DNA from: Rhodobacterales bacterium
GTDB lineage: Bacteria; Pseudomonadota; Alphaproteobacteria; Rhodobacterales; CAZPXZ01
DNA: 64,000 nt
Reading direction: 5' to 3'
Assembly (NCBI GenBank): GCA_965221505.1
Contig: CBDCSI010000001.1
Location: forward strand, 2,197,835-2,261,834
Under the pieces are notes generated by a model. That model ran no database searches and had not been told where the DNA came from. It saw only the letters and a program-made list of their open reading frames with translations. The translations under genes were made by a program, and so were the position numbers. This document shows, piece by piece, positions 1 through 64,000 of this stretch. How positions within the stretch are numbered: the first letter of the stretch is position 1; each line of letters begins with the position of its first letter.

Positions 1-2820
1 CGGGTCGAGATGATCGAGACCGAAATGCCGGTCGAGACGCTTGCCGAGCTCGTCATCGCGCAAGTGGCGAGCCGCCTCGCTCACGCTCGCTTCGAGAAGA
101 TTCAGATCTCGCGCCACCCTGTCATGGCGGAGACCCGATTTGGACAGGAGATTTGCCGTAATCCTCAGGCCGCCCTCAGCCAGACTGAGATCCAGCATCT
201 GCCCGGCCCGGGCCTCGTTGACTTCCTCGGGAGTACGCTTCTTCCGCGGCTGGAGCGGCTGACCCTTGGTGCCATTGAGCATGGCACGCGCTTTCTTCTT
301 GGATTCCGCGATATCGACCGGTCCTGGGGTTCCGTCCGCGCTCGCCGTTCCCCGTTCCGGACTGGCGACGCGCAATTCCACGTCGCCATCCGGGTTTGCG
401 TGTCCAGTGACGATGGACGCGGGCGGTGGAAATGGGGGCAATTCCCCCCCCCCTTCACATTTTGGCAACTCGGAATTCGCACAAACATCGCTGCCAGTTT
501 CAGTGCCTGTCGTCCCGTAAGGCTCGGCCCCAACGCCTTCCCGCGCGCCTCCCGCCAGGTCTTCCGCCGCGGTGCGAAGCGCTTCCACCGGACGGAACAG
601 CTCCGGTATCTTGCCCGGATCCTGTAGCGCAGTCGTGACGTCGTCCTCCACGGAGCCGACCGTCCCATAATGCGCGTGATAGGACACTCTCCCAACCGAG
701 CCGATCGCCACGAGAGTCGACTCCGATTCCGCCGGTGCAGGAAGGTAAATCTTCAAGAGTTTCGAGAGTTGCTCCTCGATGCGGCTGTCATGGGCGCGAA
801 GGGCCAGAAGGACCTGCCCGAGTTCCTGCCAGCCGTCCGTCGGTCCGCTGGTCTCCAGCCATTGCTCCGCATCGACCGAGGGAGGGATCAGGATTGGGCA
901 AATGATGTAGCCCATCGACTTTCCCTCGGAGAGCCGCATCGCCCGACCGACGGCCTGGATCACGTCGATGGGGCTCTTCCGGGCTTCGAGAAAGGCCACG
1001 GCACTCAAGGAAGGCGCATCGGTTCCCTCCCCGAAAATCCCGACGTTGAGAATCCCGTGCGGACGCTCCTGGTTCGCCGCAGCTAGCCGCGACTTGGCGT
1101 TCTCGCGCGCCATCACGTTGCTAGACGCGTCGAGATGTTCGAGGGCATACCCAGCCGCCGCTTGACCGGCGCGATTCGTGTCGAGCCAATCCTGCACCCA
1201 CTTTCGCACCATGTCGGATTCCAGTTGCTTGGCCATCTCCTTCGACTTGGCTACGGTGTTCATGAATCCGATGCAGGATCGGATCTCCGCACCATCTTCC
1301 GTCCGGGTGGCGCCCCCGAGAACGAGTGCCAGAGTGAGTCCGCGCAGGAAGTGGGTTGTCGTCAGAGCGTTTCGACCCGAACGACCCGAACCCGTCTTGG
1401 CCAACTGGTTTGCCGCCTCGTACGCCGCGGGATCGTTTACGCCGAGAGCGATAATCCGGTAGTCGGTCAACCAGCCGTTCCGGACGGCTTCCATGTAGCT
1501 CTTGCGGTACAGTTCGACGCCAAAGACCGTCTCGTCGTCCATGTCACGGACAACCCAGTCGTCGTTCCTCGTCCGTCGCCGTCTCGTATCGTAGACTCGG
1601 GGCGTCGCCGTCTGATAGACCCGGTAGCGAACCGGAAAGCGCTGATTGTCGTGGCAGACCGTGAAGTCCCGCAGTTGCGCCTCGATCTTCCGAATTCGAC
1701 GCAGGCCAGCCGTGCGATGGGCTTCGTCTGCAATCAGGACTTCCGCCGTGATACCGCTCTTGCAAAGGGCCTCGCCGATCCTGTGGCTGCTTTGGTAGGT
1801 TCCGAATATTACGCCGATCCGGTCGCGATTCCCGGTACCTTCGCGCATCCATTCGGCGATCCGATCCGCGTCTGTTGTCACCAGACCCTTCACCTCGCTT
1901 GCGCTGACGCGACTCAAGTCCGCCGTCGGATCGTCCTCGCGCAGTCCCTCGGATTTCGCCTTTCTGTCGAAGCCCGCCGTCTGGTCGGAACACACCGCCA
2001 AAGTACGTAACCCTGTCTCTGTGCAGGCCAAGAACTCGCGCCGAATCTGCGCAACCAGCGCGATGGAAGGACAGAGCACGATGGCCAGTTGGCCAGGTTC
2101 CGACAATTTCTCGACAATTCTCAGCGCGATCCGGGTCTTTCCGGTTCCGCAAGGCAAGACGATCTTTCCGCGTGCCTCGCCTCTGGGCAGTCCTCCGCTG
2201 TCTGAGCCTTCATGAGCTCGAAGGACCTCGAGACTTTTCCGTACGGCCTCGGCCTGCATGCAGCTTCGGGTTTGCCGGGCGTCCGGGTCGTCCGGCATCT
2301 CGCAGTGTCGGCACTCCTGCTCTCCGCTCGGCACAGACTGCTGATGCTTTCGAAGGTCGCTCTCGAAATTGACCAGCTTGATCGGATTCTCCACGGGCAC
2401 GGACGCCATGGCGTTCGAACTGAGCGGGTTGTTTCCGTTGGTGACGAGCCAGCGCTCCGACCACAGTTTCCCGGACGAGGCGGAGGCAAAGCTGTCTACC
2501 TCTTTCTTGGTGATTTGGCTTCCGCTGCCCGTATCGTCCAGTTTCCGGGCTTTGCACTGAATTGCGATGCGGGCTCCGTCGCCGGCTCGAATCGCGACCA
2601 CGTCGATCCCGATATCTTGCCGCGAGTAGTCGTGATTGGCTCGGCCCGGCCAGTCTTGCCAGAGCCAGCATTCCTTCACGTCCCACTCTGCGATGTGAGG
2701 GGCCGCGCGTTCGACAGCCGTCTCGAGCCAGGTTCCGTCCGTTTCAGTCCGGCTCTCCGCCTCTACTGTTTCGAGCGCTTCGGCAACCGATGACCTCGGC
2801 GCCTGACTCGTCGTCGCCAT
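1..2820 (-). CDS. Mrr-like PD-(D/E)xK nuclease fused to an SF2 (ResIII/DEAH-type) helicase; the 3' end runs off the window (940 codons visible)
   Basis: Absent from the ORF track because no stop lies in the window. My translation of the reverse strand from ATG (comp. 2820-2818, GGAGAAGG 3 nt upstream) stays open to position 1. The track lists no minus-strand ORF in this phase, consistent with one uninterrupted frame. Motifs read: GIDVVAI...IAIQCK (nuclease core, ~2520-2640), VLPCGTGKT (Walker A, 2131-2160), LIADEAHR (motif II, ~1714-1737), YQTATP (motif III), QAVGRAMR (motif VI, ~931-960). Confidence 0.8.
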   Translation of the reverse strand, partial: MATTSQAPRSSVAEALETVEAESRTETDGTWLETAVERAAPHIAEWDVKECWLWQDWPGRANHDYSRQDIGIDVVAIRAGDGARIAIQCKARKLDDTGSGSQITKKEVDSFASASSGKLWSERWLVTNGNNPLSSNAMASVPVENPIKLVNFESDLRKHQQSVPSGEQECRHCEMPDDPDARQTRSCMQAEAVRKSLEVLRAHEGSDSGGLPRGEARGKIVLPCGTGKTRIALRIVEKLSEPGQLAIVLCPSIALVAQIRREFLACTETGLRTLAVCSDQTAGFDRKAKSEGLREDDPTADLSRVSASEVKGLVTTDADRIAEWMREGTGNRDRIGVIFGTYQSSHRIGEALCKSGITAEVLIADEAHRTAGLRRIRKIEAQLRDFTVCHDNQRFPVRYRVYQTATPRVYDTRRRRTRNDDWVVRDMDDETVFGVELYRKSYMEAVRNGWLTDYRIIALGVNDPAAYEAANQLAKTGSGRSGRNALTTTHFLRGLTLALVLGGATRTEDGAEIRSCIGFMNTVAKSKEMAKQLESDMVRKWVQDWLDTNRAGQAAAGYALEHLDASSNVMARENAKSRLAAANQERPHGILNVGIFGEGTDAPSLSAVAFLEARKSPIDVIQAVGRAMRLSEGKSMGYIICPILIPPSVDAEQWLETSGPTDGWQELGQVLLALRAHDSRIEEQLSKLLKIYLPAPAESESTLVAIGSVGRVSYHAHYGTVGSVEDDVTTALQDPGKIPELFRPVEALRTAAEDLAGGAREGVGAEPYGTTGTETGSDVCANSELPKCEGGGELPPFPPPASIVTGHANPDGDVELRVASPERGTASADGTPGPVDIAESKKKARAMLNGTKGQPLQPRKKRTPEEVNEARAGQMLDLSLAEGGLRITANLLSKSGLRHDRVARDLNLLEASVSEAARHLRDDELGKRLDRHFGLDHLDP
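444..453. repeat. C10 (G10 on the coding strand) homopolymer inside the nuclease-helicase ORF
   Basis: Counted directly: attCCCCCCCCCCttc at 444-453. In the gene frame it encodes E-G-G-G-E within a low-complexity linker. Confidence 0.95.
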
Positions 2821-3092
2821 GTCCTTCTCCCGTCCTCGTGCCCGCCCGGAACGCCTGCCACGCGACACTGCGGTCCCTTCGGTTCGAGACCCGCAAGACT
2901 CGTCCGTGCAGCGCCTCTACAAGCCAACAGCCGACAAACCTTATGCGTCCCAGCCGTCCGCGTCGAGTCGGCACAATCCTGTCGACCCACTTCCTCCCGA
3001 CGAAGAATCCTCGTCGATCACCCGCTACCCACAGACCGGCTCCGCTCGTGCGACGGCCCCGAGCCGGCTCGCCGGCGCGGGAGTGACTCCAC

Positions 3093-5153
3093 TCAAACGC
3101 CGTCTCGCTGAATATCCTCCAGCCAGGCGCGGGCGAACACGCATCGACCGTTCTCGAACACGTCGAGACGGGCATGAACGCGAAAGTCGGCCTTGTCGCA
3201 GGTCAACTCCAGACGGGTGCGGATACGGACGTCGAGACCCTCGCGCCCGTAGCGGTCCTCACCCTTCAGGAGAAGCCTCGCCGAAAGCGGATCGTCGGGG
3301 TGAATCTCGAAGCGGCGGCGGATTACGTTGCCGCTGTGCCAGCCGCTCCGGTCCATCCGGGTAACCCCGCCGTCCTCCTCATGGACGAAGACGAGAGCGC
3401 CCGTTGCGTGATCCTCCTCGAACCGGGCCACGACCGGCGCGCCCGGGCGCAGGGCGGTGCGCGGGTCGAGCGGCGTCTTCTGCGGCCGAGGCAGCGGCGG
3501 AAGCTGCCCGTCCTCCTCCCGGTCCTCTCGAACGGGGAGCGACAATCGCGATACTCCGGTACGCAGGGTCAGCGTGACCGGCTCCGGCGACGGCCACGCG
3601 ATCGGCCAGAGTCCCGTCGAGAGCGCCAGACGGATGCGGCTGCCCTTCGCGAACCGGTACGCGTTGCCGTTCAGCACTACGGAAACCTCGAACGGTTCTC
3701 CGGGAGTGAGGTGCGTCACCGTCTCGTGACTGTCGTCATGGGTGAGATTGCGCAATCCGAAGCTGACACGATTCACGGCGCCGTCCGAGCGGACCTCCGA
3801 GAGCCGCAGGGCGATCTGAGCGACGGGGCGGTCGCTGGCGAGACGCAGGCGGACGATCGGCATCCCGAAGAACGCCAGGGGCTCCTCCAGCGGTTCGCTA
3901 TCGAAGCAGAGCGACATGGCGTCGTCCGGCCGCTGGTCGGACGGGCTCTCCGGCGCCGCCATTCCGTTGTGGCCCCAGAACGGGTTGGCGCGCCCGACCG
4001 TGGCCGGGGAGCGAAACGAAACGCCGTTCCCGGACTCGGGCGCTTCCCCGAGGCCGCTCCGGTTCAGATACCACTGCCGGTAGCTCTCTTCCGGCGGCGG
4101 CCAGCCGTGCTCGGCGATCCAGTGTCCCGGCACCTCCCGAAGCACCGTCGCCGGCCGGTAGCTGTCGTGCATCCAGGCGCGAATCGTCGGCTCCCGGTCG
4201 ATGCCGGTATCCCGGTCCTTGAGCCACCGGTCCCACCATCGGCAGCTCTCCTGCAGGAACCCCGCCGCCGGTGCCGGAAGCGCCTGGTGGGGATACTGGT
4301 GCCCCCAGGGGCCGATCCAGGCCCGCCTCGGCACGTCGAGCCCCTCCATCAGGCGCAGCGCGGGATCCGTATACGGATCGAGCCAGCCGCCGACCGCAAA
4401 TACGGGACAGGCGATGGCGGAGAAGTCCTCGCAGACCGAGCCGTGTTTCCAGAAGTCGTCCCGGCGCTGGTGCCGGAGCCACTCCAGCACCCAGGGCGGG
4501 CTGTTCTCCATTCGACGGAACCAGGCGTCCCGCCAGCCCTCCCCGAACAGGACCGGATCCGGCGGACGGGCGTTGTGGCCGAACATGGTGAAACACCAAT
4601 TCGGGTTTTCGAGAAGCTGGCACCCGCCCATGGTGTGAATGTCGGTGGCGTATCGGTCGTCGGTCGAACAGACGGTGACGATGGCCTTCAGCGCCGGAGG
4701 ACGCCGCGCGGCGACCTGCAGGCAGTTGAAGCCGCCCCAGCTCTTCCCGAACATGCCCACCCGGCCGGTGCACCAGGGCTGCGCCGCCAGCCAGGCGATT
4801 ACCTCCTCCGCATCGGCCAGTTCCCGTTCGAGATACTCCCCGAGCAGCACCCCGTCCGACTCGCCGCTGCCCCGGAGGTCGACCCGGAAGGACGCGTATC
4901 CCTGCCCGGCGAACCAGGGATGCATCGCCTCGTCCCGCGCCGACGTGCCGTCGCGCTTGCAATACGGAATGTATTCGAGGAGCGCCGGAACCGGGTTCTC
5001 CTCCGCATCTGCCGGCAGCCAGCACCGGTAGGCGAGCCGGGCTCCGTCTGCGAGCGGAATCCAGCCGTGTTCGATCTCGCGGACGGCTCTCGGAAGCGAG
5101 TCCGGATCGACGACGGAACCGTCGTCGTCGACCCCACGCTGCGCCGCAATCAT
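3093..5153 (-). CDS. CocE/NonD family hydrolase (S15 X-Pro dipeptidyl-peptidase-like)
   Basis: This is the C-terminal 686 aa of track ORF 3093..5762. It starts at MIAAQRG (comp. 5153) with GGAGGGAGG 6 nt upstream. It has the GKSWGG serine-nucleophile motif, and the ALLEYIPYCKRDG... and ...WLDPYTD regions are typical of CocE/NonD. The upstream 200 aa of the track ORF is R/G/P-rich junk. Confidence 0.85.
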   Translation of the reverse strand: MIAAQRGVDDDGSVVDPDSLPRAVREIEHGWIPLADGARLAYRCWLPADAEENPVPALLEYIPYCKRDGTSARDEAMHPWFAGQGYASFRVDLRGSGESDGVLLGEYLERELADAEEVIAWLAAQPWCTGRVGMFGKSWGGFNCLQVAARRPPALKAIVTVCSTDDRYATDIHTMGGCQLLENPNWCFTMFGHNARPPDPVLFGEGWRDAWFRRMENSPPWVLEWLRHQRRDDFWKHGSVCEDFSAIACPVFAVGGWLDPYTDPALRLMEGLDVPRRAWIGPWGHQYPHQALPAPAAGFLQESCRWWDRWLKDRDTGIDREPTIRAWMHDSYRPATVLREVPGHWIAEHGWPPPEESYRQWYLNRSGLGEAPESGNGVSFRSPATVGRANPFWGHNGMAAPESPSDQRPDDAMSLCFDSEPLEEPLAFFGMPIVRLRLASDRPVAQIALRLSEVRSDGAVNRVSFGLRNLTHDDSHETVTHLTPGEPFEVSVVLNGNAYRFAKGSRIRLALSTGLWPIAWPSPEPVTLTLRTGVSRLSLPVREDREEDGQLPPLPRPQKTPLDPRTALRPGAPVVARFEEDHATGALVFVHEEDGGVTRMDRSGWHSGNVIRRRFEIHPDDPLSARLLLKGEDRYGREGLDVRIRTRLELTCDKADFRVHARLDVFENGRCVFARAWLEDIQRDGV

Positions 5154-5194
5154 GGCATGCCTCCCTCCTGGCTTTCGCTCCCCGGCCGCACCGG

Positions 5195-7237
5195 TCAGGC
5201 CGCACGCTCCAGGGGATAGTGACACAGGACCCTCCGCCCCCCGGACAGCGTACGCTCGACCGGAATCTCGGCCCGGCAGCGATCCCCCGCCTTCGGACAG
5301 CGGGTGTGGAACTCGCAGCCCCGAGGCCGGTTGATCAGGCTCGGGATCTCTCCCTCGATGGGCGCCGCGTCGATTCGCCTCGACGGATCCGGCTGCGGAA
5401 TCCCCCGGATCAACGCGTCCGTATACGGGTGCGCCGGCGCCCGGAACACCGCTTCGCAGGGGCCGCGCTCCACGATCCGGCCGAGATACATGATCGCCAG
5501 GCTGTCGCAGATGTGGCGAATCGCCGGAAGGTTGTGGCTGACGAGCAAGTAGCTCAGTCCCCGCTCCTCCCGCAGTTGCGACAGCAGGTTCAGGATTTCT
5601 CCCTGGACCGACACGTCGAGGCCGGCCGTCGGTTCGTCCGCGACCACGAGCGAAGGCTCGAGCGAGAGGGCCCGGGCGACTCCCACCCGCCTCGCCTGCC
5701 CGCCCGAGAGCTCGTGCGGGTACCGGTCCAGCATCTGCTGCGGCAGCTGCACCATGTCGCACAACCGGCGAATCGCGGTTTCGGTACCGCCGTCGTTCGC
5801 CCGATGAATGTGGAACGGCTCGGCGAGAAGCGACCGCACCGTCTTGCGCGGGCTAAGCGATCCCACCGGATCCTGGAAGATCATGGCGAGACTGCGCCGG
5901 ACGCGGCTCCATTCGGCGGACGACAGGGCGCCGACGTCCCGCCCGTCCACCCGGATCGAGCCTTCCGCCGGTTCGAGCAGGCCGATGACCGTTCGGCCGA
6001 GCGTCGTCTTGCCCGAACCGCTCTCCCCGATCAGCCCGAGCGTACCGCCGCGCCTGAGCGAGAGGCTGGCGCCGAGAACCGCGTCGACGAACGGATCCGG
6101 ATTCCGGTCGAGAAACGCCCGCACCCTTCCCGCGACGCGGAACCGGACGCGCAGCTCCCGGATGTCGAGAAGGGCTTCCGATACGCCTTCCCCGGTCGCG
6201 GCTGCCTCGTCGGCCGGCGCGGCCGTCGCCGGCGAAGCGAAGTCGCCGAGCGACTCGGCAAAGTGACAGCGGGACGCCTGTCCGTCGGCCAACGCCCGCA
6301 GCGCCGGTCTGGCGTCCCTGCACTCCGCTCGCGCATGGAGGCAGCGAGGGGCGAAGGCGCATCCTTCGGGCACGAGCTGCAGGCTCGGCACCTCGCCGGG
6401 GATGGTCGGAAGCCGGCGGGACCGGTGCGGGCTTCGGGCGGGATCGCATTCCAGCAGCGCACGGGTGTAGGGGTGGCGGGGCGCATGGAATATCTGCTCG
6501 ACGCTGCCGGTCTCGACCACCTCCCCGGCGTACATCACCGCAACGCTGTCGCACAGGCTCGCGATCAGGCCGAGATTGTGGGAGACGAGCACCAGCGTCG
6601 CCTCCACCTGATCGTTCAGCTGCCGCAGGAGTTGCACGATCTGGGCCTCGAGCGTCACGTCGAGCGCCGTCGTCGGCTCGTCGAGAAAGACCAGCGGCGG
6701 TTCGAGCAGGAGCGCCATGGCGATGGCGGCACGCTGCCGCATCCCGCCGGAGAACTGGAACGGATATTGCCGGGCGCGCTCGGCCGGATCCGGAATTCCG
6801 ACCTTGCGGATCCAGTCCACGGCGCGCGCCTGGCGCGCCGCGAGCGGAAGCTCCGCCAGTCGCCGCTGCACGTCGAGCATCTGTCGGAGATAGGAGAGGA
6901 CCGGAATCTGCGACGTCATCGGGTCCTGGAACACGATGGAGACCTGTCCGCCCCGAAACCGCTGCAGCGCCGCCTCGTCCAGTCCGAGAACGTCCGTGTC
7001 GCCGACTCGAATCGAGCCGCTCCGCACCGTCGCGTTGCTCGCGAGGAGCCGGGAGATCGCCCAGACGAGGGTGGATTTTCCCGAGCCGCTCTCGCCGACG
7101 ATTCCCATCACGCGCCGCCGCGGCACCGCCAGCGAGACGTCCCGCAACGCATGTACGGGACCGTGCGGCGTCCGAAAGTCGACGCTCAACCCCGAGACTT
7201 CGAGCAGCGGGCGCGCATCCCGGCGCTCCGCGCTCAT
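5195..7237 (-). CDS. Fused double ATPase of a peptide/nickel-type ABC transporter (DppD/DppF-like halves)
   Basis: This is the tail of track ORF 5195..9109, starting at MSAERRDARPLLEVSGL. It has two Walker A sites ([18 protein letters not shown]) and two LSGGxxQR signatures. Its ATG overlaps the upstream permease stop (ATGA at 7234-7237). Confidence 0.9.
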   Translation of the reverse strand: MSAERRDARPLLEVSGLSVDFRTPHGPVHALRDVSLAVPRRRVMGIVGESGSGKSTLVWAISRLLASNATVRSGSIRVGDTDVLGLDEAALQRFRGGQVSIVFQDPMTSQIPVLSYLRQMLDVQRRLAELPLAARQARAVDWIRKVGIPDPAERARQYPFQFSGGMRQRAAIAMALLLEPPLVFLDEPTTALDVTLEAQIVQLLRQLNDQVEATLVLVSHNLGLIASLCDSVAVMYAGEVVETGSVEQIFHAPRHPYTRALLECDPARSPHRSRRLPTIPGEVPSLQLVPEGCAFAPRCLHARAECRDARPALRALADGQASRCHFAESLGDFASPATAAPADEAAATGEGVSEALLDIRELRVRFRVAGRVRAFLDRNPDPFVDAVLGASLSLRRGGTLGLIGESGSGKTTLGRTVIGLLEPAEGSIRVDGRDVGALSSAEWSRVRRSLAMIFQDPVGSLSPRKTVRSLLAEPFHIHRANDGGTETAIRRLCDMVQLPQQMLDRYPHELSGGQARRVGVARALSLEPSLVVADEPTAGLDVSVQGEILNLLSQLREERGLSYLLVSHNLPAIRHICDSLAIMYLGRIVERGPCEAVFRAPAHPYTDALIRGIPQPDPSRRIDAAPIEGEIPSLINRPRGCEFHTRCPKAGDRCRAEIPVERTLSGGRRVLCHYPLERAA

Positions 7238-8133
7238 CGCCGCAGCCTGAGCTTGGGGTCGATGGTGTCGCGCAAGGCCTCGGCGAAAAAGGTGAATCCG
7301 AGCGTGGTCAGCACCAGCGGGATTCCGCCGGCGACGACCGGCCAGTAGGTGTCGCGAAGCACGGTATAGCCTTCCGAGAGCACGGTGCCCCAGCTCGACA
7401 TGGGCGGCAGCACGCCGAGTCCGAGAAAACTGAGACCCGCTTCGACGGTCACCACCACCGGCACTTCCATGGCCGCCAGGATCAGCAGCGGTCCCACCAC
7501 GTTCGGCATCACGTGGTGCCACAGGATTCGGGGCATGCCGGCGCCGAGCGCGCGCTCGGCGAGAATGAACTCGGTCGACTTCAAGGAGAGCGTGGCGGTG
7601 CGCGCCACCCGTGCGTAGCCGGGTATCGAGGTGACGATCACCACCGCGAGCACCAGCGTGAGACTCGGCCCGGTCAGCGCGACGACGGTCAGCGCGAGCA
7701 TGATGGTGGGAAAGGACCGAATGGTGTCGAACGCCAGCAACAGGAAGTTGTCCAGCCACTTCGGACCGTATCCGGCCAGCATGCCGAGCAGGAGGCCGAT
7801 CGCGAGGGAGAGGGTGACGCCGATGCCGGCGACGTAGAGGGCGACCCGGCCGCCGTAGAGCACCCGGGAGAGGGTGTCGCGACCGAGCTGGTCGGTCCCC
7901 GCCGGGTGTTCGAGCGACGGGCCCTGCATCCGGGAGGGAATGTCGATCTTGTTCGGCGGATGCGGCGCGAGAACCGGGGCGAAGACCGCGGACCCGACGA
8001 AGAGGAGCACGAGGCAGAGCGAGACGACGCCGACCGGCCGGCGCAGGAATTCGCGCCAGAGCGCCCCGCGAACCCGCGCCCTCGCACGGGACGCGTCGGC
8101 GCCCGGCGCCCCGCGAAGCGAACCCGTCGACAT
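7234..8133 (-). CDS. ABC transporter permease (DppC/OppC-like)
   Basis: Track ORF of 299 aa with a multi-TM profile and an N-terminal ...FAPVLAPHPPNKIDI... segment typical of DppC-type permeases. Its start directly abuts the stop of the preceding permease (8134). Confidence 0.9.
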   Translation of the reverse strand: MSTGSLRGAPGADASRARARVRGALWREFLRRPVGVVSLCLVLLFVGSAVFAPVLAPHPPNKIDIPSRMQGPSLEHPAGTDQLGRDTLSRVLYGGRVALYVAGIGVTLSLAIGLLLGMLAGYGPKWLDNFLLLAFDTIRSFPTIMLALTVVALTGPSLTLVLAVVIVTSIPGYARVARTATLSLKSTEFILAERALGAGMPRILWHHVMPNVVGPLLILAAMEVPVVVTVEAGLSFLGLGVLPPMSSWGTVLSEGYTVLRDTYWPVVAGGIPLVLTTLGFTFFAEALRDTIDPKLRLRR

Positions 8134-9078
8134 CTACAGGGCCTGCCGGACGCGGGGGTCGAGCGCCGCGACCGCCAGATCCGCGACGAGGACGACGTTC
8201 ACGTAGAGCACGGTGGTGATCAGCACGGCGCCCTGGACGACCGGAAAGTTGCGGGTCATCACCATATCGAAGATCAGCTTGCCCACCCCGGGCCGGGCGA
8301 AGATGATCTCGGCGAATACCGCCCCCGAGAGAAGCGAGCCGAACCCCATTCCGATCAGGGTGAGCGTCGGGAGAACGGCGATCCGGAGGGCGTAGCCGTA
8401 GACGATCCTCCGCCGGGATATTCCGAGCGAACGCGCCGCGCGAATGTATGCCTCCCCCATGACTTCGAGCATCGACGCGCGCACCATTCGGGCGAGATAT
8501 CCCACCCAGCCCAGTCCGACCGCGAAGGCCGGCAGGACCAGATGGTGCAACTGGTCGACCGGATCCCCGGGATCGCCGGCGCCGATGATGGGGAACCAGC
8601 CGAGAACCAGGCCGAAAAGCAGGAGCGACCAGATCGACACCAGAAAGGACGGCACGGCGATGGTGCCGACCGAGAGCACGCCGGTGATGCGGTCGAGCCA
8701 GCTTCCGGGGCGCGTGGCGGCGACGCAGCCCAGCGGAATTCCGATCGCCGCCGCCCAGGCCAGCCCGGAGACCGCCAGCGCGAGCGTGAAGCGAAGCTGG
8801 TCGAGCACGGTCCGCGCGACGCTTTGCTCCGAGAAGATGTCCACGCCGAGGTCGCCCTGGACGGCGTGTTCCAGATAGCGCAGAAACTGGACCCAGACCG
8901 GCAGGTCGAGCCCGAGCCGTTCGGCGTAGCGCGCCTGGACTTCCGGCGTGGCGCGGGGGCCGAGCGCAATGGAGATCGGGTCGCCCGGCATCAGATGCAT
9001 AAGGGAGAAGAGAACCAGCAGCACGCAGAACACGATCAGCGCGGCGAGAAAACACCGCCGGATCGCGTAGTGCAGCAT
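8134..9078 (-). CDS. ABC transporter permease (DppB/OppB-like)
   Basis: Track ORF of 314 aa. MLHYAIRRCFLAALIVF...LMPGDP is the canonical DppB N-terminus. Confidence 0.9.
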   Translation of the reverse strand: MLHYAIRRCFLAALIVFCVLLVLFSLMHLMPGDPISIALGPRATPEVQARYAERLGLDLPVWVQFLRYLEHAVQGDLGVDIFSEQSVARTVLDQLRFTLALAVSGLAWAAAIGIPLGCVAATRPGSWLDRITGVLSVGTIAVPSFLVSIWSLLLFGLVLGWFPIIGAGDPGDPVDQLHHLVLPAFAVGLGWVGYLARMVRASMLEVMGEAYIRAARSLGISRRRIVYGYALRIAVLPTLTLIGMGFGSLLSGAVFAEIIFARPGVGKLIFDMVMTRNFPVVQGAVLITTVLYVNVVLVADLAVAALDPRVRQAL

Positions 9079-9148
9079 GGTCGGGGCGTATCGGGACTCC
9101 CCGGCGCACCCGAAGGGCGCGCCGGGGACCGTTCGTCGGGCTCGGCCG

Positions 9149-10711
9149 TCAGGCCGCGGTGAACTGGCGGAAGCTCATCTGTCCGTCCGGCGAGATGATC
9201 GGAACGAGGTTGCTCCGATGGGCAAACGCCTCCGGCTCGTGTCCGATGAACACGTAGGCGCCGGTGTCTTCCATGATCTCCTGCATGCGCAGGTAGATCT
9301 GGGCGCGCTTCTCGGGATCGGTCTCGGCGATCCCCTCGTCGAACAGCCGGTCGTACTCCGGATCGGTCCAGCGCTCCCAGTTCCAGATTCCGACCTGGCC
9401 GGAGACGAACCACTGCGTCATCTCGAACGGATCCGCCGCGCCTCCGTAGCGCATCAGCCAGATCTCGAGTTCCTTCCAGGTGTCGCCCTTGCTCTCCTGG
9501 CCCATGGCCCAGAACGGACCGCCCTCGAGCGGCAGCACGGTGACGTCGATGCCCACTTCGGCCAGGTTCGCCTGGATGATCTGGCAGGACAGCACCCGTT
9601 CCGTCGTGTTGAGCGTCCGCAGCGTCAGCTGCAGCCCGGAGACGCCGGCGGAATCGAGCAACTCCCTGGCCTTCGCCGGGTCGTAGCTGTATTTGGTGGC
9701 GTTGCGCTTGCCGATCAGCCCCGGGCACACGATGCCGTAGGACTTCTCCGACACGCCCTCGTAGGCGCCGGCGATGATGGAATCCACGTCGACCGCATGC
9801 TGGATCGCCTTGCGCACCCGGATGTCCTGCAGCTTGGGATGCTCGGTGTTCATACCGAGCCACATGTACTGCAGCGCGCCGGCGACCTTGATCACCGTGT
9901 TCGGCGGCGGAGTCTGCTTCCAGCGCACATGGGTCGCGGCCGAAATCTCGGTGCATTCCACCTCGCCGGCCTCGTAGGCGATCTCGGCCGAGGTCGGCTC
10001 GTCGATCGGGATGTAGTTGACGGATCCGAAGGCCGGCATCGGTCCCGGCCAGTCGGGGTTCGGCCGGAGCTCGACCCGCTGCTTCTGGATCCAGTTGTGC
10101 AGATACGGACCGCAGGTCGCCGGAATGTTGGTGCCGAAGCCGGACGTCGCGGCTCCGATCTCCTCCGTGGCCGCCTTGCAGAGAATCGTGCCGGTGCTGC
10201 CGGCCAGACCCGAGAGCCAGAACGGCGCAAAGGGCTTGTTCAGCACGATGGTGCCGCTGTGAGGTCCGGTGACGTCGACCCGCTCCATCGCGTCCCAGTC
10301 GCCGGCCCAGTCGCTGGTCTTCAACCGCTCGAAGGAGAACTTCACGTCCTCCGCCGTGAGCTCGCCGTAGCCGTTCGTCCACATCAGTCCGGGCCGCAGC
10401 TTGAAGTCGATATGCAGCGGATCCCGCTGCGTGAGGCTTTCCGTATGCCACGCCGCGCCGGCTCCGAGACCGTCCGGTCCGTAGGTGTATTGCGCGACGC
10501 GCGGCAGAATCGAGTCCTGCACGTCGATTTCCGATCCGCCGACCATGTAGCCGGGGTCGAGCGACGAAATGTCCCGGCGCATCCGTACGTTGAGGACTCC
10601 GTCCTGAGCACGCGCCAGCCTCGGCAGGCCCAAGGCGCCGCCGGCGGCGACGCCGGCGACTCCGCCCGCGGCGGACAGGAACCGGCGACGGGTAAACGTA
10701 TAGGGGTTCAT
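9149..10711 (-). CDS. ABC transporter substrate-binding protein, family 5 (peptide/nickel type), Tat-type signal
   Basis: Track ORF 9149..10825. I place the start at MNPYTFTRRRFLSAAGG (comp. 10711), with AGGGAG 6 nt upstream. A twin-arginine signal is followed by ...LARAQD. Confidence 0.88.
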   Translation of the reverse strand: MNPYTFTRRRFLSAAGGVAGVAAGGALGLPRLARAQDGVLNVRMRRDISSLDPGYMVGGSEIDVQDSILPRVAQYTYGPDGLGAGAAWHTESLTQRDPLHIDFKLRPGLMWTNGYGELTAEDVKFSFERLKTSDWAGDWDAMERVDVTGPHSGTIVLNKPFAPFWLSGLAGSTGTILCKAATEEIGAATSGFGTNIPATCGPYLHNWIQKQRVELRPNPDWPGPMPAFGSVNYIPIDEPTSAEIAYEAGEVECTEISAATHVRWKQTPPPNTVIKVAGALQYMWLGMNTEHPKLQDIRVRKAIQHAVDVDSIIAGAYEGVSEKSYGIVCPGLIGKRNATKYSYDPAKARELLDSAGVSGLQLTLRTLNTTERVLSCQIIQANLAEVGIDVTVLPLEGGPFWAMGQESKGDTWKELEIWLMRYGGAADPFEMTQWFVSGQVGIWNWERWTDPEYDRLFDEGIAETDPEKRAQIYLRMQEIMEDTGAYVFIGHEPEAFAHRSNLVPIISPDGQMSFRQFTAA

Positions 10712-11076
10712 TCGCATCTCCCTTTGTATAGCGCGGCGGGCTCTGCCGGCCGCTCGGGAAGACCGGTTCCGAAACGCGCGGACAGGCCGCAGCGTCAGTT
10801 CGTTCCAGCCGACTGCGTTCACCATACCCTAGACCGAAGCCGCTGCAACACGAGCGATCCGCTACGGCGCAACGGCGTCGACGTCGTACCGGCACCGGCC
10901 GGCGAATCGCACCCGCGTCGCTCCTGATCCGGGGACCCGGTCAAGATCCCGAAGGTCAGTGCGGGCCGGCCCGGTATCCCGGGGCGCCGATGCTGTGCTA
11001 AACTGTCTCCATGAATGCAGCCGGAGGCAGGGAGTACGCGGAGTTAGCCACCAGGCTTGCCGCCGTGTAGGAGCGC

Positions 11077-11241
11077 ATGAATACCAGACAGGCGGAGTAT
11101 CTGACCGCTCTGGAGCGCATTGAGCGAAAGATGGCGGAACGAGACGCGGAAGCCGCCAAGCGTCAAACGCAATTGGTTCTGGCCGTCGTTGTCGTCGTCG
11201 GCGTCGGCATCGCCGTTATGGGTTACCTTTCCAACCTGTAG
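11077..11241 (+). CDS. Hypothetical 54-aa tail-anchored small protein
   Basis: Below the track size cut-off; read by eye. AGGAG lies 4 nt before the ATG. Sequence: MNTRQAEYLTALERIERKMAERDAEAAKRQTQLVLAVVVVVGVGIAVMGYLSNL (charged helix plus one TM segment). No homology is recognised. Confidence 0.3.
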   Translation: MNTRQAEYLTALERIERKMAERDAEAAKRQTQLVLAVVVVVGVGIAVMGYLSNL

Positions 11242-11654
11242 CCGGACTCTGCAGCGAAGGCCTCCTACAGGACGATTGTCCGGTCGCTCCCGCCCGTCGT
11301 CACCGTATTCGGGTGCCCTGTCTTTTCCGCGACTGCGATGGACGGCACCGCCACCGGCGTCGTAGCGCGAGCATTTGTCGCGAGTGCGGTTGAAGCCACC
11401 AGCCGAGCGTCTTTCCGAAACGCGGAAGTCGTTCGGACCATGCGGTCGGCTCCGGAACGCACCTGCTGACATGCGAGAGCGGACGGGTGTGCGGATACCG
11501 CCTTCGCGACTCCGGGAGTCGCCCGCAGCACGGGCGTCCCTCCGACCGTCGGCTCCGCTCTCGCGTTCGCCGGCCGCCGGCACGCAACGAGGCGGCATTC
11601 CCGCGCCCGATCGGGCATAATGAACCCATCCTGTTCAACATGGAGGTGAGAGGG

Positions 11655-12119
11655 ATGAACGGCATCCTGCGATTCGCGCTCTGCGGCCTGCTTCTGGCCG
11701 CGACCCTCGGCGCGGCCGACCGAATCGCCGCGCCCGCGCAGGCGGCGGATCCGGTCTATGCGAGATTCGGCGTGGCGATCCGGGGCACCGATCCGGTCGC
11801 GTATTTCACCGAAGGCGGGCCCGTCGCCGGCAACAAGGAGTTCGCGCACGAGTGGAACGGCGCCGAATGGCGGTTCTCGAGCGCGGAGAACCGCGATCGA
11901 TTCGTCGCGGAGCCGGAGCGCTACGCGCCGCAATACGGCGGCTATTGCGCCTGGGCCGTCGCCAACGGCTACACCGCCTCCGTCGTGCCGGAAGCCTGGC
12001 ACATCGAGGACGGCAAGCTCTATCTGAACTACTCGCTCTCCGTTCGCGAGCAGTGGCGGCAGGACGTCCCGGGCAATATCGCGAAGGGCGACCGGAACTG
12101 GCCGTCGGTCCTCGAATAG
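11655..12119 (+). CDS. YHS-domain protein (Cys form of the YHS (seleno)protein family), secreted
   Basis: Tail of track ORF 11487..12119. GGAGG lies upstream of the ATG at 11655. It has a signal peptide (MNGILRFALCGLLLAATLGAA) and the family-typical segments DPVAYF...FSS.ENRDRF...P.YGGYCAWAV. Confidence 0.8.
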   Translation: MNGILRFALCGLLLAATLGAADRIAAPAQAADPVYARFGVAIRGTDPVAYFTEGGPVAGNKEFAHEWNGAEWRFSSAENRDRFVAEPERYAPQYGGYCAWAVANGYTASVVPEAWHIEDGKLYLNYSLSVREQWRQDVPGNIAKGDRNWPSVLE

Positions 12120-12146
12120 CGGAACCGGACGGACGCGGGCCGCACG

Positions 12147-12638
12147 TTGTTCCGGAACGACGACATCCGGACCGTCCTGGACGAGACCCGGACCATCGCC
12201 GCGGTCGGCGCGTCCGCGACCGACGTGCGCCCGAGCTACTACGTGGTGCGGTATCTGGTGGAAAAGGGCTACCGGGTGATCCCGGTCAATCCCCGTTCCG
12301 CCGGCACCGCGCTGTTCGGCGAGACCGTGGCCGCCAGCCTCGCCGACATCCCGCCGGAAGCGGGAAAGATCGACATGGTGGAGATCTTTCGGGCGCCCGC
12401 CGCGGCGCTCGGCGTCGTCGAGGAAGCGATTCGGGATCTGGGCGACCGCGGGCTCTCGACCGTATGGATGCAACTCGGGGTCGTGAACCTGGACGCCGCC
12501 AGGCGCGCGCGGGAGGCCGGCCTCCGGGTGGTGATGGACCGGTGCCCGAAGATCGAATACGGTCGCCTGTTCGGAGAATTGCGCTGGGGCGGGTTCAACA
12601 CCGGGATGATTTCGTCGAGGACGCCGCCGCGTCGCTGA
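12147..12638 (+). CDS. CoA-binding domain protein (YccU/YneT-like)
   Basis: Track ORF of 163 aa with a TTG start. TIAAVGAS....PSYYV.RYL...GY.VIPVNP is the CoA-binding Rossmann signature. Confidence 0.8.
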   Translation: MFRNDDIRTVLDETRTIAAVGASATDVRPSYYVVRYLVEKGYRVIPVNPRSAGTALFGETVAASLADIPPEAGKIDMVEIFRAPAAALGVVEEAIRDLGDRGLSTVWMQLGVVNLDAARRAREAGLRVVMDRCPKIEYGRLFGELRWGGFNTGMISSRTPPRR

Positions 12639-12699
12639 CCGGGCATCCGTTCCCGCCCCCGGCGCGGTCCCGCATGCCACAACCGTTCGGAGAGAAGCC

Positions 12700-13989
12700 A
12701 TGACCGAAACGAAGAACTACGGATTCGAGACCCTGCAGATCCATGCCGGCGCACAGCCGGACCCGACGACCGGCGCCCGGCAGACGCCGGTGTTTCAGAA
12801 CACCTCCTACGTGTTCCGCAACGCCGACCACGCCGCCGCGCTGTTCAATCTGCAGGAATACGGCTTCATCTACAGTCGCCTGACCAATCCGACCGTCGCC
12901 GTTCTCGAGGAACGCCTCGCGACGCTGGAAGGCGGGATCGGCGCCACGGTGACCTCCTCGGGACACGCGGCGCAGATCATGGCGCTGTTTCCGCTGATGG
13001 GTCCGGGGAAGAACTTCGTCTCGTCGAACCGGCTCTACGGCGGCTCGGTGACGCAATTCACCAAGACCTTCCAGCGATTCGGATGGGAAGCCCGGCTGGT
13101 GGACTTCGAAGATCCGGACGAAATCCGGGGGGCGATCGACGCCGATACGCGCGCCGTTTTCTCCGAGAGCCTGTGCAACCCGGGCGGGGTGGTCACCGAC
13201 ATGAAGGCCGTCGCCGCGATCGCGCACGAGGCCGGCGTACCCTACGTCGTGGACAACACGCTCGCCTCGCCGTGGCTCTGCCGGCCCTTCGAGCACGGCG
13301 CCGACCTGATCGTCCACTCGACGACGAAGTATCTGTCCGGCAACGGCACCACCATCGGCGGCGCGGTCATCGACAGCGGCACCTTCGACTGGTCGGCGAG
13401 CGACAAGTTCCCGTCGCTCTCCGAGCCGGAGCCGGCCTATCACGGCCTGGACTTTCACGAGACCTTCGGCTCGCTCGGATACACGGTTCACGGGCACGCC
13501 GTCGGCCTTCGCGACCTCGGCATGACGCAAGGGCCGTTCGCCGCCTTCCTGACCTTGCTCGGCGTCGAGACCCTGAGCCTCCGAATGGAGCGCTGTTGCC
13601 GGAACGCGCTCGCCGTGGCGCGCTGGCTGGAGGCTCACGAAGCGGTGGATTCCGTCTCCTACGCAGGGTTGGACTCTTCCCCCTTCCGCGAGCGCGCGAA
13701 GCAATATCTGCGGGACGGCCTGGCAGGTTCCGTGTTCACCTTCCGCCTGAAGGGAGGCTACGACGAATGCGTCCGGCTGGTGGACGCGCTGAACCTGTTC
13801 TCCCACGTGGCCAACCTCGGCGACGCCCGGTCGCTGGTCATCCACTCGGCTTCGACCACACATCGCCAGTTGACGGACGAAGAGCGGCGCAAGGCCGGCG
13901 CCGACCCGGACGTGGTTCGCCTCTCGATCGGACTGGAGTCGCCGGAAGACTTGATCGAAGACCTCCGCCAGGCGCTCGAGTCCGGCTGA
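12700..13989 (+). CDS. metY: O-acetylhomoserine sulfhydrylase (PLP-dependent, Cys/Met metabolism family)
   Basis: Track ORF of 429 aa. Segments read: GFETLQIHAG...TGA...P.....SY.F, ...YSRL.NPT, and the HSTTKYLSGNG lysine motif. Confidence 0.9.
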   Translation: MTETKNYGFETLQIHAGAQPDPTTGARQTPVFQNTSYVFRNADHAAALFNLQEYGFIYSRLTNPTVAVLEERLATLEGGIGATVTSSGHAAQIMALFPLMGPGKNFVSSNRLYGGSVTQFTKTFQRFGWEARLVDFEDPDEIRGAIDADTRAVFSESLCNPGGVVTDMKAVAAIAHEAGVPYVVDNTLASPWLCRPFEHGADLIVHSTTKYLSGNGTTIGGAVIDSGTFDWSASDKFPSLSEPEPAYHGLDFHETFGSLGYTVHGHAVGLRDLGMTQGPFAAFLTLLGVETLSLRMERCCRNALAVARWLEAHEAVDSVSYAGLDSSPFRERAKQYLRDGLAGSVFTFRLKGGYDECVRLVDALNLFSHVANLGDARSLVIHSASTTHRQLTDEERRKAGADPDVVRLSIGLESPEDLIEDLRQALESG

Positions 13990-14173
13990 ACCCGGCGAAC
14001 CGCCTCCGCCCAGGCCCGCGAGCGGCCGGCACGTCCGGCGCGCCGGGCTTGAGCCGGGGCGGGTCCGGCAGGTAGTCTGGGGCGCCGTTCCTGCGCAACG
14101 GACGGTCGCGGACCCTCGGCGCGGACCGGACGTCCTGCGCGAAAGAACGAACGCCAGCGAAGGAGAATCTGCC

Positions 14174-15523
14174 ATGACACGAGACCGACACCCTAACCCG
14201 GGCGACGACGCGTCCCACCCGGGCCGGCGCCCGCCCAGGGACCTGCTGGCGCTTTACGCGGACGACCCCGAACGGGCGGACCGCATCGTCTTCGGTCGCA
14301 TCCCGCACCCGGACCGGCGGGGCTTCCTGAACGGCGCCGGCCTCGCGGCGATGGGCGCGATGATCGGCGCAACGGTGCCGTTTCACCGCCTGATGCCGGC
14401 CGGCTTCGTTCCGGAAGCGCTGGCCCAGGAAGCCATGCTCCTCGCCGGAAAGGAGGGTCTCACCGTCCTCAACGACCGGCCGCTGAACGCCGAGACGCCG
14501 GCCCACCTGCTGGACGACGACGTGACGCCGAACGCCCGGCACTTCATCCGCAACAACGGTATTCCGCCGGAGAGCATGGATCCCGCGAACTGGACGCTGA
14601 CGATCGACGGAGAGGTCGGCAATGCGATGGAACTGTCCGTCGAAGAGCTCAAGTCCCGCTACGAGGTCGTCCGGCGCCGGCTCCTGATCGAATGCGGCGG
14701 CAACGGCCGCGCGGCGTTCGATCCGCCCGCGAGCGGCAACCAGTGGACGGTCGGCGCGGTCGGGAACGCGGAATGGACCGGCGTGCGCCTGGCGGACGTG
14801 TTGCAGAGCGCCGGGTTGACGGCCGATGCGGTCTACACGGGCCATTACGGGCTCGACACCCATCTCTCCGGCGATCCGGAGAAGCTGCCGATTTCGCGCG
14901 GGGTTCCGATCGCAAAGGCCATGGACCCCGACACGCTGATCGCCTTCGCCATGAACGGCGAGCCGATCCATCCGATGAACGGCGCTCCGCTTCGGGTGGT
15001 TGCGCCTGGCTGGCCCGGTTCCTGCTCGCAGAAGTGGCTGAGCCGCATCTGGGTCCGGGACCAGGTGCACGACGGGCCGAAGATGACCGGAACCTCCTAC
15101 CGCGTTCCGGCCTATCCGGTGGAACCCGGGGAGGAGGTGCCGAAGAGCGCCTTCGGGATCATCGAGGAGATGCCGGTCAAGTCGCTGATCACCTATCCTG
15201 AGAGCGGGCTCGCGCTGCCTGCGGGAACCGCGTCCGTCGAGGTCCGGGGGCACGCATGGGCCGGCGATCACGAGGTCCGGTCCGTCGAGGTCTCGTCGAA
15301 CTTCGGGACCGCGTGGCAGACCGCCGAGCTGAGCCCGCCGCCGAACAGCCACTCCTGGCAGCGCTGGCGCGCGCAGGTCGCCTTGCCGAGCCACGGCTAC
15401 TACGAGATCTGGGCCCGGGCCACGGACAGCCGCGGCCGGATGCAGCCGCATGCGATCGCCTGGAATCCGAAGGGTTACCTGAACAACGCCATGCACCGGA
15501 TCTCGCTTCGGGTCGCAGCTTGA
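14174..15523 (+). CDS. sorA: Sulfite dehydrogenase/oxidase-family molybdopterin subunit (SorA-like), Tat signal
   Basis: Track ORF of 449 aa with GAAGGAG before the ATG. It has an RRGFLNGAGLAAMG twin-arginine region plus LNAETP...FIRNNG and IECGGNGR, characteristic of the sulfite oxidase family. Confidence 0.85.
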   Translation: MTRDRHPNPGDDASHPGRRPPRDLLALYADDPERADRIVFGRIPHPDRRGFLNGAGLAAMGAMIGATVPFHRLMPAGFVPEALAQEAMLLAGKEGLTVLNDRPLNAETPAHLLDDDVTPNARHFIRNNGIPPESMDPANWTLTIDGEVGNAMELSVEELKSRYEVVRRRLLIECGGNGRAAFDPPASGNQWTVGAVGNAEWTGVRLADVLQSAGLTADAVYTGHYGLDTHLSGDPEKLPISRGVPIAKAMDPDTLIAFAMNGEPIHPMNGAPLRVVAPGWPGSCSQKWLSRIWVRDQVHDGPKMTGTSYRVPAYPVEPGEEVPKSAFGIIEEMPVKSLITYPESGLALPAGTASVEVRGHAWAGDHEVRSVEVSSNFGTAWQTAELSPPPNSHSWQRWRAQVALPSHGYYEIWARATDSRGRMQPHAIAWNPKGYLNNAMHRISLRVAA

Positions 15524-16242
15524 TGCGGGCGGGTCCGGGGACGCTGCGGCGGATCGCGCTCGCGCTCCTGGTCGCGACCCTGTCGTCCGGCTACCCCGGA
15601 CCCGTTTCGGCCGATACGGTCGCCGCCCAGGTCGAGGCGGCGGATCCGGCATCCGGCGAGCGGGTGTTTCGCAAGTGCAAGGCCTGCCATACGGTCTCCC
15701 GCGGCGGACGAAATCTCACCGGACCCAATCTCTGGGGCGTGGTCGGGCGCCCGAAGGGGTCCGTCGACGGGTTCAAGTATTCGAAGGGCCTGGCCTCGCT
15801 CGGCGGCGTATGGGACGTGGAACAACTCTACGAATACCTGCATTCCCCCCGTAAGTTCGTCAAGGGCAGCCGCATGACCTTCGTGCTGCGGAAGCCCCGC
15901 GAACGGGTGGCCGTGATCGCCTATCTGCAGTCGATGCACGACGACTCGCCGGACTCCGCCACGGCGGGACTTGCGGAACCGACAGCGGAGGAGACCGCCC
16001 TGCTTGCGGCGGACTATGCCGGGCTTCCCCCCGGGGACGGGCGCGACGAGGTGTTCGCGCTCTGCAGCGCCTGCCACTCCCTGAAATTGGTCACCCAGCA
16101 GGGTCTGAACGAACGCCGCTGGGACGGCTTGATGGACTGGATGGTCGAAGAACAGGGCATGGACGAGATGGACGAGGAGACGCGCGGGCTGGTGGTACGG
16201 TATCTCGCGACTCACTTCGGCGAGGACAGCCGACGCAACTGA
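15523..16242 (+). CDS. sorB: Dihaem c-type cytochrome (SorB-like electron acceptor)
   Basis: Tail of track ORF 15256..16242. The ATG shares one base with the sorA TGA (tgATG at 15521-15525). It has a signal peptide (MRAGPGTLRRIALALLVATL...) and two CxxCH motifs (CKACH, CSACH). Confidence 0.8.
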   Translation: MRAGPGTLRRIALALLVATLSSGYPGPVSADTVAAQVEAADPASGERVFRKCKACHTVSRGGRNLTGPNLWGVVGRPKGSVDGFKYSKGLASLGGVWDVEQLYEYLHSPRKFVKGSRMTFVLRKPRERVAVIAYLQSMHDDSPDSATAGLAEPTAEETALLAADYAGLPPGDGRDEVFALCSACHSLKLVTQQGLNERRWDGLMDWMVEEQGMDEMDEETRGLVVRYLATHFGEDSRRN

Positions 16243-16420
16243 GTCTTCGTCCTCGCGCTTCCTCGCTCCCGTCCTTCGGTGCGCCGCCGACGCCGGTATC
16301 GGGGCGGCCACGAATCGACTCTCTTCGCGCGCAGGGACGGTCGCTGCGCCTCATGCCCCGTCTTGCGCAGGATGACGCGGGAGCCGTCGAGGAAAGCGTT
16401 CCGGTCGGAAGCGAGAGCGC

Positions 16421-16448
16421 TGACCAATCCTTCCACTCATTCTACGAT
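16421..16448 (+). promoter_or_regulatory. Possible sigma70-like promoter (TGACCA-16 nt-TACGAT) in the AT-rich patch upstream of the SNF2 gene
   Basis: Read by eye at the edge of the locally AT-rich stretch 16420-16495. There is no experimental support. Confidence 0.2.
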
Positions 16449-16771
16449 ACTTCATGTAACACGTTTCCATTACTAATCTTTCTTCTCTCCATGACGAGGC
16501 CGTCCGATGTGGATCGCCGATGCGGGACCGTGGGACCGCAGACCGATGCCGCACTCGCGGGAGAACGCCGGAAGAAGATCCGTTACCGGGCCGAATTGCG
16601 ATCCGTACGCTGCAGCGGAATTCGGCTTCGACTACCATGCGCCGAAGCGGGGTCGCGGCGCGACTCGGGAGATTCGGTCCGAAGACCCTGCGGTTCGCAC
16701 CCTGGGCAGCCCGCGGGATCCGTCGTCGGGCGGAGCTTGACGTAGGCAGCGGCATAAGCAGGAACGGCGTA

Positions 16772-19591
16772 ATGGCAGATCGGCTCGTCGAATCGAGACA
16801 GGACACCCGGAACCGGAAAGATCGCCCTCCCGCGTTTCGGGGCTGGTTGTCGACGGACGAACAGGAGGTCGAGCGCCGCCGGTGGCGGGGTCGAACCGAG
16901 GTGCTGGAATTCGAGCGCCTGGAGCCCGGGTTCGAGTTCTACGGAACGTATCGCGTCGCCGGATCCGCGGGCCGGAGCTACACCGTCGAAGTCCGGCATC
17001 TTCGGGATCTCTCGAACAGCTGCACCTGCCAGGACTTCGCCAACGCCGGTCTCGGCACGTGCAAGCACGTCGAAGGGGTGCTTCATCGCCTGCGGGAGAC
17101 GGACCCGCACCGCTTCGAAGAGGCTGCAACGGCCGGATCGCCCAGGATCGAGGTCTTTCTCGCGGACGACCCGGAGCCGAGTCCGACGGTAGTGGCTCCG
17201 ACAAACGTCGCCGTACCCGGGCTGGGCGACGAAGTCCGGCGCCTGGCGGCGACGCTTTGCGAGGGATCGGACCTCGATGCGCTCGCCGGGTTGCGTGCGC
17301 TTGCGGACGCGAATTCGGCAACCCTCCGGGTATCCCTTCTCCTGGACGGATGGGCGGAGCGGAAGCGCAGCGAAGCCGAGCGGGAAGCCCGGCGGACGCG
17401 GGTCCTCGCCGCGATCGATGCGGGGCGGCTCACCGTCGACAATCTCAAGTATTCGCTCTTCCCCTACCAGGTGAAGGGCGTGCTTCACCTCGCTCTGGGC
17501 GGTCGGGTGATGCTGGCCGACGACATGGGCCTCGGCAAGACCGTTCAGGCGATCGGCGCGACGGAACTGCTCGCCCGGATCGGCGAGGTCGAACGGGTCT
17601 TGGTGGTATGCCCCACTTCGCTGAAGTCGGAATGGGCGGAGCAGATCGCCGGAGCGACCGACCGCGAGACGCAGCTGGTGCAAGGGTTGCTTCCGGCCCG
17701 GCTGGCGCAATACGCCGAGGCGCCCTTCTACACCGTCACCAATTACGAACAGGTGCGCAACGACCTTGCCCACATCCAGCGCCTGGTACGGCCCGACCTG
17801 GTCATCCTGGACGAGGCGCAACGCATCAAGAATTGGCGTACCAAGACCGCCGATTCGGTGAAGCGCCTCGAGAGCCGCTTCGCCTTCGTGCTCACCGGAA
17901 CGCCGCTCGAAAACCGGATCGACGAGGTCTATTCGATCGCGCAGTATCTGGACCCCGACCTGCTCGGACCGCTGTTCCGGTTCAACCGACGCTACTACGT
18001 GCTCGACGATCGCGGGCGGCCGGTGTCGCTGAAACACCTGGACGAGCTGCACCGGCGCATCGGGACGGTGATGCTACGCCGGAGGAAGGACGACATCGAG
18101 CAGGAGCTGCCGGACCGTGTCGTCAACAACTTTTACCTGCCGATGACGGAGGTGCAGGCCGACCGGTACGCGGACTACGAGGCCATGGTCGTGCGCCTCG
18201 CGTCGATCGCGCGCAGTCGCCCGCTCTCCGACGTCGAGTTCAAGCGGATGCAGGGCGGGCTCGCCTGCATGCGAATGCTTTGCGACACGGCCTACATTCT
18301 CGACCCGACGGAGCGGGACTGTCCCAAGCTGGAAGAGCTGGAGCGGATTCTCGAGGACCTGCTGTCGGACCCGACGAGCAAGGTGATCGTGTTTTCGGAG
18401 TGGGTCCGGATGCTCAGCCTCGTGCGGGAGCGGCTGCAGGAGATGGGCGTGGAATACGCCTGGCACACGGGCAGCGTGCCGCAGCAGAAGCGCCGGGCGG
18501 AAATCCAGCGCTTCAAGGAGGATCCCGACTGCCGCGTGTTCCTTTCGTCGGAGAGCGGCGGGGCGGGCCTGAACCTGCAAGCCGCCAACGCCGTGATCAA
18601 CGTCGATCTGCCGTGGAATCCCGCAAAGCTGGAGCAACGCATCGCACGGGCCTGGCGAAAGCACCAGAAGCGGACGGTCCATGTCGTCAATCTGGTCGCC
18701 GAGAACACCATCGAGCACCGGATGCTGGGGGTGCTGGAAGCCAAGCAGGGCCTGTCCGACGCGGTACTGGACGGTGCGACGGAGGACGGGAAGCTGGAGC
18801 TTCCCTCCGGCCGGAAAGCGCTGCTGGAGCGGCTCGAGGAGCTCCTGGCGCAGCCGGACCCGGCTGCGCCCCCGAAGCCCGTCGCGGAGGACCCCGTGGC
18901 GTCGTCGCTGACCGCCCTCCGGGAAGCCTACGGCGAGGCTCTGTTTGCCGTCGAGCTTCGAAAGGACCGGTCGGAGGGCAAGTCCCTCCTGGTCGTCCTG
19001 CAACCGGTCGAGGGAGCCGAGCCGGCAGACCCGGAGTCGATCGGTTGCGCGCTCCCGGTCACCTCCATCGATCGCACGAGCTACGAGTCCATGCTGCGCA
19101 TGGAGGAAGCGGGGATGCTCGATTTCTCCGCGACCCGGCTCGACGTCGTCTACCGCGAGACTCCGGAGGATCGGGCGGAAGTCGAAACCCGCCGGAACCG
19201 GGAACGGGCGCAGGCGCATCTTGCCGAAGCGGTGCGGCTCCAGAAGATGGCGGTGCTTCTCTCGGGCGGCGGATTCGAGGCGGAAGCCGGGAAGCAGGCG
19301 GGACCGATCGCGGTGGCCGCGATCCGCGCGCTCGCCGCCGATTCCGGTCTCGACGCCGGAGACGATTCTCCTGCCGGCGACGCGTTGCTGGCGACGTGCG
19401 GGCAGCTGATCGAGGCCGGAGTCCTGACGGCCGAACTGGAAGCGACGGCTGCCCGGCTGTGTATGGATGCGGTCGGCGAGATCGAGGATTCCGTGTCGTT
19501 CGGTGCCGGCCGGGACGACTCCGGCACCGCCGCCGGCCTCGAGGGCGCCGGACGAATTCTCGACGTAGCGCGGAACCGGCTCGCCGCCTGA
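16772..19591 (+). CDS. SWIM zinc-finger::SNF2-family helicase with an uncharacterised C-terminal extension of about 290 aa
   Basis: Track ORF 16520..19591. I place the start at MADRLVESRQ (ATG 16772). SWIM: CTCQDF...GTCKHV. SNF2 motifs: LADDMGLGKT, LILDEAQRIKN, LTGTPLENR, helicase-C ...GGAGLNLQAANAVINVDLPWNPA...EQRIARAWR. Confidence 0.85.
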   Translation: MADRLVESRQDTRNRKDRPPAFRGWLSTDEQEVERRRWRGRTEVLEFERLEPGFEFYGTYRVAGSAGRSYTVEVRHLRDLSNSCTCQDFANAGLGTCKHVEGVLHRLRETDPHRFEEAATAGSPRIEVFLADDPEPSPTVVAPTNVAVPGLGDEVRRLAATLCEGSDLDALAGLRALADANSATLRVSLLLDGWAERKRSEAEREARRTRVLAAIDAGRLTVDNLKYSLFPYQVKGVLHLALGGRVMLADDMGLGKTVQAIGATELLARIGEVERVLVVCPTSLKSEWAEQIAGATDRETQLVQGLLPARLAQYAEAPFYTVTNYEQVRNDLAHIQRLVRPDLVILDEAQRIKNWRTKTADSVKRLESRFAFVLTGTPLENRIDEVYSIAQYLDPDLLGPLFRFNRRYYVLDDRGRPVSLKHLDELHRRIGTVMLRRRKDDIEQELPDRVVNNFYLPMTEVQADRYADYEAMVVRLASIARSRPLSDVEFKRMQGGLACMRMLCDTAYILDPTERDCPKLEELERILEDLLSDPTSKVIVFSEWVRMLSLVRERLQEMGVEYAWHTGSVPQQKRRAEIQRFKEDPDCRVFLSSESGGAGLNLQAANAVINVDLPWNPAKLEQRIARAWRKHQKRTVHVVNLVAENTIEHRMLGVLEAKQGLSDAVLDGATEDGKLELPSGRKALLERLEELLAQPDPAAPPKPVAEDPVASSLTALREAYGEALFAVELRKDRSEGKSLLVVLQPVEGAEPADPESIGCALPVTSIDRTSYESMLRMEEAGMLDFSATRLDVVYRETPEDRAEVETRRNRERAQAHLAEAVRLQKMAVLLSGGGFEAEAGKQAGPIAVAAIRALAADSGLDAGDDSPAGDALLATCGQLIEAGVLTAELEATAARLCMDAVGEIEDSVSFGAGRDDSGTAAGLEGAGRILDVARNRLAA

Positions 19592-20370
19592 ACCATTGCG
19601 GGCGACGCGCCGCAAGACCTCACTGAGCAGGGCCCGAGGCAACCAAAACGCCAAGAGCGATTACGGCGACGACGCGACTCGGTTGATCGAGAGCGTTCTG
19701 AATTGCGACCCTGAGCCGACCCGATTCGCTGCCGAGCGATAGAACGAGGCCGTCCCGACCCTCCCCCCGCTACATTCGGTCGCGAATAGGAGAAAGTCCA
19801 GGTGTGCGGCGGGGGACCGGAAACCATAGAGAGATATCAGGGTCGCCGGGACGAGTGTCCGACGACGCTGCCCACGTCCCCTTCCGGTCGGCGGACGGCA
19901 AGGAGTCGCCCCGCACTGGAAGACCGGTCGAGGATCGCCGGTTGCGTGATCGCCTCGCGGCGGCAAGCGCCCCAGAGATGTCGACATGGATGCAAATTGA
20001 CGCGCGTTTTGCCGAAAATTTGCGCTCCCGGGTGCGGCGAGCCGGCTGCTTTCGCTTCCCGGTCCCGAAGCGCATCCGGCATCTCCACCCCGTCGAGCAT
20101 CGCCCGATCCCGAGCACGTCGCTCGGCATTGCAGCGCTGAGTCGCCGCACTTCGGTCCGAACGAGGCGAGACGGATGCCACCTCGGCTCGCTCCCGCCGC
20201 AGGGTGCTGTCCCCTGCAACCAGCAAACCCCGTAGTCCATGCCGGAAACGCCGCAAGCGCATTTCACGAGCACCGATCGAGCAGGAAGCGAGCCAGTGCG
20301 ACAACAAGCTAGTCATGCCTGGTCGAAGCGGATATGTTGATTCAAAACGACACAATAGGGAGTCTCGAAT

Positions 20371-21918
20371 ATGCCAAACTTCAATCGACGCCAAGCCTTG
20401 GCGTCCTCGGCAGCCTTGTCGTTCATCGCGACCCTGCCGCGAATCGCTTTGGCAGGTGGGCACGGCGATACTCTCCGAGTCGCGATCGCCGGCGAAACCG
20501 GCGACCTCGACCTGCTACAAAACGTATCAACGCTTTCGTCCTACACGGTCGTCTTTGACGGGCTCATTCATTATGGCCCCGGCGGAAAGCTGGAGCCAGG
20601 CCTCGCCACGTCGTGGGCGGTAGCCGAAGACGGAAAATCGATCACCTTCGACCTCCGCGAGGGCGTGACCTTTTCCGACGGAACGTCGTTCGACGCAGAG
20701 GCCGCGAAGTGGAACCTCGAACGCTGGATGGGCGTCGAAGACTTCTCTTGGATCGGAATATCCGACGCATACGAGAACGTCGTCATAAACGGCCCAAACC
20801 GGATCACCGTGAACCTGACGCGACCGGTGCCGGCAGCGCTTCTGGAACTCACGATCGTGCGCCCGGTGCGCTTCCTCTCGCCGAACGCGGACGACGGCCA
20901 ACCCGTCGGGACCGGCCCCTGGATCGTCGAGAGTTACTCGTCGAGCGAGACGATACTCACCAGAAACGATTCCTATTGGGGAGAGAAACCCTCGTTCGGT
21001 CGGCTGGAACTCAAGGTGGTCCCGGACGAATTGGCTCGCGCCAACGCTCTGCGGGCAGGCGAGCTCGACGTGATCGGCGGCGACTGGGTCGCCCCGCTCT
21101 CCCCGCGCCGTGCCCGTGCGCTCGAAGGCGAAGGCATGACCATCGTGGCCGAACCGGGGACCGCAACGACGATCCTCGGCTACTCGCCGAAATCGCCGGT
21201 CATGTCGGAATTCGGGGTGCGGGAAGCGGTGTTCCTGGGCATCGACCGCGCCGCCGTCGCGCAGGTTCTCTTCGAGGGTTTCGCCGACCCGACAGTCGAC
21301 GTCTTTCCGACGACCGTCCCGACAGCCGGTGCCCGTCGCGACGTACCCGCCCGCGACGCGGCCGCTGCTCGGGCGGCCCTGGAAGCGGCAGGATGGAGCG
21401 GCGACGGGTCCGGCTGGACGAAGGGCGGCCAGGCGCTCGAGATCGACTTCCTCGTATCCGAGGAATCCTTCCCCGGCTCGCGCCGGATCGCCGAGATGAT
21501 CCAGGCGATGCTGACTGAGATCGGCTTCGCGGTAAACGTCTCGTCGGTCGACAACGCCACGATGCACGAACGGCGCCCCAACTTCGAATACGACCTGACC
21601 TTCTTCGCGACCTACGGCGCGCCCTACGACCCGCACGGATCGCTTGGAGCTTCGTTCGTGTCGACGGTGGATACGGGTCCGGACGGCAAGATCTACGTTT
21701 CCGACGAACTCGATACGGTGGTTCTCGCTGCGCTGGAGGCTTCGGGCGAGGCGCGGGAAGCCGCGATGCAGGGCGTCTATGACTGGCTCCACGACAACGT
21801 GGCGGCCTGTCCGCTTCTGGTGACGCAGAGGATCTGGGCGGTGCATCCTCGCGTACAGGGCTTCAGCCTGCCGGCGACCGACTACGACATCCCCTACAAG
21901 GGGCTGACGATCGGCTGA
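20371..21918 (+). CDS. ABC transporter substrate-binding protein, family 5 (nickel/peptide type)
   Basis: Track ORF of 515 aa with AGGGAG 8 nt upstream. It has a Tat-like N-terminus (MPNFNRRQALASSAAL) and the family-5 core ...GLATSWAVAEDGKSITFDLREGVTFSDG.... Confidence 0.88.
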   Translation: MPNFNRRQALASSAALSFIATLPRIALAGGHGDTLRVAIAGETGDLDLLQNVSTLSSYTVVFDGLIHYGPGGKLEPGLATSWAVAEDGKSITFDLREGVTFSDGTSFDAEAAKWNLERWMGVEDFSWIGISDAYENVVINGPNRITVNLTRPVPAALLELTIVRPVRFLSPNADDGQPVGTGPWIVESYSSSETILTRNDSYWGEKPSFGRLELKVVPDELARANALRAGELDVIGGDWVAPLSPRRARALEGEGMTIVAEPGTATTILGYSPKSPVMSEFGVREAVFLGIDRAAVAQVLFEGFADPTVDVFPTTVPTAGARRDVPARDAAAARAALEAAGWSGDGSGWTKGGQALEIDFLVSEESFPGSRRIAEMIQAMLTEIGFAVNVSSVDNATMHERRPNFEYDLTFFATYGAPYDPHGSLGASFVSTVDTGPDGKIYVSDELDTVVLAALEASGEAREAAMQGVYDWLHDNVAACPLLVTQRIWAVHPRVQGFSLPATDYDIPYKGLTIG

Positions 21919-21943
21919 CGATCGGGCGAACGGGGCGGGACCC

Positions 21944-22885
21944 GTGCGACGCGTCTTCCTGAGGCGCGCGGGTCTCGCCCTGTTATTGATGCTGGCCGCC
22001 ACCGCGCTAACTTTCGCGCTGGTGACGGCCGCCCCCGGCAACGTCGCCGCGCTGATCGCCGAACGGGCGGCGGGCGCGGGCGCGGACGGCCAGATGATTG
22101 CCCGGATCGCCAAAGAACTCGGCCTGAACGATCCGCTTCCGGTGCGGTATTTCAGATGGCTCGGGGACGCGTTCGCCGGCGACTTCGGGGTTAGCCTGCG
22201 CACGGGCAAGCCGATCTCCGAGGAGTTCGCGGAGCGTATCCCGGTAACCGCCGCCCTGCTCGCGGGCGGCGGTATCCTCGCATTGCTCTATTCCCTGGCG
22301 CTGGGGATCGTAGGAGCCGCTTCGAACGGCGGAGGCACGGACCGGCTCCTGCACGGTATCGCCCTTGTCGGCGCCTCGACGCCGAACTTCTTTGTCGCAG
22401 CGCTTCTGGTGATCGTCTTTGCCGTCGGCCTCGGTTGGGTCCCGAGTTTCGGCCTTTACGGCTGGACTTCGTGGCTGCTGCCTTGCGTGACCATCTCGCT
22501 CTTTCCGGGATCGGTGCTTGCCAGAGTAGTGCGCGTCAATCTGCAAGAGGCCATGGCGCGTCCCTTCGCGACGACCGGATTCGCGAAGGGAATGAGCCGC
22601 GGCGAAGTTCTCGTACGCGAGGCGCTGCCGAATATAGCCATCCCCTACATCACGACGTTCGGCGCACAGTTCACGCTGATGATCATCGGCGCCATCGTGG
22701 TCGAACGCGTCTTCGGCCTGAACGGCATCGGCGCTTTCTTCATCGAGGCGATCCGGTTTCGAGACTTCGTCGGCATGCAGGCCGTCTTGACCCTGTTCGT
22801 CGTCTTCTTCGTCACCGTGAACCTGCTCGTCGACCTCGTCGCCATGCTGATCGACCCTCGGTTGCGTAGAGCCAGGAGGGTGTGA
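21944..22885 (+). CDS. ABC transporter permease (NikB/DppB-like)
   Basis: Track ORF of 313 aa with a GTG start. It has the ...APGNVAALI... N-terminal segment and a multi-TM profile. Confidence 0.88.
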   Translation: MRRVFLRRAGLALLLMLAATALTFALVTAAPGNVAALIAERAAGAGADGQMIARIAKELGLNDPLPVRYFRWLGDAFAGDFGVSLRTGKPISEEFAERIPVTAALLAGGGILALLYSLALGIVGAASNGGGTDRLLHGIALVGASTPNFFVAALLVIVFAVGLGWVPSFGLYGWTSWLLPCVTISLFPGSVLARVVRVNLQEAMARPFATTGFAKGMSRGEVLVREALPNIAIPYITTFGAQFTLMIIGAIVVERVFGLNGIGAFFIEAIRFRDFVGMQAVLTLFVVFFVTVNLLVDLVAMLIDPRLRRARRV

Positions 22886-22949
22886 GATAACGATCCCCAA
22901 GCTTCCCTGGCTCGTCCTTTCTCCGGCTCTGACGTTCGTACTCGTCGGT

Positions 22950-23792
22950 GTGTTCGCGCCGCTCCTGATGACGCACGACCCCGCAGCGCAGGACTACACT
23001 GCCATCCTCCAAGGGCCGTCGACGTCGCACTGGCTGGGGACCGACTACCTCGGACGCGACCTCTGGAGCCGGATTGTTGCAGGTGCGCGCACCTCGCTCG
23101 TCGCGATGTCCTTCGTGCTCGTAGCCGCTCTCGTGATCGGGGTCGTCGTGGGCTCGGTCGCGGGGTATGTGGGCGGTCTCGTCGAGACCGTCCTGATTTC
23201 GCTTGTCGACATCGCACTCGCGTTGCCCTCCCTCATTATCGCTCTGGCCCTGATGGGCGTGTTCTCGGGCGAAAATTTCGACTGGTTGGACAATTACTGG
23301 AAAATGGTTCTTGCGCTCACGCTGGCCTGGTGGGCCAACTATGCGCGGATGAGCCGGGCCGTCGTCGTGGCGGAACTGCAGCAACCGTATATCGAAGCCG
23401 CCCGCGTCATGGGCGCATCGCATATCTGGATTTTCGCGCGCCATATACTGCCGCACGTGCTCGGACTCGTGGTCGTCTATGCGTCTGCCGACGCCGGGGC
23501 GCTCGTCCTCGCTATCGCGACCCTGTCGTTTCTCGGCCTCGGCGTCGCCCCCCCGACGGCCGAGTGGGGGCAGATGCTGGTCGACGGGATGAGCTACATC
23601 GAGGACCACCCGAGCCTCGTGGTCGTTCCCGGTCTTGCGTTGACCGCCGTAGTCGTCAGTTTCAACCTGCTGGGCGAGGCGTTCGCGCTCCAGAAAGTTC
23701 CGCGCGCGCTCAGAGGGCGTGCGCTCGACCGCAAACGCGCCAAACGGACGGATGAGGAATTGGCCCGCAATACTGCGAAAGGCCCGACATGA
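22950..23792 (+). CDS. ABC transporter permease (NikC/DppC-like); the true start is probably upstream (about 22887-22893) at a non-canonical codon
   Basis: Track ORF of 280 aa, starting at GTG 22950. The same frame is open back to 22851 and encodes the expected first TM helix (IPKLPWLVLSPALTFVLVGVFAPLL), but no ATG/GTG/TTG occurs there. Confidence 0.8.
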   Translation: MFAPLLMTHDPAAQDYTAILQGPSTSHWLGTDYLGRDLWSRIVAGARTSLVAMSFVLVAALVIGVVVGSVAGYVGGLVETVLISLVDIALALPSLIIALALMGVFSGENFDWLDNYWKMVLALTLAWWANYARMSRAVVVAELQQPYIEAARVMGASHIWIFARHILPHVLGLVVVYASADAGALVLAIATLSFLGLGVAPPTAEWGQMLVDGMSYIEDHPSLVVVPGLALTAVVVSFNLLGEAFALQKVPRALRGRALDRKRAKRTDEELARNTAKGPT

Positions 23793-24796
23793 ACGAGCCG
23801 GTCTACGCCGTCGAAGACCTCGTCATAGACCTCTTCACCCCTTCCGCCTCCGTCCGGGCCGTCGACGGCGTGAGCTTCGTCGTCAACGCAGGCGAAACTC
23901 TCGCCGTCGTCGGTGAGAGCGGTTCGGGCAAGACGGTCATGACGCTGGGACCTCTCGGGCTCATGCCGGAGGGGGTCACGATCGACCTGAAGGGGTCGGT
24001 CCGGGCCGCTGGCCGCGACCTGCTGGAGATGACGCAGAAGGAACTCTCTGCAGTCCGCGGAAGTCGATTCGGGGTGATATTCCAGGATCCGATGAGCGCA
24101 CTGAACCCGATGCTGAAAATCGGACCGCAACTCGCAGAGCAGGCACGCCGGTTTGCCGGTCTCTCGGCGGAGGCGGCGCGCCGGGAAGCCGTGACGCTCC
24201 TCGCCCGGACCGGCATTCCGGACCCCGAGGACCGATATGACCGCTATCCCCACGAACTGTCGGGCGGAATGCTGCAACGCGCGATGATCGCCCTCGCCCT
24301 CGCCGCTCGACCCGATATCCTGATCGCCGACGAACCGACCACCGCGCTCGACGCGACCGTGCAGGCGCAGATTCTCGCGCTTCTGCGCCAGATCCAGGCC
24401 GAGGACGGCATCGCGGTCGTCCTCATCACCCACGACATCGGCGCGGTATCCGTCCTCGCCGACAGGGTGCTGGTCTTGTACGCGGGCCGGACCGCCGAGG
24501 AAGGCAGCGCCATCGACGTGTTGACCGCACCTGTCCACCCCTACACCCGGGGCCTTCTGGCATCCGTGCCGGACTTCCGCTCCGACGACGCATCGGGCAC
24601 GCGAGAGATTCCGGGCCTCCCGCCGGATCAGACCCGCCTCTTGCCGGGGTGCCGCTTCGCCGACCGGTGTGCGCAGGCGATCGACCCTTGCCGGTCGATT
24701 CGCCCGGAATTGACCCGCGTCGGCGGCATTGAGAGTGCGCATCGGGCAGCCTGCCCCGTCGCCGTATCGAGCGAGGAAATCGGCAGACATGCCTGA
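23789..24796 (+). CDS. ABC transporter ATP-binding protein (NikD/DppD-like)
   Basis: Track ORF of 335 aa with [16 protein letters not shown] and ADEPTTALD. Its start overlaps the permease stop. Confidence 0.9.
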
Positions 24797-25808
24797 CACT
24801 ACACGGTCGGAACGGGTCTCAGCCGGTCCGGACCCGTTGACGCCTGCGATCGAGGTCGAGGGTCTGAAGGTCCATTTTCGCACGTCCGCGGGGCTCGTGC
24901 GCGCTGCGGACGGCGTCGACCTGACGGTGAAGAACGGCGCCTTCCACGGGATCGTGGGTGAATCCGGATGCGGCAAGACGACGCTCGCGCGGGCAATCGT
25001 CGGACTCCAGATCGCGACCGCCGGACGCGTTCGCATTTTCGGACGCGAACGGGCCGATTGGCAATCGAAGGACCGAAAGGGTTTCGCGCGCGCGGTTCAG
25101 TTCATCTTCCAGGACCCGCTCGGGTCGATGAGCCGTCGGCAATCCGTGCAACAGACGTTGGAGGAACCGCTGCGCATCCACGGCCTGGGCAACGGGCGGA
25201 CGAGGCGCCGCAAGATTGAAGAGCTCCTCGATCTGGTCGCTCTTCCCGGGTCGGTGCTCGATCGCCTGCCGCGCTCGCTCTCGGGCGGCCAGAGGCAACG
25301 CGTGTCGATCGCCCGGGCCCTTGCCCTGGATCCCGATGTGCTGGTCTGCGACGAGCCTCTCTCGGCGCTTGACGTGTCGGTCAGGGCGCAAATTGTGAAC
25401 CTCTTCGCACGACTCCGGAATCAACTTGGCCTGACTGTCGTTATCGTTGCCCACGACCTTGCGATCGTGCGCGAGATATGCTCGGAAGTGACGGTCATGT
25501 ACCTGGGTCGCGTGGCGGAAGAGGGCTCTTCCCGGTCCTTTTTCGCCGACCCGGCCCATCCGTACTCGCAAGCCCTTCTTTCCGCAGTTCCCTCACCGGA
25601 TCCTCGGATCGAAGCGACGCGCGCGCGCGTCCTGCTCGAAGGCGATCCTCCGTCGCCTCGGAACCCGCCGGCCGGATGTCGTTTCTCCACGCGTTGCCCG
25701 GCGGCCGTCGACGCGTGCCGCGTTCGCGAGCCGACCCTGCGCAACGTGCAGCATGGCGGACGCGCCGCCTGCCACTTGGCCGACGAGTCCGGGCATCCGA
25801 TCCTCTGA
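24789..25808 (+). CDS. ABC transporter ATP-binding protein (NikE/DppF-like)
   Basis: Track ORF 24729..25808. I place the start at MPDTTRSE (ATG 24789), which overlaps the previous gene by 8 nt. Motifs: GESGCGKTT, LSGGQRQR, CDEPLSALD. Confidence 0.9.
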   Translation: MPDTTRSERVSAGPDPLTPAIEVEGLKVHFRTSAGLVRAADGVDLTVKNGAFHGIVGESGCGKTTLARAIVGLQIATAGRVRIFGRERADWQSKDRKGFARAVQFIFQDPLGSMSRRQSVQQTLEEPLRIHGLGNGRTRRRKIEELLDLVALPGSVLDRLPRSLSGGQRQRVSIARALALDPDVLVCDEPLSALDVSVRAQIVNLFARLRNQLGLTVVIVAHDLAIVREICSEVTVMYLGRVAEEGSSRSFFADPAHPYSQALLSAVPSPDPRIEATRARVLLEGDPPSPRNPPAGCRFSTRCPAAVDACRVREPTLRNVQHGGRAACHLADESGHPIL

Positions 25809-26379
25809 TTGCCTTCGCGCCGCCGAACGGGCTCGCACCCGCTCTCGCGCGGGGATTCTTGCGGCCCTCGAGACGCGAACCTGTTCCGGAGAACGACCGG
25901 CAACCAGGCTCTATTCCGGTGTTCGAGACAGACATGGAAACACTGTTCGGTACCGCCGCGCATCTGCGCCGCGCGGCGTTACCTTCGCAACGGAGAGGGC
26001 GCCGCAACGGGTCGGCTGCGAGTTCGCTCCCGTAGGTGCCGACGCGACCTGCATGGCCGCGCGACGAACGTCTCGGCATCGATCTCGATCGCTGCATCGT
26101 CGCGAGCCAAGCGAAGCGGGCGTCGAGAACGGTACGGTCCCATCCGGGCATTTCGCTACGCCCTCGGCGGCGGAACGGTGTGTGCGTCCGCCGAGCCGTC
26201 AGGAAATTCGAATGGGCGTTCGGGACCGGTAAACGCGAACCCGGGTTCCCCTGCCCCGCCCAAAACCGCATTGGGCAATGATCGCGGTAAGGGTGCGGTT
26301 GTCGTCCGCGAACTAATCCGGCGCCGACGACTCGGATCGCGGCCGCCCTGTCAGCCGCGACTTCCTGTCCGCGTTCGGA

Positions 26380-26973
26380 CTACTCGCCCGGTTCGGACCT
26401 AGAGGCCCTCCAGCGGTCGGCAGCGCTGCGAATCGCGTAGACCGCGCAACAGGCGAGGACGAGCTTCAAGAGATCGCCCGGGACGAACGGAACGAGCCCC
26501 CACTGCAGTGTGGTGGCCCAATCGGGCGCGAAGGCGTGTAGCCAGAGGAGTCCCGGCACGTAGAGGACCACGTTGCCGATCAGCATCGCGACGCCGGCAA
26601 ACAGGATCCTGCGATCCCAGCCGCGTTCCGCAAGCCAGCCGACTACGAACGCCGCCGCGACAAATCCCCACAGGTACCCGGCGGTCGGGCCCACGAGATG
26701 CGCGGCCCCTCCCTTCGCATTCGCGAATACCGGCAACCCGAGGGCGCCCTCGAGCAGGTAGGCGAGAACGGTGACGGCAGCGAGGCGCGAGCCGTACAGG
26801 AGGCCCAGACACAGCACCCCGAACGTCTGACCGGTGATGGGAACCGGCAAGACGGGAACGGATACCTGCGACACCAGCGCCAGGAACACGCTGCCGCCGA
26901 GGACGAGTCCTGCATGTCGCTGCCAACTGGACGACGGAAACAGAACGTTGGCGGTGTTGGCGTCGGTATTCAT
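26380..26973 (-). CDS. bioY: Biotin transporter BioY
   Basis: Track ORF of 197 aa. PVPITGQTFGVLL...GP.GGYL.GF is the BioY signature. Confidence 0.9.
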   Translation of the reverse strand: MNTDANTANVLFPSSSWQRHAGLVLGGSVFLALVSQVSVPVLPVPITGQTFGVLCLGLLYGSRLAAVTVLAYLLEGALGLPVFANAKGGAAHLVGPTAGYLWGFVAAAFVVGWLAERGWDRRILFAGVAMLIGNVVLYVPGLLWLHAFAPDWATTLQWGLVPFVPGDLLKLVLACCAVYAIRSAADRWRASRSEPGE

Positions 26974-27215
26974 CGAACCCTCCTCACGCTGGCAATCCCG
27001 GCATCGCGCTCCCGCAATCCGACTGTGTCGGACAGGCGGGTTTCCGGGAGTCGAATTCCGCCCCCTCGACGGGGGCGATCGAGCGACGCTCCATCTTATT
27101 CAAGTACGCGACGTCCCTCAACCGTCCCCCAAGCGAATTGCCGCACGCCCGCGAGGCGTCCGGGCTGTCGGGTCGGCGCCCCGGGACGAATTCGGCGCCT
27201 GTCTTCAGCGCATCT

Positions 27216-27794
27216 TCAGCGCATCTTCCGCGCCGTGGCAACCGTCGCTTCGACGACTCGAACCACGCCCTGACGATGCGCGTCCGATACGAGACTTCCG
27301 TCCTCGGCGAACGCCTCGCCCGCGCCGTGAAGCGCATATTGGGCTGGCACCACCAGAACGCCGATCCCGGAGAGAACGCGGCGCAGCTCCACCAGCCCTC
27401 GAAGTCCCCCCAGCCGTCCGGGCGCCGCAGCCAGGAGCCCCGCCACCTTGCCCCGAAACGGGAGCATCGGCGCCGGGTCCTCGCCTCGGCGCGACATCCA
27501 GTCGATCGTGTTCTTCATCAGGGGCGAGATCGAGCCGTTGTATTCCGGGGAAACGGCAACGAATCCAGCGCTTTCGGCGAACGCCCGCTTCAGCGCCACG
27601 ACGGAGTCCGGCAGCCCCCGCTCCGCTTCCAGATCCCCGTTGTAGAGCGGCGCCGGATAGTCGGCGAGATCGATCCGCACGGCTTCCGCACCGGCCTGGT
27701 CCACCAGATCCGCAGCCGAAGCCGCGAGCCGCCGGTTGTAGCTCCCGCGTCGCACGCTACCCGCGAACACGACAATTCGAACCCGTTCGCTCAT
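27216..27794 (-). CDS. NADPH-dependent FMN reductase family protein
   Basis: Track ORF 27216..27842. I place the start at MSERVRIVVFAGSVRRGSYN (comp. 27794), with AGGGAGAG upstream. Its ATG overlaps the upstream TGA (ATGA). It contains the ...SPEYNGSISP.MKN.IDW motif. Confidence 0.85.
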   Translation of the reverse strand: MSERVRIVVFAGSVRRGSYNRRLAASAADLVDQAGAEAVRIDLADYPAPLYNGDLEAERGLPDSVVALKRAFAESAGFVAVSPEYNGSISPLMKNTIDWMSRRGEDPAPMLPFRGKVAGLLAAAPGRLGGLRGLVELRRVLSGIGVLVVPAQYALHGAGEAFAEDGSLVSDAHRQGVVRVVEATVATARKMR

Positions 27795-29443
27795 CCGGTC
27801 GTCTCTCCCTTTCCTTCGCGATCCGCCCGCCAGCGCCGCCATTGATCCTCGGTATCCAGATCGACCAGCCTGGATGCGGGAACGCGGAGGTCGCGCACGT
27901 CCTGCCGATTCTCGAGGAGCACGTCGCGGGCTCCCCGGTCGCCCGACAACGCGCCGAGCGCCTCAAAATAGCGCCTCCCGAGGAGAACCGGATGTCCGGG
28001 CTCTCCCTCTGGCCCGACGAGGCGGCAAATCCCGGACCCTGCGGCCGGATCGTACGCGTCGATCAGCCTGTCGATGTCGGCGGCCTCGACTTCCGGCATG
28101 TCGGCCAGCGCCACCACCAGTGCGTCCGCATCCGAGCCGACGGCGGCGACTCCCTTCCGAATCGAGGATCCGATTCCCTCCCGGTAGAGCTCGTTCTCCA
28201 GGACCTCGACGGTTCCGTCGCCCACCGATCGTAGGGCGTCCCCCACGCTCCCGCTTTCCGCCCCGACCACGGCGAGGATTCGGCTCGCGCGGCTTCCCGA
28301 GAGCCGGTCTGCGACATGGGCGACCAGGGGAACGCCGTCGACGCTCCGAAGCAGCTTGTGGCCGCGAGCCATGCGACGCGAGGCGCCGGCTGCGAGCAGC
28401 AGGATCGGAATCCTCGGCGCGTCCGGCACGTCCGCGCCGCCGAGCCGCGGAGAGGGCCGGGACGCGATTTCGTGCAGGAGACCCCCGACCCCCATGGCCG
28501 CGAACGCCCGGTCGTCCACGAACACTCCGCAGGCGATCCGCTCCAGCACCCAGTCCGCTCCGTTCAGCTTCGGCGAACGTGCGCATCCGGGAAGCACGAG
28601 GACCGGGCGCCCGTTCAGATCCCCGAGGAGAAGCAGGTTGCCGGGATCGACGGGCATTCCGAATCGCCGAACCGTACCGCCGGCGAGGCGGATGGCGCTG
28701 GGGGCCACGTCCTCCCGGTCGGAGGTCACCGTATCCCCCAGCACCAGGATCATGTCCGCTCCCGTTCCGGCCAGCGCCTCGGCCAGCGCCGGCGCCGCAT
28801 GAGAAACCTCCCGCTCCTCCCGCACCACGATGCCCAGCGACCGGAGCCTCGACCGCACGACGTCCATGCCGCGCGCCTGCAGAGACGGCGGCGTCCATTC
28901 CCCTCGCGTCGCGAGAATCGCTGCGGAGCGCCGGCGAACCGGCAGGACTTCCAGCGCACGGCCGGAGACGACGAGCGATTCGGTCGCACGCGCGACCGTC
29001 TCTCGCGACACGGCAAACGGAATCACTTTCACCGTCGCGACCAGCTGGCCCGACGACGTCCGCGCGAACTCCGGCAGCGTCGAAATCGCCGCCGTCTCGC
29101 TCACCCGGTTGAAGGCGGTGATCGCGTCCCGCTCCACACGCAGCAGGCCCGAATGGAGAGCGAAGAAGTTCACCCTTCCGCGGCGCGCCGGACCCCGCCT
29201 CAGACCGCAGGCTTCAGGCTCCGGGGCCAGCGACGCGGCCATCTTGCGTGCGGCCTCGTCCTCGTGAACGTCGTCCGCGTCCTCCCGCGCCGCCATGACC
29301 GGGCCGACGCCGGCCTCGCGAAGCAGCGCAATTCGCGCCCGGTCGAGCCGGATTCCCTTCCGAAGAGTCCCCGACTTCCACCGGACCGTATGCGCAAGGA
29401 TGGCGCCCTCGGCCTCGTCGAGCGCAAGCAAGCCGAACTTCAC
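27791..29443 (-). CDS. Molybdopterin-binding (MoeA/CinA-like) domain fused to a MocA/MobA-like nucleotidyltransferase (molybdenum cofactor cytidylyltransferase-type)
   Basis: Tail of track ORF 27791..30427. The GTG start (comp. 29443) overlaps the XdhC-like stop (GTGA). N-terminal half: ...ADMILVLGDTVTSDREDV...PVDPGNLLLLG...PVLVLPGCARSP. C-terminal half: LLLAAGASRRM...K.L......PLV (NTP_transf_3-like). Confidence 0.8.
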   Translation of the reverse strand: MKFGLLALDEAEGAILAHTVRWKSGTLRKGIRLDRARIALLREAGVGPVMAAREDADDVHEDEAARKMAASLAPEPEACGLRRGPARRGRVNFFALHSGLLRVERDAITAFNRVSETAAISTLPEFARTSSGQLVATVKVIPFAVSRETVARATESLVVSGRALEVLPVRRRSAAILATRGEWTPPSLQARGMDVVRSRLRSLGIVVREEREVSHAAPALAEALAGTGADMILVLGDTVTSDREDVAPSAIRLAGGTVRRFGMPVDPGNLLLLGDLNGRPVLVLPGCARSPKLNGADWVLERIACGVFVDDRAFAAMGVGGLLHEIASRPSPRLGGADVPDAPRIPILLLAAGASRRMARGHKLLRSVDGVPLVAHVADRLSGSRASRILAVVGAESGSVGDALRSVGDGTVEVLENELYREGIGSSIRKGVAAVGSDADALVVALADMPEVEAADIDRLIDAYDPAAGSGICRLVGPEGEPGHPVLLGRRYFEALGALSGDRGARDVLLENRQDVRDLRVPASRLVDLDTEDQWRRWRADREGKGETTG

Positions 29444-30477
29444 GACTGGGCGGCCTTCCGTCTCGGTCCTCCGCGCAGCGCCAGGGTCATTTCGGCGAGA
29501 ATGGCGACCGCGATCTCCGCCGGCGACATCGCGCCGATATCCAGACCGACCGGTGCGCGGATACGGTCGAGCACCTCCTCCGCCGCGCCGGCTTCGCGAA
29601 GCCTCTCCAGGCGCTTCGCGTGCGTCCTCGGCGAGCCGAGGCATCCGAGATAGAACGCTTCGGACTTCAGGGTCTCGAGAATCGCCGCATCGTCGATTTT
29701 CGGATCGTGCGTAAGGGTCGCGACGGCGACGCGGGCGTCCAGCCCGTGGGCGCGAAGCGCCTCGTCCGGCCAAGCGTGGCGGCATGCGAACCCCGGAAAC
29801 CGTTCCGCGCTGGCGAAGGCCTCGCGCGGATCGACGACCGTAACCTCGTAGCCTGCGAGACGCGCCATCCCCGCCAGGGGCTGGGCGATATGCGACCCGC
29901 CGACGATCGCCAGCCGAAGCGGCGGATTGTGCACCGACAGAAACCAGCGTTCGCCGTCCGCCTCGATCGCGCCGGAGCGGTCCGCCCGAAGCGCGGCTTC
30001 CGCCTTCGCGCCCAACTCGCCGCCCTCGCCGACGCCCAGCAACCGATGGACGCCACCGCCCTCCCCGACCGCGAGCGCGACCGCTTCCCGCCGCGCACGG
30101 CGCCCGACGAGCTCCTCGAGAAGCGGGCCGGGAATCCCCTGCCCCACTCCCACCGGCTCGACGCGAACGCGAATCGTTCCCCCGCAGGCCAGACCGACCG
30201 CGAACGCCTCTTCCGTCGAGACCCCGAATCGAAGGGCGCGTACGGCGCCGTCGTCGATCGATTCGAGGGCCGATTCCGCGACCGCGCCTTCCACGCACCC
30301 TCCGGAGACCGAACCGGCGATCTCGAGGTCGCCGGAGACCGCCAGCATGGCGCCGACCGGACGCGGAGCCGAACCCCAGGTCTCCGTGACCGTCGCCAGC
30401 GCCGCGCCGCGCCCTTCCCGGAACCACGCGAGCGCGACCTCGGGAATCCGGTCGTGCCCCTCGATCCCGCCCGACAC
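29440..30477 (-). CDS. XdhC/CoxF-family molybdo-enzyme maturation protein
   Basis: Tail of track ORF 29440..31788. GTG at comp. 30477 has AAGGAG 9 nt upstream. Segments read: ALATVTETWGSAPRPVGAMLAV...GSVSGGCVEG and the Rossmann part LAIVGGSHIAQPLA. Confidence 0.8.
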   Translation of the reverse strand: MSGGIEGHDRIPEVALAWFREGRGAALATVTETWGSAPRPVGAMLAVSGDLEIAGSVSGGCVEGAVAESALESIDDGAVRALRFGVSTEEAFAVGLACGGTIRVRVEPVGVGQGIPGPLLEELVGRRARREAVALAVGEGGGVHRLLGVGEGGELGAKAEAALRADRSGAIEADGERWFLSVHNPPLRLAIVGGSHIAQPLAGMARLAGYEVTVVDPREAFASAERFPGFACRHAWPDEALRAHGLDARVAVATLTHDPKIDDAAILETLKSEAFYLGCLGSPRTHAKRLERLREAGAAEEVLDRIRAPVGLDIGAMSPAEIAVAILAEMTLALRGGPRRKAAQS

Positions 30478-30624
30478 GCCGACCCGCTCCTTCAGTCCGC
30501 CGACCGCAGGTTGTGGCTTCCAGGCGACACGCCCGCGCAACGCGGCTTCGCCGTCCGGTATACTGTGGGCGAGCCCCGACCCCACCGGCCGCGCCCCTGC
30601 GGCGCCCCAGCGAAAGAGCGCGTC

Positions 30625-31659
30625 ATGTTCGATGTCGACCCCAATTTTCTGCCCAACGCGATCAGCATCAACATCATTCTCCTGGTGGTGGTCGCCGTGG
30701 TCACCCTGTGGTACGGCGTCAAGGTGGTGCCGCAAAGCCAAGTCTACATCGTCGAGCGATTCGGCCGCTACACCCGGACGCTCGACGCCGGCCTCAGCCT
30801 GATCGTCCCGTTCCTGGACCGGGTCGCGCACCGGATCTCGATTCTCGAGCGTCAGCTGCCGGCATTTCGCATTTCGGTAATCACCCGCGACAACGTCGAG
30901 GTGGAGCTCGAGACGACCGTGTTCTTTCGGATTCGGGAAGCCGACAAGTCGGTGTATCGAATTCGGGACGTCGAGCTCGCCATCCACACCGCGGCTACCT
31001 CTATCGTCCGCTCGGCCGCCGGCAAGCAGGAACTGGACGAGCTGCAGTCCGCCCGGCAGCAGATGAATCAGGAAATTCAGACCAACCTTCGCGACGCCGC
31101 CGAGGTCTGGGGCGTCGAGGTAACCCGCACGGAGATCGTCGACGTGGTGGTCGACGAGGAGACCCGCTCCGCGCAGCGCAAACAGCTGGCCGCGGAACGG
31201 GAAAAGCGCGCCACCATCGCAAGGGCCGACGGCGAGCGGCAGGCGGTACAGCTTCGCGCGGACGCGAAACTCTACGAGGCCGAGCGCGATGCGGAAGCGA
31301 TTCGGGTCACCGCCGAGGCGGAGGCCTTCGCCGTGCAGAAGAAGGCGGAGGCGGACGCCAGGCAAACGGAGCTGCTCGCCGCCGCCATCGCCAACAAGGG
31401 GCAGCCGGCGGTGAACTTCGAGATTCAGAAGCGCCAGGTGGAAGCCGTCCGGCAGTTGGGCAGCTCCGCCAGCGCCAAGGTCGTCGTCGTGCCCAGCGAC
31501 GTAGTGGGTGCGCTCGGCGCACTGGAGACCCTGTCGCAGTTTCTCGGACGCGACGCGTCGCCTCCCTCGCCCGGCGGAACCATGGACGCGAATCCTCCCG
31601 CTCCGCCGGCGCCCCGGCCCGCTCCGCCCTCGCCCTGGTCTCCGGGCTCCGCGAGTTAA
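30625..31659 (+). CDS. SPFH/band-7 (stomatin/QmcA-like) membrane protein with a Pro-rich C-terminal tail
   Basis: Tail of track ORF 29620..31659, ATG at 30625. An N-terminal TM segment is followed by VPQSQVYIVERFGRY...GL..I.PF.D (the SPFH core) and an Ala/Glu-rich coiled coil. The tail is PPSPGGTMDANPPAPPAPRPAPPSPWSPGSAS. Confidence 0.88.
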   Translation: MFDVDPNFLPNAISINIILLVVVAVVTLWYGVKVVPQSQVYIVERFGRYTRTLDAGLSLIVPFLDRVAHRISILERQLPAFRISVITRDNVEVELETTVFFRIREADKSVYRIRDVELAIHTAATSIVRSAAGKQELDELQSARQQMNQEIQTNLRDAAEVWGVEVTRTEIVDVVVDEETRSAQRKQLAAEREKRATIARADGERQAVQLRADAKLYEAERDAEAIRVTAEAEAFAVQKKAEADARQTELLAAAIANKGQPAVNFEIQKRQVEAVRQLGSSASAKVVVVPSDVVGALGALETLSQFLGRDASPPSPGGTMDANPPAPPAPRPAPPSPWSPGSAS

Positions 31660-31664
31660 CCGCC

Positions 31665-31964
31665 ATGGAAGCGGCAGTCTTCGAATGGGCCCTTCGCCCG
31701 GAACTCTGGCTTCTGGTCGGCATCGTCGCGGCGCTGTGCGAACTCGCGACCGGAACCATGATCCTGCTCCCGCTCGGCTGCACCGCAATCCTGGTCTCGG
31801 GATACCTGGCGCTGCAGGTCTACGAGATGTTGCCCGTTCCGCTGTGGCTGCATTCCTGGAAGGGCGTGGCGTTGCTCTACTGCGTCCTCGCCGTTCCGAC
31901 CCTGCTTCTGCTCCGCAAGCTGTTCCAGAACCGTACGAAGCGACAAGACATCAACAAATACTGA
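31665..31964 (+). CDS. Small 3-TM membrane protein in the NfeD position (no OB-fold domain)
   Basis: Tail of track ORF 30513..31964. ATG at 31665, 5 nt after the SPFH stop. Sequence: MEAVFEWALRPELWLLVGIVAALCELATGTMILLPLG...; 99 aa. Confidence 0.5.
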   Translation: MEAAVFEWALRPELWLLVGIVAALCELATGTMILLPLGCTAILVSGYLALQVYEMLPVPLWLHSWKGVALLYCVLAVPTLLLLRKLFQNRTKRQDINKY

Positions 31965-31970
31965 GCCCGC

Positions 31971-33239
31971 TCAAGCCTCCGGGACGGCGCCCGGCTGCAG
32001 CGGAGACTCGCGCAACAGGCGCAAGAGGCGGTCCCTCTCTCCGGTCCCGGACGAGTCCCGGGAAAGCGCCCGGCAGAGCGCTTCGAGCGATTCGACGTTA
32101 TGTCCGCCGCGCAACTGGTCGACATGCGGCAAGAGTGCGGCGACGCCGCGCGCCCTGGGCGTAAACGCCTCCCAGCGCAATAGCGGGTTCAGCCAGACGA
32201 GCGTGCGGGCGCTGAGCCGGAGCCTGGCCGCCTCATGCGCCAGTCGTGCCGGATCCTCCCGATCCAGCCCGTCGGTCAAGAGCAGCACGACCGCGCCTCG
32301 CGACAGCACGCGCCGGGACCAGTCGCGGTTGAAGCCGTGCAGACAGGATCCGATTCGGGTACCGCCCTCCCAGTCCGGAACCGCCTCGCCGAGCCGTCGA
32401 AGACAGTCGTCCGGGTCGCGCATCCGAAGCCATCGCGAAACGTTGGTCAGCCTCGTTCCGAACACGAACCCGTGAACGCGGCCCCAATCCGCGTCTTTCG
32501 CATGCGTCGCCGCATGCAGAAAATGCAACAGCATTCGGCTGTAACGTCCCATGGAGCCGGAGATGTCGCACAGCGCAACCAGGTCGGGACGGCGCATCAC
32601 CGGGCTTCGCATGCGAATCGGCGCCAGCCCGCCGCCGGCCCGGGTCGCCGCCCGCATGCTCGCGCGCCAGTCCGGACGCGCGCCGCGACGCGACGGGCGA
32701 AGCCGCCGGGAGCGGATCGACGGCGTCGGCATACGCAGCTCCGCGACCGTCCGCTTCGCCATGCGCTCTTCCTCGACCGTCATCTGCTCGAAGTCCCGGG
32801 TCCTGAGACTCTCCTCCGCCGAACTGGTCAACCGCGCGTCCAGCTCGATCTCCTCGCCGGTCTCTTCGCCCCGGCGCGTTCGCAACGCCTCGCCGATCAC
32901 CCCTTCGGCCGCCCGCCGCGCGCCGGCCGGCTCGGGGCCTTCCCGCTCGACGATCCGAAGGCCCGCGCCCATCATCGCCAGGACGGACGCGAGCGCGTCC
33001 GGATCGCGCCAGAACAGGGCGAAGGCCCGCTCGAAAACTTCGCGGTCCGCCGCCCGGGAGACGAGGCAGGCCCGGAGCGCGTTGTAAAAGGTGTCCCGAC
33101 TGTCGAATCCCGCCGCTTCCGCCGCCTGAATCGCGACGAGCGCCCGACCGGTGCCGACCGGCAGGCCGGCTGCCCGAAGCGCGCGGCAAAAGTGCAGGAT
33201 GTTGGCCGCGAGCCGGCCCGAAGCCGCGTCGTCCGGCAT
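31971..33239 (-). CDS. coxE: VWA-domain protein CoxE-like
   Basis: Track ORF of 422 aa. N-terminus: ...NILHFCRALRAAGLPVG....... The C-terminal VWA region has LCDISGSM. Confidence 0.85.
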   Translation of the reverse strand: MPDDAASGRLAANILHFCRALRAAGLPVGTGRALVAIQAAEAAGFDSRDTFYNALRACLVSRAADREVFERAFALFWRDPDALASVLAMMGAGLRIVEREGPEPAGARRAAEGVIGEALRTRRGEETGEEIELDARLTSSAEESLRTRDFEQMTVEEERMAKRTVAELRMPTPSIRSRRLRPSRRGARPDWRASMRAATRAGGGLAPIRMRSPVMRRPDLVALCDISGSMGRYSRMLLHFLHAATHAKDADWGRVHGFVFGTRLTNVSRWLRMRDPDDCLRRLGEAVPDWEGGTRIGSCLHGFNRDWSRRVLSRGAVVLLLTDGLDREDPARLAHEAARLRLSARTLVWLNPLLRWEAFTPRARGVAALLPHVDQLRGGHNVESLEALCRALSRDSSGTGERDRLLRLLRESPLQPGAVPEA

Positions 33240-33251
33240 GCGTCCGGCGAA

Positions 33252-34178
33252 TCAGGCGGCCGGCCGGGCGGCTTCCTGCGCCGCCTCGACGCGGGCGCCC
33301 AGTCCCGCGGCCCGTACCGCCTCGATGTCGTCCTGGTACTTGAGAATGGCGCCCAGGGTGTCGGAGACCGCCTCCGGATCCAGGCTGGTCCGGTCCATCG
33401 CGGTCAGCGCCCTCGCCCAGTCGAGAGTCTCGGCGACGCCGGGCTTCTTGAACAGGTCCTCGAGGCGCAGGCCCGCCACGAAGGCGACGATCTCCCGCGA
33501 CAGGGCGTCTTCGGCCTCGGGAACCCGGGAGCGGAGAATCGCAAGCTCGCGCCGAGCGTCCGGATAGTCGATCCAGTGGTACAGGCAGCGTCGCTTGAGC
33601 GCGTCATGAACTTCGCGGGTGCGATTGGACGTCAAGACGACCGCCGGCGGCGTCGTTGCGCGCACCGGTCCGATTTCGGGGATCGTCACCTGAAACGCCG
33701 ACAGCGCCTCCAGGAGGAACGCCTCGAACGGCTCGTCGGCCCGGTCCAGCTCGTCGATCAAGAGCACCGGCGGCGCGCCCGGCGGGGCGTCCAGCGCTTC
33801 CAGGATCGGCCGGCGAATCAGGAACCGTTCCGAGAAGATGTCCGACCCCAGCGCCTTCCGCCGGCCGGCGTCCCGGATCTCGCCGGAAGCCTCCGCCATC
33901 CGGATCTCCACCATCTGCGCGGCGTAATTCCATTCGTAGACCGCGCTCGCCGCGTCCAGCCCCTCGTAGCACTGCAGACGGATCAACCTGCGGCCCAGGG
34001 CGCTCGCCAGCGCGACGGCGACCTCGGTCTTTCCGACCCCGGCCTCGCCTTCCAGAAACAGCGGACGCTCGAGCGCGCCGGAGAGGAACAGCACCGTCGC
34101 GAGCGCGCGGTCCGGCACGTAGCCGGTCGATCGCAGCGCCTCGAACGCGGCGTCGATGCTTGAGGGAAAGTCGTTCAT
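33252..34178 (-). CDS. coxD: MoxR-type AAA+ ATPase CoxD-like
   Basis: Track ORF 33252..34304. I place the start at MNDFPSSIDAAFEAL (comp. 34178). Motifs: Walker A GEAGVGKTE and Walker B LLIDELDRA. Confidence 0.88.
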   Translation of the reverse strand: MNDFPSSIDAAFEALRSTGYVPDRALATVLFLSGALERPLFLEGEAGVGKTEVAVALASALGRRLIRLQCYEGLDAASAVYEWNYAAQMVEIRMAEASGEIRDAGRRKALGSDIFSERFLIRRPILEALDAPPGAPPVLLIDELDRADEPFEAFLLEALSAFQVTIPEIGPVRATTPPAVVLTSNRTREVHDALKRRCLYHWIDYPDARRELAILRSRVPEAEDALSREIVAFVAGLRLEDLFKKPGVAETLDWARALTAMDRTSLDPEAVSDTLGAILKYQDDIEAVRAAGLGARVEAAQEAARPAA

Positions 34179-34189
34179 GTCGTTGCCTG

Positions 34190-35575
34190 TCACAAGAGAA
34201 GCCAGGAGCCGAGGCCCAGAAAAACGAAAAAACCGACGACGTCGGTCACCGTGGTCACGAACGTCCCCGAAGCGAGCGCCGGATCGAATCCCGCCCGCTC
34301 GCACCCCAGGGGAACCAGAATGCCGGAGAGCGCCGCCACGAACAGGTTCATGATCATGGCGAACGCGAGTACGCCACCCAGCATCGCATCGCCATACCAG
34401 AAATAGGCGATTCCCGCGACGATCGCCGCGAACACCAGCCCGTTGGCGACCCCAACCATCGCCTCCCGCATCACCACGCGCCCGGCGTTGGTGCGGGTGA
34501 GATCGCGCGCCGCCAGCGCGCGCACGGCCACCGTCAGCGTCTGCGTTCCGGCGATGCCGCCCATCGACGCGACGATCGGCATCAGGACGGCCAGGGCGAC
34601 CAGGCGGCTGATCGTCTCGTCGAAAAGGGAAATCACCATGGACGCGAGCACCGCCGTAATCAGGTTCGCGCCGAGCCAGGGAAAGCGCCGCACGGCGATC
34701 TCCAGCACCGAGTGGGTGATTTCCTCGTCGCCGACGCTCCCGAGCCGGTGGATGTCCTCCTCCGCCTGGTCTTCCAGCGCGCCCATCGCGTCGTCGATGT
34801 TGATGGCGCCGACCAGTCGACCCGAGCCGTCGACGACGGGCGCGGAGACCAGGTGGTACTGGGCGAAGAGATAGGCGACCTCCTCCTTCGGATCCTCGGC
34901 GCGGATGGAACGGAACTCGCGGTTCATGATCGATTCCAGCCCGACATGGCGCCGGTTCGCCATCAGGCGGCCGAGGGAAATCGCTCCCACCGGCCGCCCC
35001 CGGGGATCGACCACGAAAATCTCGTAGAACTGTTGCGGAAGATCGGACTCGAGGCGCATCAGGTCGATGACCTGGCCGACCGTCCAGAAGGGAGGCGCCG
35101 TCACCACCTCCCGCTGCATCATGCGTCCGGCGCTGTCCTCGGGGAACCGGAGCGCCTGTTCCACCGCCGCCCGGTCGTGCTGTCGCAGGGCGCGAAGCAC
35201 CTCTCTGCGTTCCGCCGGCTCCAGATCCTCGAGCAGGTACACGGCATCGTCGGAATCGAGCGCGGAAACGGCCCGGGCCAGAACGTCCGGAGCGATGACG
35301 TCCAGAACCTCGTCCCGAACGTCCTCCTCCAGTTCCGGCAGCGCTTCCGGCGGAAGGTCGTGACCGAGAACCCGGACCGCGCGCTCCCGATCCTGCGGCG
35401 GCAGCTGTTCGATCAGGTCCGCAACGTCCGCCGCGTGAAACTGCGACAAGTGGCTGAGGAACGTCGCGCGGTCCTCGCGATCCAGCGCATCGACGATTTC
35501 GTCGACGACCGCCGGGTCGAGATGCGGCTCCACCGCCGCGTCCGGCTCGAGTTCCGCTGGCGCCGCGTTTGCCAT
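34190..35575 (-). CDS. mgtE: Magnesium transporter MgtE
   Basis: Track ORF 34190..35638. I place the start at MANAAPAE (comp. 35575), with GGGAGG 5 nt upstream. It has the N domain, tandem CBS domains and the TM part ...MPIVASMGGIAGTQT.... Confidence 0.9.
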   Translation of the reverse strand: MANAAPAELEPDAAVEPHLDPAVVDEIVDALDREDRATFLSHLSQFHAADVADLIEQLPPQDRERAVRVLGHDLPPEALPELEEDVRDEVLDVIAPDVLARAVSALDSDDAVYLLEDLEPAERREVLRALRQHDRAAVEQALRFPEDSAGRMMQREVVTAPPFWTVGQVIDLMRLESDLPQQFYEIFVVDPRGRPVGAISLGRLMANRRHVGLESIMNREFRSIRAEDPKEEVAYLFAQYHLVSAPVVDGSGRLVGAINIDDAMGALEDQAEEDIHRLGSVGDEEITHSVLEIAVRRFPWLGANLITAVLASMVISLFDETISRLVALAVLMPIVASMGGIAGTQTLTVAVRALAARDLTRTNAGRVVMREAMVGVANGLVFAAIVAGIAYFWYGDAMLGGVLAFAMIMNLFVAALSGILVPLGCERAGFDPALASGTFVTTVTDVVGFFVFLGLGSWLLL

Positions 35576-35623
35576 TGCCGCCTCCCGGTCGCCGCGGCCC
35601 AGCAGGCCGGATGTCGAACGACG

Positions 35624-35647
35624 GGGCGAATCTACCAAGATTCGCCC
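35624..35647 (-). terminator. Perfect 10-bp stem hairpin (GGGCGAATCT-n4-AGATTCGCCC) between the phosphoesterase stop and the mgtE start
   Basis: Read directly. There is no U-tract, so it could be a terminator, attenuator or 5'-UTR structure. Confidence 0.3.
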
Positions 35648-35755
35648 GGCTCCGACAGAATTCCCGACCGCCTCAGGCCTGCAGCGGGTCCGCTACCGGA
35701 GGAGAGACGCCCCGTTCCGTCGCGTCGCCAGGCAAAACGGAGGAGTCCCCGAACG

Positions 35756-36628
35756 TCAGGCGCGCACCGGATACCCGGAACCTTCGCGGCCCGCATTCCC
35801 GCCTTGCGTCGGCGCCAGAATCACTTCGCGAAGATACGCCCCGATCCCGCGCGTCCGGTCCCATTGGGCCGGATAGCCGAGCGAAACCTCCTGAAACGGA
35901 ACCCCGTCGATCCAGTCGGTCTTGCGAATGTGGAGATGTCCGTACACCGCCGCGCAGGCGTTGAACCGCCGGTGCCACCCACGGGTTCGCCTGGTTCCGC
36001 ACCACGGCGTGAACCGCGGCGCTCGCGGCAGCACCGCCAGCCGCTCCTCGAGCGGGAAGTGGTTGACCAGAACCGTCGGCAGATCGGCCGGGAGCGCGTT
36101 CAGTCGCGCTTCGCTCGCCGCGCAGCGTTTCGCACACCACGCCTCGCGGTCCGGAAACGGATCCGGCCGAAGGAAGGCCTCGTCGGCACAGAGGCTGCCG
36201 GCCTCGCGCGCCCACGGGACGACCCGCTCCCGCGCGACGTCGTCGGGCCGGAAGCTGTAGTCGTAGAGGAGAAAAAGCGGCGCGACGGCGACCGGTCCGG
36301 CGGCCGGGTCCGGAAACAGCGGATACGGATCTTCCGGCGTGACCACGCCGTGGCCTTGCGCGAGGGAGACGAGCCGCTCGTAGAGCGCCTGCCCGCGCGG
36401 CGCGTCGTCGCCTCGCCTGGAGGACCAGAGTTCGTGGTTGCCGGGCACCCAGAGTACCCGAGCGTATTTTCCGACCAGCGACTCGAAGCAGGCGTTCAGC
36501 AACTCGCTTCCGTTCGCCAGGTCGCCGGCCAGAATCAGCCAGTCTTCGGGATGCGACGGAAACGACTCGAACGCCCGCAAGTTCTCCGGGCGGTTCAGGT
36601 GCAGGTCCGAAATCGCCCACAAGCGCAT
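35756..36628 (-). CDS. Calcineurin-like metallophosphoesterase
   Basis: Track ORF 35756..36697. I place the start at MRLWAISDLHL (comp. 36628). Motifs: DLHL, LAGD, GNHE, ...GHLH. Confidence 0.8.
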   Translation of the reverse strand: MRLWAISDLHLNRPENLRAFESFPSHPEDWLILAGDLANGSELLNACFESLVGKYARVLWVPGNHELWSSRRGDDAPRGQALYERLVSLAQGHGVVTPEDPYPLFPDPAAGPVAVAPLFLLYDYSFRPDDVARERVVPWAREAGSLCADEAFLRPDPFPDREAWCAKRCAASEARLNALPADLPTVLVNHFPLEERLAVLPRAPRFTPWCGTRRTRGWHRRFNACAAVYGHLHIRKTDWIDGVPFQEVSLGYPAQWDRTRGIGAYLREVILAPTQGGNAGREGSGYPVRA

Positions 36629-36784
36629 CCGCGCCGCCCTTCCCTTCCTCGTCCCGGACGCTCGCCGCGCAACCGGTCGGATCGAGCGCGCGGCCACGGC
36701 CCGACCGCTCCCCGAAGAACACGACGACCGCCGATCCTGTGCCGTTTCCCCGGTCCTCCGCCGTCCCCGCCCGTCGGCGGGAGA

Positions 36785-37828
36785 TCAATCCGGACGGCGT
36801 TCCCGGAGATGCTCCCGCACGAGGAGTTCCGCGATCTGGATCGCGTTCAGCGCGGCGCCCTTGCGAAGATTGTCGGATACGCACCACAGGTTCATGCCGT
36901 ATTTCACGGTCGGATCCAGCCGGATCCGGCTGACGAAGGTCTCGTCGCGCCCCGCGCATTCGATCGGCGTCGAATAGCCGCCGTCCTTCCGGCGGTCCAC
37001 GACCGCGACGCCGGGCGCCCGCCCGAGCGCTCCTCTCGCGCCTTGCACCGAGACCGGCCGCTCGAATTCGAGATTGATCGCCTCGGCGTGACCCACGAAC
37101 ACCGGCACTCGCACGCAGGTCGCCGTGACGCGGATGTCGGGGTCGAGAATCCTCGCGGTCTCCGCACGCATCTTCCGCTCTTCCTTCGTATCGCCGCCGT
37201 CCACGAACGAGTCGATGTGGGGAATGACGTTAAAGGCGATCTGCTTGGTGAAGCGTTCCGGTTCCGCCCGTCCGCTCATGATCACGGACCGCGCCTGAGC
37301 CCAGAGTTCGTCCATGGACCGCTTGCCCGCCCCGGAGACCGACTGGTAGGTGGCGACCGCCACCCGGCGAATTCGCCCGAGATCGTGCAGCGGCTTCAGA
37401 ACCACCACCATCTGCGCCGTCGAACAGTTCGGATTGGCGACGATCCCGCCGCCGTTCCTGCCGCTCTCGCGGTATGCGGCGATCGCGGCCGGATTCACCT
37501 CCGGCACGATCAGGGGAATCTTCGGGTTTCGCCGGAAGAAGGAGGAATTGTCGATGACGACGCAGCCCGCCGCCGCCGCCTTGGGAGCGTACGCCTCGGC
37601 TACGGCGGATCCGGCGGCAAACAGGGCGATATCCGTCCCCTCGAAGTCGTACCCCTCCAGGGGACGGCACCGAAGCGCTCTGGAGCCGCATTTGACCTCT
37701 ACGTTTACGGATCGCCGCGAAGCGAGCGGGACGACCTCGTCAGCCGGAAAGGACCGCTCGGCGAGAACGTCCAGCATGACGCGGCCGACGTTTCCGGTCG
37801 CGCCGACGACGGCAACCCGGTAACCCAT
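36785..37828 (-). CDS. asd: Aspartate-semialdehyde dehydrogenase
   Basis: Track ORF of 347 aa with VAVVGATGNVG, ...IVANPNCSTAQMV... (active-site Cys) and the C-terminal family pattern. Confidence 0.92.
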   Translation of the reverse strand: MGYRVAVVGATGNVGRVMLDVLAERSFPADEVVPLASRRSVNVEVKCGSRALRCRPLEGYDFEGTDIALFAAGSAVAEAYAPKAAAAGCVVIDNSSFFRRNPKIPLIVPEVNPAAIAAYRESGRNGGGIVANPNCSTAQMVVVLKPLHDLGRIRRVAVATYQSVSGAGKRSMDELWAQARSVIMSGRAEPERFTKQIAFNVIPHIDSFVDGGDTKEERKMRAETARILDPDIRVTATCVRVPVFVGHAEAINLEFERPVSVQGARGALGRAPGVAVVDRRKDGGYSTPIECAGRDETFVSRIRLDPTVKYGMNLWCVSDNLRKGAALNAIQIAELLVREHLRERRPD

Positions 37829-37849
37829 TCTCCGGTATCTCGCCGGATC

Positions 37850-38950
37850 TCAAGCGAGCGCGTCGACGGCGGCGAGAACCGCGTCCGCCATGCCGGTCGT
37901 CGAAACGGTCGCCTCGCCAGGGCCGGCGATATCCGCCGTACGGGCGCCCTCTTCCAGCGCCCGCGCGACGGCGCCCTCGACCAGGTCCGCGCCCTCGCCG
38001 TCGTCGAGCGAATAGCGCAGCGCCATGGCGAAGCTCTGGATCATGGCCAGCGGATTGGCGATGCCCTGCCCCTCGATGTCGGGCGCCGAGCCGTGTACCG
38101 GTTCGTAGAACGCGCGCCCGGGGCTGCCGTCCATGACGCCGAGCGACGCGGAGGGAAGCATGCCGAGCGACCCGGTCAACATGGCAGCCTCGTCGGAGAG
38201 AATGTCGCCGAACAGATTGTCGGTGACGATCACGTCGAACTGCCGGGGATCGCGCAAGAGCTGCATGGCGCAGTTGTCCGCGTAGATGTGCGTAAGCGCC
38301 ACATCGGGATAGTCCGCCGCTAGAGCGCTCACCTCTTCGCGCCAGAGAACGCCCGACTCCATGACGTTCGCCTTTTCCGCCGAGCAGAGCCTCCCTGACC
38401 TCTTGCCGGCGAGTTCGAACGCCACACGAGCGACCCGCCGGATTTCGGAGGTCGTGTAAGACTGGGTGTTGATGCCCCGGCGCTCCCCGTTCGGCAGCGT
38501 CTCGATCCCCCTCGGCTCGCCGAAATACAGGCCCGAGGTGAGTTCCCGCACGATCAGGACGTCGAGCCCTTCCACCACCTCGCGCTTGAGAGTCGACGCG
38601 TCCGCCAGGGCGTCGAAACAGATCGCCGGGCGGAGATTGGCGAACAGGTCCAGCTCCCGGCGAATCCGCAACAGCCCTCGCTCGGGCTTCCGCTCGAAGG
38701 GCAGCGAATCCCATTTGGGTCCGCCGCACGCGCCGTGCAGGATTACGTCCGCGCGTCGCGCCCGGTCCAGCGTCTCCTCGGCGAGCGGCGTTCCCCGCGC
38801 GTCGATCGACGCGCCTCCTACGATGTCCTCCTCGATCTCGAACGCATAGCCGCGCAAGGCGCCGACGCGATCGATCACCCGGCGAGTCTCGGCCATGATC
38901 TCGACGCCGATGCCGTCGCCCGGCAGCAGGAACAGACTGGGAGTACGCAT
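37850..38950 (-). CDS. leuB: 3-isopropylmalate dehydrogenase
   Basis: Track ORF of 366 aa with [11 protein letters not shown], ...FANLRPA..., [26 protein letters not shown]. Confidence 0.95.
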
Positions 38951-38998
38951 GAGGGAACGTTCCTTCGAAAAATGGGCGGGCGGTTCTCGGGCCTCGTA

Positions 38999-39613
38999 TC
39001 AGAGCCAGGGACGCGAAGCCCGGTGGGCCGCCTCGAACCGGTCGATGTCGCCGACCCGCTGCATGGTCAGGCCGATGTCGTCCAGACCGTTCAGCAGGCA
39101 GTTGCGCCGGAACGGATCGATCTCGAACGAAATCGGCTCCGCCTCGTTCCCGGCCCGACGAATTTCGCAATCGTCCAGGTCCACCGTCGCCGTCGCCCTA
39201 TGCGGGTCGGACGCGTCCGCGAGCAGCAGATCGACCTGCTCCTGCGGGAGGGACACCGGAAGAATGCCGTTCTTGAAGCAATTGTTGTTGAAGATGTCCG
39301 CAAAGGACGGCGCGACCACGCAGCGTATGCCGAAATCCAGCAACGCCCACGGCGCATGCTCGCGGGACGAACCGCAGCCGAAATTCTCCCCGGCGACGAG
39401 AATCCGCGCGTCGCGATACGGCTCGCGATTGAGCACGAACTCGCCGACTTCGGCGCCGGTGTCGGGATCCCGGCGCAGTTCCTCGAACAGATGAACCCCC
39501 AGCCCGGTCCGCTTCACGGTCTTCAGGAACTGCTTCGGAATGATCATGTCCGTGTCGACGTTGATCATCGGCAGCGGCGCCATGATCCCCGTCAACCGCC
39601 GAAAGGCTTCCAT
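38999..39613 (-). CDS. leuD: 3-isopropylmalate dehydratase small subunit
   Basis: Track ORF of 204 aa with ...[14 protein letters not shown]... and [17 protein letters not shown]. Confidence 0.95.
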
Positions 39614-39685
39614 GTGCCCCCCTGGAATCAGTCGCCGCCCCGCCGCCCGTCGTTCGGGCGGCGGGGCGGCCGGAAAGGTGCGGGA

Positions 39686-40480
39686 TCAGGCGCAGCCGGC
39701 GACGGCGCGGCGCGTCAGTACCCGGACGAGATTGGCCCGGTAGGCCGGCGTGCCGTGCAGGTCGGACAACAGGCCGTCCTCCGAAACCTCGACGCCGTCG
39801 ACCGACTGCGGAACGAACGAGTCCCGGAGCGCGGCCTCGAGCGCGCCCTGCCGGAATACGCCCGATTCTCCCGCGCCGGTAATCGCCACGCGAACGCCGC
39901 CGGCGCCGCGCGACACGAACGAGCCGGTCAGGGCGAAGCGGGAGGCGGGCTGGTCGAATTTCCGGTAGGCGGCGACCGCAGGGATCGCAAACCGCACCGA
40001 CACCACCAGTTCGCCGGCTTCCAGGGCCGTTTCGAACAGGCCGGTAAAGAAGTCGTCGGCCGCGATCTCGCGCGACGAGGTCTGCACGGTCGCCCCCAGT
40101 CCGAGAACCGCAGCCGGCCAGTCGGCCGCCGGATCGTGGTTGGCGATCGAGCCGCCGATGGTGCCGAGATTCCGCACCTGCGGATCGCCGATCCCTCCGG
40201 CGAGGGCCGCAACCGCCGGAATGGCGTTCTGCACCGCGCCCGATCGCGCGACCTCGTCGTGCGTCGTCGCCGCCCCGATGGACAGCGCTCCGTCGCGAAT
40301 CTCGATGCCCCGGAGCTCGTCCAGCTGCCGGATGTCGACGAGCGACGAAGGCGACGCAAGCCGCTGCTTGAGGGTCGGGAGAAGAGTCTGTCCGCCCGCG
40401 ACCGCGGTCGCACCGTCTGCCTGCAGAGCCGCCAGCGCCTCGCCGAGCGAAGCCGGGCGGACATAGTCAAATGCATACAT
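39686..40480 (-). CDS. coxM: FAD-binding medium subunit of a xanthine-dehydrogenase-family molybdo-enzyme (CoxM-like)
   Basis: Track ORF of 264 aa with ...AGGQTLLPTLK.R... and ...GT.GGS.A..DPA.D. Confidence 0.88.
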   Translation of the reverse strand: MYAFDYVRPASLGEALAALQADGATAVAGGQTLLPTLKQRLASPSSLVDIRQLDELRGIEIRDGALSIGAATTHDEVARSGAVQNAIPAVAALAGGIGDPQVRNLGTIGGSIANHDPAADWPAAVLGLGATVQTSSREIAADDFFTGLFETALEAGELVVSVRFAIPAVAAYRKFDQPASRFALTGSFVSRGAGGVRVAITGAGESGVFRQGALEAALRDSFVPQSVDGVEVSEDGLLSDLHGTPAYRANLVRVLTRRAVAGCA

Positions 40481-40504
40481 CTTCGAATTCTCCTTCCGTC
40501 CCGC

Positions 40505-42868
40505 TCAGCCGGCGGCCGCCTGCAGCGCGCTCCACACCCTGCCCGGGGAAGCCGGCATCTCGATGTGGGTGACGCCCCGCGACGCCAGGGCGTCGTGAAC
40601 CGCGTTCATGACCGCGGCAGGAGAGCCGATCGCTCCCGCTTCGCCGCATCCCTTCGCCCCGAGCGGATTATGGGTGCAGGCCGTGGCGCACATGTCCAGG
40701 GTGAAGCTCGGCACGTCGTCCGCCCGCGGCATGGTGTAATCCATGTAGCTGGCGCTCTGGAGCTGCCCGTCCGCGTCGTAGACGCAATTCTCGACCAGCG
40801 CCTGCCCGATGCCCTGGACCAGGCCGCCATGGACCTGGCCCTGCACGATCATCGGGTTGATCACCGTGCCGAAGTCGTCGGCCGCCGAGAAGCGGTCGAT
40901 GACGACCGAACCGGTGTCGGGGTCGATCTCCACCTCGCACACGTAGGTGCCGGACGGGAAGGTGAAGTTCTTCGGGTCGTAGAACGCGGTCTCCTCGAGG
41001 CCCGGCTCGAGCGTCTCGATCGGGTAGTTGTGCGGAACGTAGGCGGTCAGCGCCACCGTGCCGAAATCCGTGACCTTGTCGGTCCCGGCGACCTTGAACG
41101 CCCCGTCTTCGAACACGACGTCCGCTTCGGAGGCCTCCATCAGGTGGGCCGCGATCTTCTTTCCCTTCTCCACGATCTTCTCGGCCGCGCGAACGATCGC
41201 CGAGCCGCCGACGGCGGCGGAGCGGGAGCCGTAGGTTCCCATGCCGAACGGAATCCGCCCGGTGTCGCCGTGCACCACGTCGACCGAATCCGGATCCACG
41301 CCGAGATACTCCGCCACGATCTGCGCGAACGCGGTCTCGTGTCCCTGCCCGTGGCTGTGGGATCCGGTCAGGAGCGAAACCGAGCCGGTCGGATTGACCC
41401 GGATGGTCGCCGCCTCGTAGAGCCCGGCGCGGGCGCCGAGAGCTCCCGCGACCGCCGACGGCGCGATGCCGCAGGCTTCGATATAGGACGAGAGTCCGAC
41501 GCCCCGGATCTTGCCGTCGGCTTCGGACGCCGCCTTGCGCGCCTCGTATCCGGCGTAGTCGGAAATCTCCAGCGCCCGATCGAGCACGGTCTGGAAATCG
41601 CCGGTGTCGTATTCAAGCGCAACCGGGGTCTGGTAGGGAAACTGGTCCGGCTGGATCAGGTTCCGGCGCCGCAGCTCCACCCGGTCGATCCCCATCTCCC
41701 GGGCCGCCGTCTCCACCAGCCGCTCGACCACGTAGGTCGCCTCGGGCCGGCCGGCGCCGCGATACGCGTCCACCGGCACGGTGTTGGTGAACACCGCCTG
41801 AACCCGGCAATGGATCGCCGGCGTCGCGTATTGGCCGGCGAGCAGCGTCGCGTGCAGGTAGGTCGGAATGCTCGGCGCGAAGGTGGACAGATACGCACCC
41901 ATATTGGCCCTCGTGTCCGCGCGGAGGCCGAGAAACTTCCCGTCCGCGTCGAGCGCCAGTTCGGCGACCGTCTCGTGGTCCCGCGCATGGGCGTCCGTGA
42001 CGAAGGCTTCCGAGCGGTCCGCCGTCCACTTCAGCGGACGCCCGACTTCCTTCGAGGCCCAGGTCAGGAACGCCTCCTCTGCGTAGTGGTAGATCTTGGA
42101 CCCGAATCCGCCGCCCACGTCCGGAGCGACCACCCGCAGCTTGTGTTCCGGAATGGAGAGGACGAACGCGCCCATGAGCAGCCGGATCACATGCGGGTTC
42201 TGCGAGGTCGTGTACAGCGTGTATTCGCCGCTCGCGACGTCGTATTCCCCGATCCCGGCCCTGGGCTCCATGGCGTTCGGAACCAGCCTGTTGTTGACGA
42301 ATTCGAGCCGGGTCACGTGCGCCGCGGACGCGAACGCCGCGTCGGTCGCCTCGCTGTCGCCGAACGTCCAATCGAAGCACAGGTTGTTGGGGACGTCGTC
42401 ATGGACCAGGGTTCCGCCCGCGAGCGCGGATTCCATGTCCACGACCGCCGGGCGCTCGTCGAGATCCACGCGGATCTTCTCGGCCGCGTCCCGGGCTTCG
42501 CTCGGCGTCTCCGCCACCACCGCGGCGATGGGATCGCCGACGTGGCGAACGCTGCCCGAGGCGAGAATCGGATGCTTGGGCTCCTTCATCGGTTCCCCGT
42601 GCTTGTCGTGAACCAGCCAGCCGCAGGGCAGCCCGCCCAACCCGGCCGCTTCGATGTCCGCCCCGGTAAACACGCGGATGACGCCGGGCGACGCCTCCGC
42701 TTCCGACGCGTCGATGCCGTTGATACCCGCATTCGCGACCTGGGCGCGCAGGAACGCCACATGGGCCTGTCCGGGCCGGTTCAGGTCGTCGGTATAGGTT
42801 CCGCGTCCGGTCAGGAACCGGACGTCTTCGCGGCGCGTCAAGGATGCGCCAATGCCGTTTTCGCTCAT
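40505..42868 (-). CDS. coxL: Molybdopterin large subunit, form-II CoxL-like (AYRGAGR active-site loop)
   Basis: Tail of track ORF 40505..43228. I place the start at [23 protein letters not shown] (comp. 42868), with GGAAGGAGGG 7 nt upstream. It contains [13 protein letters not shown] rather than the form-I AYxCSFR loop. Confidence 0.9.
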
Positions 42869-42894
42869 CGAATTCCCTCCTTCCTGCGCCGGTC

Positions 42895-43359
<465 letters not shown>

Positions 43360-43582
43360 CCGTCTCATCCCTCTGAAACTCGCTTGCGCGTACGCGCTCG
43401 CATAATGCGTTCGCCGAGCTTGCCGGTCAACCTGCACGCCGGACTGCGCATGCGCCGACGCCTCGGCCGCCGGACCGGAAAGCCCCCGCCGTGCCGCAGG
43501 ATCGCCCGCCGACGGAGAACGCCGCACCGGGCGAATCGCGCTACGGGCCGGCGTCCCTGTCCGGCCGTTCTACTCGCCGCGG

Positions 43583-44059
43583 CTAGGTCGCGCTCTCCGC
43601 GATTGCCTCTTCGGCCCGTTCCGGACCCAGGGCGGCGTTGAAGCCCTCGAAAAAGGCCTTGGCGCTGGACTTCGCGACGGCGTTGATCAGGCGGGATCCG
43701 AGCTGCGCGATCTTCCCGCGGATCTGCACGTCGACCTCGTAGCTCAACCGGGTTCCGCCTTCCGATTCCTCGAGTCGGACATGCGCGTCGCCGCGGGCCG
43801 ACCCGGCGGCGCCGGCCTTGCCCTCGCCGGAGATGACGTATCGCTCGCCTTCGACCACGTCGGAGATTTCGACGACGCCCTCGAAGCGTGCGTTCACCGG
43901 GCCGATCTTGCGCCGAACCACTGCCGCGAACTTGTTGGGCTCGGTGTTCTCGAAGGATTCGCAGCCCGGTATGCAGGCCTGGAGAGTGACCGGGTCGTTG
44001 AGCGCCCGCCAGACGTCCGCCGTCGGCGCCGCGAGGAAGTAGGAATCTTCGATCTTCAT
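43583..44059 (-). CDS. coxG: SRPBCC-fold CoxG-like protein
   Basis: Tail of track ORF 43583..45007. I place the start at MKIEDSYFLAAPTADVWRALNDP (comp. 44059). Typical CoxG N-terminus, with ...GPVNARF.G...... Confidence 0.85.
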   Translation of the reverse strand: MKIEDSYFLAAPTADVWRALNDPVTLQACIPGCESFENTEPNKFAAVVRRKIGPVNARFEGVVEISDVVEGERYVISGEGKAGAAGSARGDAHVRLEESEGGTRLSYEVDVQIRGKIAQLGSRLINAVAKSSAKAFFEGFNAALGPERAEEAIAESAT

Positions 44060-44686
44060 GACTGGGCCTCGTCCCTCCAGGTTCCTTTCCGGCCGCCCGG
44101 GTCCCGGCGGGGGCATCATAGCGCGAGCGCTACCGCCTACGGACCGGTTTCCGGTCGCCCGTCGGACCTGTTGCCGTAACGCGCGCCGTGCGAGCGCAAG
44201 CCATGCGAGCCCGTGTCGTGCCGGGGAAGCCGACTCGGTCGCGAGAGCGAATCGCCGCCCTGCCTTGCGGATGCGGACCGCCAGAGGAGTTTCGCGATAC
44301 GCCCGGTTCGAGCGAGTCCCTCGGCTCGCGCTCGTTGCCGAAGCGATTTGCCTGCCGGCGACGAGCGGATTGCCGGAAGGAAACGGCGTGGGTCGCGACG
44401 GGGCCCCTGACGCGACGCGCGGAAACGGACGCCCTGCCATCTCGCCTCGGCGCAGGGCAGCCGGCGCGACCGGCTGCGGTCTCTTCGCGAGCCGACGAGG
44501 TAGCGCCGCCGGGAACGCCCGGATGCGGATCCGCTCGACGGGTTCCCGCTCCTGGGGCGGGACTTCGACGAGGCGTTCCGGGGCGCGGATTTGGTGCATA
44601 ATCGGCGCTGCCGCGAATCCGCCGAAGCGTCCGCCAGGGTCGGCGGGGCCCGGACCCCGGATTCGCACGGCAACGAGGAGCCGCCC

Positions 44687-45853
44687 ATGCCCGACCTGCC
44701 GCAACTGGCTTTCGACCACGGCGAGGAAATCGACCTCCTCCGCCATACGGTCGCCGACTTCGCGGCGCGCGAGATCGCGCCCCGCGCGGCCGAGATCGAC
44801 CGCGACGACCGCTTTCCGCAGGATCTGTGGGCGAAGATGGGCGCGCTCGGTCTCCTCGGCATTACCGTCCCCGAATCGGACGGCGGCGCCGGGATGAGCT
44901 ATCTCGCCCACGTGATCGCCATGGAGGAACTCAGCCGCGCTTCCGCCTCGGTCGGGCTCTCCTACGGCGCCCATTCCAATCTGGCCGTGAACCAGATCCG
45001 GCTGCACGGAACGGAACGACAGAAGGCGCGTGCGCTGCCGCCGCTGATCTCCGGCGAGGCCGTCGGCGCGCTCGCCATGACCGAACCGACCTCCGGGTCC
45101 GACGTGGTCTCCATGCGGCTGCGCGCCGAAAAGCGCAACGACCGGTTCGTGCTGAACGGCACCAAGCTCTGGATCACCAACGCGCCGGACGCGGACTTTC
45201 TGGTGGTTTACGCGAAGACCGACCCGGACGCGGGGTCACGCGGAATCACCGCCTTCCTGATCGAATCGGGCTTCGAGGGATTCCGGACCGGGCGGCGAAT
45301 CGACAAGCTCGGCATGCGCGGCTCGCACACCGGCGAGCTGATCTTCGAGGACTGCGAGGTCCCCTTCGACAACGTGCTCGGGGAGGAGGGGCGCGGCGTC
45401 GAGGTGCTGATGTCGGGTCTCGATTCCGAGCGCTTGGTTCTCGCCGGCGGCCCGCTCGGAATCATGGCCGCCTGCATGGACGTCGCGATCCCCTACGTGC
45501 ACGAGCGGCGGCAGTTCGGCAAGGCGATCGGCGAGTTCGAACTCATGCAGGGCAAGCTGGCCGACATGTACGCCAGGTGGACCAGCGCCCGCGCCTACGT
45601 CTATGCGGTCGCCCAGGCCTGCGACCGACGGCGGGCCGCCCGCATGGATTCGGCCGGCGCCATCCTGCTCTCGGCCGAAACGGCGACGTGGATGGCCGGT
45701 CAGACCATCCAGGCCCTCGGCGCGATGGGCTACGCGTCCGAGACCGCCGCCGGACGGCTCTGGCGGGACGCCAAGCTCTACGAGATCGGCGCCGGGACCT
45801 CTGAAATCCGCCGCTACCTGATCGGCCGGGAGCTGTTCGAGAAAACGCGATGA
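44687..45853 (+). CDS. ivd: Isovaleryl-CoA dehydrogenase
   Basis: Track ORF 44591..45853. I place the start at [14 protein letters not shown] (ATG 44687), with GAGGAG upstream. It shows the acyl-CoA dehydrogenase pattern ...[12 protein letters not shown]... and ...[18 protein letters not shown]. Confidence 0.9.
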
Positions 45854-47457
45854 GCGTCATCCGGAGCGCGGTGTCCACCCGCTCGGAGGATTTCCGGGCG
45901 CGGGAAGCGGCCATGAGAGCCGCGGTTTCGCTCTTGCGCGAGCGCCTCGCCTCCGTCGCGCTCGGCGGTCCGGAGCGGGCCCGTGCGCGCCACGTCGCGC
46001 GCGGCAAATTGCTGCCCCGCGAACGCATCGACCGTCTGGTGGACCCGGGCAGCCCGTTTCTGGAGGTGGGTGCGCTCAGCGCATGGGGCCTCTACGGCGG
46101 CGACGCGCCCTCGGCCGGCGTCGTCGCAGGGGTCGGAAGCGTCTCCGGGCGCGAATGCGTCGTCGTCGCCAACGACGCCACCGTCAAGGGCGGAGCCTAC
46201 TTCCCGATGACGGTGAAGAAGCATCTGCGCGCCCAGGAGATCGCGGCGGAGAACGCGCTCCCCTGCATCTATCTGGTCGACTCCGGCGGCGCCAACCTTC
46301 CCTTCCAGGACGAGGTGTTTCCGGATCGCGACCACTTCGGAAGGATCTTCTACAACCAGGCGCGCATGTCCGCCGCCGGCATACCGCAGATCGCGGCGGT
46401 GCTCGGCTCTTGTACCGCCGGCGGCGCGTACGTCCCGGCCATGTCCGACGAAACGGTCATCGTCCGAAATCAGGGAACGATCTTCCTCGGCGGACCGCCG
46501 CTCGTACGCGCCGCCACCGGCGAGCGCGTGACGGCCGAGGAACTCGGCGGCGGCGACGTCCATACCCGACTCTCCGGGGTCGCGGACCACCTCGCGGACA
46601 ACGACGCCCATGCCCTGAACCTGGTGCGCGGAATCGTCGGCCGTCTCGGCGCCGGCACGCCTGCCGCGCTCGACGTCGCGGAGCCGGAGGATCCGCTCTA
46701 CGATCCGGCGGAAATCTACGGCATCGTCCCCCGGGACCTGCGCACGCCTTACGACGTCCGGGAAGTCGTCGCGCGGCTGGTCGACGGCTCTCGCCTCGAC
46801 GAGTTCAAGTCGCGCTTCGGCCCCACCCTGGTCACCGGCTTCGCCCGGATCGAGGGAATGCCGGTCGGCGTGATCGCGAACGACGGGATCCTGTATTCCG
46901 AATCCGCGCTCAAGGCAACGCACTTCGTAGAACTCTGCTGCTTTCGCCGCATCCCGCTGGTGTTTCTGCAGAATATTGCCGGGTTCATGGTCGGCCGAAA
47001 ATACGAGGCGGAGGGAATCGCCCGGCACGGAGCGAAGATGGTGCATGCGGTGGCGACCGCGCAGGTGCCGAAATTCACCGTTCTGATCGGCGGCAGCTTC
47101 GGCGCCGGAAACTACGGCATGTGCGGCCGCGCCTACCAGCCCCGCTTCCTCTGGACCTGGCCGAACTCGCGGATTTCGGTGATGGGCGGCCGGGAGGCGG
47201 CGACGGTTCTCGCCGCCGTCCGGCGCGATTCGCTGGAAGCGGCCGGCGAATCCTGGAGCGAGGCGGACGAGGAGGCGTTCAAGGCGCCGGTCGAGGAGTC
47301 CTTCGAGACCCAGGGAAGCCCCTACTACGCCACCGCGCGGGGATGGGACGACGGGATCGTGGACCCGGCCGACACGCGCCGGATACTGGCGCTCTCCCTT
47401 GCGGCCAGCCTGAACGCGCCGATCCCCGAGACCGGGTTCGGAGTGTTTCGAATGTAG
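45850..47457 (+). CDS. mccB: Methylcrotonyl-CoA carboxylase carboxyltransferase (beta) subunit
   Basis: Track ORF of 535 aa whose start overlaps the ivd stop. Segments read: ...[26 protein letters not shown]... and ...LVDSGGA.LP.Q. Confidence 0.9.
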
Positions 47458-47567
47458 GGCATGCGGCGTTCGCGACGCGCGCGTTGCGGCCCGGCTCCTC
47501 CGCGCCTACCTTCGACCGCATGACGGGCCCGGGGGACGCGGTCCGCGCAGAAGGGGGAGCGTACCCG

Positions 47568-48353
47568 ATGGAATCCGCCGCCGAGTTTTTCTGGAATGTC
47601 CGGGCGGGAGGCCCGGTGCCGAAAACGATCCCGCCCGAAGCCTCGCCCGGGACGCTCGCCGAAGCCTACCGGGCGCAGGCCGACCTCGTGGACCGCATCC
47701 TCGCCGCAGCCGGCGGCGGCACGCGCGTCGGATACAAGATCGCCTGCACCAGCGTCGCCGCGCAGCGGATGTTGCGCACCGGGCACCCGGTCTATGCGCG
47801 GCTTCTCTCCACCCATGTCTGGCCATCCGGCGCCCGTTTCTCCGCCCGCACGCTTCCGATGCTCGCGGCCGAGCCCGAATTCGCCTTCCGCATCGCGAAG
47901 GACGTTCCGCAGAGCGACGCGTCGTGGGACCGGGAATCGATCCTGCCCTTCGTCGGCGAGATGATGCCGGGGCTGGAGCTGGTCGGACACCGGTTTCCCG
48001 AATGGTCGGCGTATTCCGCCCCGACCCTGGCGGCCGACAACGGCATCAGCCAGGGTTGGGTGTACGGGGCGCCGACCGACGCCTGGCGAGCGCTCGACCT
48101 GGCGGCCCATGCGGTATCGCTGCAGGCGAACGGCGAGCGCCGACTGGACGGTTCCGGCTCGATCGTCCTCGGACACCCGATGAACGCCGTGGCATGGCTG
48201 GCGAACGCGCTCCCGGCGCACGGATTGCGGCTGCGTGAGGGCGACCTCGTCACCACCGGCACCTGCACGGACGTGTATTTCTCCGGCGCAGGCGAGACGG
48301 TGCATGCCGATTTCGGCGTTCTGGGATCGGTCGAATTGACCTTCGACCCGTAG
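47568..48353 (+). CDS. 2-keto-4-pentenoate hydratase-like (MhpD/FAH-fold) protein
   Basis: Tail of track ORF 46083..48353. ATG at 47568 with AAGGGGGAG upstream. Segments read: VGYKIACTS.AAQ..L... and ...GDLVTTGT. Confidence 0.7.
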   Translation: MESAAEFFWNVRAGGPVPKTIPPEASPGTLAEAYRAQADLVDRILAAAGGGTRVGYKIACTSVAAQRMLRTGHPVYARLLSTHVWPSGARFSARTLPMLAAEPEFAFRIAKDVPQSDASWDRESILPFVGEMMPGLELVGHRFPEWSAYSAPTLAADNGISQGWVYGAPTDAWRALDLAAHAVSLQANGERRLDGSGSIVLGHPMNAVAWLANALPAHGLRLREGDLVTTGTCTDVYFSGAGETVHADFGVLGSVELTFDP

Positions 48354-48373
48354 CGCATCCCCGCCCGCTCGCC

Positions 48374-49192
48374 ATGCGCCGCCCCCGGCCGGACACGCGC
48401 CCGACCCCGGCGTCGGAGGCTGCGCGGAGCCTGGCGAGTGCGCAGGATGGGCTGATAGCCGACCTGCAGAGACGCCTCGACCGCGCCTCGGATCCGGACA
48501 CGCGACGCTGGTTCGAAAATTACCTCAAGCACGCGGTCGGCGTTCGCGGCGTTCGGACCCCGGACGTGGAGAGGGTCGTCGCCGAGTGGCAGAGCGACCA
48601 CGGCGTGGCGGAACGGACGCCCGAAGACCGGCTGGAACTCGCCGTCGCATTGATCCGCCAGGCCAAGTGCGAGGACAAGCTCGCCGGAATCCTCCTGATT
48701 CAGAAGCGTCTCCTGCGGCGACTCGACGCCGGCGCGTTGCTGGATGCGGTCGAGCGGCTCTTTCGGGCCGGCGCGATCCGCGACTGGTCCACCAACGACT
48801 GGCTCTGCGCGCGGATCGTCGGCCCGCTGGTCCGCCGCGAGGGATTGCCGGTCGCGGAACGGGTTGCCGGCTGGACCGAGAGTCCCGTGCTCTGGCAGCG
48901 CCGCTCCGCCGCCGTCTCGCTGCGCACGGTCGCGGCGGACGATTCCTTCCGTCCCCTGATCGCGCGCGTGACGGCGGACCTTCTCCGGGAGCGCGAACGG
49001 TTCGTCCAGACGGGCGCCGGCTGGCTGATCGCCGATCTTTCGCGGCATGCGCCGGAGTTCGCGGCGGCGCTCGTGGAGCGGCACTTCGAGCGGTTGACCG
49101 CGGAGGTCGTGCGGCGGCACCTCAAGCGACTTCCCGACTACGAATCGTACAAGGAACGGAAGCGGAAGCGCCCCGGAGGGCCGAGGCCGTAG
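48374..49192 (+). CDS. DNA alkylation repair (AlkD-like HEAT-repeat) family protein
   Basis: Track ORF of 272 aa with ...RRWFENYLKHAVGVRGVRTPDVERV... and ...W..S.N.W..R..., as in the DNA_alkylation family. It starts 20 nt after the preceding gene. Confidence 0.7.
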   Translation: MRRPRPDTRPTPASEAARSLASAQDGLIADLQRRLDRASDPDTRRWFENYLKHAVGVRGVRTPDVERVVAEWQSDHGVAERTPEDRLELAVALIRQAKCEDKLAGILLIQKRLLRRLDAGALLDAVERLFRAGAIRDWSTNDWLCARIVGPLVRREGLPVAERVAGWTESPVLWQRRSAAVSLRTVAADDSFRPLIARVTADLLRERERFVQTGAGWLIADLSRHAPEFAAALVERHFERLTAEVVRRHLKRLPDYESYKERKRKRPGGPRP

Positions 49193-49528
49193 CGGTCGTC
49201 CGAAGCTCCGACGGCCGGCGGGGTCCAGGGATCCCCCGACCGCAGCCGGGGGACCGCGGCGCCGCGAGGATCGGCAGGCCGCGGCGTCGGCCGAATTGAC
49301 CCCGTACCCCAGGCGACCTATGCTTGCCGCCGTCCGGTTCCGGCACCGGATTCCCCCAACTTCGGAACGGCAGTCGGAAAGCGGTCGCCGGAACCCGTCC
49401 GGGTCATGAGGGCCCTCGGTTCGCCGCGTCGGCCCCGGGCGCTTCGACATTGGCAGGCTCCGGCCCCGCGCGCCCAGAGTGCGGCAATACGCCGGTCGCG
49501 CCGTTCCGGACAGAAGGGAGATACGGTC

Positions 49529-49921
49529 ATGATGATGCTTCACACCATGCTGCGGGTCGGCGACCTCGACCGCTCGGTCGACTTCTACACGCGGGTGATC
49601 GGAATGGACCTGCTTCGCACGGTGGAGCGCAAGGACCAGGAGTACGACCTCGCCTTCGTCGCCTTCAACGGCGGCAACGATAACGGCGAGGCGGAGCTGG
49701 AACTGACCTACAATTACGGCGTGTCGGAATACGACCTCGGCAGCGCGTACGGCCACATCGCGCTCGGCGTCGACGACATCGTGGCGACATGCGACCGCAT
49801 CCGCGAAGCGGGCGGCAAGATCACCCGGGAACCCGGCCCGGTCAAGGGCGGCACGACCATGATCGCATTCGTCGAGGATCCCGACGGATACAAGGTGGAA
49901 TTGGTCGAACCCGGCACCTGA
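49529..49921 (+). CDS. gloA: Lactoylglutathione lyase (glyoxalase I)
   Basis: Tail of track ORF 49406..49921. AAGGGAG lies upstream of ATG 49529. Segments read: [27 protein letters not shown] and ...LELTYN.G...Y..G.AYGHIA. Confidence 0.9.
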
Positions 49922-49961
49922 CGAGACAGGAGGCCCGATTGCGGCTGCCGCCCCTCGGGCG

Positions 49962-49978
49962 CCCGCCCCGGGCGGGCA
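49962..49978. terminator. GC hairpin (GCCCGCC-ccg-GGCGGGC) between convergent gloA and acoC
   Basis: Read directly. There is no flanking T/A tract, so its assignment as a bidirectional terminator is tentative. Confidence 0.3.
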
Positions 49979-50017
49979 GGCGCCCCTCGCCCCGTACGCC
50001 GCAGGCGAGCGACTCGC

Positions 50018-51130
50018 TCAGCCCAGGAGCTCGCGAATTGCGTCGTTGACCGCGCCGGACTGCTCCATATGCGGCAGGTGGCCGACGTCCGCCAGGCGAA
50101 CTACGCGCACGGATCCGGGAAGCGCCTCGGCGTGGGACGCCGGGAGGATCTGGTCCTTCTCGCCCCAGATTGCCTGCACCGGAACCTGAAGCGCAGCCAG
50201 GTCCTCGGCCGTAAACGGCTGCTGACGTCCGCCGGGGAACAACCCGTCACGCAACCGACCGAGCGCCGCCGCGGCTCCGTCGAGGCGCTTGAAGCGGACG
50301 ACTTCCTCGATCATCTCGCCCGTGATCAGCCCCGGGTCCGCGACCAGCAGCTCCAGCACGCCGCGCAGCTTGCGCGCGCGAGACTGCGTGATAAACCCCT
50401 CGATAAAGACCATATTGATTTCCGGACCGAGTCCGGCGGGCGCCAGCAAGGTGGCGCTCGCGACCCGCTCCGGACGGTTCAGCGCCAGCGAGAGCGCGAC
50501 GGCTCCGCCCATCGAGTGTCCGACGAGATGCGCCCGTTCGATGCCGGCCGCCTCCAGAAAATCGGCGACCGCGTCCGCGAGAGAAGAGACGGTCCCGTCG
50601 CCCACGTCCTTGGTCGAGCCGCCGTGCCCGGGCAGGTCGATCGCGTAGGTCGTGTGCGTCTCGGCCAGCGCGCCCTGATTGAACATCCAGCCGAGACGGT
50701 CGCCGCCGAAGCCGTGAACGAATACGACGGGCGTGCCGTCCGCGTCGCCCTGCCGAACGTACTGTATCCGCCGTCCGCCGGCTTCGATCGTCTCGTCCGG
50801 AGGGCCGGTATCGGCCGCCACCGCTTCGAAATCGAAATTGTCCAGGAAGTCCTGCACGTACGCTTCCACGGCATCGTCCGACACGTCCTGCCCGGCGAGC
50901 ACGCCCAGCAGCGCCCCGACCGGAACCGTCTCGCCGTCCGACACGACGATCCGGCGCAACGGGCCGGAAGCGGGAGACTCGTGCGCGCTGGCGATTTTCG
51001 ACGTCTCGATCTCCAGGATCTCCTGGCCCTCGTTCACGTCGTCGCCGACCGTCGCCTCCCAGGAGACAACCGTACCTTCCTGCATCGCCAGCCCCCATTT
51101 GGGCATGACGATGGGATGGATCTCGCCCAT
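50018..51130 (-). CDS. acoC: AcoC-type E2: lipoyl domain fused to an alpha/beta-hydrolase fold
   Basis: Track ORF 50018..51181. I place the start at MGEIHPIVMPKWGLAMQEG (comp. 51130), with GAGGAGG 6 nt upstream. It has the lipoyl motif EIETSKI followed by ...VFVHGFGGD... and GHSMGG. Confidence 0.85.
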   Translation of the reverse strand: MGEIHPIVMPKWGLAMQEGTVVSWEATVGDDVNEGQEILEIETSKIASAHESPASGPLRRIVVSDGETVPVGALLGVLAGQDVSDDAVEAYVQDFLDNFDFEAVAADTGPPDETIEAGGRRIQYVRQGDADGTPVVFVHGFGGDRLGWMFNQGALAETHTTYAIDLPGHGGSTKDVGDGTVSSLADAVADFLEAAGIERAHLVGHSMGGAVALSLALNRPERVASATLLAPAGLGPEINMVFIEGFITQSRARKLRGVLELLVADPGLITGEMIEEVVRFKRLDGAAAALGRLRDGLFPGGRQQPFTAEDLAALQVPVQAIWGEKDQILPASHAEALPGSVRVVRLADVGHLPHMEQSGAVNDAIRELLG

Positions 51131-51185
51131 CGCGTCCTCCTCGCTGCAATTCGGAAAGCGCCGCGCCCGAAGGCGCGGCAACGCG

Positions 51186-52199
51186 TCAGTTGACCCTTCC
51201 GACCAGTTCGCGCGCGACCGCCTCTATGCGGTCGACGCCAGGGATATACATGTCTTCGAGAACGGGGGAGAACGGAACCGGGGCGTGCGGCCCGGTGACC
51301 CGCCGGATCGGCGCCTTGAGGTCGTCGAAGCAATTCTCGCAGATCAGCGCCGAGATGTCGGTGGCCATGTTGCAGCGGGGATGCGCCTCGTCGATCACGA
51401 CGACCCGCCCGGTCTCTGCGGCGGTCTCCAGAATGGTCTCCTCGTCCAGCGGCGAGGTGGTTCTGGGATCGACCACCGTGCAGGAGATCCCGGACCGGCC
51501 CAGATTGTCCGCCGCCTCGTTGGCGAAATTGACCATCCGGCCGAGCGCGATCATGGTGACGTCGTCCCCTTCGCGGGTGACGTTCGCCTCGCCGAACGGA
51601 ATGGCGTACGGCTCGTCCGGCACCTCCGTCTCGTCGTCGTACATGACCTTGTGCTCGAAGAAGATCACCGGATCGTCGTCGCGGATCGACTGGATCAGCA
51701 ATCCTTTCGCCTCGTAGGCGTTGGACGGAATGGCGACCTTCAGTCCGGGGATGTGGGTGAAGATGGGATACAGGCACTGGCTGTGCTGCGAAGCGGCGCG
51801 GAAACCCGCGCCGTACATGGTGCGCACGACCAGCGGCGTCGTCGCGCGGCCGCCGAACATGTAGCGGAACTTTGCCGCCTGGTTGAAGATCTGGTCGAAG
51901 CACACGCCCATGAAGTCGACGAACATCAGCTCGGCGACCGGTCGCATTCCGTATACCGCGGCGCCTGCCGCCGCGCCGATGAACGCGCTCTCGCTGATCG
52001 GCGTATCGAGCACCCGGTCGCGGCCGAATTGCGACATCAGGCCCTTGGTCACGCCGAGCGGACCGCCCCAGGCGTCGTCCTCGCCGGGCGCGCCGAGGCC
52101 GCCGGCCACGTCCTCGCCCATCACGATCACCCGCTCGTCGCGTTCCATCTCCTGGCGCAGCGCCTCGTTGATCGCGGCGCGAAAACTCTTGGTCGACAT
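51186..52199 (-). CDS. acoB: Thiamine-diphosphate-dependent dehydrogenase E1 beta subunit (AcoB-like)
   Basis: Track ORF of 337 aa with ...VMGEDV...GG....T.GL...FG..RV.DTPISE.... Confidence 0.9.
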   Translation of the reverse strand: MSTKSFRAAINEALRQEMERDERVIVMGEDVAGGLGAPGEDDAWGGPLGVTKGLMSQFGRDRVLDTPISESAFIGAAAGAAVYGMRPVAELMFVDFMGVCFDQIFNQAAKFRYMFGGRATTPLVVRTMYGAGFRAASQHSQCLYPIFTHIPGLKVAIPSNAYEAKGLLIQSIRDDDPVIFFEHKVMYDDETEVPDEPYAIPFGEANVTREGDDVTMIALGRMVNFANEAADNLGRSGISCTVVDPRTTSPLDEETILETAAETGRVVVIDEAHPRCNMATDISALICENCFDDLKAPIRRVTGPHAPVPFSPVLEDMYIPGVDRIEAVARELVGRVN

Positions 52200-52215
52200 G
52201 TCGTATCCCTCCCCG

Positions 52216-53187
52216 CTATGCGGCGTATTTGACGTAGACGTCGGTCAGGAGATCCGACGCTCCGGGCGCGTCCGCTCCCTTGGCGGAACGGACGCAATTG
52301 GCGATTTCCTCGCCGGCTTCGCGATCGATGGATTCCAGCTCGTCCGCTTCCAGCAGGCCGGTCTCGGTCACGCGCCTGCGGAACAGGTCGAGCGGATCTC
52401 GGGAAGACTTCACTTCCTCGACCTCTTCCGGCGTCCGGTACGTCGTCGCGTCTCCCTCGAAATGGCCGTAGTAGCGATACAGGCGCATATGCAGGAGCGA
52501 CGGACCGCCGCCAGAGCGCGCCCGCTCGATCGCCTCGCGCGCCGCTTCCCAGACCGCGAAGAAGTCGTGCCCGTCGACCTCGGTCGCCGGCATGCCGAAT
52601 CCCTGCGCCCGTCCGACCTGAGTGCCGCCGACGGACCATGCGCTGGCCGTGGACTCGGCGTACTGGTTGTCCTCCACGACGAAGATCACCGGCAGGTCCC
52701 AGACCTTCGCCAGGTTGTAGCTCTCGAAGGTAGTTCCCTGGTTCGAACCCCCGTCCCCGACGAACACGATGGCGACGCCGCCGGTCTTCTGCAGCTTGGC
52801 GCTGAGCGCGGCGCCGCAGATCAGCGGCGGGCCGCCGCCGACGATGCCGTTGGCGCCCATCATGCCCTTGGACAGGTCCGCGATGTGCATGGATCCGCCC
52901 TTGCCGCCGCACAGCCCGTCCCGCTTGCCGAAGATCTCCAGCATCATGGCTTCGGTATCGCATCCCTTGGCGATGCAGTGACCGTGTCCCCTGTGCGTGG
53001 AAGCGATGGCGTCCCGATCGTCCAGGTGCATGCAGACGCCGACGCCCGAGGCCTCCTCGCCGGCGTAGAGATGCACGAAGCCGGGAATGTTCCCGGCGGC
53101 GAACTCCTCGTGTACGGTGTCCTCGAAACGCCGGATCAGGCACATGCGCCGATAGGCGGCTCTGAGATCGTCGCGGCTTAACTGCAT
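52216..53187 (-). CDS. acoA: Thiamine-diphosphate-dependent dehydrogenase E1 alpha subunit (AcoA-like)
   Basis: Track ORF 52216..53346. I place the start at MQLSRDDLRAAYRRM (comp. 53187), with GAGGGGGAG upstream. Segments read: ...YRGHGH... and the GDGGSNQG TPP motif. Confidence 0.9.
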   Translation of the reverse strand: MQLSRDDLRAAYRRMCLIRRFEDTVHEEFAAGNIPGFVHLYAGEEASGVGVCMHLDDRDAIASTHRGHGHCIAKGCDTEAMMLEIFGKRDGLCGGKGGSMHIADLSKGMMGANGIVGGGPPLICGAALSAKLQKTGGVAIVFVGDGGSNQGTTFESYNLAKVWDLPVIFVVEDNQYAESTASAWSVGGTQVGRAQGFGMPATEVDGHDFFAVWEAAREAIERARSGGGPSLLHMRLYRYYGHFEGDATTYRTPEEVEEVKSSRDPLDLFRRRVTETGLLEADELESIDREAGEEIANCVRSAKGADAPGASDLLTDVYVKYAA

Positions 53188-53492
53188 GGGTCGCTCCCCC
53201 TCAACAAGCGGACTGCGTACGGCGGAGTCCTGCGATCCCTCGTCCCGGGTGCCGGGCGAGCGCAGACTGGCGCACCCGTTCCGTTCTCGCCGGGCTCGCC
53301 TCCCCCGCACGAGCCGAAAATATGCAGTCCCGCGCCCGCTTGTCAAACCGGCGCCTCGGCGGGACCGTCGCCTGCGACGGCCGATCGGAGTCCGGCCGGC
53401 TCGGATACCGTCGCCGGACAGAAACTGCTACCGTGCTCCGCGCGAGCCGCCCGCCGGACGTTCGAGGCCGCCCCAGGGAGTTCTCGTGCGCG

Positions 53493-54278
53493 ATGCCCGA
53501 ACACCTCGACATCGAAGACTGCCCGCCGCTGCGCCGGATCTGGATCGATCGGCCCAAGGTCCGCAACGCGCTCCGACCCGGTCTCGTCGCGGAATTGCGG
53601 CAGGCGTTCGAAACCGCCGCTTCGGCGCCAGGCGTTCGCGCCGTCGTGCTGGGCGGTCGCGGGCCGGCGTTCAGCGCAGGCGCCGACCTCGGCTGGATGC
53701 GGGAAGCGGCGGGCTATTCCGACGCCGAAAACCGCGCCGACGCGGCGGCGCTGGCCGACATGCTCGCGAGCGTTCGCCGCTGCCCGCGCCCGGTCGTCGC
53801 TCGGGTTCACGGCCCCGCCGTCGGCGGCGGCGTGGGACTGGTCGCCGCGTGCGACATGGCGGTCGCCGCCGAAGGCGCCTGGTTTCAGTTGTCGGAGGTT
53901 CGCCTCGGTCTCGTACCCGCCGTGATTCTGCCCTACGTGACGGAGGCGCTCGGTCCCCGCCGAACGCGGCAGGCCATGCTGAGCGCAGAGCGCTTCGGCG
54001 CGCGCGACGCCGCCGCGTGGGGTCTGGTCAACGAAACGGTTTCGCAGGACGCGCTCGACGCCCGCATCGACGCCCTCGCCGCCGGCGTCTGCCGGGGCGG
54101 TCCGGACGCGGTCGCCGCGGCGAAGGCGCTCGCCGACCGAATCGGCGGCCGTCCGGTCGACGCCTCCGTGCGAGCCGAGACGGCGGACCGGATTGCCCAG
54201 ATCCGCGCAACGGACGAAGCGAAAGAGGGAATGGCGGCGTTCTTCGAGCGGCGGCCCCCGCGCTGGACCGGGCCATGA
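53493..54278 (+). CDS. Enoyl-CoA hydratase (methylglutaconyl-CoA hydratase-like)
   Basis: Track ORF 53322..54278. I place the start at MPEHLDIEDCPPL (ATG 53493). Crotonase-fold motifs: ...RNAL... and ...FSAGADL....G.A.GGG. Confidence 0.85.
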   Translation: MPEHLDIEDCPPLRRIWIDRPKVRNALRPGLVAELRQAFETAASAPGVRAVVLGGRGPAFSAGADLGWMREAAGYSDAENRADAAALADMLASVRRCPRPVVARVHGPAVGGGVGLVAACDMAVAAEGAWFQLSEVRLGLVPAVILPYVTEALGPRRTRQAMLSAERFGARDAAAWGLVNETVSQDALDARIDALAAGVCRGGPDAVAAAKALADRIGGRPVDASVRAETADRIAQIRATDEAKEGMAAFFERRPPRWTGP

Positions 54279-56329
54279 TCCGGAAAATCCTGGTGGCGAA
54301 CCGGGGCGAAATCGCCTGCCGGGTGTTTCGTACCGCCCGCCGGATGGGCATTCGAACCGTGGCGGTATGGTCCGACGCCGACCGCGGCGCACTGCACGTG
54401 CGAAGCGCCGACGAGGCGTTCCGGATCGGTCCCGCACCGGCTTCGGACAGCTATCTGAACGTGCCCGCAATCCTGCGGGCGCTCGCGTCGAGCGGTGCGG
54501 ACGCCGTCCATCCCGGATACGGATTCCTGTCGGAGAACCCCGAGTTCGCCGAGGCGACGGCGGCTGCCGGCGCGACGTTCGTCGGACCGTCCCCGGAAGC
54601 GATGCGCGCGGTCGGCGACAAGCGGGAGGCGAGGCGGCGGATGCGGCGCGCCGGCGTCCCGGTCGTGCCCGGCGCCGAGGACGTCGACGACCTCGCCTCG
54701 CTTCGGGAAGCGGCGCGCGAGACCGGGTTTCCGCTCATGATCAAGGCCGCCGCCGGCGGCGGCGGACGCGGAATGCGGCGGGTCGAACGCCCGTCCGAAC
54801 TCGAGGCCGCCTACGAGGCATGCCGGCGCGAAGCGCAGGCGGCGTTCGGAGACGACCGCCTCCTGGCGGAGCGCTGCATCGACGCCGCCCGCCATGTCGA
54901 GGTGCAGATTCTCGCCGATTCCCGCGGCGAGACCGTCCACCTGTTGCATCGGGATTGCTCGGCCCAGCGCAAGCACCAGAAAATGCTGGAAGAGGCCCCC
55001 GCACCCGGTCTCGACCCGGACCTGAGCGAGCGCATCTGCGCCACCGCCGTCAGCGCCGCGCGAGCCGTCGGCTATCTCGGGGCGGGAACGGTGGAGTTCC
55101 TGGTGCCGGCCTCCGGCGACGCGTTCTATTTCCTCGAGATCAACGCGCGACTCCAGGTCGAACATCCGGTCACGGAGGCCATTACGGGCATGGATCTCGT
55201 GGAGTGGCAGATCCGCATCGCGAACGGCGAACCCCTTCCCGGCGACGCCCAGCCGGTCGGCGCCGACGGCCACGCCATCGAGGCGCGATTCTGTGCCGAA
55301 GATCCGGACAAGGGGTTTATGCCGGCCCCCGGACGCATCCTGCGGCTCTCGTTTCCCGAGGACCGGCGGGATCTCCGTATCGACACGGGCGTCGAGGACG
55401 GCGACCGCATTCCGCCGGAATACGACTCCATGATCGCCAAGATCGTCGCCCATGGCGAGACGCGCGAAGCGGCGCGCAGGCGGCTGGTCGAGGCGCTGGC
55501 GGCGACCTGGAGCTGGGCGCCGGCGACCAACGCCGAGTTCCTGCTTTCGCTGGCGGAATCGGCGGAGTTTCGAGACGGAACCGTCACGACGGACCTGATC
55601 GAGCGGATGCTGGCGGAACCTTCGTCAACCGGTCCGTCGCCGGAACCTGAGGCCCTGGTCGCCGCCGCGCTGGAAGCGCACCGGACGCGATCGCGGCGCC
55701 GGCCGGGCGGGCGGGCGAAGGGATCGGGAGCCGGATTCTCGCCCTTTTCCGCCGACGACGGCTGGCGCCTGGCCGGACCGGCGGAGTTGGCACAGAAGCT
55801 GCGAACGGGCGAGGAGGAATTCGAAGTGCGTTTCCGGCGTGACAGCGCCGCTCCGGCCGATGTCCCGGTATGGACCGCCCGCATCGGGAGCGACGGCCGA
55901 GCGATCGTCGCCCGGAATCCCGCGCCCGGTCTCTACGAAGTAGAATCCGTGGACGGCGACGCCTCGCGGTCCGTCCGGGTGGAAACCGTGGACGACGCCG
56001 GAACGGGATGGGTCGCGTTTCGGGATCTGCGCCGCTGGCGCTTCGCGCCCGTCGCGGATTCGGTTTCGGAAACGGGCGGGCGATCCCTGGGCGACGCCTT
56101 CCGCGCGCCCCTTCCCGGACACGTGCTCCGCCGGCATGTGGAGGAGGGCGATCGGGTGCGGGCAGGCGACAAGCTGGTGACGGTGGAAGCGATGAAGACC
56201 GAGCATGCCGTACTTGCGCCGGCCGCGGGTCGGGTCGTCGAGTTTCGCCACGCGGTCGGCGACCGCGTATCCGAAGGGGAAACGTTGCTCACCTTCGAAT
56301 TCGAAGACGCCGGGGAAGCGACTGCGTAG
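54275..56329 (+). CDS. mccA: Methylcrotonyl-CoA carboxylase biotin-carboxylase/BCCP (alpha) subunit
   Basis: Tail of track ORF 53186..56329. The ATG overlaps the hydratase TGA (ATGA at 54275-54278). It has MIRKILVANRGEIACRV, the ATP-grasp core and the C-terminal biotinyl motif EAMKTE. Confidence 0.9.
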   Translation: MIRKILVANRGEIACRVFRTARRMGIRTVAVWSDADRGALHVRSADEAFRIGPAPASDSYLNVPAILRALASSGADAVHPGYGFLSENPEFAEATAAAGATFVGPSPEAMRAVGDKREARRRMRRAGVPVVPGAEDVDDLASLREAARETGFPLMIKAAAGGGGRGMRRVERPSELEAAYEACRREAQAAFGDDRLLAERCIDAARHVEVQILADSRGETVHLLHRDCSAQRKHQKMLEEAPAPGLDPDLSERICATAVSAARAVGYLGAGTVEFLVPASGDAFYFLEINARLQVEHPVTEAITGMDLVEWQIRIANGEPLPGDAQPVGADGHAIEARFCAEDPDKGFMPAPGRILRLSFPEDRRDLRIDTGVEDGDRIPPEYDSMIAKIVAHGETREAARRRLVEALAATWSWAPATNAEFLLSLAESAEFRDGTVTTDLIERMLAEPSSTGPSPEPEALVAAALEAHRTRSRRRPGGRAKGSGAGFSPFSADDGWRLAGPAELAQKLRTGEEEFEVRFRRDSAAPADVPVWTARIGSDGRAIVARNPAPGLYEVESVDGDASRSVRVETVDDAGTGWVAFRDLRRWRFAPVADSVSETGGRSLGDAFRAPLPGHVLRRHVEEGDRVRAGDKLVTVEAMKTEHAVLAPAAGRVVEFRHAVGDRVSEGETLLTFEFEDAGEATA

Positions 56330-56374
56330 CCGCGCTGCCCTCGCCTTGCGGCGGCGGGAATTTCGGAGAGTTTC

Positions 56375-57118
56375 ATGGGCGCAACGGAAGTCGGTTTCCT
56401 TGCTGCGTTCGCCGGCGGCGCGCTCAGTTTCCTGTCGCCCTGCGTCCTGCCGCTGGTGCCGCCCTATCTCGCGTATCTCGCCGCCACCGGCGTAAACGAG
56501 ATTCAGGGCGAAACGGCGACGCTCGCGCCGAACCGGCCGCGCGTTCTCCTCTGTGCGCTCGGATTCGTGCTGGGGCTCGGCACGGTGTTCGTCGGACTCG
56601 GCGCCACGGCCTCCGCGTTCGGCAGCTGGCTCGCCGCGCACCGCTACCTCCTCGGCCAGATTTCGGGTGCGGTGATCATTCTGTTCGGACTTCACTTTCT
56701 GGGCGTATTCCGGATCGGCTTCCTACATCGCGACGTACGGTTTGCGACGAACCGTGCCACCGGCGGTCCGATCGGCGCCTACGTCATGGGACTCGCGTTC
56801 GCGTTCGGTTGGACGCCCTGCATCGGCCCCATCCTGGCGAGCATCCTGTTCGTGGCCGCACAGCAGGACGCGGTAGACCAGGCGGTCCTCCTGCTCACGT
56901 TCTACGCGGCCGGCCTCGGAGTTCCGTTTGTCGTCGCGGCCGCCTTCGTCGGCCCGTTCCAGCGATTCCTGATTCGGGTCCGCCCCCATCTGCGCCTGAT
57001 CGAGGCAGCCATGGGGCTCTTTCTGATCGGCGTCGGCGTCGCGTTCCTGACCGGGGTGTTCTCCGAGGCGGCTTTCTGGCTATTGGAGGCTTTTCCCGCG
57101 CTCGGACGAATCGGCTGA
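56375..57118 (+). CDS. ccdA: Cytochrome c biogenesis/thiol-disulfide transfer membrane protein CcdA (DsbD-core family)
   Basis: Track ORF of 247 aa with ...GALSFLSPCVLPLVPPYL... and ...GWTPCIGPIL.... Confidence 0.85.
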   Translation: MGATEVGFLAAFAGGALSFLSPCVLPLVPPYLAYLAATGVNEIQGETATLAPNRPRVLLCALGFVLGLGTVFVGLGATASAFGSWLAAHRYLLGQISGAVIILFGLHFLGVFRIGFLHRDVRFATNRATGGPIGAYVMGLAFAFGWTPCIGPILASILFVAAQQDAVDQAVLLLTFYAAGLGVPFVVAAAFVGPFQRFLIRVRPHLRLIEAAMGLFLIGVGVAFLTGVFSEAAFWLLEAFPALGRIG

Positions 57119-57250
57119 ACCGTACGCTGCGTCGCCGACGCGGCAGCGATCCCCTCCGTGGCCTCCGGCGGCGAACGAAGCGCATGGCCAACGCCGCATC
57201 GGCAGGCATCCGACGAGGCGCGACGGCATGCCCGAACCTGCGGGAGCGGA

Positions 57251-57532
57251 TCAGCGAACCGAAGACCGATCGCTGCCGGCCCAATGCCGATACAATTTCT
57301 CGGAACGCTCGGCGTCGAGAAGTTCCACGGCCCACTCGTTCAACTGCTCGGGCGCCGCTGCCCTGACCTTGGCCGCGACCGTCCTCGGCAGCGTCCCGAA
57401 GCGACCCTTCAGGATCGCGAAGAAAATCTGAAGTCGTCCGTTTCTCTCGCCCTCGGCCCATCCCTTCGCCCATCCCTCGGCCCAGCCTCTGCGCATGCTC
57501 TTCCGTTCGATCCGTTGACGATAGCTTTTCAC
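57251..57532 (-). CDS. Orphan DUF4351-like (Rpn C-terminal domain-like) small protein, 93 aa if started at the GTG
   Basis: Tail of track ORF 57251..58237: VKSYRQRIERKSMRRGWAEGWAKGWAEGERNGRLQIFFAILKGRFGTLPRTVAAKVRAAAPEQLNEWAVELLDAERSEKL.... GTG (comp. 57532) has GAGGAG 9 nt upstream; an alternative ATG lies at comp. 57496. The start is uncertain. Confidence 0.5.
   Translation of the reverse strand: MKSYRQRIERKSMRRGWAEGWAKGWAEGERNGRLQIFFAILKGRFGTLPRTVAAKVRAAAPEQLNEWAVELLDAERSEKLYRHWAGSDRSSVR
57452..57487. repeat. 3 x 12-bp tandem repeat encoding (GWAE/GWAK)3
   Basis: Units read directly: ctcggcccatcc / cttcgcccatcc / ctcggcccagcc. Confidence 0.85.
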
Positions 57533-58303
57533 GATTCGGACTCCTCGCTGACTTGGAGAGTCGAATTTCGTCCGCCGGTATCGGCCGTCTCGCACGCCAT
57601 GCCAAACCTCCTTCGAGCGCCGATACTCTCCGCGGTCAGCCTCTGCCGTCCTCTTCGGAACAAGCCGGTCGCCCCCTTGCCGGCAGTTTCGGACCGGATC
57701 CAGTCCCACTTGCGCCAAACCGACGCTGCAACGGGCCCAAGCCCGATCGGCGCCGCGATTGCGTTCCGGACCGCAGCGCTCAAGGCGTCGGCCGACTGGC
57801 TGCCGGCGGCGTTCGCCGCGCGGGCACACGGGCAAGGAAGCTCGAGCGGCGATCGCGACGATTCCATCCCGATTCCGCCTTTCCGCCCCGGACGTCCCTC
57901 CGTCCGGAGCCATATGCAACATTTGCCTGTTCGCGGCGCGTTCGTCGCAGACGCCGGGCCATTCCCCGAGTTCCGGCTTCCGCCTGCCTCGCCCGTTTCG
58001 AATCGGTCGCAATGCGCCTCGCCTCGGGGAAGCCATCGAACCTTCCGAGGCAAGCCGGCGCCGCGCAGGCGACCGCCGCCGACATCGTACCCGAACGCAG
58101 ATCCGCGCTTCCCCGCCGCAGGAGGGGGTTCGGAGCCAGGATTCCCGCGGGAGACGAAGGGATCGCAGTTCGAGCCGCTCCGACGAGCATCTCCTCTGTC
58201 CCGACACACGATCTCGTCCGACGATCAGACACGGCACACGGCTCGAACCGCACGGGCGAGCGTCCGATCAGGCGCTCGGCACTCCCGAGACTACGGAAGC
58301 GGA

Positions 58304-58696
58304 TCAGTGAACCGAAGACCGGCCGTTGCCGATCCAATGCCGATACAGTCGCAGGGCGCGCTCTTCGTCCAGGAGTTCCACGGCCCATTTGTCCAATTGC
58401 TCGGGCGCCGCCGCTCTGACCTGAGACACGACCGTGTTCGGGAGCCTCCCGAAGCGACCCTTCAGAAGTTCGAGTAACATCCCGACTCTTCCGCTTGTCT
58501 CACCCTTCGCAATGCCCTTGGCAATGCCCTTGCTGATGCCTTTGCTGATGCCCTTGCTGATACCCTGGGACATCCCGATGCGCCTGCTCTTCCGTTCGAT
58601 TCGCTGGCGATAGCTTTCCACGATACGGACTCCTCTCTCCGACTTGGCGCGTCGAACCCCGTCCAACAGCACCGCCCGCCTCCCAGGCAGGTCCAT
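58304..58696 (-). CDS. DUF4351-like C-terminal module of the Rpn-family protein, encoded as a separate ORF
   Basis: Track ORF of 130 aa: MDLPGRRAVLLDGVRRAKSERGVRIVESYRQRIERKSRRIGMSQ(GISK)3(GIAK)2GETSGRVGMLLELLKGRFGRLPNTVVSQVRAAAPEQLDKWAVELLDEERALRL. It is in the same frame as the upstream nuclease ORF, separated only by TAA-ACT. An internal GTG (comp. 58621) has GAGAGGAG upstream. Confidence 0.6.
   Translation of the reverse strand: MDLPGRRAVLLDGVRRAKSERGVRIVESYRQRIERKSRRIGMSQGISKGISKGISKGIAKGIAKGETSGRVGMLLELLKGRFGRLPNTVVSQVRAAAPEQLDKWAVELLDEERALRLYRHWIGNGRSSVH
58511..58570. repeat. 5 x 12-bp tandem repeat encoding (GISK)3(GIAK)2
   Basis: Units read directly: aatgcccttggc / aatgcccttgct / gatgcctttgct / gatgcccttgct / gataccctggga. 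Confidence 0.85.
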
Positions 58697-58699
58697 AGT

Positions 58700-59422
58700 T
58701 TACAGGAGTGCGCGCCGTTCCAGCTCGCTCTCGTACGGGAACGGCGCCAGCGCTCGTGCGACTTCGGCGGCCGTCACGCGTCTGTCCCGACATGCGTAGA
58801 TCATCAGCAGCAGACCGGCCCGAAGTACGGGATCCGCCGCCAGCGCCCGTTCCTTCATGCGGGGAAGATCGCTGAGCAAATACCGGTGCGCGTCCTGCGA
58901 CTTGCCGACCGCGCCGGCGGTCGGAATCAGTTCAGACAGGCTCAGTCCGGCGTTCCAGGGGCGATGGCCATGATACGCCACCAGCGAGAGTACGAGCGGG
59001 ACCTTCCGCGAATTGCGGCCCGCAACCCGAAGTCGAAGCAACGACTGGTAATTCTGGGTACGGACCGCCATCGTCTTGTCGATCGTGGACCGGTGTTCCA
59101 GATGCAACAGCAGCTCCGAACGGCCGTGCCGCACCTTGATTCCCAGCCGATAGACATGGTCGGACACGCGTTGGCCCAACCTCGGCGTCGCGAACCCTTC
59201 CGCCAGGGCCTCCGGGAGCGTGTCGTCCAACTCCTCGACGATCTCGGACGGCAGGTGATGGCGAACGAAGTCGTCTGCGCGTTTCGGATCCTCCAGGAGC
59301 GCCGCGAACCAGGACTCGTGCCGCTTGGGAGCGCGCCTGCGCCTGCGGCGCTGTCGCCGGTCGGGTCGGTCCCGCAGCAGGTCTCTTCGGTCCCGCCCGC
59401 CCGCTCGCGCCCTCCCTCCCAT
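58700..59422 (-). CDS. Rpn-family (YhgA-like, PD-(D/E)xK) recombination-promoting nuclease/putative transposase, nuclease part only (ends at an in-frame TAA)
   Basis: Track ORF 58700..59542. I place the start at MGGRARAGG (comp. 59422), with AAGGGAGGG 7 nt upstream. Family-like blocks: HESWFAALLEDPKRADDFVRHHLP and SDHVYRLGIKVRHGRSELLLHLEHRSTIDKTMAVRTQNY. Confidence 0.7.
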   Translation of the reverse strand: MGGRARAGGRDRRDLLRDRPDRRQRRRRRRAPKRHESWFAALLEDPKRADDFVRHHLPSEIVEELDDTLPEALAEGFATPRLGQRVSDHVYRLGIKVRHGRSELLLHLEHRSTIDKTMAVRTQNYQSLLRLRVAGRNSRKVPLVLSLVAYHGHRPWNAGLSLSELIPTAGAVGKSQDAHRYLLSDLPRMKERALAADPVLRAGLLLMIYACRDRRVTAAEVARALAPFPYESELERRALL

Positions 59423-59580
59423 CGCACACCCTCCCTTCGACGATTCGTTTCCGGACCGCTCGATCGCCCAGTGGCCCGGCGCGCCGACCGGATCGAATGC
59501 CCGGCGCGCGCACTTTCTCGCCGAAACGCCATATCCTGTCAACAGGCAATGGCCACTTCCGCGGAAACTCGGCGCAAGAA

Positions 59581-59720
59581 GACTGTATTCATATCAATAT
59601 AATTTGTTATTTTACAAAAGATTACAAACGTATATTGATATTGTTTATCAGGATACACCGGAGATTCCGGCTTGCAAATTCGAGTCCGATTTTTTACACG
59701 AATCGGGATCTGTACTTGCA
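59581..59720. promoter_or_regulatory. AT-rich island (about 20% G+C over 59581-59650 by my count) upstream of the rpn-like gene; probably promoter/operator DNA
   Basis: It is the only strongly AT-rich stretch I saw in the window. It contains several -35/-10-like hexamers on the minus strand, and a perfect TTGACA lies at comp. 59537-59542 just downstream. Confidence 0.4.
59591..59641. repeat. Perfect 11-bp inverted repeat ATATCAATATA (59591-59601) / TATATTGATAT (59631-59641), 29-bp spacer
   Basis: Read directly and checked by reverse-complementing the right arm. Confidence 0.9.
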
Positions 59721-59967
59721 GGAAACGCCAGAGACGCGGTCGAGATCGGCACCCAAGAGGCGAATCGAGTCGGGCCCGCGCCGAATGCGTGACGAACCGC
59801 GCGAAAGGCGCCGAATCGCGTCGGACTGCGGGCGAGAAAAGACGTTCGTCGCCCGGCCGAATCGCGGACTCGGCGCTCGTTCCGTTCCGGGCGCTTCTCC
59901 CTGGCGAGCTCGGCATGGACGTCCGGGATCGCTACGTCCCATGCGCCGCGACCGGCTCCCGCGGCGG

Positions 59968-61938
59968 CTAGATCGACCTCCCCGCCTCGTGGCCCTCGAA
60001 GACCGCCTCGAGTGCGGTGCGGGCCGCCAGACAGTCGCCGACAGCGGTCCGGGTCGCCCCGTCAGCCGACGCGACGGCGAAGTGCCCGTTGCGCGGCACG
60101 CCCGGGACCGGCGCCACGACCGCGCTGGCGGCAAGTTCGGTCCGCGCGTCGGTTCGGGTCATGTCCGCAAGGACTGCCCGGCCGTCCGAGTGATCGACGA
60201 GCGCGTGATGGCCGACGATCCGCACGTTCTTCTCGCGAAGCCGGTGTCGAAGCGCGAAGGCGCTGTACATGCTGACGTTCCACCCGGGCGTTCCCGACGG
60301 CGCGACGAGAGTCACGGACTTGCCCAGATCGGCCAGGTGTTCGGCCACCGAAACCGCCGACCAGCCGCCGAGACCGTCCACCACGAGCACTTCGTCTCCC
60401 AGCGCTTCCGGGTCGGCCAGCGCAGCCTCAAGGGTCAATGCCGTGCCGCCCGAGCGAAGCCGCTGCCCAGCCGGATCGGCGCCGGTCGCCCAGACTGTCG
60501 CCTCGGCCTCGAACCGGTCGGCGGCAGACGCCTCCGCGTCCAGCCTCACGTCGACGCCGAAGGCCGAAAGGCGCGCTTCCTGACGCGCGAGCAGCCGGCC
60601 GAATTCCCTGCGCAACGGCATGCGCAGCGTCCAGGCCAGCGCCCCGCCCAGCCGTCCGGTGCGCTCGAGGAGGGTCACCGAGTGTCCGCGTTCGGCCGCC
60701 ACGGCGGCGGCCTCCATGCCTGCGGGCCCGCCGCCGATCACGAGCACGCGCTTCGCGCGGCCCCGGGCTACGCGCGACAAGCGCGGCCACGCGGCCTCCC
60801 TCCCTGCGCGCGGGTTCGTCAGACAGGTGATCGGAAGGTTGCGGGCCAGGAAATCCGCGCAGCCCTGGTTGCACCCGATGCAGGGGTTGGCGTCGCCGGC
60901 GCGGCCTTCGGCCGCCTTCCGCACGATTTCCGGGTCGGCGATATGCGCACGCGCCATGCCGACCATGTCGGCTCCGCCGGAGGCGATCATCGCCTCGGCC
61001 TCCGCGACCTGCAGATACCGGCATGCCGTCAACACGCGGGGCCGGGACGGGAGACCTACCAGTGCGCTTCGAATCGCGCGGGTCAGCGGCTCGAACTCTT
61101 CCCGATCGAACGCCATGTCGGCCATCTGCGTCGAGACGGTGTAGCTGCCGTGATAGGCCGAGTGAGAGACGTTGACGAAGTCGACTTGCGCACCCGCCGC
61201 CAGCCCGCGGACGATCGCGCACATGTCGGCCAGAGAGAGGCCGCCCGGCAGGAACTCGTCGGCGCTGATCCGGATTCCGAGCGTCCGGCCGGGGCCGAGG
61301 CGGGCGCGCACCGCGCAAAGGGTCTCGCGGGCGAAGCGCAGGCGTCGGTCCGGCGAGCCGCCGTAGGCGTCTTCGCGCCGGTTCGATGCGGGCGACAGGA
61401 ATTGCTGGATCAGGTGGCCGTGGCCCATCTGGAGTTCGATCCCGTCGAGCCCGGCCTCGATCAGGTTCTCCGCAACGTCGGCATGCGCCTCGACGACCGT
61501 CGCGATCTCGTCCTCGCTCATCGGATGCGGCGGCGGCGCGGTCGCGGACCAGGGGACGGCCGAGGCGGACCAGGCGGGCATCCGGGCGTAGTTGCCGTCG
61601 ATGTGCCGGCCGAGGTGAATGACCTGTCCGAACAGGCGCCCGCCCTCCTCGCGCACCGCATCGGCAATCCGGCGAAAGAGCGGAATCGCGGCCCTGTCGT
61701 ATCCGTTGACCCCTTGCGGGCGGCCGAGGCTGGAGCGGTGAACCCGGATGCCCTCGAAGACGATCAGCCCGGCGCCGCCCGCCGCCCGTTCCCGGTGATA
61801 GGCGAGATGGCGTTCGCCCGGCAGGTAGTTCTCGCCGTAGTTGGTGGTGTGGGCCGGGACGAAGATTCGGTTGCGGATTTCCGTCGCGCCGATGCGGATC
61901 GGGCTGAACGCATGCGGATAACGGGCCTCTCCGGGCAT
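59968..61938 (-). CDS. Old-yellow-enzyme-type NADH:flavin oxidoreductase with a [4Fe-4S] motif and a C-terminal FAD/NAD(P) domain (2,4-dienoyl-CoA reductase-like)
   Basis: Track ORF of 656 aa with ...IRNRIFVPAHTT..., ...GIELQMGHGHLIQQFLSP..N.R.D.YGG, CIGCNQGC and VLVIGGGPAGMEAA. Confidence 0.9.
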   Translation of the reverse strand: MPGEARYPHAFSPIRIGATEIRNRIFVPAHTTNYGENYLPGERHLAYHRERAAGGAGLIVFEGIRVHRSSLGRPQGVNGYDRAAIPLFRRIADAVREEGGRLFGQVIHLGRHIDGNYARMPAWSASAVPWSATAPPPHPMSEDEIATVVEAHADVAENLIEAGLDGIELQMGHGHLIQQFLSPASNRREDAYGGSPDRRLRFARETLCAVRARLGPGRTLGIRISADEFLPGGLSLADMCAIVRGLAAGAQVDFVNVSHSAYHGSYTVSTQMADMAFDREEFEPLTRAIRSALVGLPSRPRVLTACRYLQVAEAEAMIASGGADMVGMARAHIADPEIVRKAAEGRAGDANPCIGCNQGCADFLARNLPITCLTNPRAGREAAWPRLSRVARGRAKRVLVIGGGPAGMEAAAVAAERGHSVTLLERTGRLGGALAWTLRMPLRREFGRLLARQEARLSAFGVDVRLDAEASAADRFEAEATVWATGADPAGQRLRSGGTALTLEAALADPEALGDEVLVVDGLGGWSAVSVAEHLADLGKSVTLVAPSGTPGWNVSMYSAFALRHRLREKNVRIVGHHALVDHSDGRAVLADMTRTDARTELAASAVVAPVPGVPRNGHFAVASADGATRTAVGDCLAARTALEAVFEGHEAGRSI

Positions 61939-61939
61939 G

Positions 61940-62659
61940 TCAGTCCATCCTGATTCCGCCGTTGACCGCCAGTACCGAACCCGTGGTGAAGGCGGAGTCC
62001 CCGGACAGCAGGAAGCATACGGCGGCCGCGATCTCTTCCGGCTTCGCCATGCGCTTCAGCGGCGTCGATTCGGACAGCGCGGACCTGCGCTCGGGCGGGT
62101 GCTCCGCGAGCATGGGCGTCTCGACCGCTCCGGGCGCCACGCAGTTCACGGTTATCGAACGCGGCGCGAGTTCTTGCGCCATGGACTTGGTCAGCGCCTC
62201 GATCCCGCCCTTCGACGCGGCGTATGCGGTGCCGGTGATCACGCCACCCGTCCGGCCGGCGAGCGAGCCGAGAGTGACGATGCGCCCGCCGTCGACCAGC
62301 GACTCCCGCGCCGCAAGACAGCAAAGAAACGGACCGGTCAGGTTGACGGCGAGGATTTCCTCCCAGCGGTCGGGCGTAAGGTCGGCGAGCTTGCCGACGT
62401 CGACGACGCCGGAGGCGAGGACAAGGCCGTAAAGCCGGGGCGCAGCGTCCCGCACCGCCCGGAAGCCGCGAGACACCGCCGCCCGGTCGGTGACGTCGAA
62501 GGCGATCGCCGTACCGCCGGTCTCTTCCGCGACCTGCGCGAGCGCGCTCTCGTCCCTGTCCATGACGAACAGGGGCGCGTATCCGAGCGCAGCGGCGCGT
62601 CGCGCGACCGCAGCGCCGATGCCGCCGGCCGCGCCGGTGACGGCGAGCGCGCGGGTCAC
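61940..62659 (-). CDS. Short-chain dehydrogenase/reductase (FabG-like)
   Basis: Tail of track ORF 61940..63433. The GTG start (comp. 62659) overlaps the upstream TGA (GTGA). Motifs: VTGAAGGIG, YAASKGG and ...PGAVETPM. The stop lies 1 nt before the next ATG. Confidence 0.85.
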   Translation of the reverse strand: MTRALAVTGAAGGIGAAVARRAAALGYAPLFVMDRDESALAQVAEETGGTAIAFDVTDRAAVSRGFRAVRDAAPRLYGLVLASGVVDVGKLADLTPDRWEEILAVNLTGPFLCCLAARESLVDGGRIVTLGSLAGRTGGVITGTAYAASKGGIEALTKSMAQELAPRSITVNCVAPGAVETPMLAEHPPERRSALSESTPLKRMAKPEEIAAAVCFLLSGDSAFTTGSVLAVNGGIRMD

Positions 62660-64000
62660 GGCGTCGATTCCTTTCTCCGGTCGACGACCCTGCGCGCCTT
62701 CAGCGACGCGCCGGGATCGTAGATCTCCCCGGCCTCGACGATCTCGACCTCCGGTCGCACGCCCGTCGCGGCCCTGACCGCCTCGCGAAGCGCGCATACG
62801 GGTCCGGACCCGGCCCTCGGCGCGACTCGCAGGCGCATCACGTCCATCGAGAGCGGATCGCGAGGATTCTCGCGGTCGAGCACGATCTGGAATTCGTCCA
62901 CGCTCCCGTCCGACAGCATGATCTCCGCGACGCAGGCCGGATCGACCAGCATGCCGCGCACCTTCACGAGCCCGTCGACCCGTGCGGGAACGTCGAGGAA
63001 CCGGTCGGTCGCGGCCCCGCAACGGGGACAGGGCGCCCGGGTCAGCGCAGCCACGTCGCCCAGCGAATAGCGCAGAAGCACCGTGCCGCGCCGGTCGAGA
63101 TGGGTCAGAAGGACGAGACCGGCCTCTCCCTCGGGCAACGGGGCGAGAGTCTCCGGGTCCACCACCTCGAAGTGGAACTGGTCCGGCGCCGGATTGTGCA
63201 GGCCGGCGCCGGGGGCGCACTCGACCGAGCCGACCTGCATCTCCGTCGCCGCGTAGGACACGTTGACCTGCGGCGCGTCGGCGCCGAGCGCCTTCATTCG
63301 CCGGTCGAGATCGTTGCGCATCGCCTCCGTCACCGGCTCGCCGGTCACGAAAGCGAGGCGGACCGCAGAGTAGTCGGCGCCGAGCGCTTCGGCCCGCATC
63401 AGAACGCGACGGACGTAGCTGGCGACGCCCCACAGGATCGTCGCGCGGTGGGTCTCGACGACGCGGACGACGTCGTCGATGCCTGCCGACCAGTGAAAGT
63501 CCGGCGACGGCCTCCCCGGCATCGGGCTCACTACGGGGATCTTCATGGCGTTCGCCGCGGCGACGGTCCGCACGAAGGCGCCGTAGGGGTAAAGCGTCAT
63601 CGGAAAGAGATTGGCGACGAGATCCGTCTTTCGCACCCCCCGGATCTCCAGGGCCCGGCGGTTCGCCGTCAGAATGCGGAAATGGTCGTGCACCGTCGAG
63701 TAGAACGGCGTCGGGCTGCCGCCGCTGGTGCCGGTCGTGTGCATCACGTCGAAGCCGACGCGCGCTTCCTCCGGCAAGCCGTCGGTCTCCAGGCGAAACG
63801 CTTCCGGATCGGCTGCGTAGTCGGCCTTCGAGATCGGCGGAATCCGCGCGATGTCGGAAAGACGCGCGACGTCGTCCCGCCGCAGTCCCGCCTCGGCGAA
63901 GCGCCGGCGGTAGTAAGGGTGCCGGGCGAAGCAGAGATCCATCGTCTCGGCGAATTTCGCTTCCCGTACCGCGTCGACGGTCTCGCGCGGGCGAAACGGC
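62656..64000 (-). CDS. Phenylacetate-CoA ligase-like (PaaK/F390-synthetase family) adenylate-forming enzyme; the 5' end is probably beyond the window
   Basis: Track ORF 62656..63942 (428 aa), but the frame stays open to 64000 (…PFRPRETVDAVREAKFAETMDLCF…), and PaaK-like proteins usually have about 20-30 further N-terminal residues. It has the MHTTGTSGGSPTPF adenylation motif and a C-terminal ...VKVRG.... Confidence 0.8.
   Translation of the reverse strand, partial: PFRPRETVDAVREAKFAETMDLCFARHPYYRRRFAEAGLRRDDVARLSDIARIPPISKADYAADPEAFRLETDGLPEEARVGFDVMHTTGTSGGSPTPFYSTVHDHFRILTANRRALEIRGVRKTDLVANLFPMTLYPYGAFVRTVAAANAMKIPVVSPMPGRPSPDFHWSAGIDDVVRVVETHRATILWGVASYVRRVLMRAEALGADYSAVRLAFVTGEPVTEAMRNDLDRRMKALGADAPQVNVSYAATEMQVGSVECAPGAGLHNPAPDQFHFEVVDPETLAPLPEGEAGLVLLTHLDRRGTVLLRYSLGDVAALTRAPCPRCGAATDRFLDVPARVDGLVKVRGMLVDPACVAEIMLSDGSVDEFQIVLDRENPRDPLSMDVMRLRVAPRAGSGPVCALREAVRAATGVRPEVEIVEAGEIYDPGASLKARRVVDRRKESTP

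What the first reader, a model, noticed from the sequence alone, without database searches (positions are those of the whole stretch)
1..2820. Nuclease::helicase gene at the left edge, invisible to the ORF track, resembling the front half of a Type ISP-like restriction or defence enzyme
The reverse strand carries one uninterrupted frame of 940 codons from ATG (comp. 2820) to position 1. Its domain order is an Mrr-like PD-(D/E)xK core (GIDVVAI…IAIQCK), then a ResIII/DEAH SF2 motor (LPCGTGKT, DEAH, QTATP, QAVGRAMR), then a low-complexity acidic/Gly/Pro linker, and then the start of another domain (…LRITANLLSKSGLRHDRVARDLNLLEASVSEAARHLRDDELGKRLD…) that continues beyond the window. An N-terminal Mrr nuclease followed by an SF2 translocase is the architecture of single-polypeptide Type ISP restriction-modification enzymes and of several helicase-nuclease defence proteins. 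Which of these it is depends on what follows off-window (methyltransferase/TRD or something else). The gene sits directly next to an ordinary ABC operon, so the system, if it is one, lies mostly to the left of the window.
Basis: partly seen in the sequence, partly recalled or inferred. Interest (0 to 1): 0.6.

Follow-up and report, generated by a model that had tools for sequence, protein, structure and literature searches.

The report
Front of a Type ISP-like restriction enzyme
The left edge of the window holds the first ~57% of one giant anti-phage restriction-modification gene (DNA cutter plus ATP-driven motor); its relatives show that a DNA methyltransferase and DNA-reading part lie just off the window, so this is an ordinary kind of defence gene from an undescribed branch.

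Summary
Window comp(1..2820) is one stop-free frame of 940 codons (chance ~1e-13) with a good ribosome-binding site, and it runs off the left edge. Residues 1-690 are an Mrr-family nuclease plus SF2 DEAH motor, homologous to the solved Type ISP enzymes LlaBIII and LlaGI (E 9e-57 and 7e-53). Every residue shown by mutagenesis to matter for LlaGI cleavage is present.

Residues 691-940 contain a clade-specific insert with a low-complexity linker. They end in the first helices of a C-terminal module.

In 78 of 80 related genomic loci (51-63% identity) the same frame continues to ~1,660-1,850 aa. The missing part carries methyltransferase motifs I and IV (NPPF). It folds (pLDDT 92) as a gamma-class N6-adenine DNA methyltransferase with a likely recognition domain, closest to BpuSI, CamA, PglX and M.TaqI.

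No partner gene is conserved and there is no synteny. The family is spread across at least eight phyla and sits in defence islands and on plasmids.

Verdict: this is the front part of a self-contained Type ISP-architecture restriction-modification enzyme. The clade's methyltransferase/recognition module is not the LlaGI type and is missed by the PADLOC full-length Type ISP profile. Interest is modest.

The parts
1..2820 (-). Partial CDS: codons 1-940 of a Type ISP-architecture restriction-modification enzyme. It runs off the left edge, and about 720-910 further codons are expected off-window.
   Evidence: No stop in 940 codons. 51-63% identical over residues 1-940 to 80 genomic loci, most of them with ORFs of 1,660-1,850 aa.
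2822..2831 (-). Shine-Dalgarno sequence GGGAGAAGGA directly upstream of the ATG at 2820
   Evidence: Read from the sequence.
2371..2733 (-). Mrr-family PD-(D/E)xK nuclease domain (residues ~30-150), with E33, D69-I-G71-I-D73 and Q88-C-K90
   Evidence: Pfam Mrr_cat_2, 8.7e-16. Aligns to the LlaBIII nuclease. Its residues correspond to LlaGI E38, D74, D78, Q92 and K94, which were tested by mutagenesis (PMC2790908). E33, D69, D73, Q88 and K90 are conserved in 57 of 57 relatives and G71 in 55 of 57.
2260..2313 (-). Clade-specific C170-x-H172-C173...C187 cluster between nuclease and motor. It may bind zinc (inference).
   Evidence: Invariant in A2. Present in 52-55 of 57 intact relatives. Absent from the ~1,470-aa relatives and from classical Type ISP enzymes.
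751..2259 (-). SF2 helicase-like ATPase/translocase (residues ~188-690): motif I GTGKT 225-229, motif II DEAH 365-368, motif III TAT 404-406, motif VI QAVGRAMR 622-629
   Evidence: Pfam ResIII 1.5e-16, DEAD and Helicase_C. LlaBIII 4xqk E 9e-57 over residues 51-688. PADLOC PDLC03597 E 4e-94. Motif residues are conserved in 56-57 of 57 relatives.
586..750 (-). Post-motor conserved segment (residues ~691-745). It has no similarity to LlaBIII/LlaGI or to any Pfam family.
   Evidence: Alignment A2. The BLAST and HMM matches to Type ISP enzymes mostly end near residue 688, and none extends beyond about residue 730.
421..585 (-). Low-complexity Gly/Glu/Pro/Ala linker (residues ~746-800), variable in length and sequence across the family
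   Evidence: Composition. This is the gappiest and among the least conserved stretches of the family alignment.
181..420 (-). Clade-specific conserved basic block (residues ~801-880; consensus EPTQIITGK.N.DGS.ELR.DTVAR.KP..DG.RG.VDI.KSK.KAK.MIN.G.G.R). Function unknown.
   Evidence: Alignment A2, with G812, R817, M847 and G853 invariant. No BLAST similarity in the ~1,470-aa relatives or in classical Type ISP enzymes.
1..180 (-). Start of the helical region leading into the methyltransferase module (residues ~881-940: NLLSKSGL...RDLNLLE...EAARHL...LDRHFGLDHL). It is shared with the wider family.
   Evidence: Invariant N890, L891, L892, S895, G896, L897, R901, R904 and D905. The same consensus appears in the 72-sequence alignment that includes the ~1,470-aa relatives. 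The model of the region that follows is helical.
2821..3092 (.). Intergenic spacer and compositional boundary. GC is 0.61-0.64 in the gene and 0.67-0.72 in the flanking housekeeping genes.
   Evidence: Composition profiles. No tRNA, repeat, promoter-like or terminator-like match was found there.

Best explanation
This is the 5' ~57% of a gene for a self-contained, single-polypeptide, ATP-dependent restriction-modification enzyme with the Type ISP architecture.

Shown: an N-terminal Mrr-family nuclease and an SF2 DEAH motor homologous to LlaBIII and LlaGI, with every catalytic residue intact. Behind them lie a clade-specific insert and the beginning of a helical region.

Inferred from relatives: the gene continues off-window for about 720-910 codons. 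That part encodes a gamma-class N6-adenine DNA methyltransferase (motif I DLACGSG, motif IV NPPF) and a C-terminal DNA-recognition domain.

Likely mechanism, by analogy with LlaGI/LlaBIII and not tested here: the methyltransferase/recognition unit binds an asymmetric target and methylates one strand of host sites. On unmodified invading DNA the motor hydrolyses ATP and translocates downstream. When two enzymes converge from head-to-head sites, the Mrr nucleases nick repeatedly until the duplex breaks.

The gene was probably acquired horizontally. It has the lowest GC of any 2-kb block in the window, and its relatives sit in unrelated contexts.
For: The open frame and start are real. Pfam finds Mrr_cat_2, ResIII and Helicase_C. 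LlaBIII matches at E 9e-57 over residues 51-688 and LlaGI at 7e-53. PADLOC REase_MTase_IIG PDLC03597 matches at E 4e-94; this is the profile a PGAP-annotated Type ISP enzyme matches end to end.

The nuclease residues correspond to the LlaGI positions tested by mutagenesis (PMC2790908). Nuclease and motor catalytic residues are conserved in 55-57 of 57 relatives.

The relatives continue in frame. Motif I lies ~177 aa and NPPF ~322 aa after the LDRHF anchor in nearly every protein long enough to reach them. 78 of 80 genomic loci reach the family's C-terminus, and about 60 are intact ORFs of 1,660-1,850 aa.

More distant carriers of the same module score above the Pfam thresholds for N6_Mtase (43 bits) and Eco57I (46 bits). 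The module model has pLDDT 92.4. It matches BpuSI (E 1e-15), CamA (TM 0.67), PglX/BrxX, M.BseCI, HsdM and M.TaqI (TM 0.68).

There is no conserved neighbour and no synteny. Relatives lie in a defence island next to an integrase, on a plasmid-like contig, and beside conjugation genes. The family is spread over many phyla at 51-63% identity. The 2-kb block inside the gene has the lowest GC in the window.
Against: The methyltransferase/recognition part of this particular gene is off-window, so it has not been seen. About 10 of the 80 related loci are frameshifted and about 6 have premature stops, so the unseen part could be broken here.

The C-terminal module of the clade has no significant sequence similarity to the LlaGI/LlaBIII methyltransferase-TRD. 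The region between motor and methyltransferase differs from the LlaBIII coupler. Coupling of recognition to translocation may therefore not work exactly as in LlaGI.

The C-terminal region is not hypervariable across the clade, as might be expected of a specificity domain. No biochemical or methylome data exist for any member.
Confidence: 0.85

Rival explanations
1. It is a decayed copy (pseudogene) of such an enzyme. The front 940 codons are intact, but the unseen remainder is frameshifted, truncated or deleted, so the cell has no working enzyme.
For: About 10 of 80 related loci are split by frameshifts and about 6 carry premature stops. One frameshift-split form recurs on 22 contigs. Many database homologues end early.
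Against: Within the window there is no stop in 940 codons and every catalytic and invariant family residue is kept. About three quarters of the related loci are intact. Many of the truncated database entries come from assemblies with low read depth (e.g. contig names ending 5x or 16x), so they may be assembly errors.
Confidence: 0.1
2. It is a nuclease-helicase defence or restriction protein without its own methyltransferase: a modification-dependent (Type IV-like) or otherwise methyltransferase-free effector that only shares its front half with Type ISP enzymes.
For: Only the nuclease-motor part is visible in the window. PADLOC gives weak local helicase hits to PbeA, mREase_IV, DpdF and DrmA.
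Against: Those hits cover short helicase stretches at E 1e-12 to 0.04, against 4e-94 for the Type ISP-type profile. The last 60 window residues already belong to the conserved region that leads into the methyltransferase in all relatives. 78 of the 80 closest loci carry the methyltransferase in the same frame or just downstream.
Confidence: 0.03
3. It is a housekeeping DNA-repair or replication-restart helicase (XPB/Rad25-, RadD-, UvrB- or PriA-like) that carries an accessory nuclease.
For: NCBIfam lists weak local hits to XPB, PriA, UvrB, RadD and Hef.
Against: Every one of those scores is far below its family cutoff, e.g. XPB 21 vs 610 bits and PriA 19 vs 230. There is no synteny and no conserved neighbour across 80 loci. 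The family has a patchy distribution over many phyla at similar identity, sits in mobile or defence contexts, and is fused to a DNA methyltransferase.
Confidence: 0.01

Closest known systems
[quoted passage not shown]
   Same: Both are single polypeptides with the same domain order: Mrr nuclease, SF2 DEAH motor, linker region, gamma-class N6-adenine methyltransferase, C-terminal recognition domain. The nuclease-motor part is homologous (about 30% identity over ~640 residues, E 9e-57). They share the Mrr signature D-x-G-x-D...Q-x-K and the GTGKT form of motif I. Both kinds sit on mobile elements.
   Different: Beyond about residue 690 there is no detectable sequence similarity. The methyltransferase has NPPF rather than NPPY and lies ~855-905 residues after DEAH instead of ~700. 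The clade has extra elements: a Cys/His cluster, a low-complexity linker and a basic block. The PADLOC Type ISP-type profile covers only positions ~44-650 of 1,646, whereas a classical enzyme covers 3-1640.
PGAP-annotated 'type ISP restriction/modification enzyme' genes on plasmids of cultured bacteria (Dermacoccus, Phaeobacter, Klebsiella, Arthrobacter)
   Same: 29-32% identity over residues ~10-690, with the same architecture and a similar length (1,607-1,653 aa).
   Different: Their C-terminal halves (NPPY type) do not match the clade's C-terminal profile: HMMER E 0.2-0.4, and hhalign E 0.048 around motif IV only. The few clade members that carry a source name are called 'DEAD/DEAH box helicase family protein' or 'hypothetical protein'.
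~1,470-aa Mrr-SF2-methyltransferase proteins that carry the same NPPF-type C-terminal module (e.g. P0195, P0199, P0209)
   Same: They have the same C-terminal module (profile E ~1e-102 to 1e-113 over its full length) and the same front domains.
   Different: The front 690 residues are only 31-34% identical, no closer than classical Type ISP enzymes. They lack the Cys/His cluster, and BLAST finds no similarity to window residues ~700-940, so they probably lack the ~150-200-aa linker and basic block too.
Gamma-class N6-adenine DNA methyltransferases with attached recognition domains: BpuSI (Type IIG), CamA, BREX PglX/BrxX, M.BseCI, M.TaqI
   Same: These are the best fold matches to the family's off-window module: E 1e-15 to 1e-9, TM 0.66-0.68 normalised to CamA or M.TaqI.
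   Different: Sequence identity is only 10-14%. None of them is fused to an Mrr nuclease plus SF2 motor. No BREX or other partner genes are conserved next to the family.

Membership tests
Type ISP restriction-modification enzymes | N-terminal Mrr-family nuclease with motif I Glu, motif II D-x-G-x-D and motif III Q-x-K | tested here: met
   Pfam Mrr_cat_2, 8.7e-16. E33, D69-I-G71-I-D73 and Q88-C-K90 align with LlaBIII. They correspond to LlaGI E38, D74, D78, Q92 and K94. E33, D69, D73, Q88 and K90 are conserved in 57 of 57 relatives and G71 in 55 of 57.
Type ISP restriction-modification enzymes | SF2 helicase-like ATPase directly after the nuclease, homologous to that of LlaGI/LlaBIII | tested here: met
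   ResIII, DEAD and Helicase_C. LlaBIII E 9e-57 and LlaGI E 7e-53. Motifs GTGKT, DEAH, TAT and QxxGRxxR are conserved in 56-57 of 57 relatives.
Type ISP restriction-modification enzymes | All-alpha-helical coupler domain between motor and methyltransferase | tested here: inconclusive
   There is no sequence similarity to LlaBIII beyond its residue ~655-671. Window residues 691-880 are clade-specific and include a disordered-looking linker. The first ~145 residues of the modelled module are helical, but residues 691-895 were not modelled.
Type ISP restriction-modification enzymes | Gamma-class N6-adenine methyltransferase domain in the same polypeptide | not testable with these tools
   For the window gene this part lies off-window, and the source contig could not be found. 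In relatives the feature is met: motif I precedes motif IV NPPF, 78 of 80 loci carry the domain, distant carriers score above the Pfam N6_Mtase and Eco57I thresholds, and the fold matches BpuSI, CamA, M.TaqI and HsdM.
Type ISP restriction-modification enzymes | C-terminal target-recognition domain forming a unit with the methyltransferase | tested here: inconclusive
   This could be tested only in relatives. About 430 well-folded residues follow NPPF. The fold matches to the two-domain enzymes CamA, M.BseCI and M.TaqI reach TM 0.61-0.68 of the whole target. I did not inspect the domain-level alignment of the recognition part, and the region is not hypervariable.
Type ISP restriction-modification enzymes | Single self-contained polypeptide that needs no separate M or S subunit | tested here: met
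   57 intact ORFs of 1,664-1,850 aa. The largest cluster of homologous flanking ORFs occurs in only 5 loci and on either side of the gene.
Type ISP restriction-modification enzymes | End-to-end match to the catalogued Type ISP model (LlaGI-type methyltransferase-TRD) | tested here: not met
   PADLOC PDLC03597 covers only positions 43-649 for the window protein and 44-646 for full-length P0094, against 3-1640 for a classical enzyme. HMMER and hhalign find no significant similarity between the C-terminal halves.
Type ISP restriction-modification enzymes | ATP-driven translocation, cleavage after collision of enzymes from head-to-head sites, and one-strand methylation of an asymmetric site | not testable with these tools
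   These are biochemical properties described for LlaGI/LlaBIII. No data exist for this clade.
Classical Type I (HsdR) or Type III (Res) restriction subunits | RecB-like nuclease (Type I) or nuclease C-terminal to the helicase (Type III), with obligatory HsdM/HsdS or Mod partner genes | tested here: not met
   The nuclease is Mrr-type and N-terminal. NCBIfam Type I R models score 12.7-12.8 bits against cutoffs of 550-729. No conserved partner gene was found.
Housekeeping repair/replication helicases (XPB/Rad25, RadD, UvrB, PriA, Hef) | Full-length match above the family cutoff, and conserved synteny | tested here: not met
   Scores of 14-27 bits against cutoffs of 230-750. No synteny.
BREX (PglX/BrxX methyltransferase) | PglX-type methyltransferase encoded with BrxA/B/C/L or PglZ neighbours | tested here: not met
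   The only resemblance is at fold level in the methyltransferase, plus weak motif I hits. No conserved neighbours.

The most novel reading that the evidence does not exclude
The clade is a distinct, uncharacterised subtype of single-polypeptide ATP-dependent restriction-modification enzyme. In it, the Type ISP nuclease-motor has been joined to a different methyltransferase/recognition module, closest in fold to BpuSI, CamA and PglX. The junction is a long flexible linker plus a conserved basic block, and there is an added Cys/His (possibly zinc) element. Recognition and translocation would then be coupled differently from LlaGI. The unusually even conservation of the recognition region could mean a shared target among bacteria of many phyla, apparently in sponge-type microbiomes.
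Probability: 0.35. Interest if true: 0.5.

Novelty: new variant of a known kind. Interest (0 to 1): 0.33.

Why it matters
For genome annotation, this clade has 443 confirmed loci among species-representative genomes. The few members that carry a source name are called 'DEAD/DEAH box helicase' or 'hypothetical protein'. PADLOC's Type ISP-type profile covers only its front third. Recognising it adds a widespread restriction-modification family to defence inventories of uncultured Chloroflexota, Proteobacteria, Entotheonella and others.

For mechanism, it is a natural module swap: the Type ISP nuclease-motor is attached to a non-LlaGI methyltransferase/recognition unit through a flexible linker. 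This could test how much the LlaBIII coupler geometry matters for turning site recognition into translocation.

For this window, it marks the right-hand boundary of a horizontally acquired segment. Otherwise it is an ordinary kind of defence gene.

Tried and rejected
Recovering the missing DNA failed in three ways. The exact 60-base left edge was not found in genome contigs or metagenome contigs. An exact-sequence look-up for a neighbouring protein found nothing, but the ORF I used (3174-5219, plus strand) turned out to be a spurious shadow ORF of the real minus-strand genes.

The first structure prediction of the C-terminal module, from 8 sequences, gave pLDDT 48 and was discarded.

Sequence searches of the C-terminal module found nothing significant: the PDB with one sequence, the PDB with an 8-sequence profile (best E 0.66), HMMER against four annotated Type ISP enzymes, and hhalign (E 0.048 around motif IV only). 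Fold comparison was needed to identify the module.

I first thought that most family members are truncated. That was mostly an artefact of gene calls on error-prone assemblies, because most of the 80 species-representative loci are intact.

No tRNA, repeat, promoter-like or terminator-like match marks the island boundary at 2821-3092. A literature search for sponge-symbiont Type ISP enzymes found nothing specific.

Full report
**Observation.** Translating window 1-2820 on the minus strand gives 940 codons without a stop, starting at the ATG at 2820. With the local base composition the chance of that is about 1.5e-13. A Shine-Dalgarno sequence, GGGAGAAGGA, lies at 2831-2822, and the N-terminus agrees with those of the homologues. 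The ORF is missing from the ORF list only because that tool omits ORFs that run off an end.

**What is in the window.** Pfam finds Mrr_cat_2 (residues 45-141, 8.7e-16), ResIII (188-407, 1.5e-16), DEAD and Helicase_C (555-630). Among solved structures the only strong matches are the Type ISP enzymes LlaBIII (4xqk, E 9e-57, residues 51-688) and LlaGI (5ffj, E 7e-53). PADLOC's REase_MTase_IIG model PDLC03597 matches at E 4e-94, but only over profile positions 43-649 of 1,646.

The LlaGI mutagenesis paper tested E38, D74, D78, Q92 and K94 (PMC2790908). D74, D78 and K94 are essential for cleavage, and E38 and Q92 contribute. The window protein has E33, D69-I-G71-I-D73 and Q88-C-K90 at the aligned positions. 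These residues, and the motor motifs GTGKT, DEAH, TAT and QAVGRAMR, are conserved in 55-57 of 57 intact relatives. NCBIfam models for repair and replication helicases and for Type I R subunits score far below their cutoffs.

**Residues 691-940.** Similarity to LlaBIII/LlaGI and to plasmid-borne Type ISP enzymes mostly ends near residue 688, and no match extends beyond about residue 730. What follows is:
- a conserved segment (about 691-745);
- a Gly/Glu/Pro/Ala-rich linker of variable length (about 746-800);
- a conserved basic block (about 801-880);
- a helical stretch (881-940, NLLSKSGL...RDLNLLE...LDRHFGLDHL) that is shared with a wider family.

The in-frame homology and invariant residues through residue 940 show that nucleotides 1-700 belong to the gene. 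A C170-x-H172-C173...C187 cluster between nuclease and motor is specific to this clade (52-55 of 57). It is absent from the ~1,470-aa relatives and from classical Type ISP enzymes. It may bind zinc, but that is inference only.

**What lies off-window.** I could not recover the source contig, so this part rests on relatives. A protein search gave 3,542 hits, and the best 120 are mostly 51-59% identical over 99% of the query. Nearly every homologue long enough to reach those positions has methyltransferase motif I (D-L-A-C-G-S-G) about 177 residues, and motif IV (NPPF) about 322 residues, after the LDRHF anchor. The window protein ends seven residues after that anchor.

Many database entries end early, some with out-of-frame-looking tails. 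Species-representative genomes give a cleaner picture. 443 loci encode a relative, and I examined the best 80 (51-63% identity). In 78 of them the match to the full-length member P0094 reaches its last residues. About 60 are single ORFs of 1,660-1,850 aa, about 10 are frameshifted, and about 6 have premature stops.

**Nature of the missing module.** At the sequence level the module is highly divergent. It has no significant PDB match with one sequence or with an 8-sequence profile, and only weak Pfam methyltransferase hits.

An exhaustive profile search found 1,988 clusters carrying the module. They fall into ~1,650-aa, ~1,470-aa and ~750-850-aa (stand-alone) proteins. The ~1,470-aa carriers are also Mrr + ResIII + Helicase_C proteins. 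In them the module scores above the Pfam thresholds for N6_Mtase (43 bits) and Eco57I (46 bits). Homology is therefore established transitively.

A 72-sequence alignment gave an AlphaFold model with pLDDT 92.4 and pTM 0.92. Foldseek against the PDB returned:
- the Type IIG enzyme BpuSI (E 1.2e-15);
- CamA (TM 0.67 of the target);
- BREX PglX/BrxX;
- M.BseCI;
- Type I HsdM;
- M.TaqI (TM 0.68).

The module is thus a gamma-class N6-adenine DNA methyltransferase, probably with an attached DNA-recognition domain.

**Relation to classical Type ISP enzymes.** The architecture is that of Type ISP: Mrr nuclease, SF2 ATPase, connecting region, methyltransferase, recognition domain, all in one chain (PMC4666363, PMC4872093).

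The methyltransferase/recognition unit, however, is not the LlaGI type. As a positive control, a PGAP-annotated Type ISP enzyme from a Dermacoccus plasmid matches PDLC03597 over positions 3-1640 (2,152 bits). Full-length P0094 matches only positions 44-646, and the ~1,470-aa relatives only 5-677. The clade's C-terminal profile does not hit four plasmid-borne Type ISP-type proteins, three of them annotated as Type ISP (E 0.2-0.4). hhalign aligns only the motif IV region (E 0.048). The classical enzymes have NPPY about 700 residues after DEAH, while this clade has NPPF about 855-905 residues after it.

The window's front 690 residues are about equally distant (29-34% identity) from classical Type ISP enzymes and from the ~1,470-aa NPPF-type relatives.

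**Context and evolution.** On the same (minus) strand and upstream of the gene lie an S15-family X-Pro dipeptidyl-peptidase gene (3093-~5100) and an Opp-type peptide ABC transporter (fused ATPase 5195-~7233, OppC 7234-8133, OppB 8134-9078). GC is 0.61-0.64 inside the gene and 0.67-0.72 in those neighbours. The block 1-2000 has the lowest GC of all 2-kb blocks in the window. No tRNA or repeat marks the junction.

Relatives sit in unrelated places:
- a defence island next to a phage integrase, AbiE, ThsB-TIR and Fic genes;
- a 102-kb plasmid-like contig with RepC, TraI and toxin-antitoxin genes;
- between a 7-deazaguanine (Dpd-like) cluster and conjugation genes;
- alone among metabolic genes.

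Across about 73 loci with full flanks, no flanking ORF family occurs in more than 5 loci, and none matches the window's flank. Carriers belong to Chloroflexota, Gammaproteobacteria, Ca. Entotheonella, Acidimicrobiia, Binatia, Paracoccaceae, Latescibacterota, Cyanobacteria and Ca. Porisulfidus, all at similar identity. This is the signature of a horizontally transferred, self-contained defence gene. It excludes the housekeeping-helicase alternative.

**Mechanism.** Shown: an intact Mrr active site and an intact SF2 ATPase, both homologous to those of LlaBIII. Inferred from relatives: a methyltransferase and recognition domain in the same chain. Inferred by analogy with LlaGI/LlaBIII:
- one-strand methylation of an asymmetric site protects the host;
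- on unmodified DNA, ATP hydrolysis releases the enzyme from its site and drives downstream translocation;
- convergent collision of two enzymes from head-to-head sites activates repeated nicking, which ends in a double-strand break.

The clade's different connecting region and methyltransferase/recognition unit leave open whether coupling works the same way.

**Verdict.** This is the 5' ~57% of a Type ISP-architecture restriction-modification gene from a divergent and poorly annotated clade. It is a known kind of system in a new variant, and the interest is modest. The main uncertainties are whether the unseen 3' part is intact in this genome, and the lack of any biochemical data for the clade.

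Noticed in passing
L002 10,900-11,815 (also L003-L005): In one Chloroflexi lineage the gene is split by a frameshift. The 1,407-aa ORF ends at ...LLGCRRSH, and the rest of the protein (...WPAERISRGDWTAAIWRS... to ...EPHVRGFGYNQF) continues in another frame as a 277-aa ORF. The same split protein occurs on 22 contigs from JGI, ENA and NCBI, so it is a real allele and not a one-off assembly error.
   Followed up: partly
window 2260-2313 (residues 170-187): A C-x-H-C...C cluster between nuclease and motor is conserved in 52-55 of 57 clade members. It is absent from classical Type ISP enzymes and from the ~1,470-aa relatives. It might be a zinc site.
   Followed up: partly
L012-L091 (record titles): All 80 best genomic relatives are MAGs. 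Several names point to sponge microbiomes: Ca. Entotheonella, Ca. Porisulfidus, and isolate codes such as SB06xx, IRC4, RHO1 and CAR3. That reading rests on my own knowledge. Ankyrin- and Sel1-repeat genes flank the copy on L007. The family may be enriched in sponge symbionts.
   Followed up: no
L025 and L046 (both on contig CAXXLO010000002.1): One Caldilineaceae genome carries two copies of the gene about 83 kb apart. One of them (L025) is frameshifted.
   Followed up: no
L002 448-5395: A 7-deazaguanine DNA-modification-like cluster (TGT/DpdA-like, QueC, QueD/PTPS, radical-SAM QueE, DndB/DpdB-like) lies directly upstream of the relative P0032, followed by type IV secretion/conjugation genes. 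This looks like a mobile defence island.
   Followed up: no
window 3174-7348, plus strand: Two long plus-strand ORFs (681 and 709 aa) have no Pfam hit. They are shadow ORFs of the real minus-strand peptidase and ABC ATPase genes in this high-GC DNA. A 1,304-aa minus-strand ORF (5195-9109) likewise runs across three real genes.
   Followed up: yes
L012 residues ~1441-1520 (family alignment): Apart from the linker, the least conserved folded stretch of the family lies here, in the C-terminal recognition region (conservation 0.39-0.44 against 0.55-0.87 elsewhere). It is a candidate specificity determinant. There is no hypervariable TRD of the kind seen in many restriction-modification families.
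   Followed up: partly
window 20001-24000 and 58001-60000: These are the other blocks of lower GC (0.64-0.65 against a window mean near 0.68). They might be further acquired segments.
   Followed up: no
P0183, P0206, P0212 and similar: The NPPF-type methyltransferase/recognition module also occurs as ~750-850-aa proteins without nuclease or motor. I did not determine whether these are genuine stand-alone (orphan or Type II-like) methyltransferases or fragments of split genes.
   Followed up: no

What the first reader, a model, noticed from the sequence alone, without database searches (positions are those of the whole stretch)
58304..59422. Rpn-family nuclease gene split by a single in-frame TAA exactly at the nuclease/DUF4351 junction, which separates a putative toxin from its putative antitoxin module
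The minus strand reads …PYESELERRALL-TAA-ACT-ATG-DLPGRRAVLL…. The YhgA-like PD-(D/E)xK part (58700-59422) and the DUF4351-like C-terminal part (58304-58696) are therefore in the same frame, separated by only one stop codon (comp. 58702-58700) and one sense codon. The downstream part has its own possible initiators: the ATG right after the stop, and an internal GTG (comp. 58621) with GAGAGGAG upstream.

As I recall published work on E. coli Rpn proteins, the full-length nuclease is toxic and acts in phage defence. Its C-terminal domain is also translated on its own from within the gene and neutralises the long form, and that domain contains a helix built of four-residue repeats whose number varies between strains. 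Here the C-terminal module carries exactly such an array, (GISK)3(GIAK)2. The locus could be any of:
- an inactivated pseudogene
- a stop-codon read-through arrangement
- a genetically resolved two-gene version of the intragenic toxin/antitoxin.

I am not aware that the two-gene version has been described.
Basis: partly seen in the sequence, partly recalled or inferred. Interest (0 to 1): 0.7.

Follow-up and report, generated by a model that had tools for sequence, protein, structure and literature searches.

The report
Rpn nuclease gene cut by nonsense mutation
This is a member of the known Rpn nuclease/antitoxin (phage-defence) gene family whose long "toxin" reading frame is cut by a single Tyr-to-stop change, most likely an ordinary recent inactivation that leaves two small antitoxin-type genes behind.

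Summary
On the minus strand a YhgA-like/Transposase_31 nuclease ORF (59422-58703) ends at TAA (58702-58700) and continues in frame into a DUF4351 module (58696-58304) carrying (GISK)3(GIAK)2.

The stop sits on a conserved Tyr. All five closest full-length homologues have Tyr there, as do most distant ones, and the one relative with DNA in hand uses TAT. There are no indels, and a family HMM runs across the stop as one match. So it is a single-base nonsense change in an otherwise intact rpnLS gene. At least four intact paralogues lie on the same contig.

The ATG after the stop is an inherited Met codon. The real small-protein start is the GTG at 58621, with an SD-N8-start geometry also seen in a relative.

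This is the rpnSs (ypaA-type) arrangement already published by Zhong et al. 2023.

About a quarter of family representatives are truncated, at positions spread along the nuclease. Published RpnS acts by binding the C-terminal domain, which the truncated product lacks.

Best reading: a recent toxin pseudogene with orphan antitoxin genes. A sequencing error or a functional split cannot be excluded, because no orthologues or reads are available.

The parts
58703..59422 (-). N-terminal part of the rpn gene: 240 codons encoding the YhgA-like PD-(D/E)xK nuclease (Transposase_31), annotated in the source record as a 240-aa protein (P0001)
   Evidence: Pfam PF04754 at E=1.6e-22. The exact 240-aa product is in the NCBI/ENA-derived protein collection. 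All family-invariant residues are present: D88, E109-H110-x-S112, R121, Y150-H151-G152, W156, D185. GC by codon position is coding-like at 0.74/0.49/0.79.
58700..58702 (-). In-frame TAA replacing a conserved Tyr codon
   Evidence: The aligned column is Tyr in P0002, P0003, P0006, P0010, P0011 and P0004 and in most distant homologues. In the full-length relative on L009 the codon is TAT. A family HMM matches 59338-58331 as one continuous hit across the stop.
58694..58696 (-). ATG four nt after the stop; an inherited Met codon and a possible fortuitous re-initiation site
   Evidence: The same column is Met in paralogue P0002 and Ile in P0003. There is no SD upstream. The 130-aa product is absent from the source-derived protein collection.
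58630..58637 (-). Shine-Dalgarno-like GAGAGGAG, 8 nt upstream of the internal GTG
   Evidence: The same SD-N8-start geometry occurs in copy 2 (GAGGAG-N8-GTG) and in L009 (GGGGAG-N8-ATG).
58304..58621 (-). RpnS-type small ORF (GTG start, 105 codons plus stop): long-helix region with tetrad repeats followed by DUF4351
   Evidence: The start column is V(GTG)/M/M/V(GTG) and M/V/L across the family. The repeats begin at residue 20, inside the published window of 8-20 residues after the initiator. DUF4351 match. DNA homology with copy 2 becomes strong just upstream of the SD.
58504..58563 (-). Five 12-nt tandem units encoding (GISK)3(GIAK)2
57251..57532 (-). Second, stand-alone DUF4351 gene (rpnSs/ypaA-type), 93 aa with a GTG start, carrying GWAE-GWAK-GWAE (3 tetrads)
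   Evidence: tblastn gives 58% identity to the copy-1 C part, E=3e-37. DUF4351 scores 25.0 bits. The exact 93-aa product from this GTG is annotated in the source (P0007). The family HMM matches only positions 232-319. dN/dS against copy 1 is 0.51.
57541..57546 (-). GAGGAG Shine-Dalgarno sequence, 8 nt upstream of the copy-2 GTG
57450..57484 (-). 12-nt tandem units of copy 2 (about 3 copies)
58248..58688 (.). Duplicated segment (copy 1), 70% identical at DNA level to 57194-57597. It includes about 55-60 nt 3' of the stop codon.
   Evidence: blastn self-comparison and alignment A1.
57598..58247 (.). Spacer of about 650 bp between the two DUF4351 copies, with no recognisable gene
   Evidence: GC by codon position is flat in every frame. 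There is no nuclease remnant by HMM, no Rfam match, and none of the five ORFs tested is annotated.

Best explanation
The locus is an Rpn (YhgA-like) nuclease/antitoxin unit of the published rpnLS + rpnSs type. It has one long gene (nuclease domain, linker, tetrad-repeat helix, DUF4351), with an internal SD+GTG that makes the short RpnS antitoxin. About 0.8 kb downstream is a duplicated stand-alone small gene (rpnSs).

In this copy a single third-position change turned a conserved Tyr codon (TAY) into TAA, 26 codons upstream of the internal start. Translation from ATG 59422 therefore ends after 240 residues. The product is a nuclease domain without the C-terminal dimerisation and antitoxin-binding domain. 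By analogy with tail-less RpnD, it should be strongly attenuated and no longer controllable by RpnS.

The RpnS ORF (from GTG 58621, 5 tetrads) and the rpnSs ORF (from GTG 57532, 3 tetrads) remain intact and can still be made. So this is a recently inactivated toxin gene with surviving orphan antitoxin-type genes, one decaying copy in a multi-copy family.

Shown: the anatomy, the homology, the Tyr-to-stop change, the intact paralogues, the conserved internal start geometry, and frequent truncation in the family. Inferred: that the change is real rather than a base-call error, that the truncated protein has lost most of its function, and that the small proteins are expressed.
For: - Domain calls: PF04754 at 1.6e-22 and PF14261 for both small modules.
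- The stop column is Tyr in the five closest homologues and most distant ones, with no indels. The codon is TAT in the relative on L009.
- A family HMM gives one continuous match, HMM 3-319, across the stop.
- Intact full-length paralogues P0002, P0003, P0006 and P0011 are on the same 2.79-Mb contig, and P0160 and P0161 on a 1.75-Mb contig.
- The Met after the stop is ancestral.
- SD-N8-start is conserved in copy 1, copy 2 and L009, and the start column is M/V/L. The source annotation starts copy 2 at that GTG.
- Truncation is common and not junction-specific. About 40 of 149 cluster representatives end before the internal start, spread over HMM 135-242, and many have frameshift-like tails. 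Concrete disrupted relatives are L014, L012/13 and L010/11.
- Literature: RpnS binds RpnL through the shared C-terminal domain, and a repeat-number mismatch abolishes neutralisation. Clones of RpnP2L* (RpnS start mutated) made behind the native promoter all carried additional inactivating mutations. rpnSs genes downstream of rpn genes are described (PMC10400941). RpnD lacking its tail is much less active (PMC5350276).
- In the AF2 model of P0002 the Tyr lies inside a helix (215-225), not in a loose linker.
Against: - There is no second disabling lesion in either half: all invariant residues and the frame are intact. Decay, if real, is very recent, and a functional state cannot be excluded.
- No orthologue of this particular copy exists in any collection searched, so polymorphism of the stop could not be examined.
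- Raw reads are unavailable, so a base-call error cannot be excluded.
- Other relatives also separate an intact nuclease part from an intact RpnS ORF. The L012/13 allele is seen on 7 contigs, which could hint at a tolerated or useful split state.
- Tail-less RpnD was 'not completely dead'.
Confidence: 0.6

Rival explanations
1. Sequencing or assembly error. The true codon is TAT/TAC and the locus is a normal intact rpnLS gene (372 codons) with a downstream rpnSs gene.
For: Everything except one base looks like an intact gene: a continuous HMM match, all invariant residues and no indels. The stop is one substitution away from the conserved Tyr codon.
Against: Neighbouring genes show full-length Pfam profile coverage with no sign of a sloppy assembly. 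The assembly resolves 95%-identical paralogues on one 2.79-Mb contig. Single-base substitutions are rarer assembly errors than indels (general knowledge). Real truncated alleles are frequent in this family.
Confidence: 0.12
2. A functional, genetically resolved system. A stand-alone nuclease (240 aa) is controlled in trans by separately translated DUF4351 proteins, made from the ATG at 58696 by termination-reinitiation and/or from the GTG at 58621, plus copy 2. This would be a two- or three-gene version of the intragenic Rpn toxin-antitoxin.
For: Both halves are intact. TAA-ACT-ATG is a spacing compatible with translational coupling (general knowledge). Relatives exist with an intact nuclease ORF and a separate intact RpnS ORF, such as L012/13 on 7 contigs. 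Tail-less RpnD keeps some activity. Koonin's commentary notes that toxin and antitoxin can be decoupled.
Against: The published mechanism needs the C-terminal domain in the long protein for RpnS to bind, forming a 2L:2S complex with repeat-number matching. The truncated product lacks that domain. The stop destroys a conserved Tyr within a predicted helix instead of falling in a linker. The Met codon is ancestral and has no SD. All six or more paralogues keep the single-ORF form. Truncations in the family are spread along the nuclease with no junction preference. The split relatives arose by different lesions (nonsense, frameshift, deletion), which looks like decay and not a conserved architecture. 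The two small proteins differ in repeat number, 5 against 3.
Confidence: 0.12
3. Programmed stop-codon read-through. A fraction of ribosomes decode TAA and produce full-length RpnL at a low, safe level.
For: The frame is preserved, and a low toxin dose would be biologically sensible (inference only).
Against: No efficient UAA read-through mechanism is established in bacteria (general knowledge). The RNA around and downstream of the stop folds no better than shuffles, z=+0.38. TAA is also used as an ordinary stop in the window: 1 of 28 strong ORFs. The paralogues have a plain Tyr codon.
Confidence: 0.03

Closest known systems
E. coli rpnE-ypaA (rpnE_LS + rpnE_Ss), and rpnC with downstream rpnC_Ss (Zhong et al., PNAS 2023, PMC10400941)
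   Same: A YhgA-like nuclease gene with an internal start for a small C-terminal protein. A duplicated stand-alone small DUF4351 gene lies downstream on the same strand and is closest in sequence to its own upstream partner. The small proteins carry four-residue repeats whose number varies.
   Different: Here the long reading frame is interrupted by TAA upstream of the internal start. The organism is a high-GC (about 69%) bacterium, and the proteins are only distantly related to the E. coli ones (NCBIfam RpnA model at E of about 1e-6, far below its cut-off). The two small copies differ in repeat number (5 against 3) and are 58% identical.
RpnA / RpnP2 LS intragenic toxin-antitoxin and phage-defence systems
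   Same: The domain order is the same. The catalytic-core residues align (RpnA D63/E82/R94/D165 correspond to D88/E109/R121/D185 here). There is an SD plus internal initiator, and the repeats start within 20 residues of that initiator.
   Different: In this copy no full-length RpnL can be made. The column of RpnA Q84 is Arg (LEHRS). That column varies between Q, H and R in this clade, and it is also Arg in the intact P0161. No function has been tested.
RpnD lacking its last 45 residues (Kingston et al., J Bacteriol 2017, PMC5350276)
   Same: A YhgA-like nuclease without its variable C-terminal tail. It is the only experimental analogue of the 240-aa product.
   Different: It is an engineered E. 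coli construct. The truncation here is larger (132 codons) and removes the whole linker, the helix and the DUF4351 module.
Decayed toxin-antitoxin loci with orphan antitoxins (general type II TA biology)
   Same: The toxin is inactivated by a point lesion while the antitoxin ORFs stay intact. A multi-copy family contains some degenerate members.
   Different: The antitoxin here is a piece of the toxin gene itself, so any lesion upstream of the internal start automatically produces a two-ORF appearance.

Membership tests
Rpn / YhgA-like nucleases (Pfam PF04754 Transposase_31, COG5464) | N-terminal Transposase_31 domain above the curated threshold | tested here: met
   80.6 bits against a cut-off of 21, E=1.6e-22, profile positions 2-178 of 203.
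Rpn / YhgA-like nucleases | Match to NCBIfam TIGR01784 (Rpn family recombination-promoting nuclease/putative transposase) at its cut-off | tested here: not met
   11.9 bits for the N part and 17.5 bits for the read-through product, against a cut-off of 52.1. The RpnA equivalog model scores 29 bits against 583. This is a divergent subfamily, so membership rests on Pfam and the alignment.
Rpn / YhgA-like nucleases | PD-(D/E)xK core residues shown to be essential in RpnA (D63, E82, R94) and the conserved acidic motif (D165) | tested here: met
   D88, E109, R121 and D185 are present and invariant or nearly so in alignment A4. The residue roles come from PMC5350276. The Q84 column is Arg here and is variable in the clade, so it is inconclusive on its own.
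RpnL/RpnS intragenic toxin-antitoxin (Zhong et al. 2023) | Nuclease domain and C-terminal variable domain in one uninterrupted ORF (RpnL) | tested here: not met
   TAA at 58702-58700. The feature is met in paralogues P0002, P0003, P0006, P0011, P0160 and P0161.
RpnL/RpnS intragenic toxin-antitoxin | Internal translation start with a ribosome-binding site giving a small C-terminal protein | tested here: inconclusive
   The sequence features are present and conserved: SD-N8-GTG/ATG in copy 1, copy 2 and L009, and a start-capable codon in that column across the family. Translation itself cannot be tested with these tools.
RpnL/RpnS intragenic toxin-antitoxin | Four-residue repeats beginning 8-20 residues after the RpnS initiator, with the number varying between close relatives | tested here: met
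   The repeats start at residue 20 counted from GTG 58621, as 12-nt tandem units. The count differs between 91-96% identical pairs: P0003, P0161 and P0006 have about 1, 2 and 3, and P0011 and P0160 have 2 and 3.
RpnL/RpnS intragenic toxin-antitoxin | RpnS fold: a long first helix plus a compact three-helix bundle (PDB 7TH0) | tested here: inconclusive
   The AF2 model of paralogue P0002 shows long helices 244-306 followed by three short helices 311-345, but confidence is moderate or low (mean pLDDT 67.5, below 50 over residues 261-289). There is no PDB hit by sequence or by Foldseek.
RpnL/RpnS intragenic toxin-antitoxin | Toxicity of the long form, neutralisation by the short form, and phage protection | not testable with these tools
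   This needs expression and phage assays.
rpnSs / stand-alone DUF4351 genes (ypaA-type) | A separate small gene downstream of an rpn gene, homologous to that gene's own C-terminal module, matching PF14261 | tested here: met
   Gene at 57532-57251: 58% amino-acid and 70% nucleotide identity to copy 1, PF14261 at 25.0 bits against a cut-off of 25, annotated in the source as the 93-aa P0007, with no nuclease remnant upstream.
Defence-island association | Neighbouring known defence genes | tested here: not met
   The flanking genes are a DsbD-like membrane protein, an OYE-type flavin reductase, acyl-CoA carboxylase, BCKDH E1 and similar. There are no PADLOC hits for the Rpn pieces.

The most novel reading that the evidence does not exclude
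The split is not decay but a tolerated or selected state. A stand-alone YhgA-like nuclease domain works together with separately encoded RpnS-type proteins, the one immediately downstream possibly made by termination-reinitiation at TAA-ACT-ATG. This would be a resolved multi-gene form of the intragenic Rpn toxin-antitoxin that recurs in the family (window; L012/13 on 7 contigs; L014). It would imply an RpnS-nuclease interaction that does not need the shared C-terminal domain.
Probability: 0.1. Interest if true: 0.6.

Novelty: new member of a known kind. Interest (0 to 1): 0.22.

Why it matters
If the favoured reading is right, the finding has little consequence. It is a nonsense allele of one copy in a multi-copy Rpn family, in a locus whose architecture (rpnLS plus downstream rpnSs) is already published. 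It is mildly useful as an annotation lesson. Any lesion upstream of the internal start of a gene-within-a-gene produces what looks like a toxin gene plus an antitoxin gene, and about a quarter of family representatives look truncated.

The locus also extends three published features to a distant high-GC lineage: the conserved internal start geometry, the tetrad-repeat variation between near-identical copies, and the rpnSs duplication. Only if the split proved functional would it bear on an open question, namely how RpnS controls the nuclease.

Tried and rejected
**Searches that led nowhere**
- **Orthologues of this copy, to see whether the stop is conserved.** The genome-contig scan found only one distant Planctomycetaceae MAG hit. 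The metagenome scan found relatives of only 25-29% identity. The exhaustive representative search found a nearest non-self hit at 47%. The source genome itself is not retrievable: look-ups of P0001-3, P0010-11 and P0161 were not on record.
- **PDB.** The sequence search with RpnS gave 0 hits. Foldseek of the P0002 model against the PDB gave nothing at E<=0.001; the weak top hits are Cap4 and MspJI nucleases.
- **Rfam** on 56900-60100: only chance-level hits.
- **Sigma-70 promoter and terminator scan:** no promoter, and nothing useful on the minus strand.
- **PADLOC:** no meaningful hits.
- **Supplementary Dataset S1 of the PNAS paper** is not held.
- **Later literature:** the library holds no later paper on split Rpn systems.
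- **The 3' conserved flanks** of both small genes have no unusual RNA structure.

**Ideas tested and rejected**
- **A decayed nuclease domain in the spacer upstream of copy 2** (which would mean tandem whole-gene duplication). No HMM signal in any frame.
- **A lesion hot-spot at the nuclease/RpnS junction.** I suspected this after finding L014, L012/13 and L010/11. It was rejected once all 149 representatives were placed on HMM coordinates and the truncation ends proved to be spread out.
- **A read-through-promoting RNA structure.** z=+0.38.
- **The ATG at 58696 as an evolved start codon.** It is an ancestral Met with no SD.
Full report
**1. The observation**

The minus strand reads ...PYESELERRALL-TAA-ACT-ATG-DLPGRRAVLL..., with the TAA at 58702-58700 and the ATG at 58696-58694.
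- The upstream 240 codons run from ATG 59422, which has GGAGGG 6 nt upstream. They match Pfam Transposase_31/YhgA-like at E=1.6e-22.
- The downstream 130 codons (58696-58304) match DUF4351 just above its cut-off.
- The GTG at 58621 is preceded by GAGAGGAG and an 8-nt spacer.
- (GISK)3(GIAK)2 is encoded by five 12-nt tandem units at 58563-58504.

**2.

A second DUF4351 module lies about 0.8 kb downstream on the same strand.
- tblastn with the C part hits 57559-57257 at 58% identity, E=3e-37. DNA segments 58248-58688 and 57194-57597 are 70% identical.
- In the DNA alignment, strong similarity begins just upstream of a shared SD-N8-GTG (GAGGAG-TCCGAATC-GTG at 57546-57530) and continues about 60 nt past both stop codons.
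- The 93-aa product from GTG 57532 (57532-57251, with GWAE-GWAK-GWAE) is annotated in the source records as P0007.
- No form of the copy-1 C part, and no spacer ORF, is annotated. A neighbouring control gene was found by the same look-up.
- A family HMM searched against six-frame translations finds only the C-terminal third (HMM 232-319) at copy 2, and no nuclease remnant in the spacer.
- The spacer (57598-58247) has flat GC at all codon positions and no Rfam match.
- dN/dS between the two small ORFs is 0.51.

**3. What is known**

From Zhong et al. 2023 (PMC10400941) and Koonin's commentary (PMC10400984), read:
- Rpn genes encode a toxic long nuclease (RpnL) and, from an internal start, a small C-terminal protein (RpnS).
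- RpnS binds RpnL through the shared C-terminal domain, forming a complex of two L and two S subunits.
- Four-residue repeats begin 8-20 residues after the RpnS initiator, and their number varies between strains.
- Neutralisation fails when repeat numbers differ.
- RpnS can also be encoded as a separate gene annotated DUF4351. Examples are ypaA/rpnE_Ss downstream of rpnE, and rpnC_Ss.
- Clones of RpnP2L* (the RpnS start mutated) made behind its native promoter all carried additional inactivating mutations.

From Kingston et al. 2017 (PMC5350276):
- RpnD without its last 45 residues is much less active but not dead.
- RpnA D63, E82 and R94 are needed for activity.

So the window's overall layout, an rpn gene plus a downstream stand-alone DUF4351 gene, is the published rpnLS + rpnSs arrangement. 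Counting from GTG 58621, the repeats start at residue 20, inside the published window. Counting from ATG 58696 they would start at residue 45.

**4. Nature of the stop**

- The protein search returned the exact 240-aa N part (P0001) and intact full-length paralogues on the same 2.79-Mb contig: P0002 (354 aa, 51%), P0003 (327 aa), its 95%-identical cluster mate P0006, and P0011. P0160 and P0161 lie on a 1.75-Mb contig.
- In alignments the TAA column is Tyr in all five closest homologues and in most of 27 family members. There are no indels around it.
- The family HMM covers 59338-58331 (HMM 3-319) as one hit across the stop.
- On L009, the only relative for which DNA could be fetched, the codon is TAT (TCG TTG GCG TAT ATC).
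- One third-position substitution therefore explains the stop.
- The Met right after it is also Met in P0002, so the ATG is inherited.
- In an AlphaFold model of P0002 (mean pLDDT 67.5), the Tyr (residue 223) lies inside helix 215-225, and the internal-start Met (residue 250) lies near the start of the long helix 244-274.
- About 15% of possible one-step nonsense changes in the ORF fall between the end of the Pfam match and the internal start, so the position is unremarkable.

**5. State of the two halves**

- All family-invariant residues of the nuclease part are present: D88, E109-H110-x-S112, R121, Y150-H151-G152, W156, D185.
- The column of RpnA Q84 is Arg. It varies between Q, H and R in this clade and is Arg in the intact P0161.
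- Both halves have coding-like GC by codon position.
- No second lesion exists, so the change is recent, or it is an error.

**6. The internal start**

- SD-N8-start is found in copy 1 (GAGAGGAG-N8-GTG), copy 2 (GAGGAG-N8-GTG) and L009 (GGGGAG-N8-ATG).
- The aligned column is M, V or L throughout the family.
- Near-identical pairs differ in tetrad number. P0003, P0161 and P0006 have about 1, 2 and 3. P0011 and P0160 have 2 and 3. This reproduces the published hypervariability in this lineage.

**7. Is a split state recurrent?**

Some short relatives did look split at the same place.
- L014 has an in-frame TGA between the Tyr column and the internal start, with the HMM continuous over 4-316.
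- L012/L013 (P0030, on 7 contigs) have a deletion of about 20 codons plus a frameshift. A 222-aa nuclease ORF overlaps an intact 73-aa RpnS ORF.
- L010/L011 are frameshifted just after the Tyr.

I had picked these by their length, so I then placed all 149 top representatives on HMM coordinates.
- 97 reach the end of the C-terminal module.
- About 40 stop before the internal start, with ends spread over HMM 135-167 (10), 173-206 (17) and 211-242 (13). Many have long non-homologous tails.

Truncation is therefore common and not junction-specific. Some cases may be contig ends. The lesions are of different kinds, which looks like decay and not a conserved architecture.

**8. Other tests**

- The RNA around the stop folds no better than shuffles, z=+0.38.
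- TAA is also used as an ordinary stop in the window.
- The flanks are metabolic genes, not a defence island, and there are no PADLOC hits.
- The rpn segment has lower GC (0.62-0.66) than its flanks (about 0.70) and an AT-richer upstream region. This is compatible with horizontal acquisition.
- No orthologue of this copy was found anywhere, so conservation of the stop cannot be assessed.

**9. Verdict**

- **Most likely (about 0.6):** a real, recent Tyr-to-stop mutation has inactivated the long toxin form of one copy in a multi-copy Rpn family. The RpnS ORF and the rpnSs gene remain intact.
- **A base-call error (about 0.12):** cannot be excluded without reads.
- **A functional two-gene split (about 0.12):** conflicts with the published binding mechanism and has no positive evidence beyond the intactness of both halves and a few similarly split relatives.
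- **Programmed read-through (about 0.03):** unsupported.

The locus is a new member of a known kind, and interest is low.

Noticed in passing
window 57598-58247: The spacer of about 650 bp between the two DUF4351 copies has no coding signature, no Rfam hit and no annotated CDS. Its origin and role are unknown.
   Followed up: partly
window 57530-57600 (minus strand): A 23-codon mini-ORF starts at ATG 57600, preceded by AAGGAGG. It ends with a TGA that overlaps the GTG start of the copy-2 small gene (GTGA), which could be translational coupling or could be chance.
   Followed up: no
window 57150-59970: The rpn segment has lower GC (0.62-0.66, falling to 0.55 at 59400-59800) than the flanking metabolic genes (about 0.70-0.76). 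This suggests a horizontally acquired insert between a DsbD-like gene and an OYE-type flavin reductase gene.
   Followed up: partly
window 58304-58696: The source-derived protein collection holds the 240-aa N part and the 93-aa copy-2 product. It holds no product for the copy-1 C-terminal ORF in any of six start forms tested, so this RpnS-type ORF appears to be unannotated.
   Followed up: yes
L004 1324-1920 and 2980-3939 (also L007, L008): A full-length rpn gene (319 aa) sits next to a 198-aa internally deleted copy. In the short copy HMM positions 1-111 are joined directly to 235-318, apparently by deletion between two LLRYL motifs.
   Followed up: partly
L012 2501-3347 (also L013): This rpn relative has a deletion of about 20 codons plus a frameshift. 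A 222-aa nuclease ORF overlaps an intact 73-aa RpnS ORF by 44 nt. The nuclease ORF's product (P0030) is seen on 7 contigs from different samples.
   Followed up: partly
L014 2501-3445: This rpn relative has an in-frame TGA (3224-3226) where relative P0013 has Arg, between the conserved Tyr and the internal start. It lies next to an IS110-family transposase gene.
   Followed up: partly
L010 and L011 (ends of contigs): Two independent contigs carrying the same frameshifted rpn copy both end about 55 nt after its stop, close to where the tetrad-repeat region would begin. This suggests that these repeats break short-read assemblies.
   Followed up: no
paralogues P0003/P0006/P0161 and P0011/P0160: Copies that are 91-96% identical differ in the number of four-residue repeats (about 1, 2 and 3; and 2 and 3). 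The published repeat hypervariability therefore also holds in this distant high-GC lineage.
   Followed up: yes
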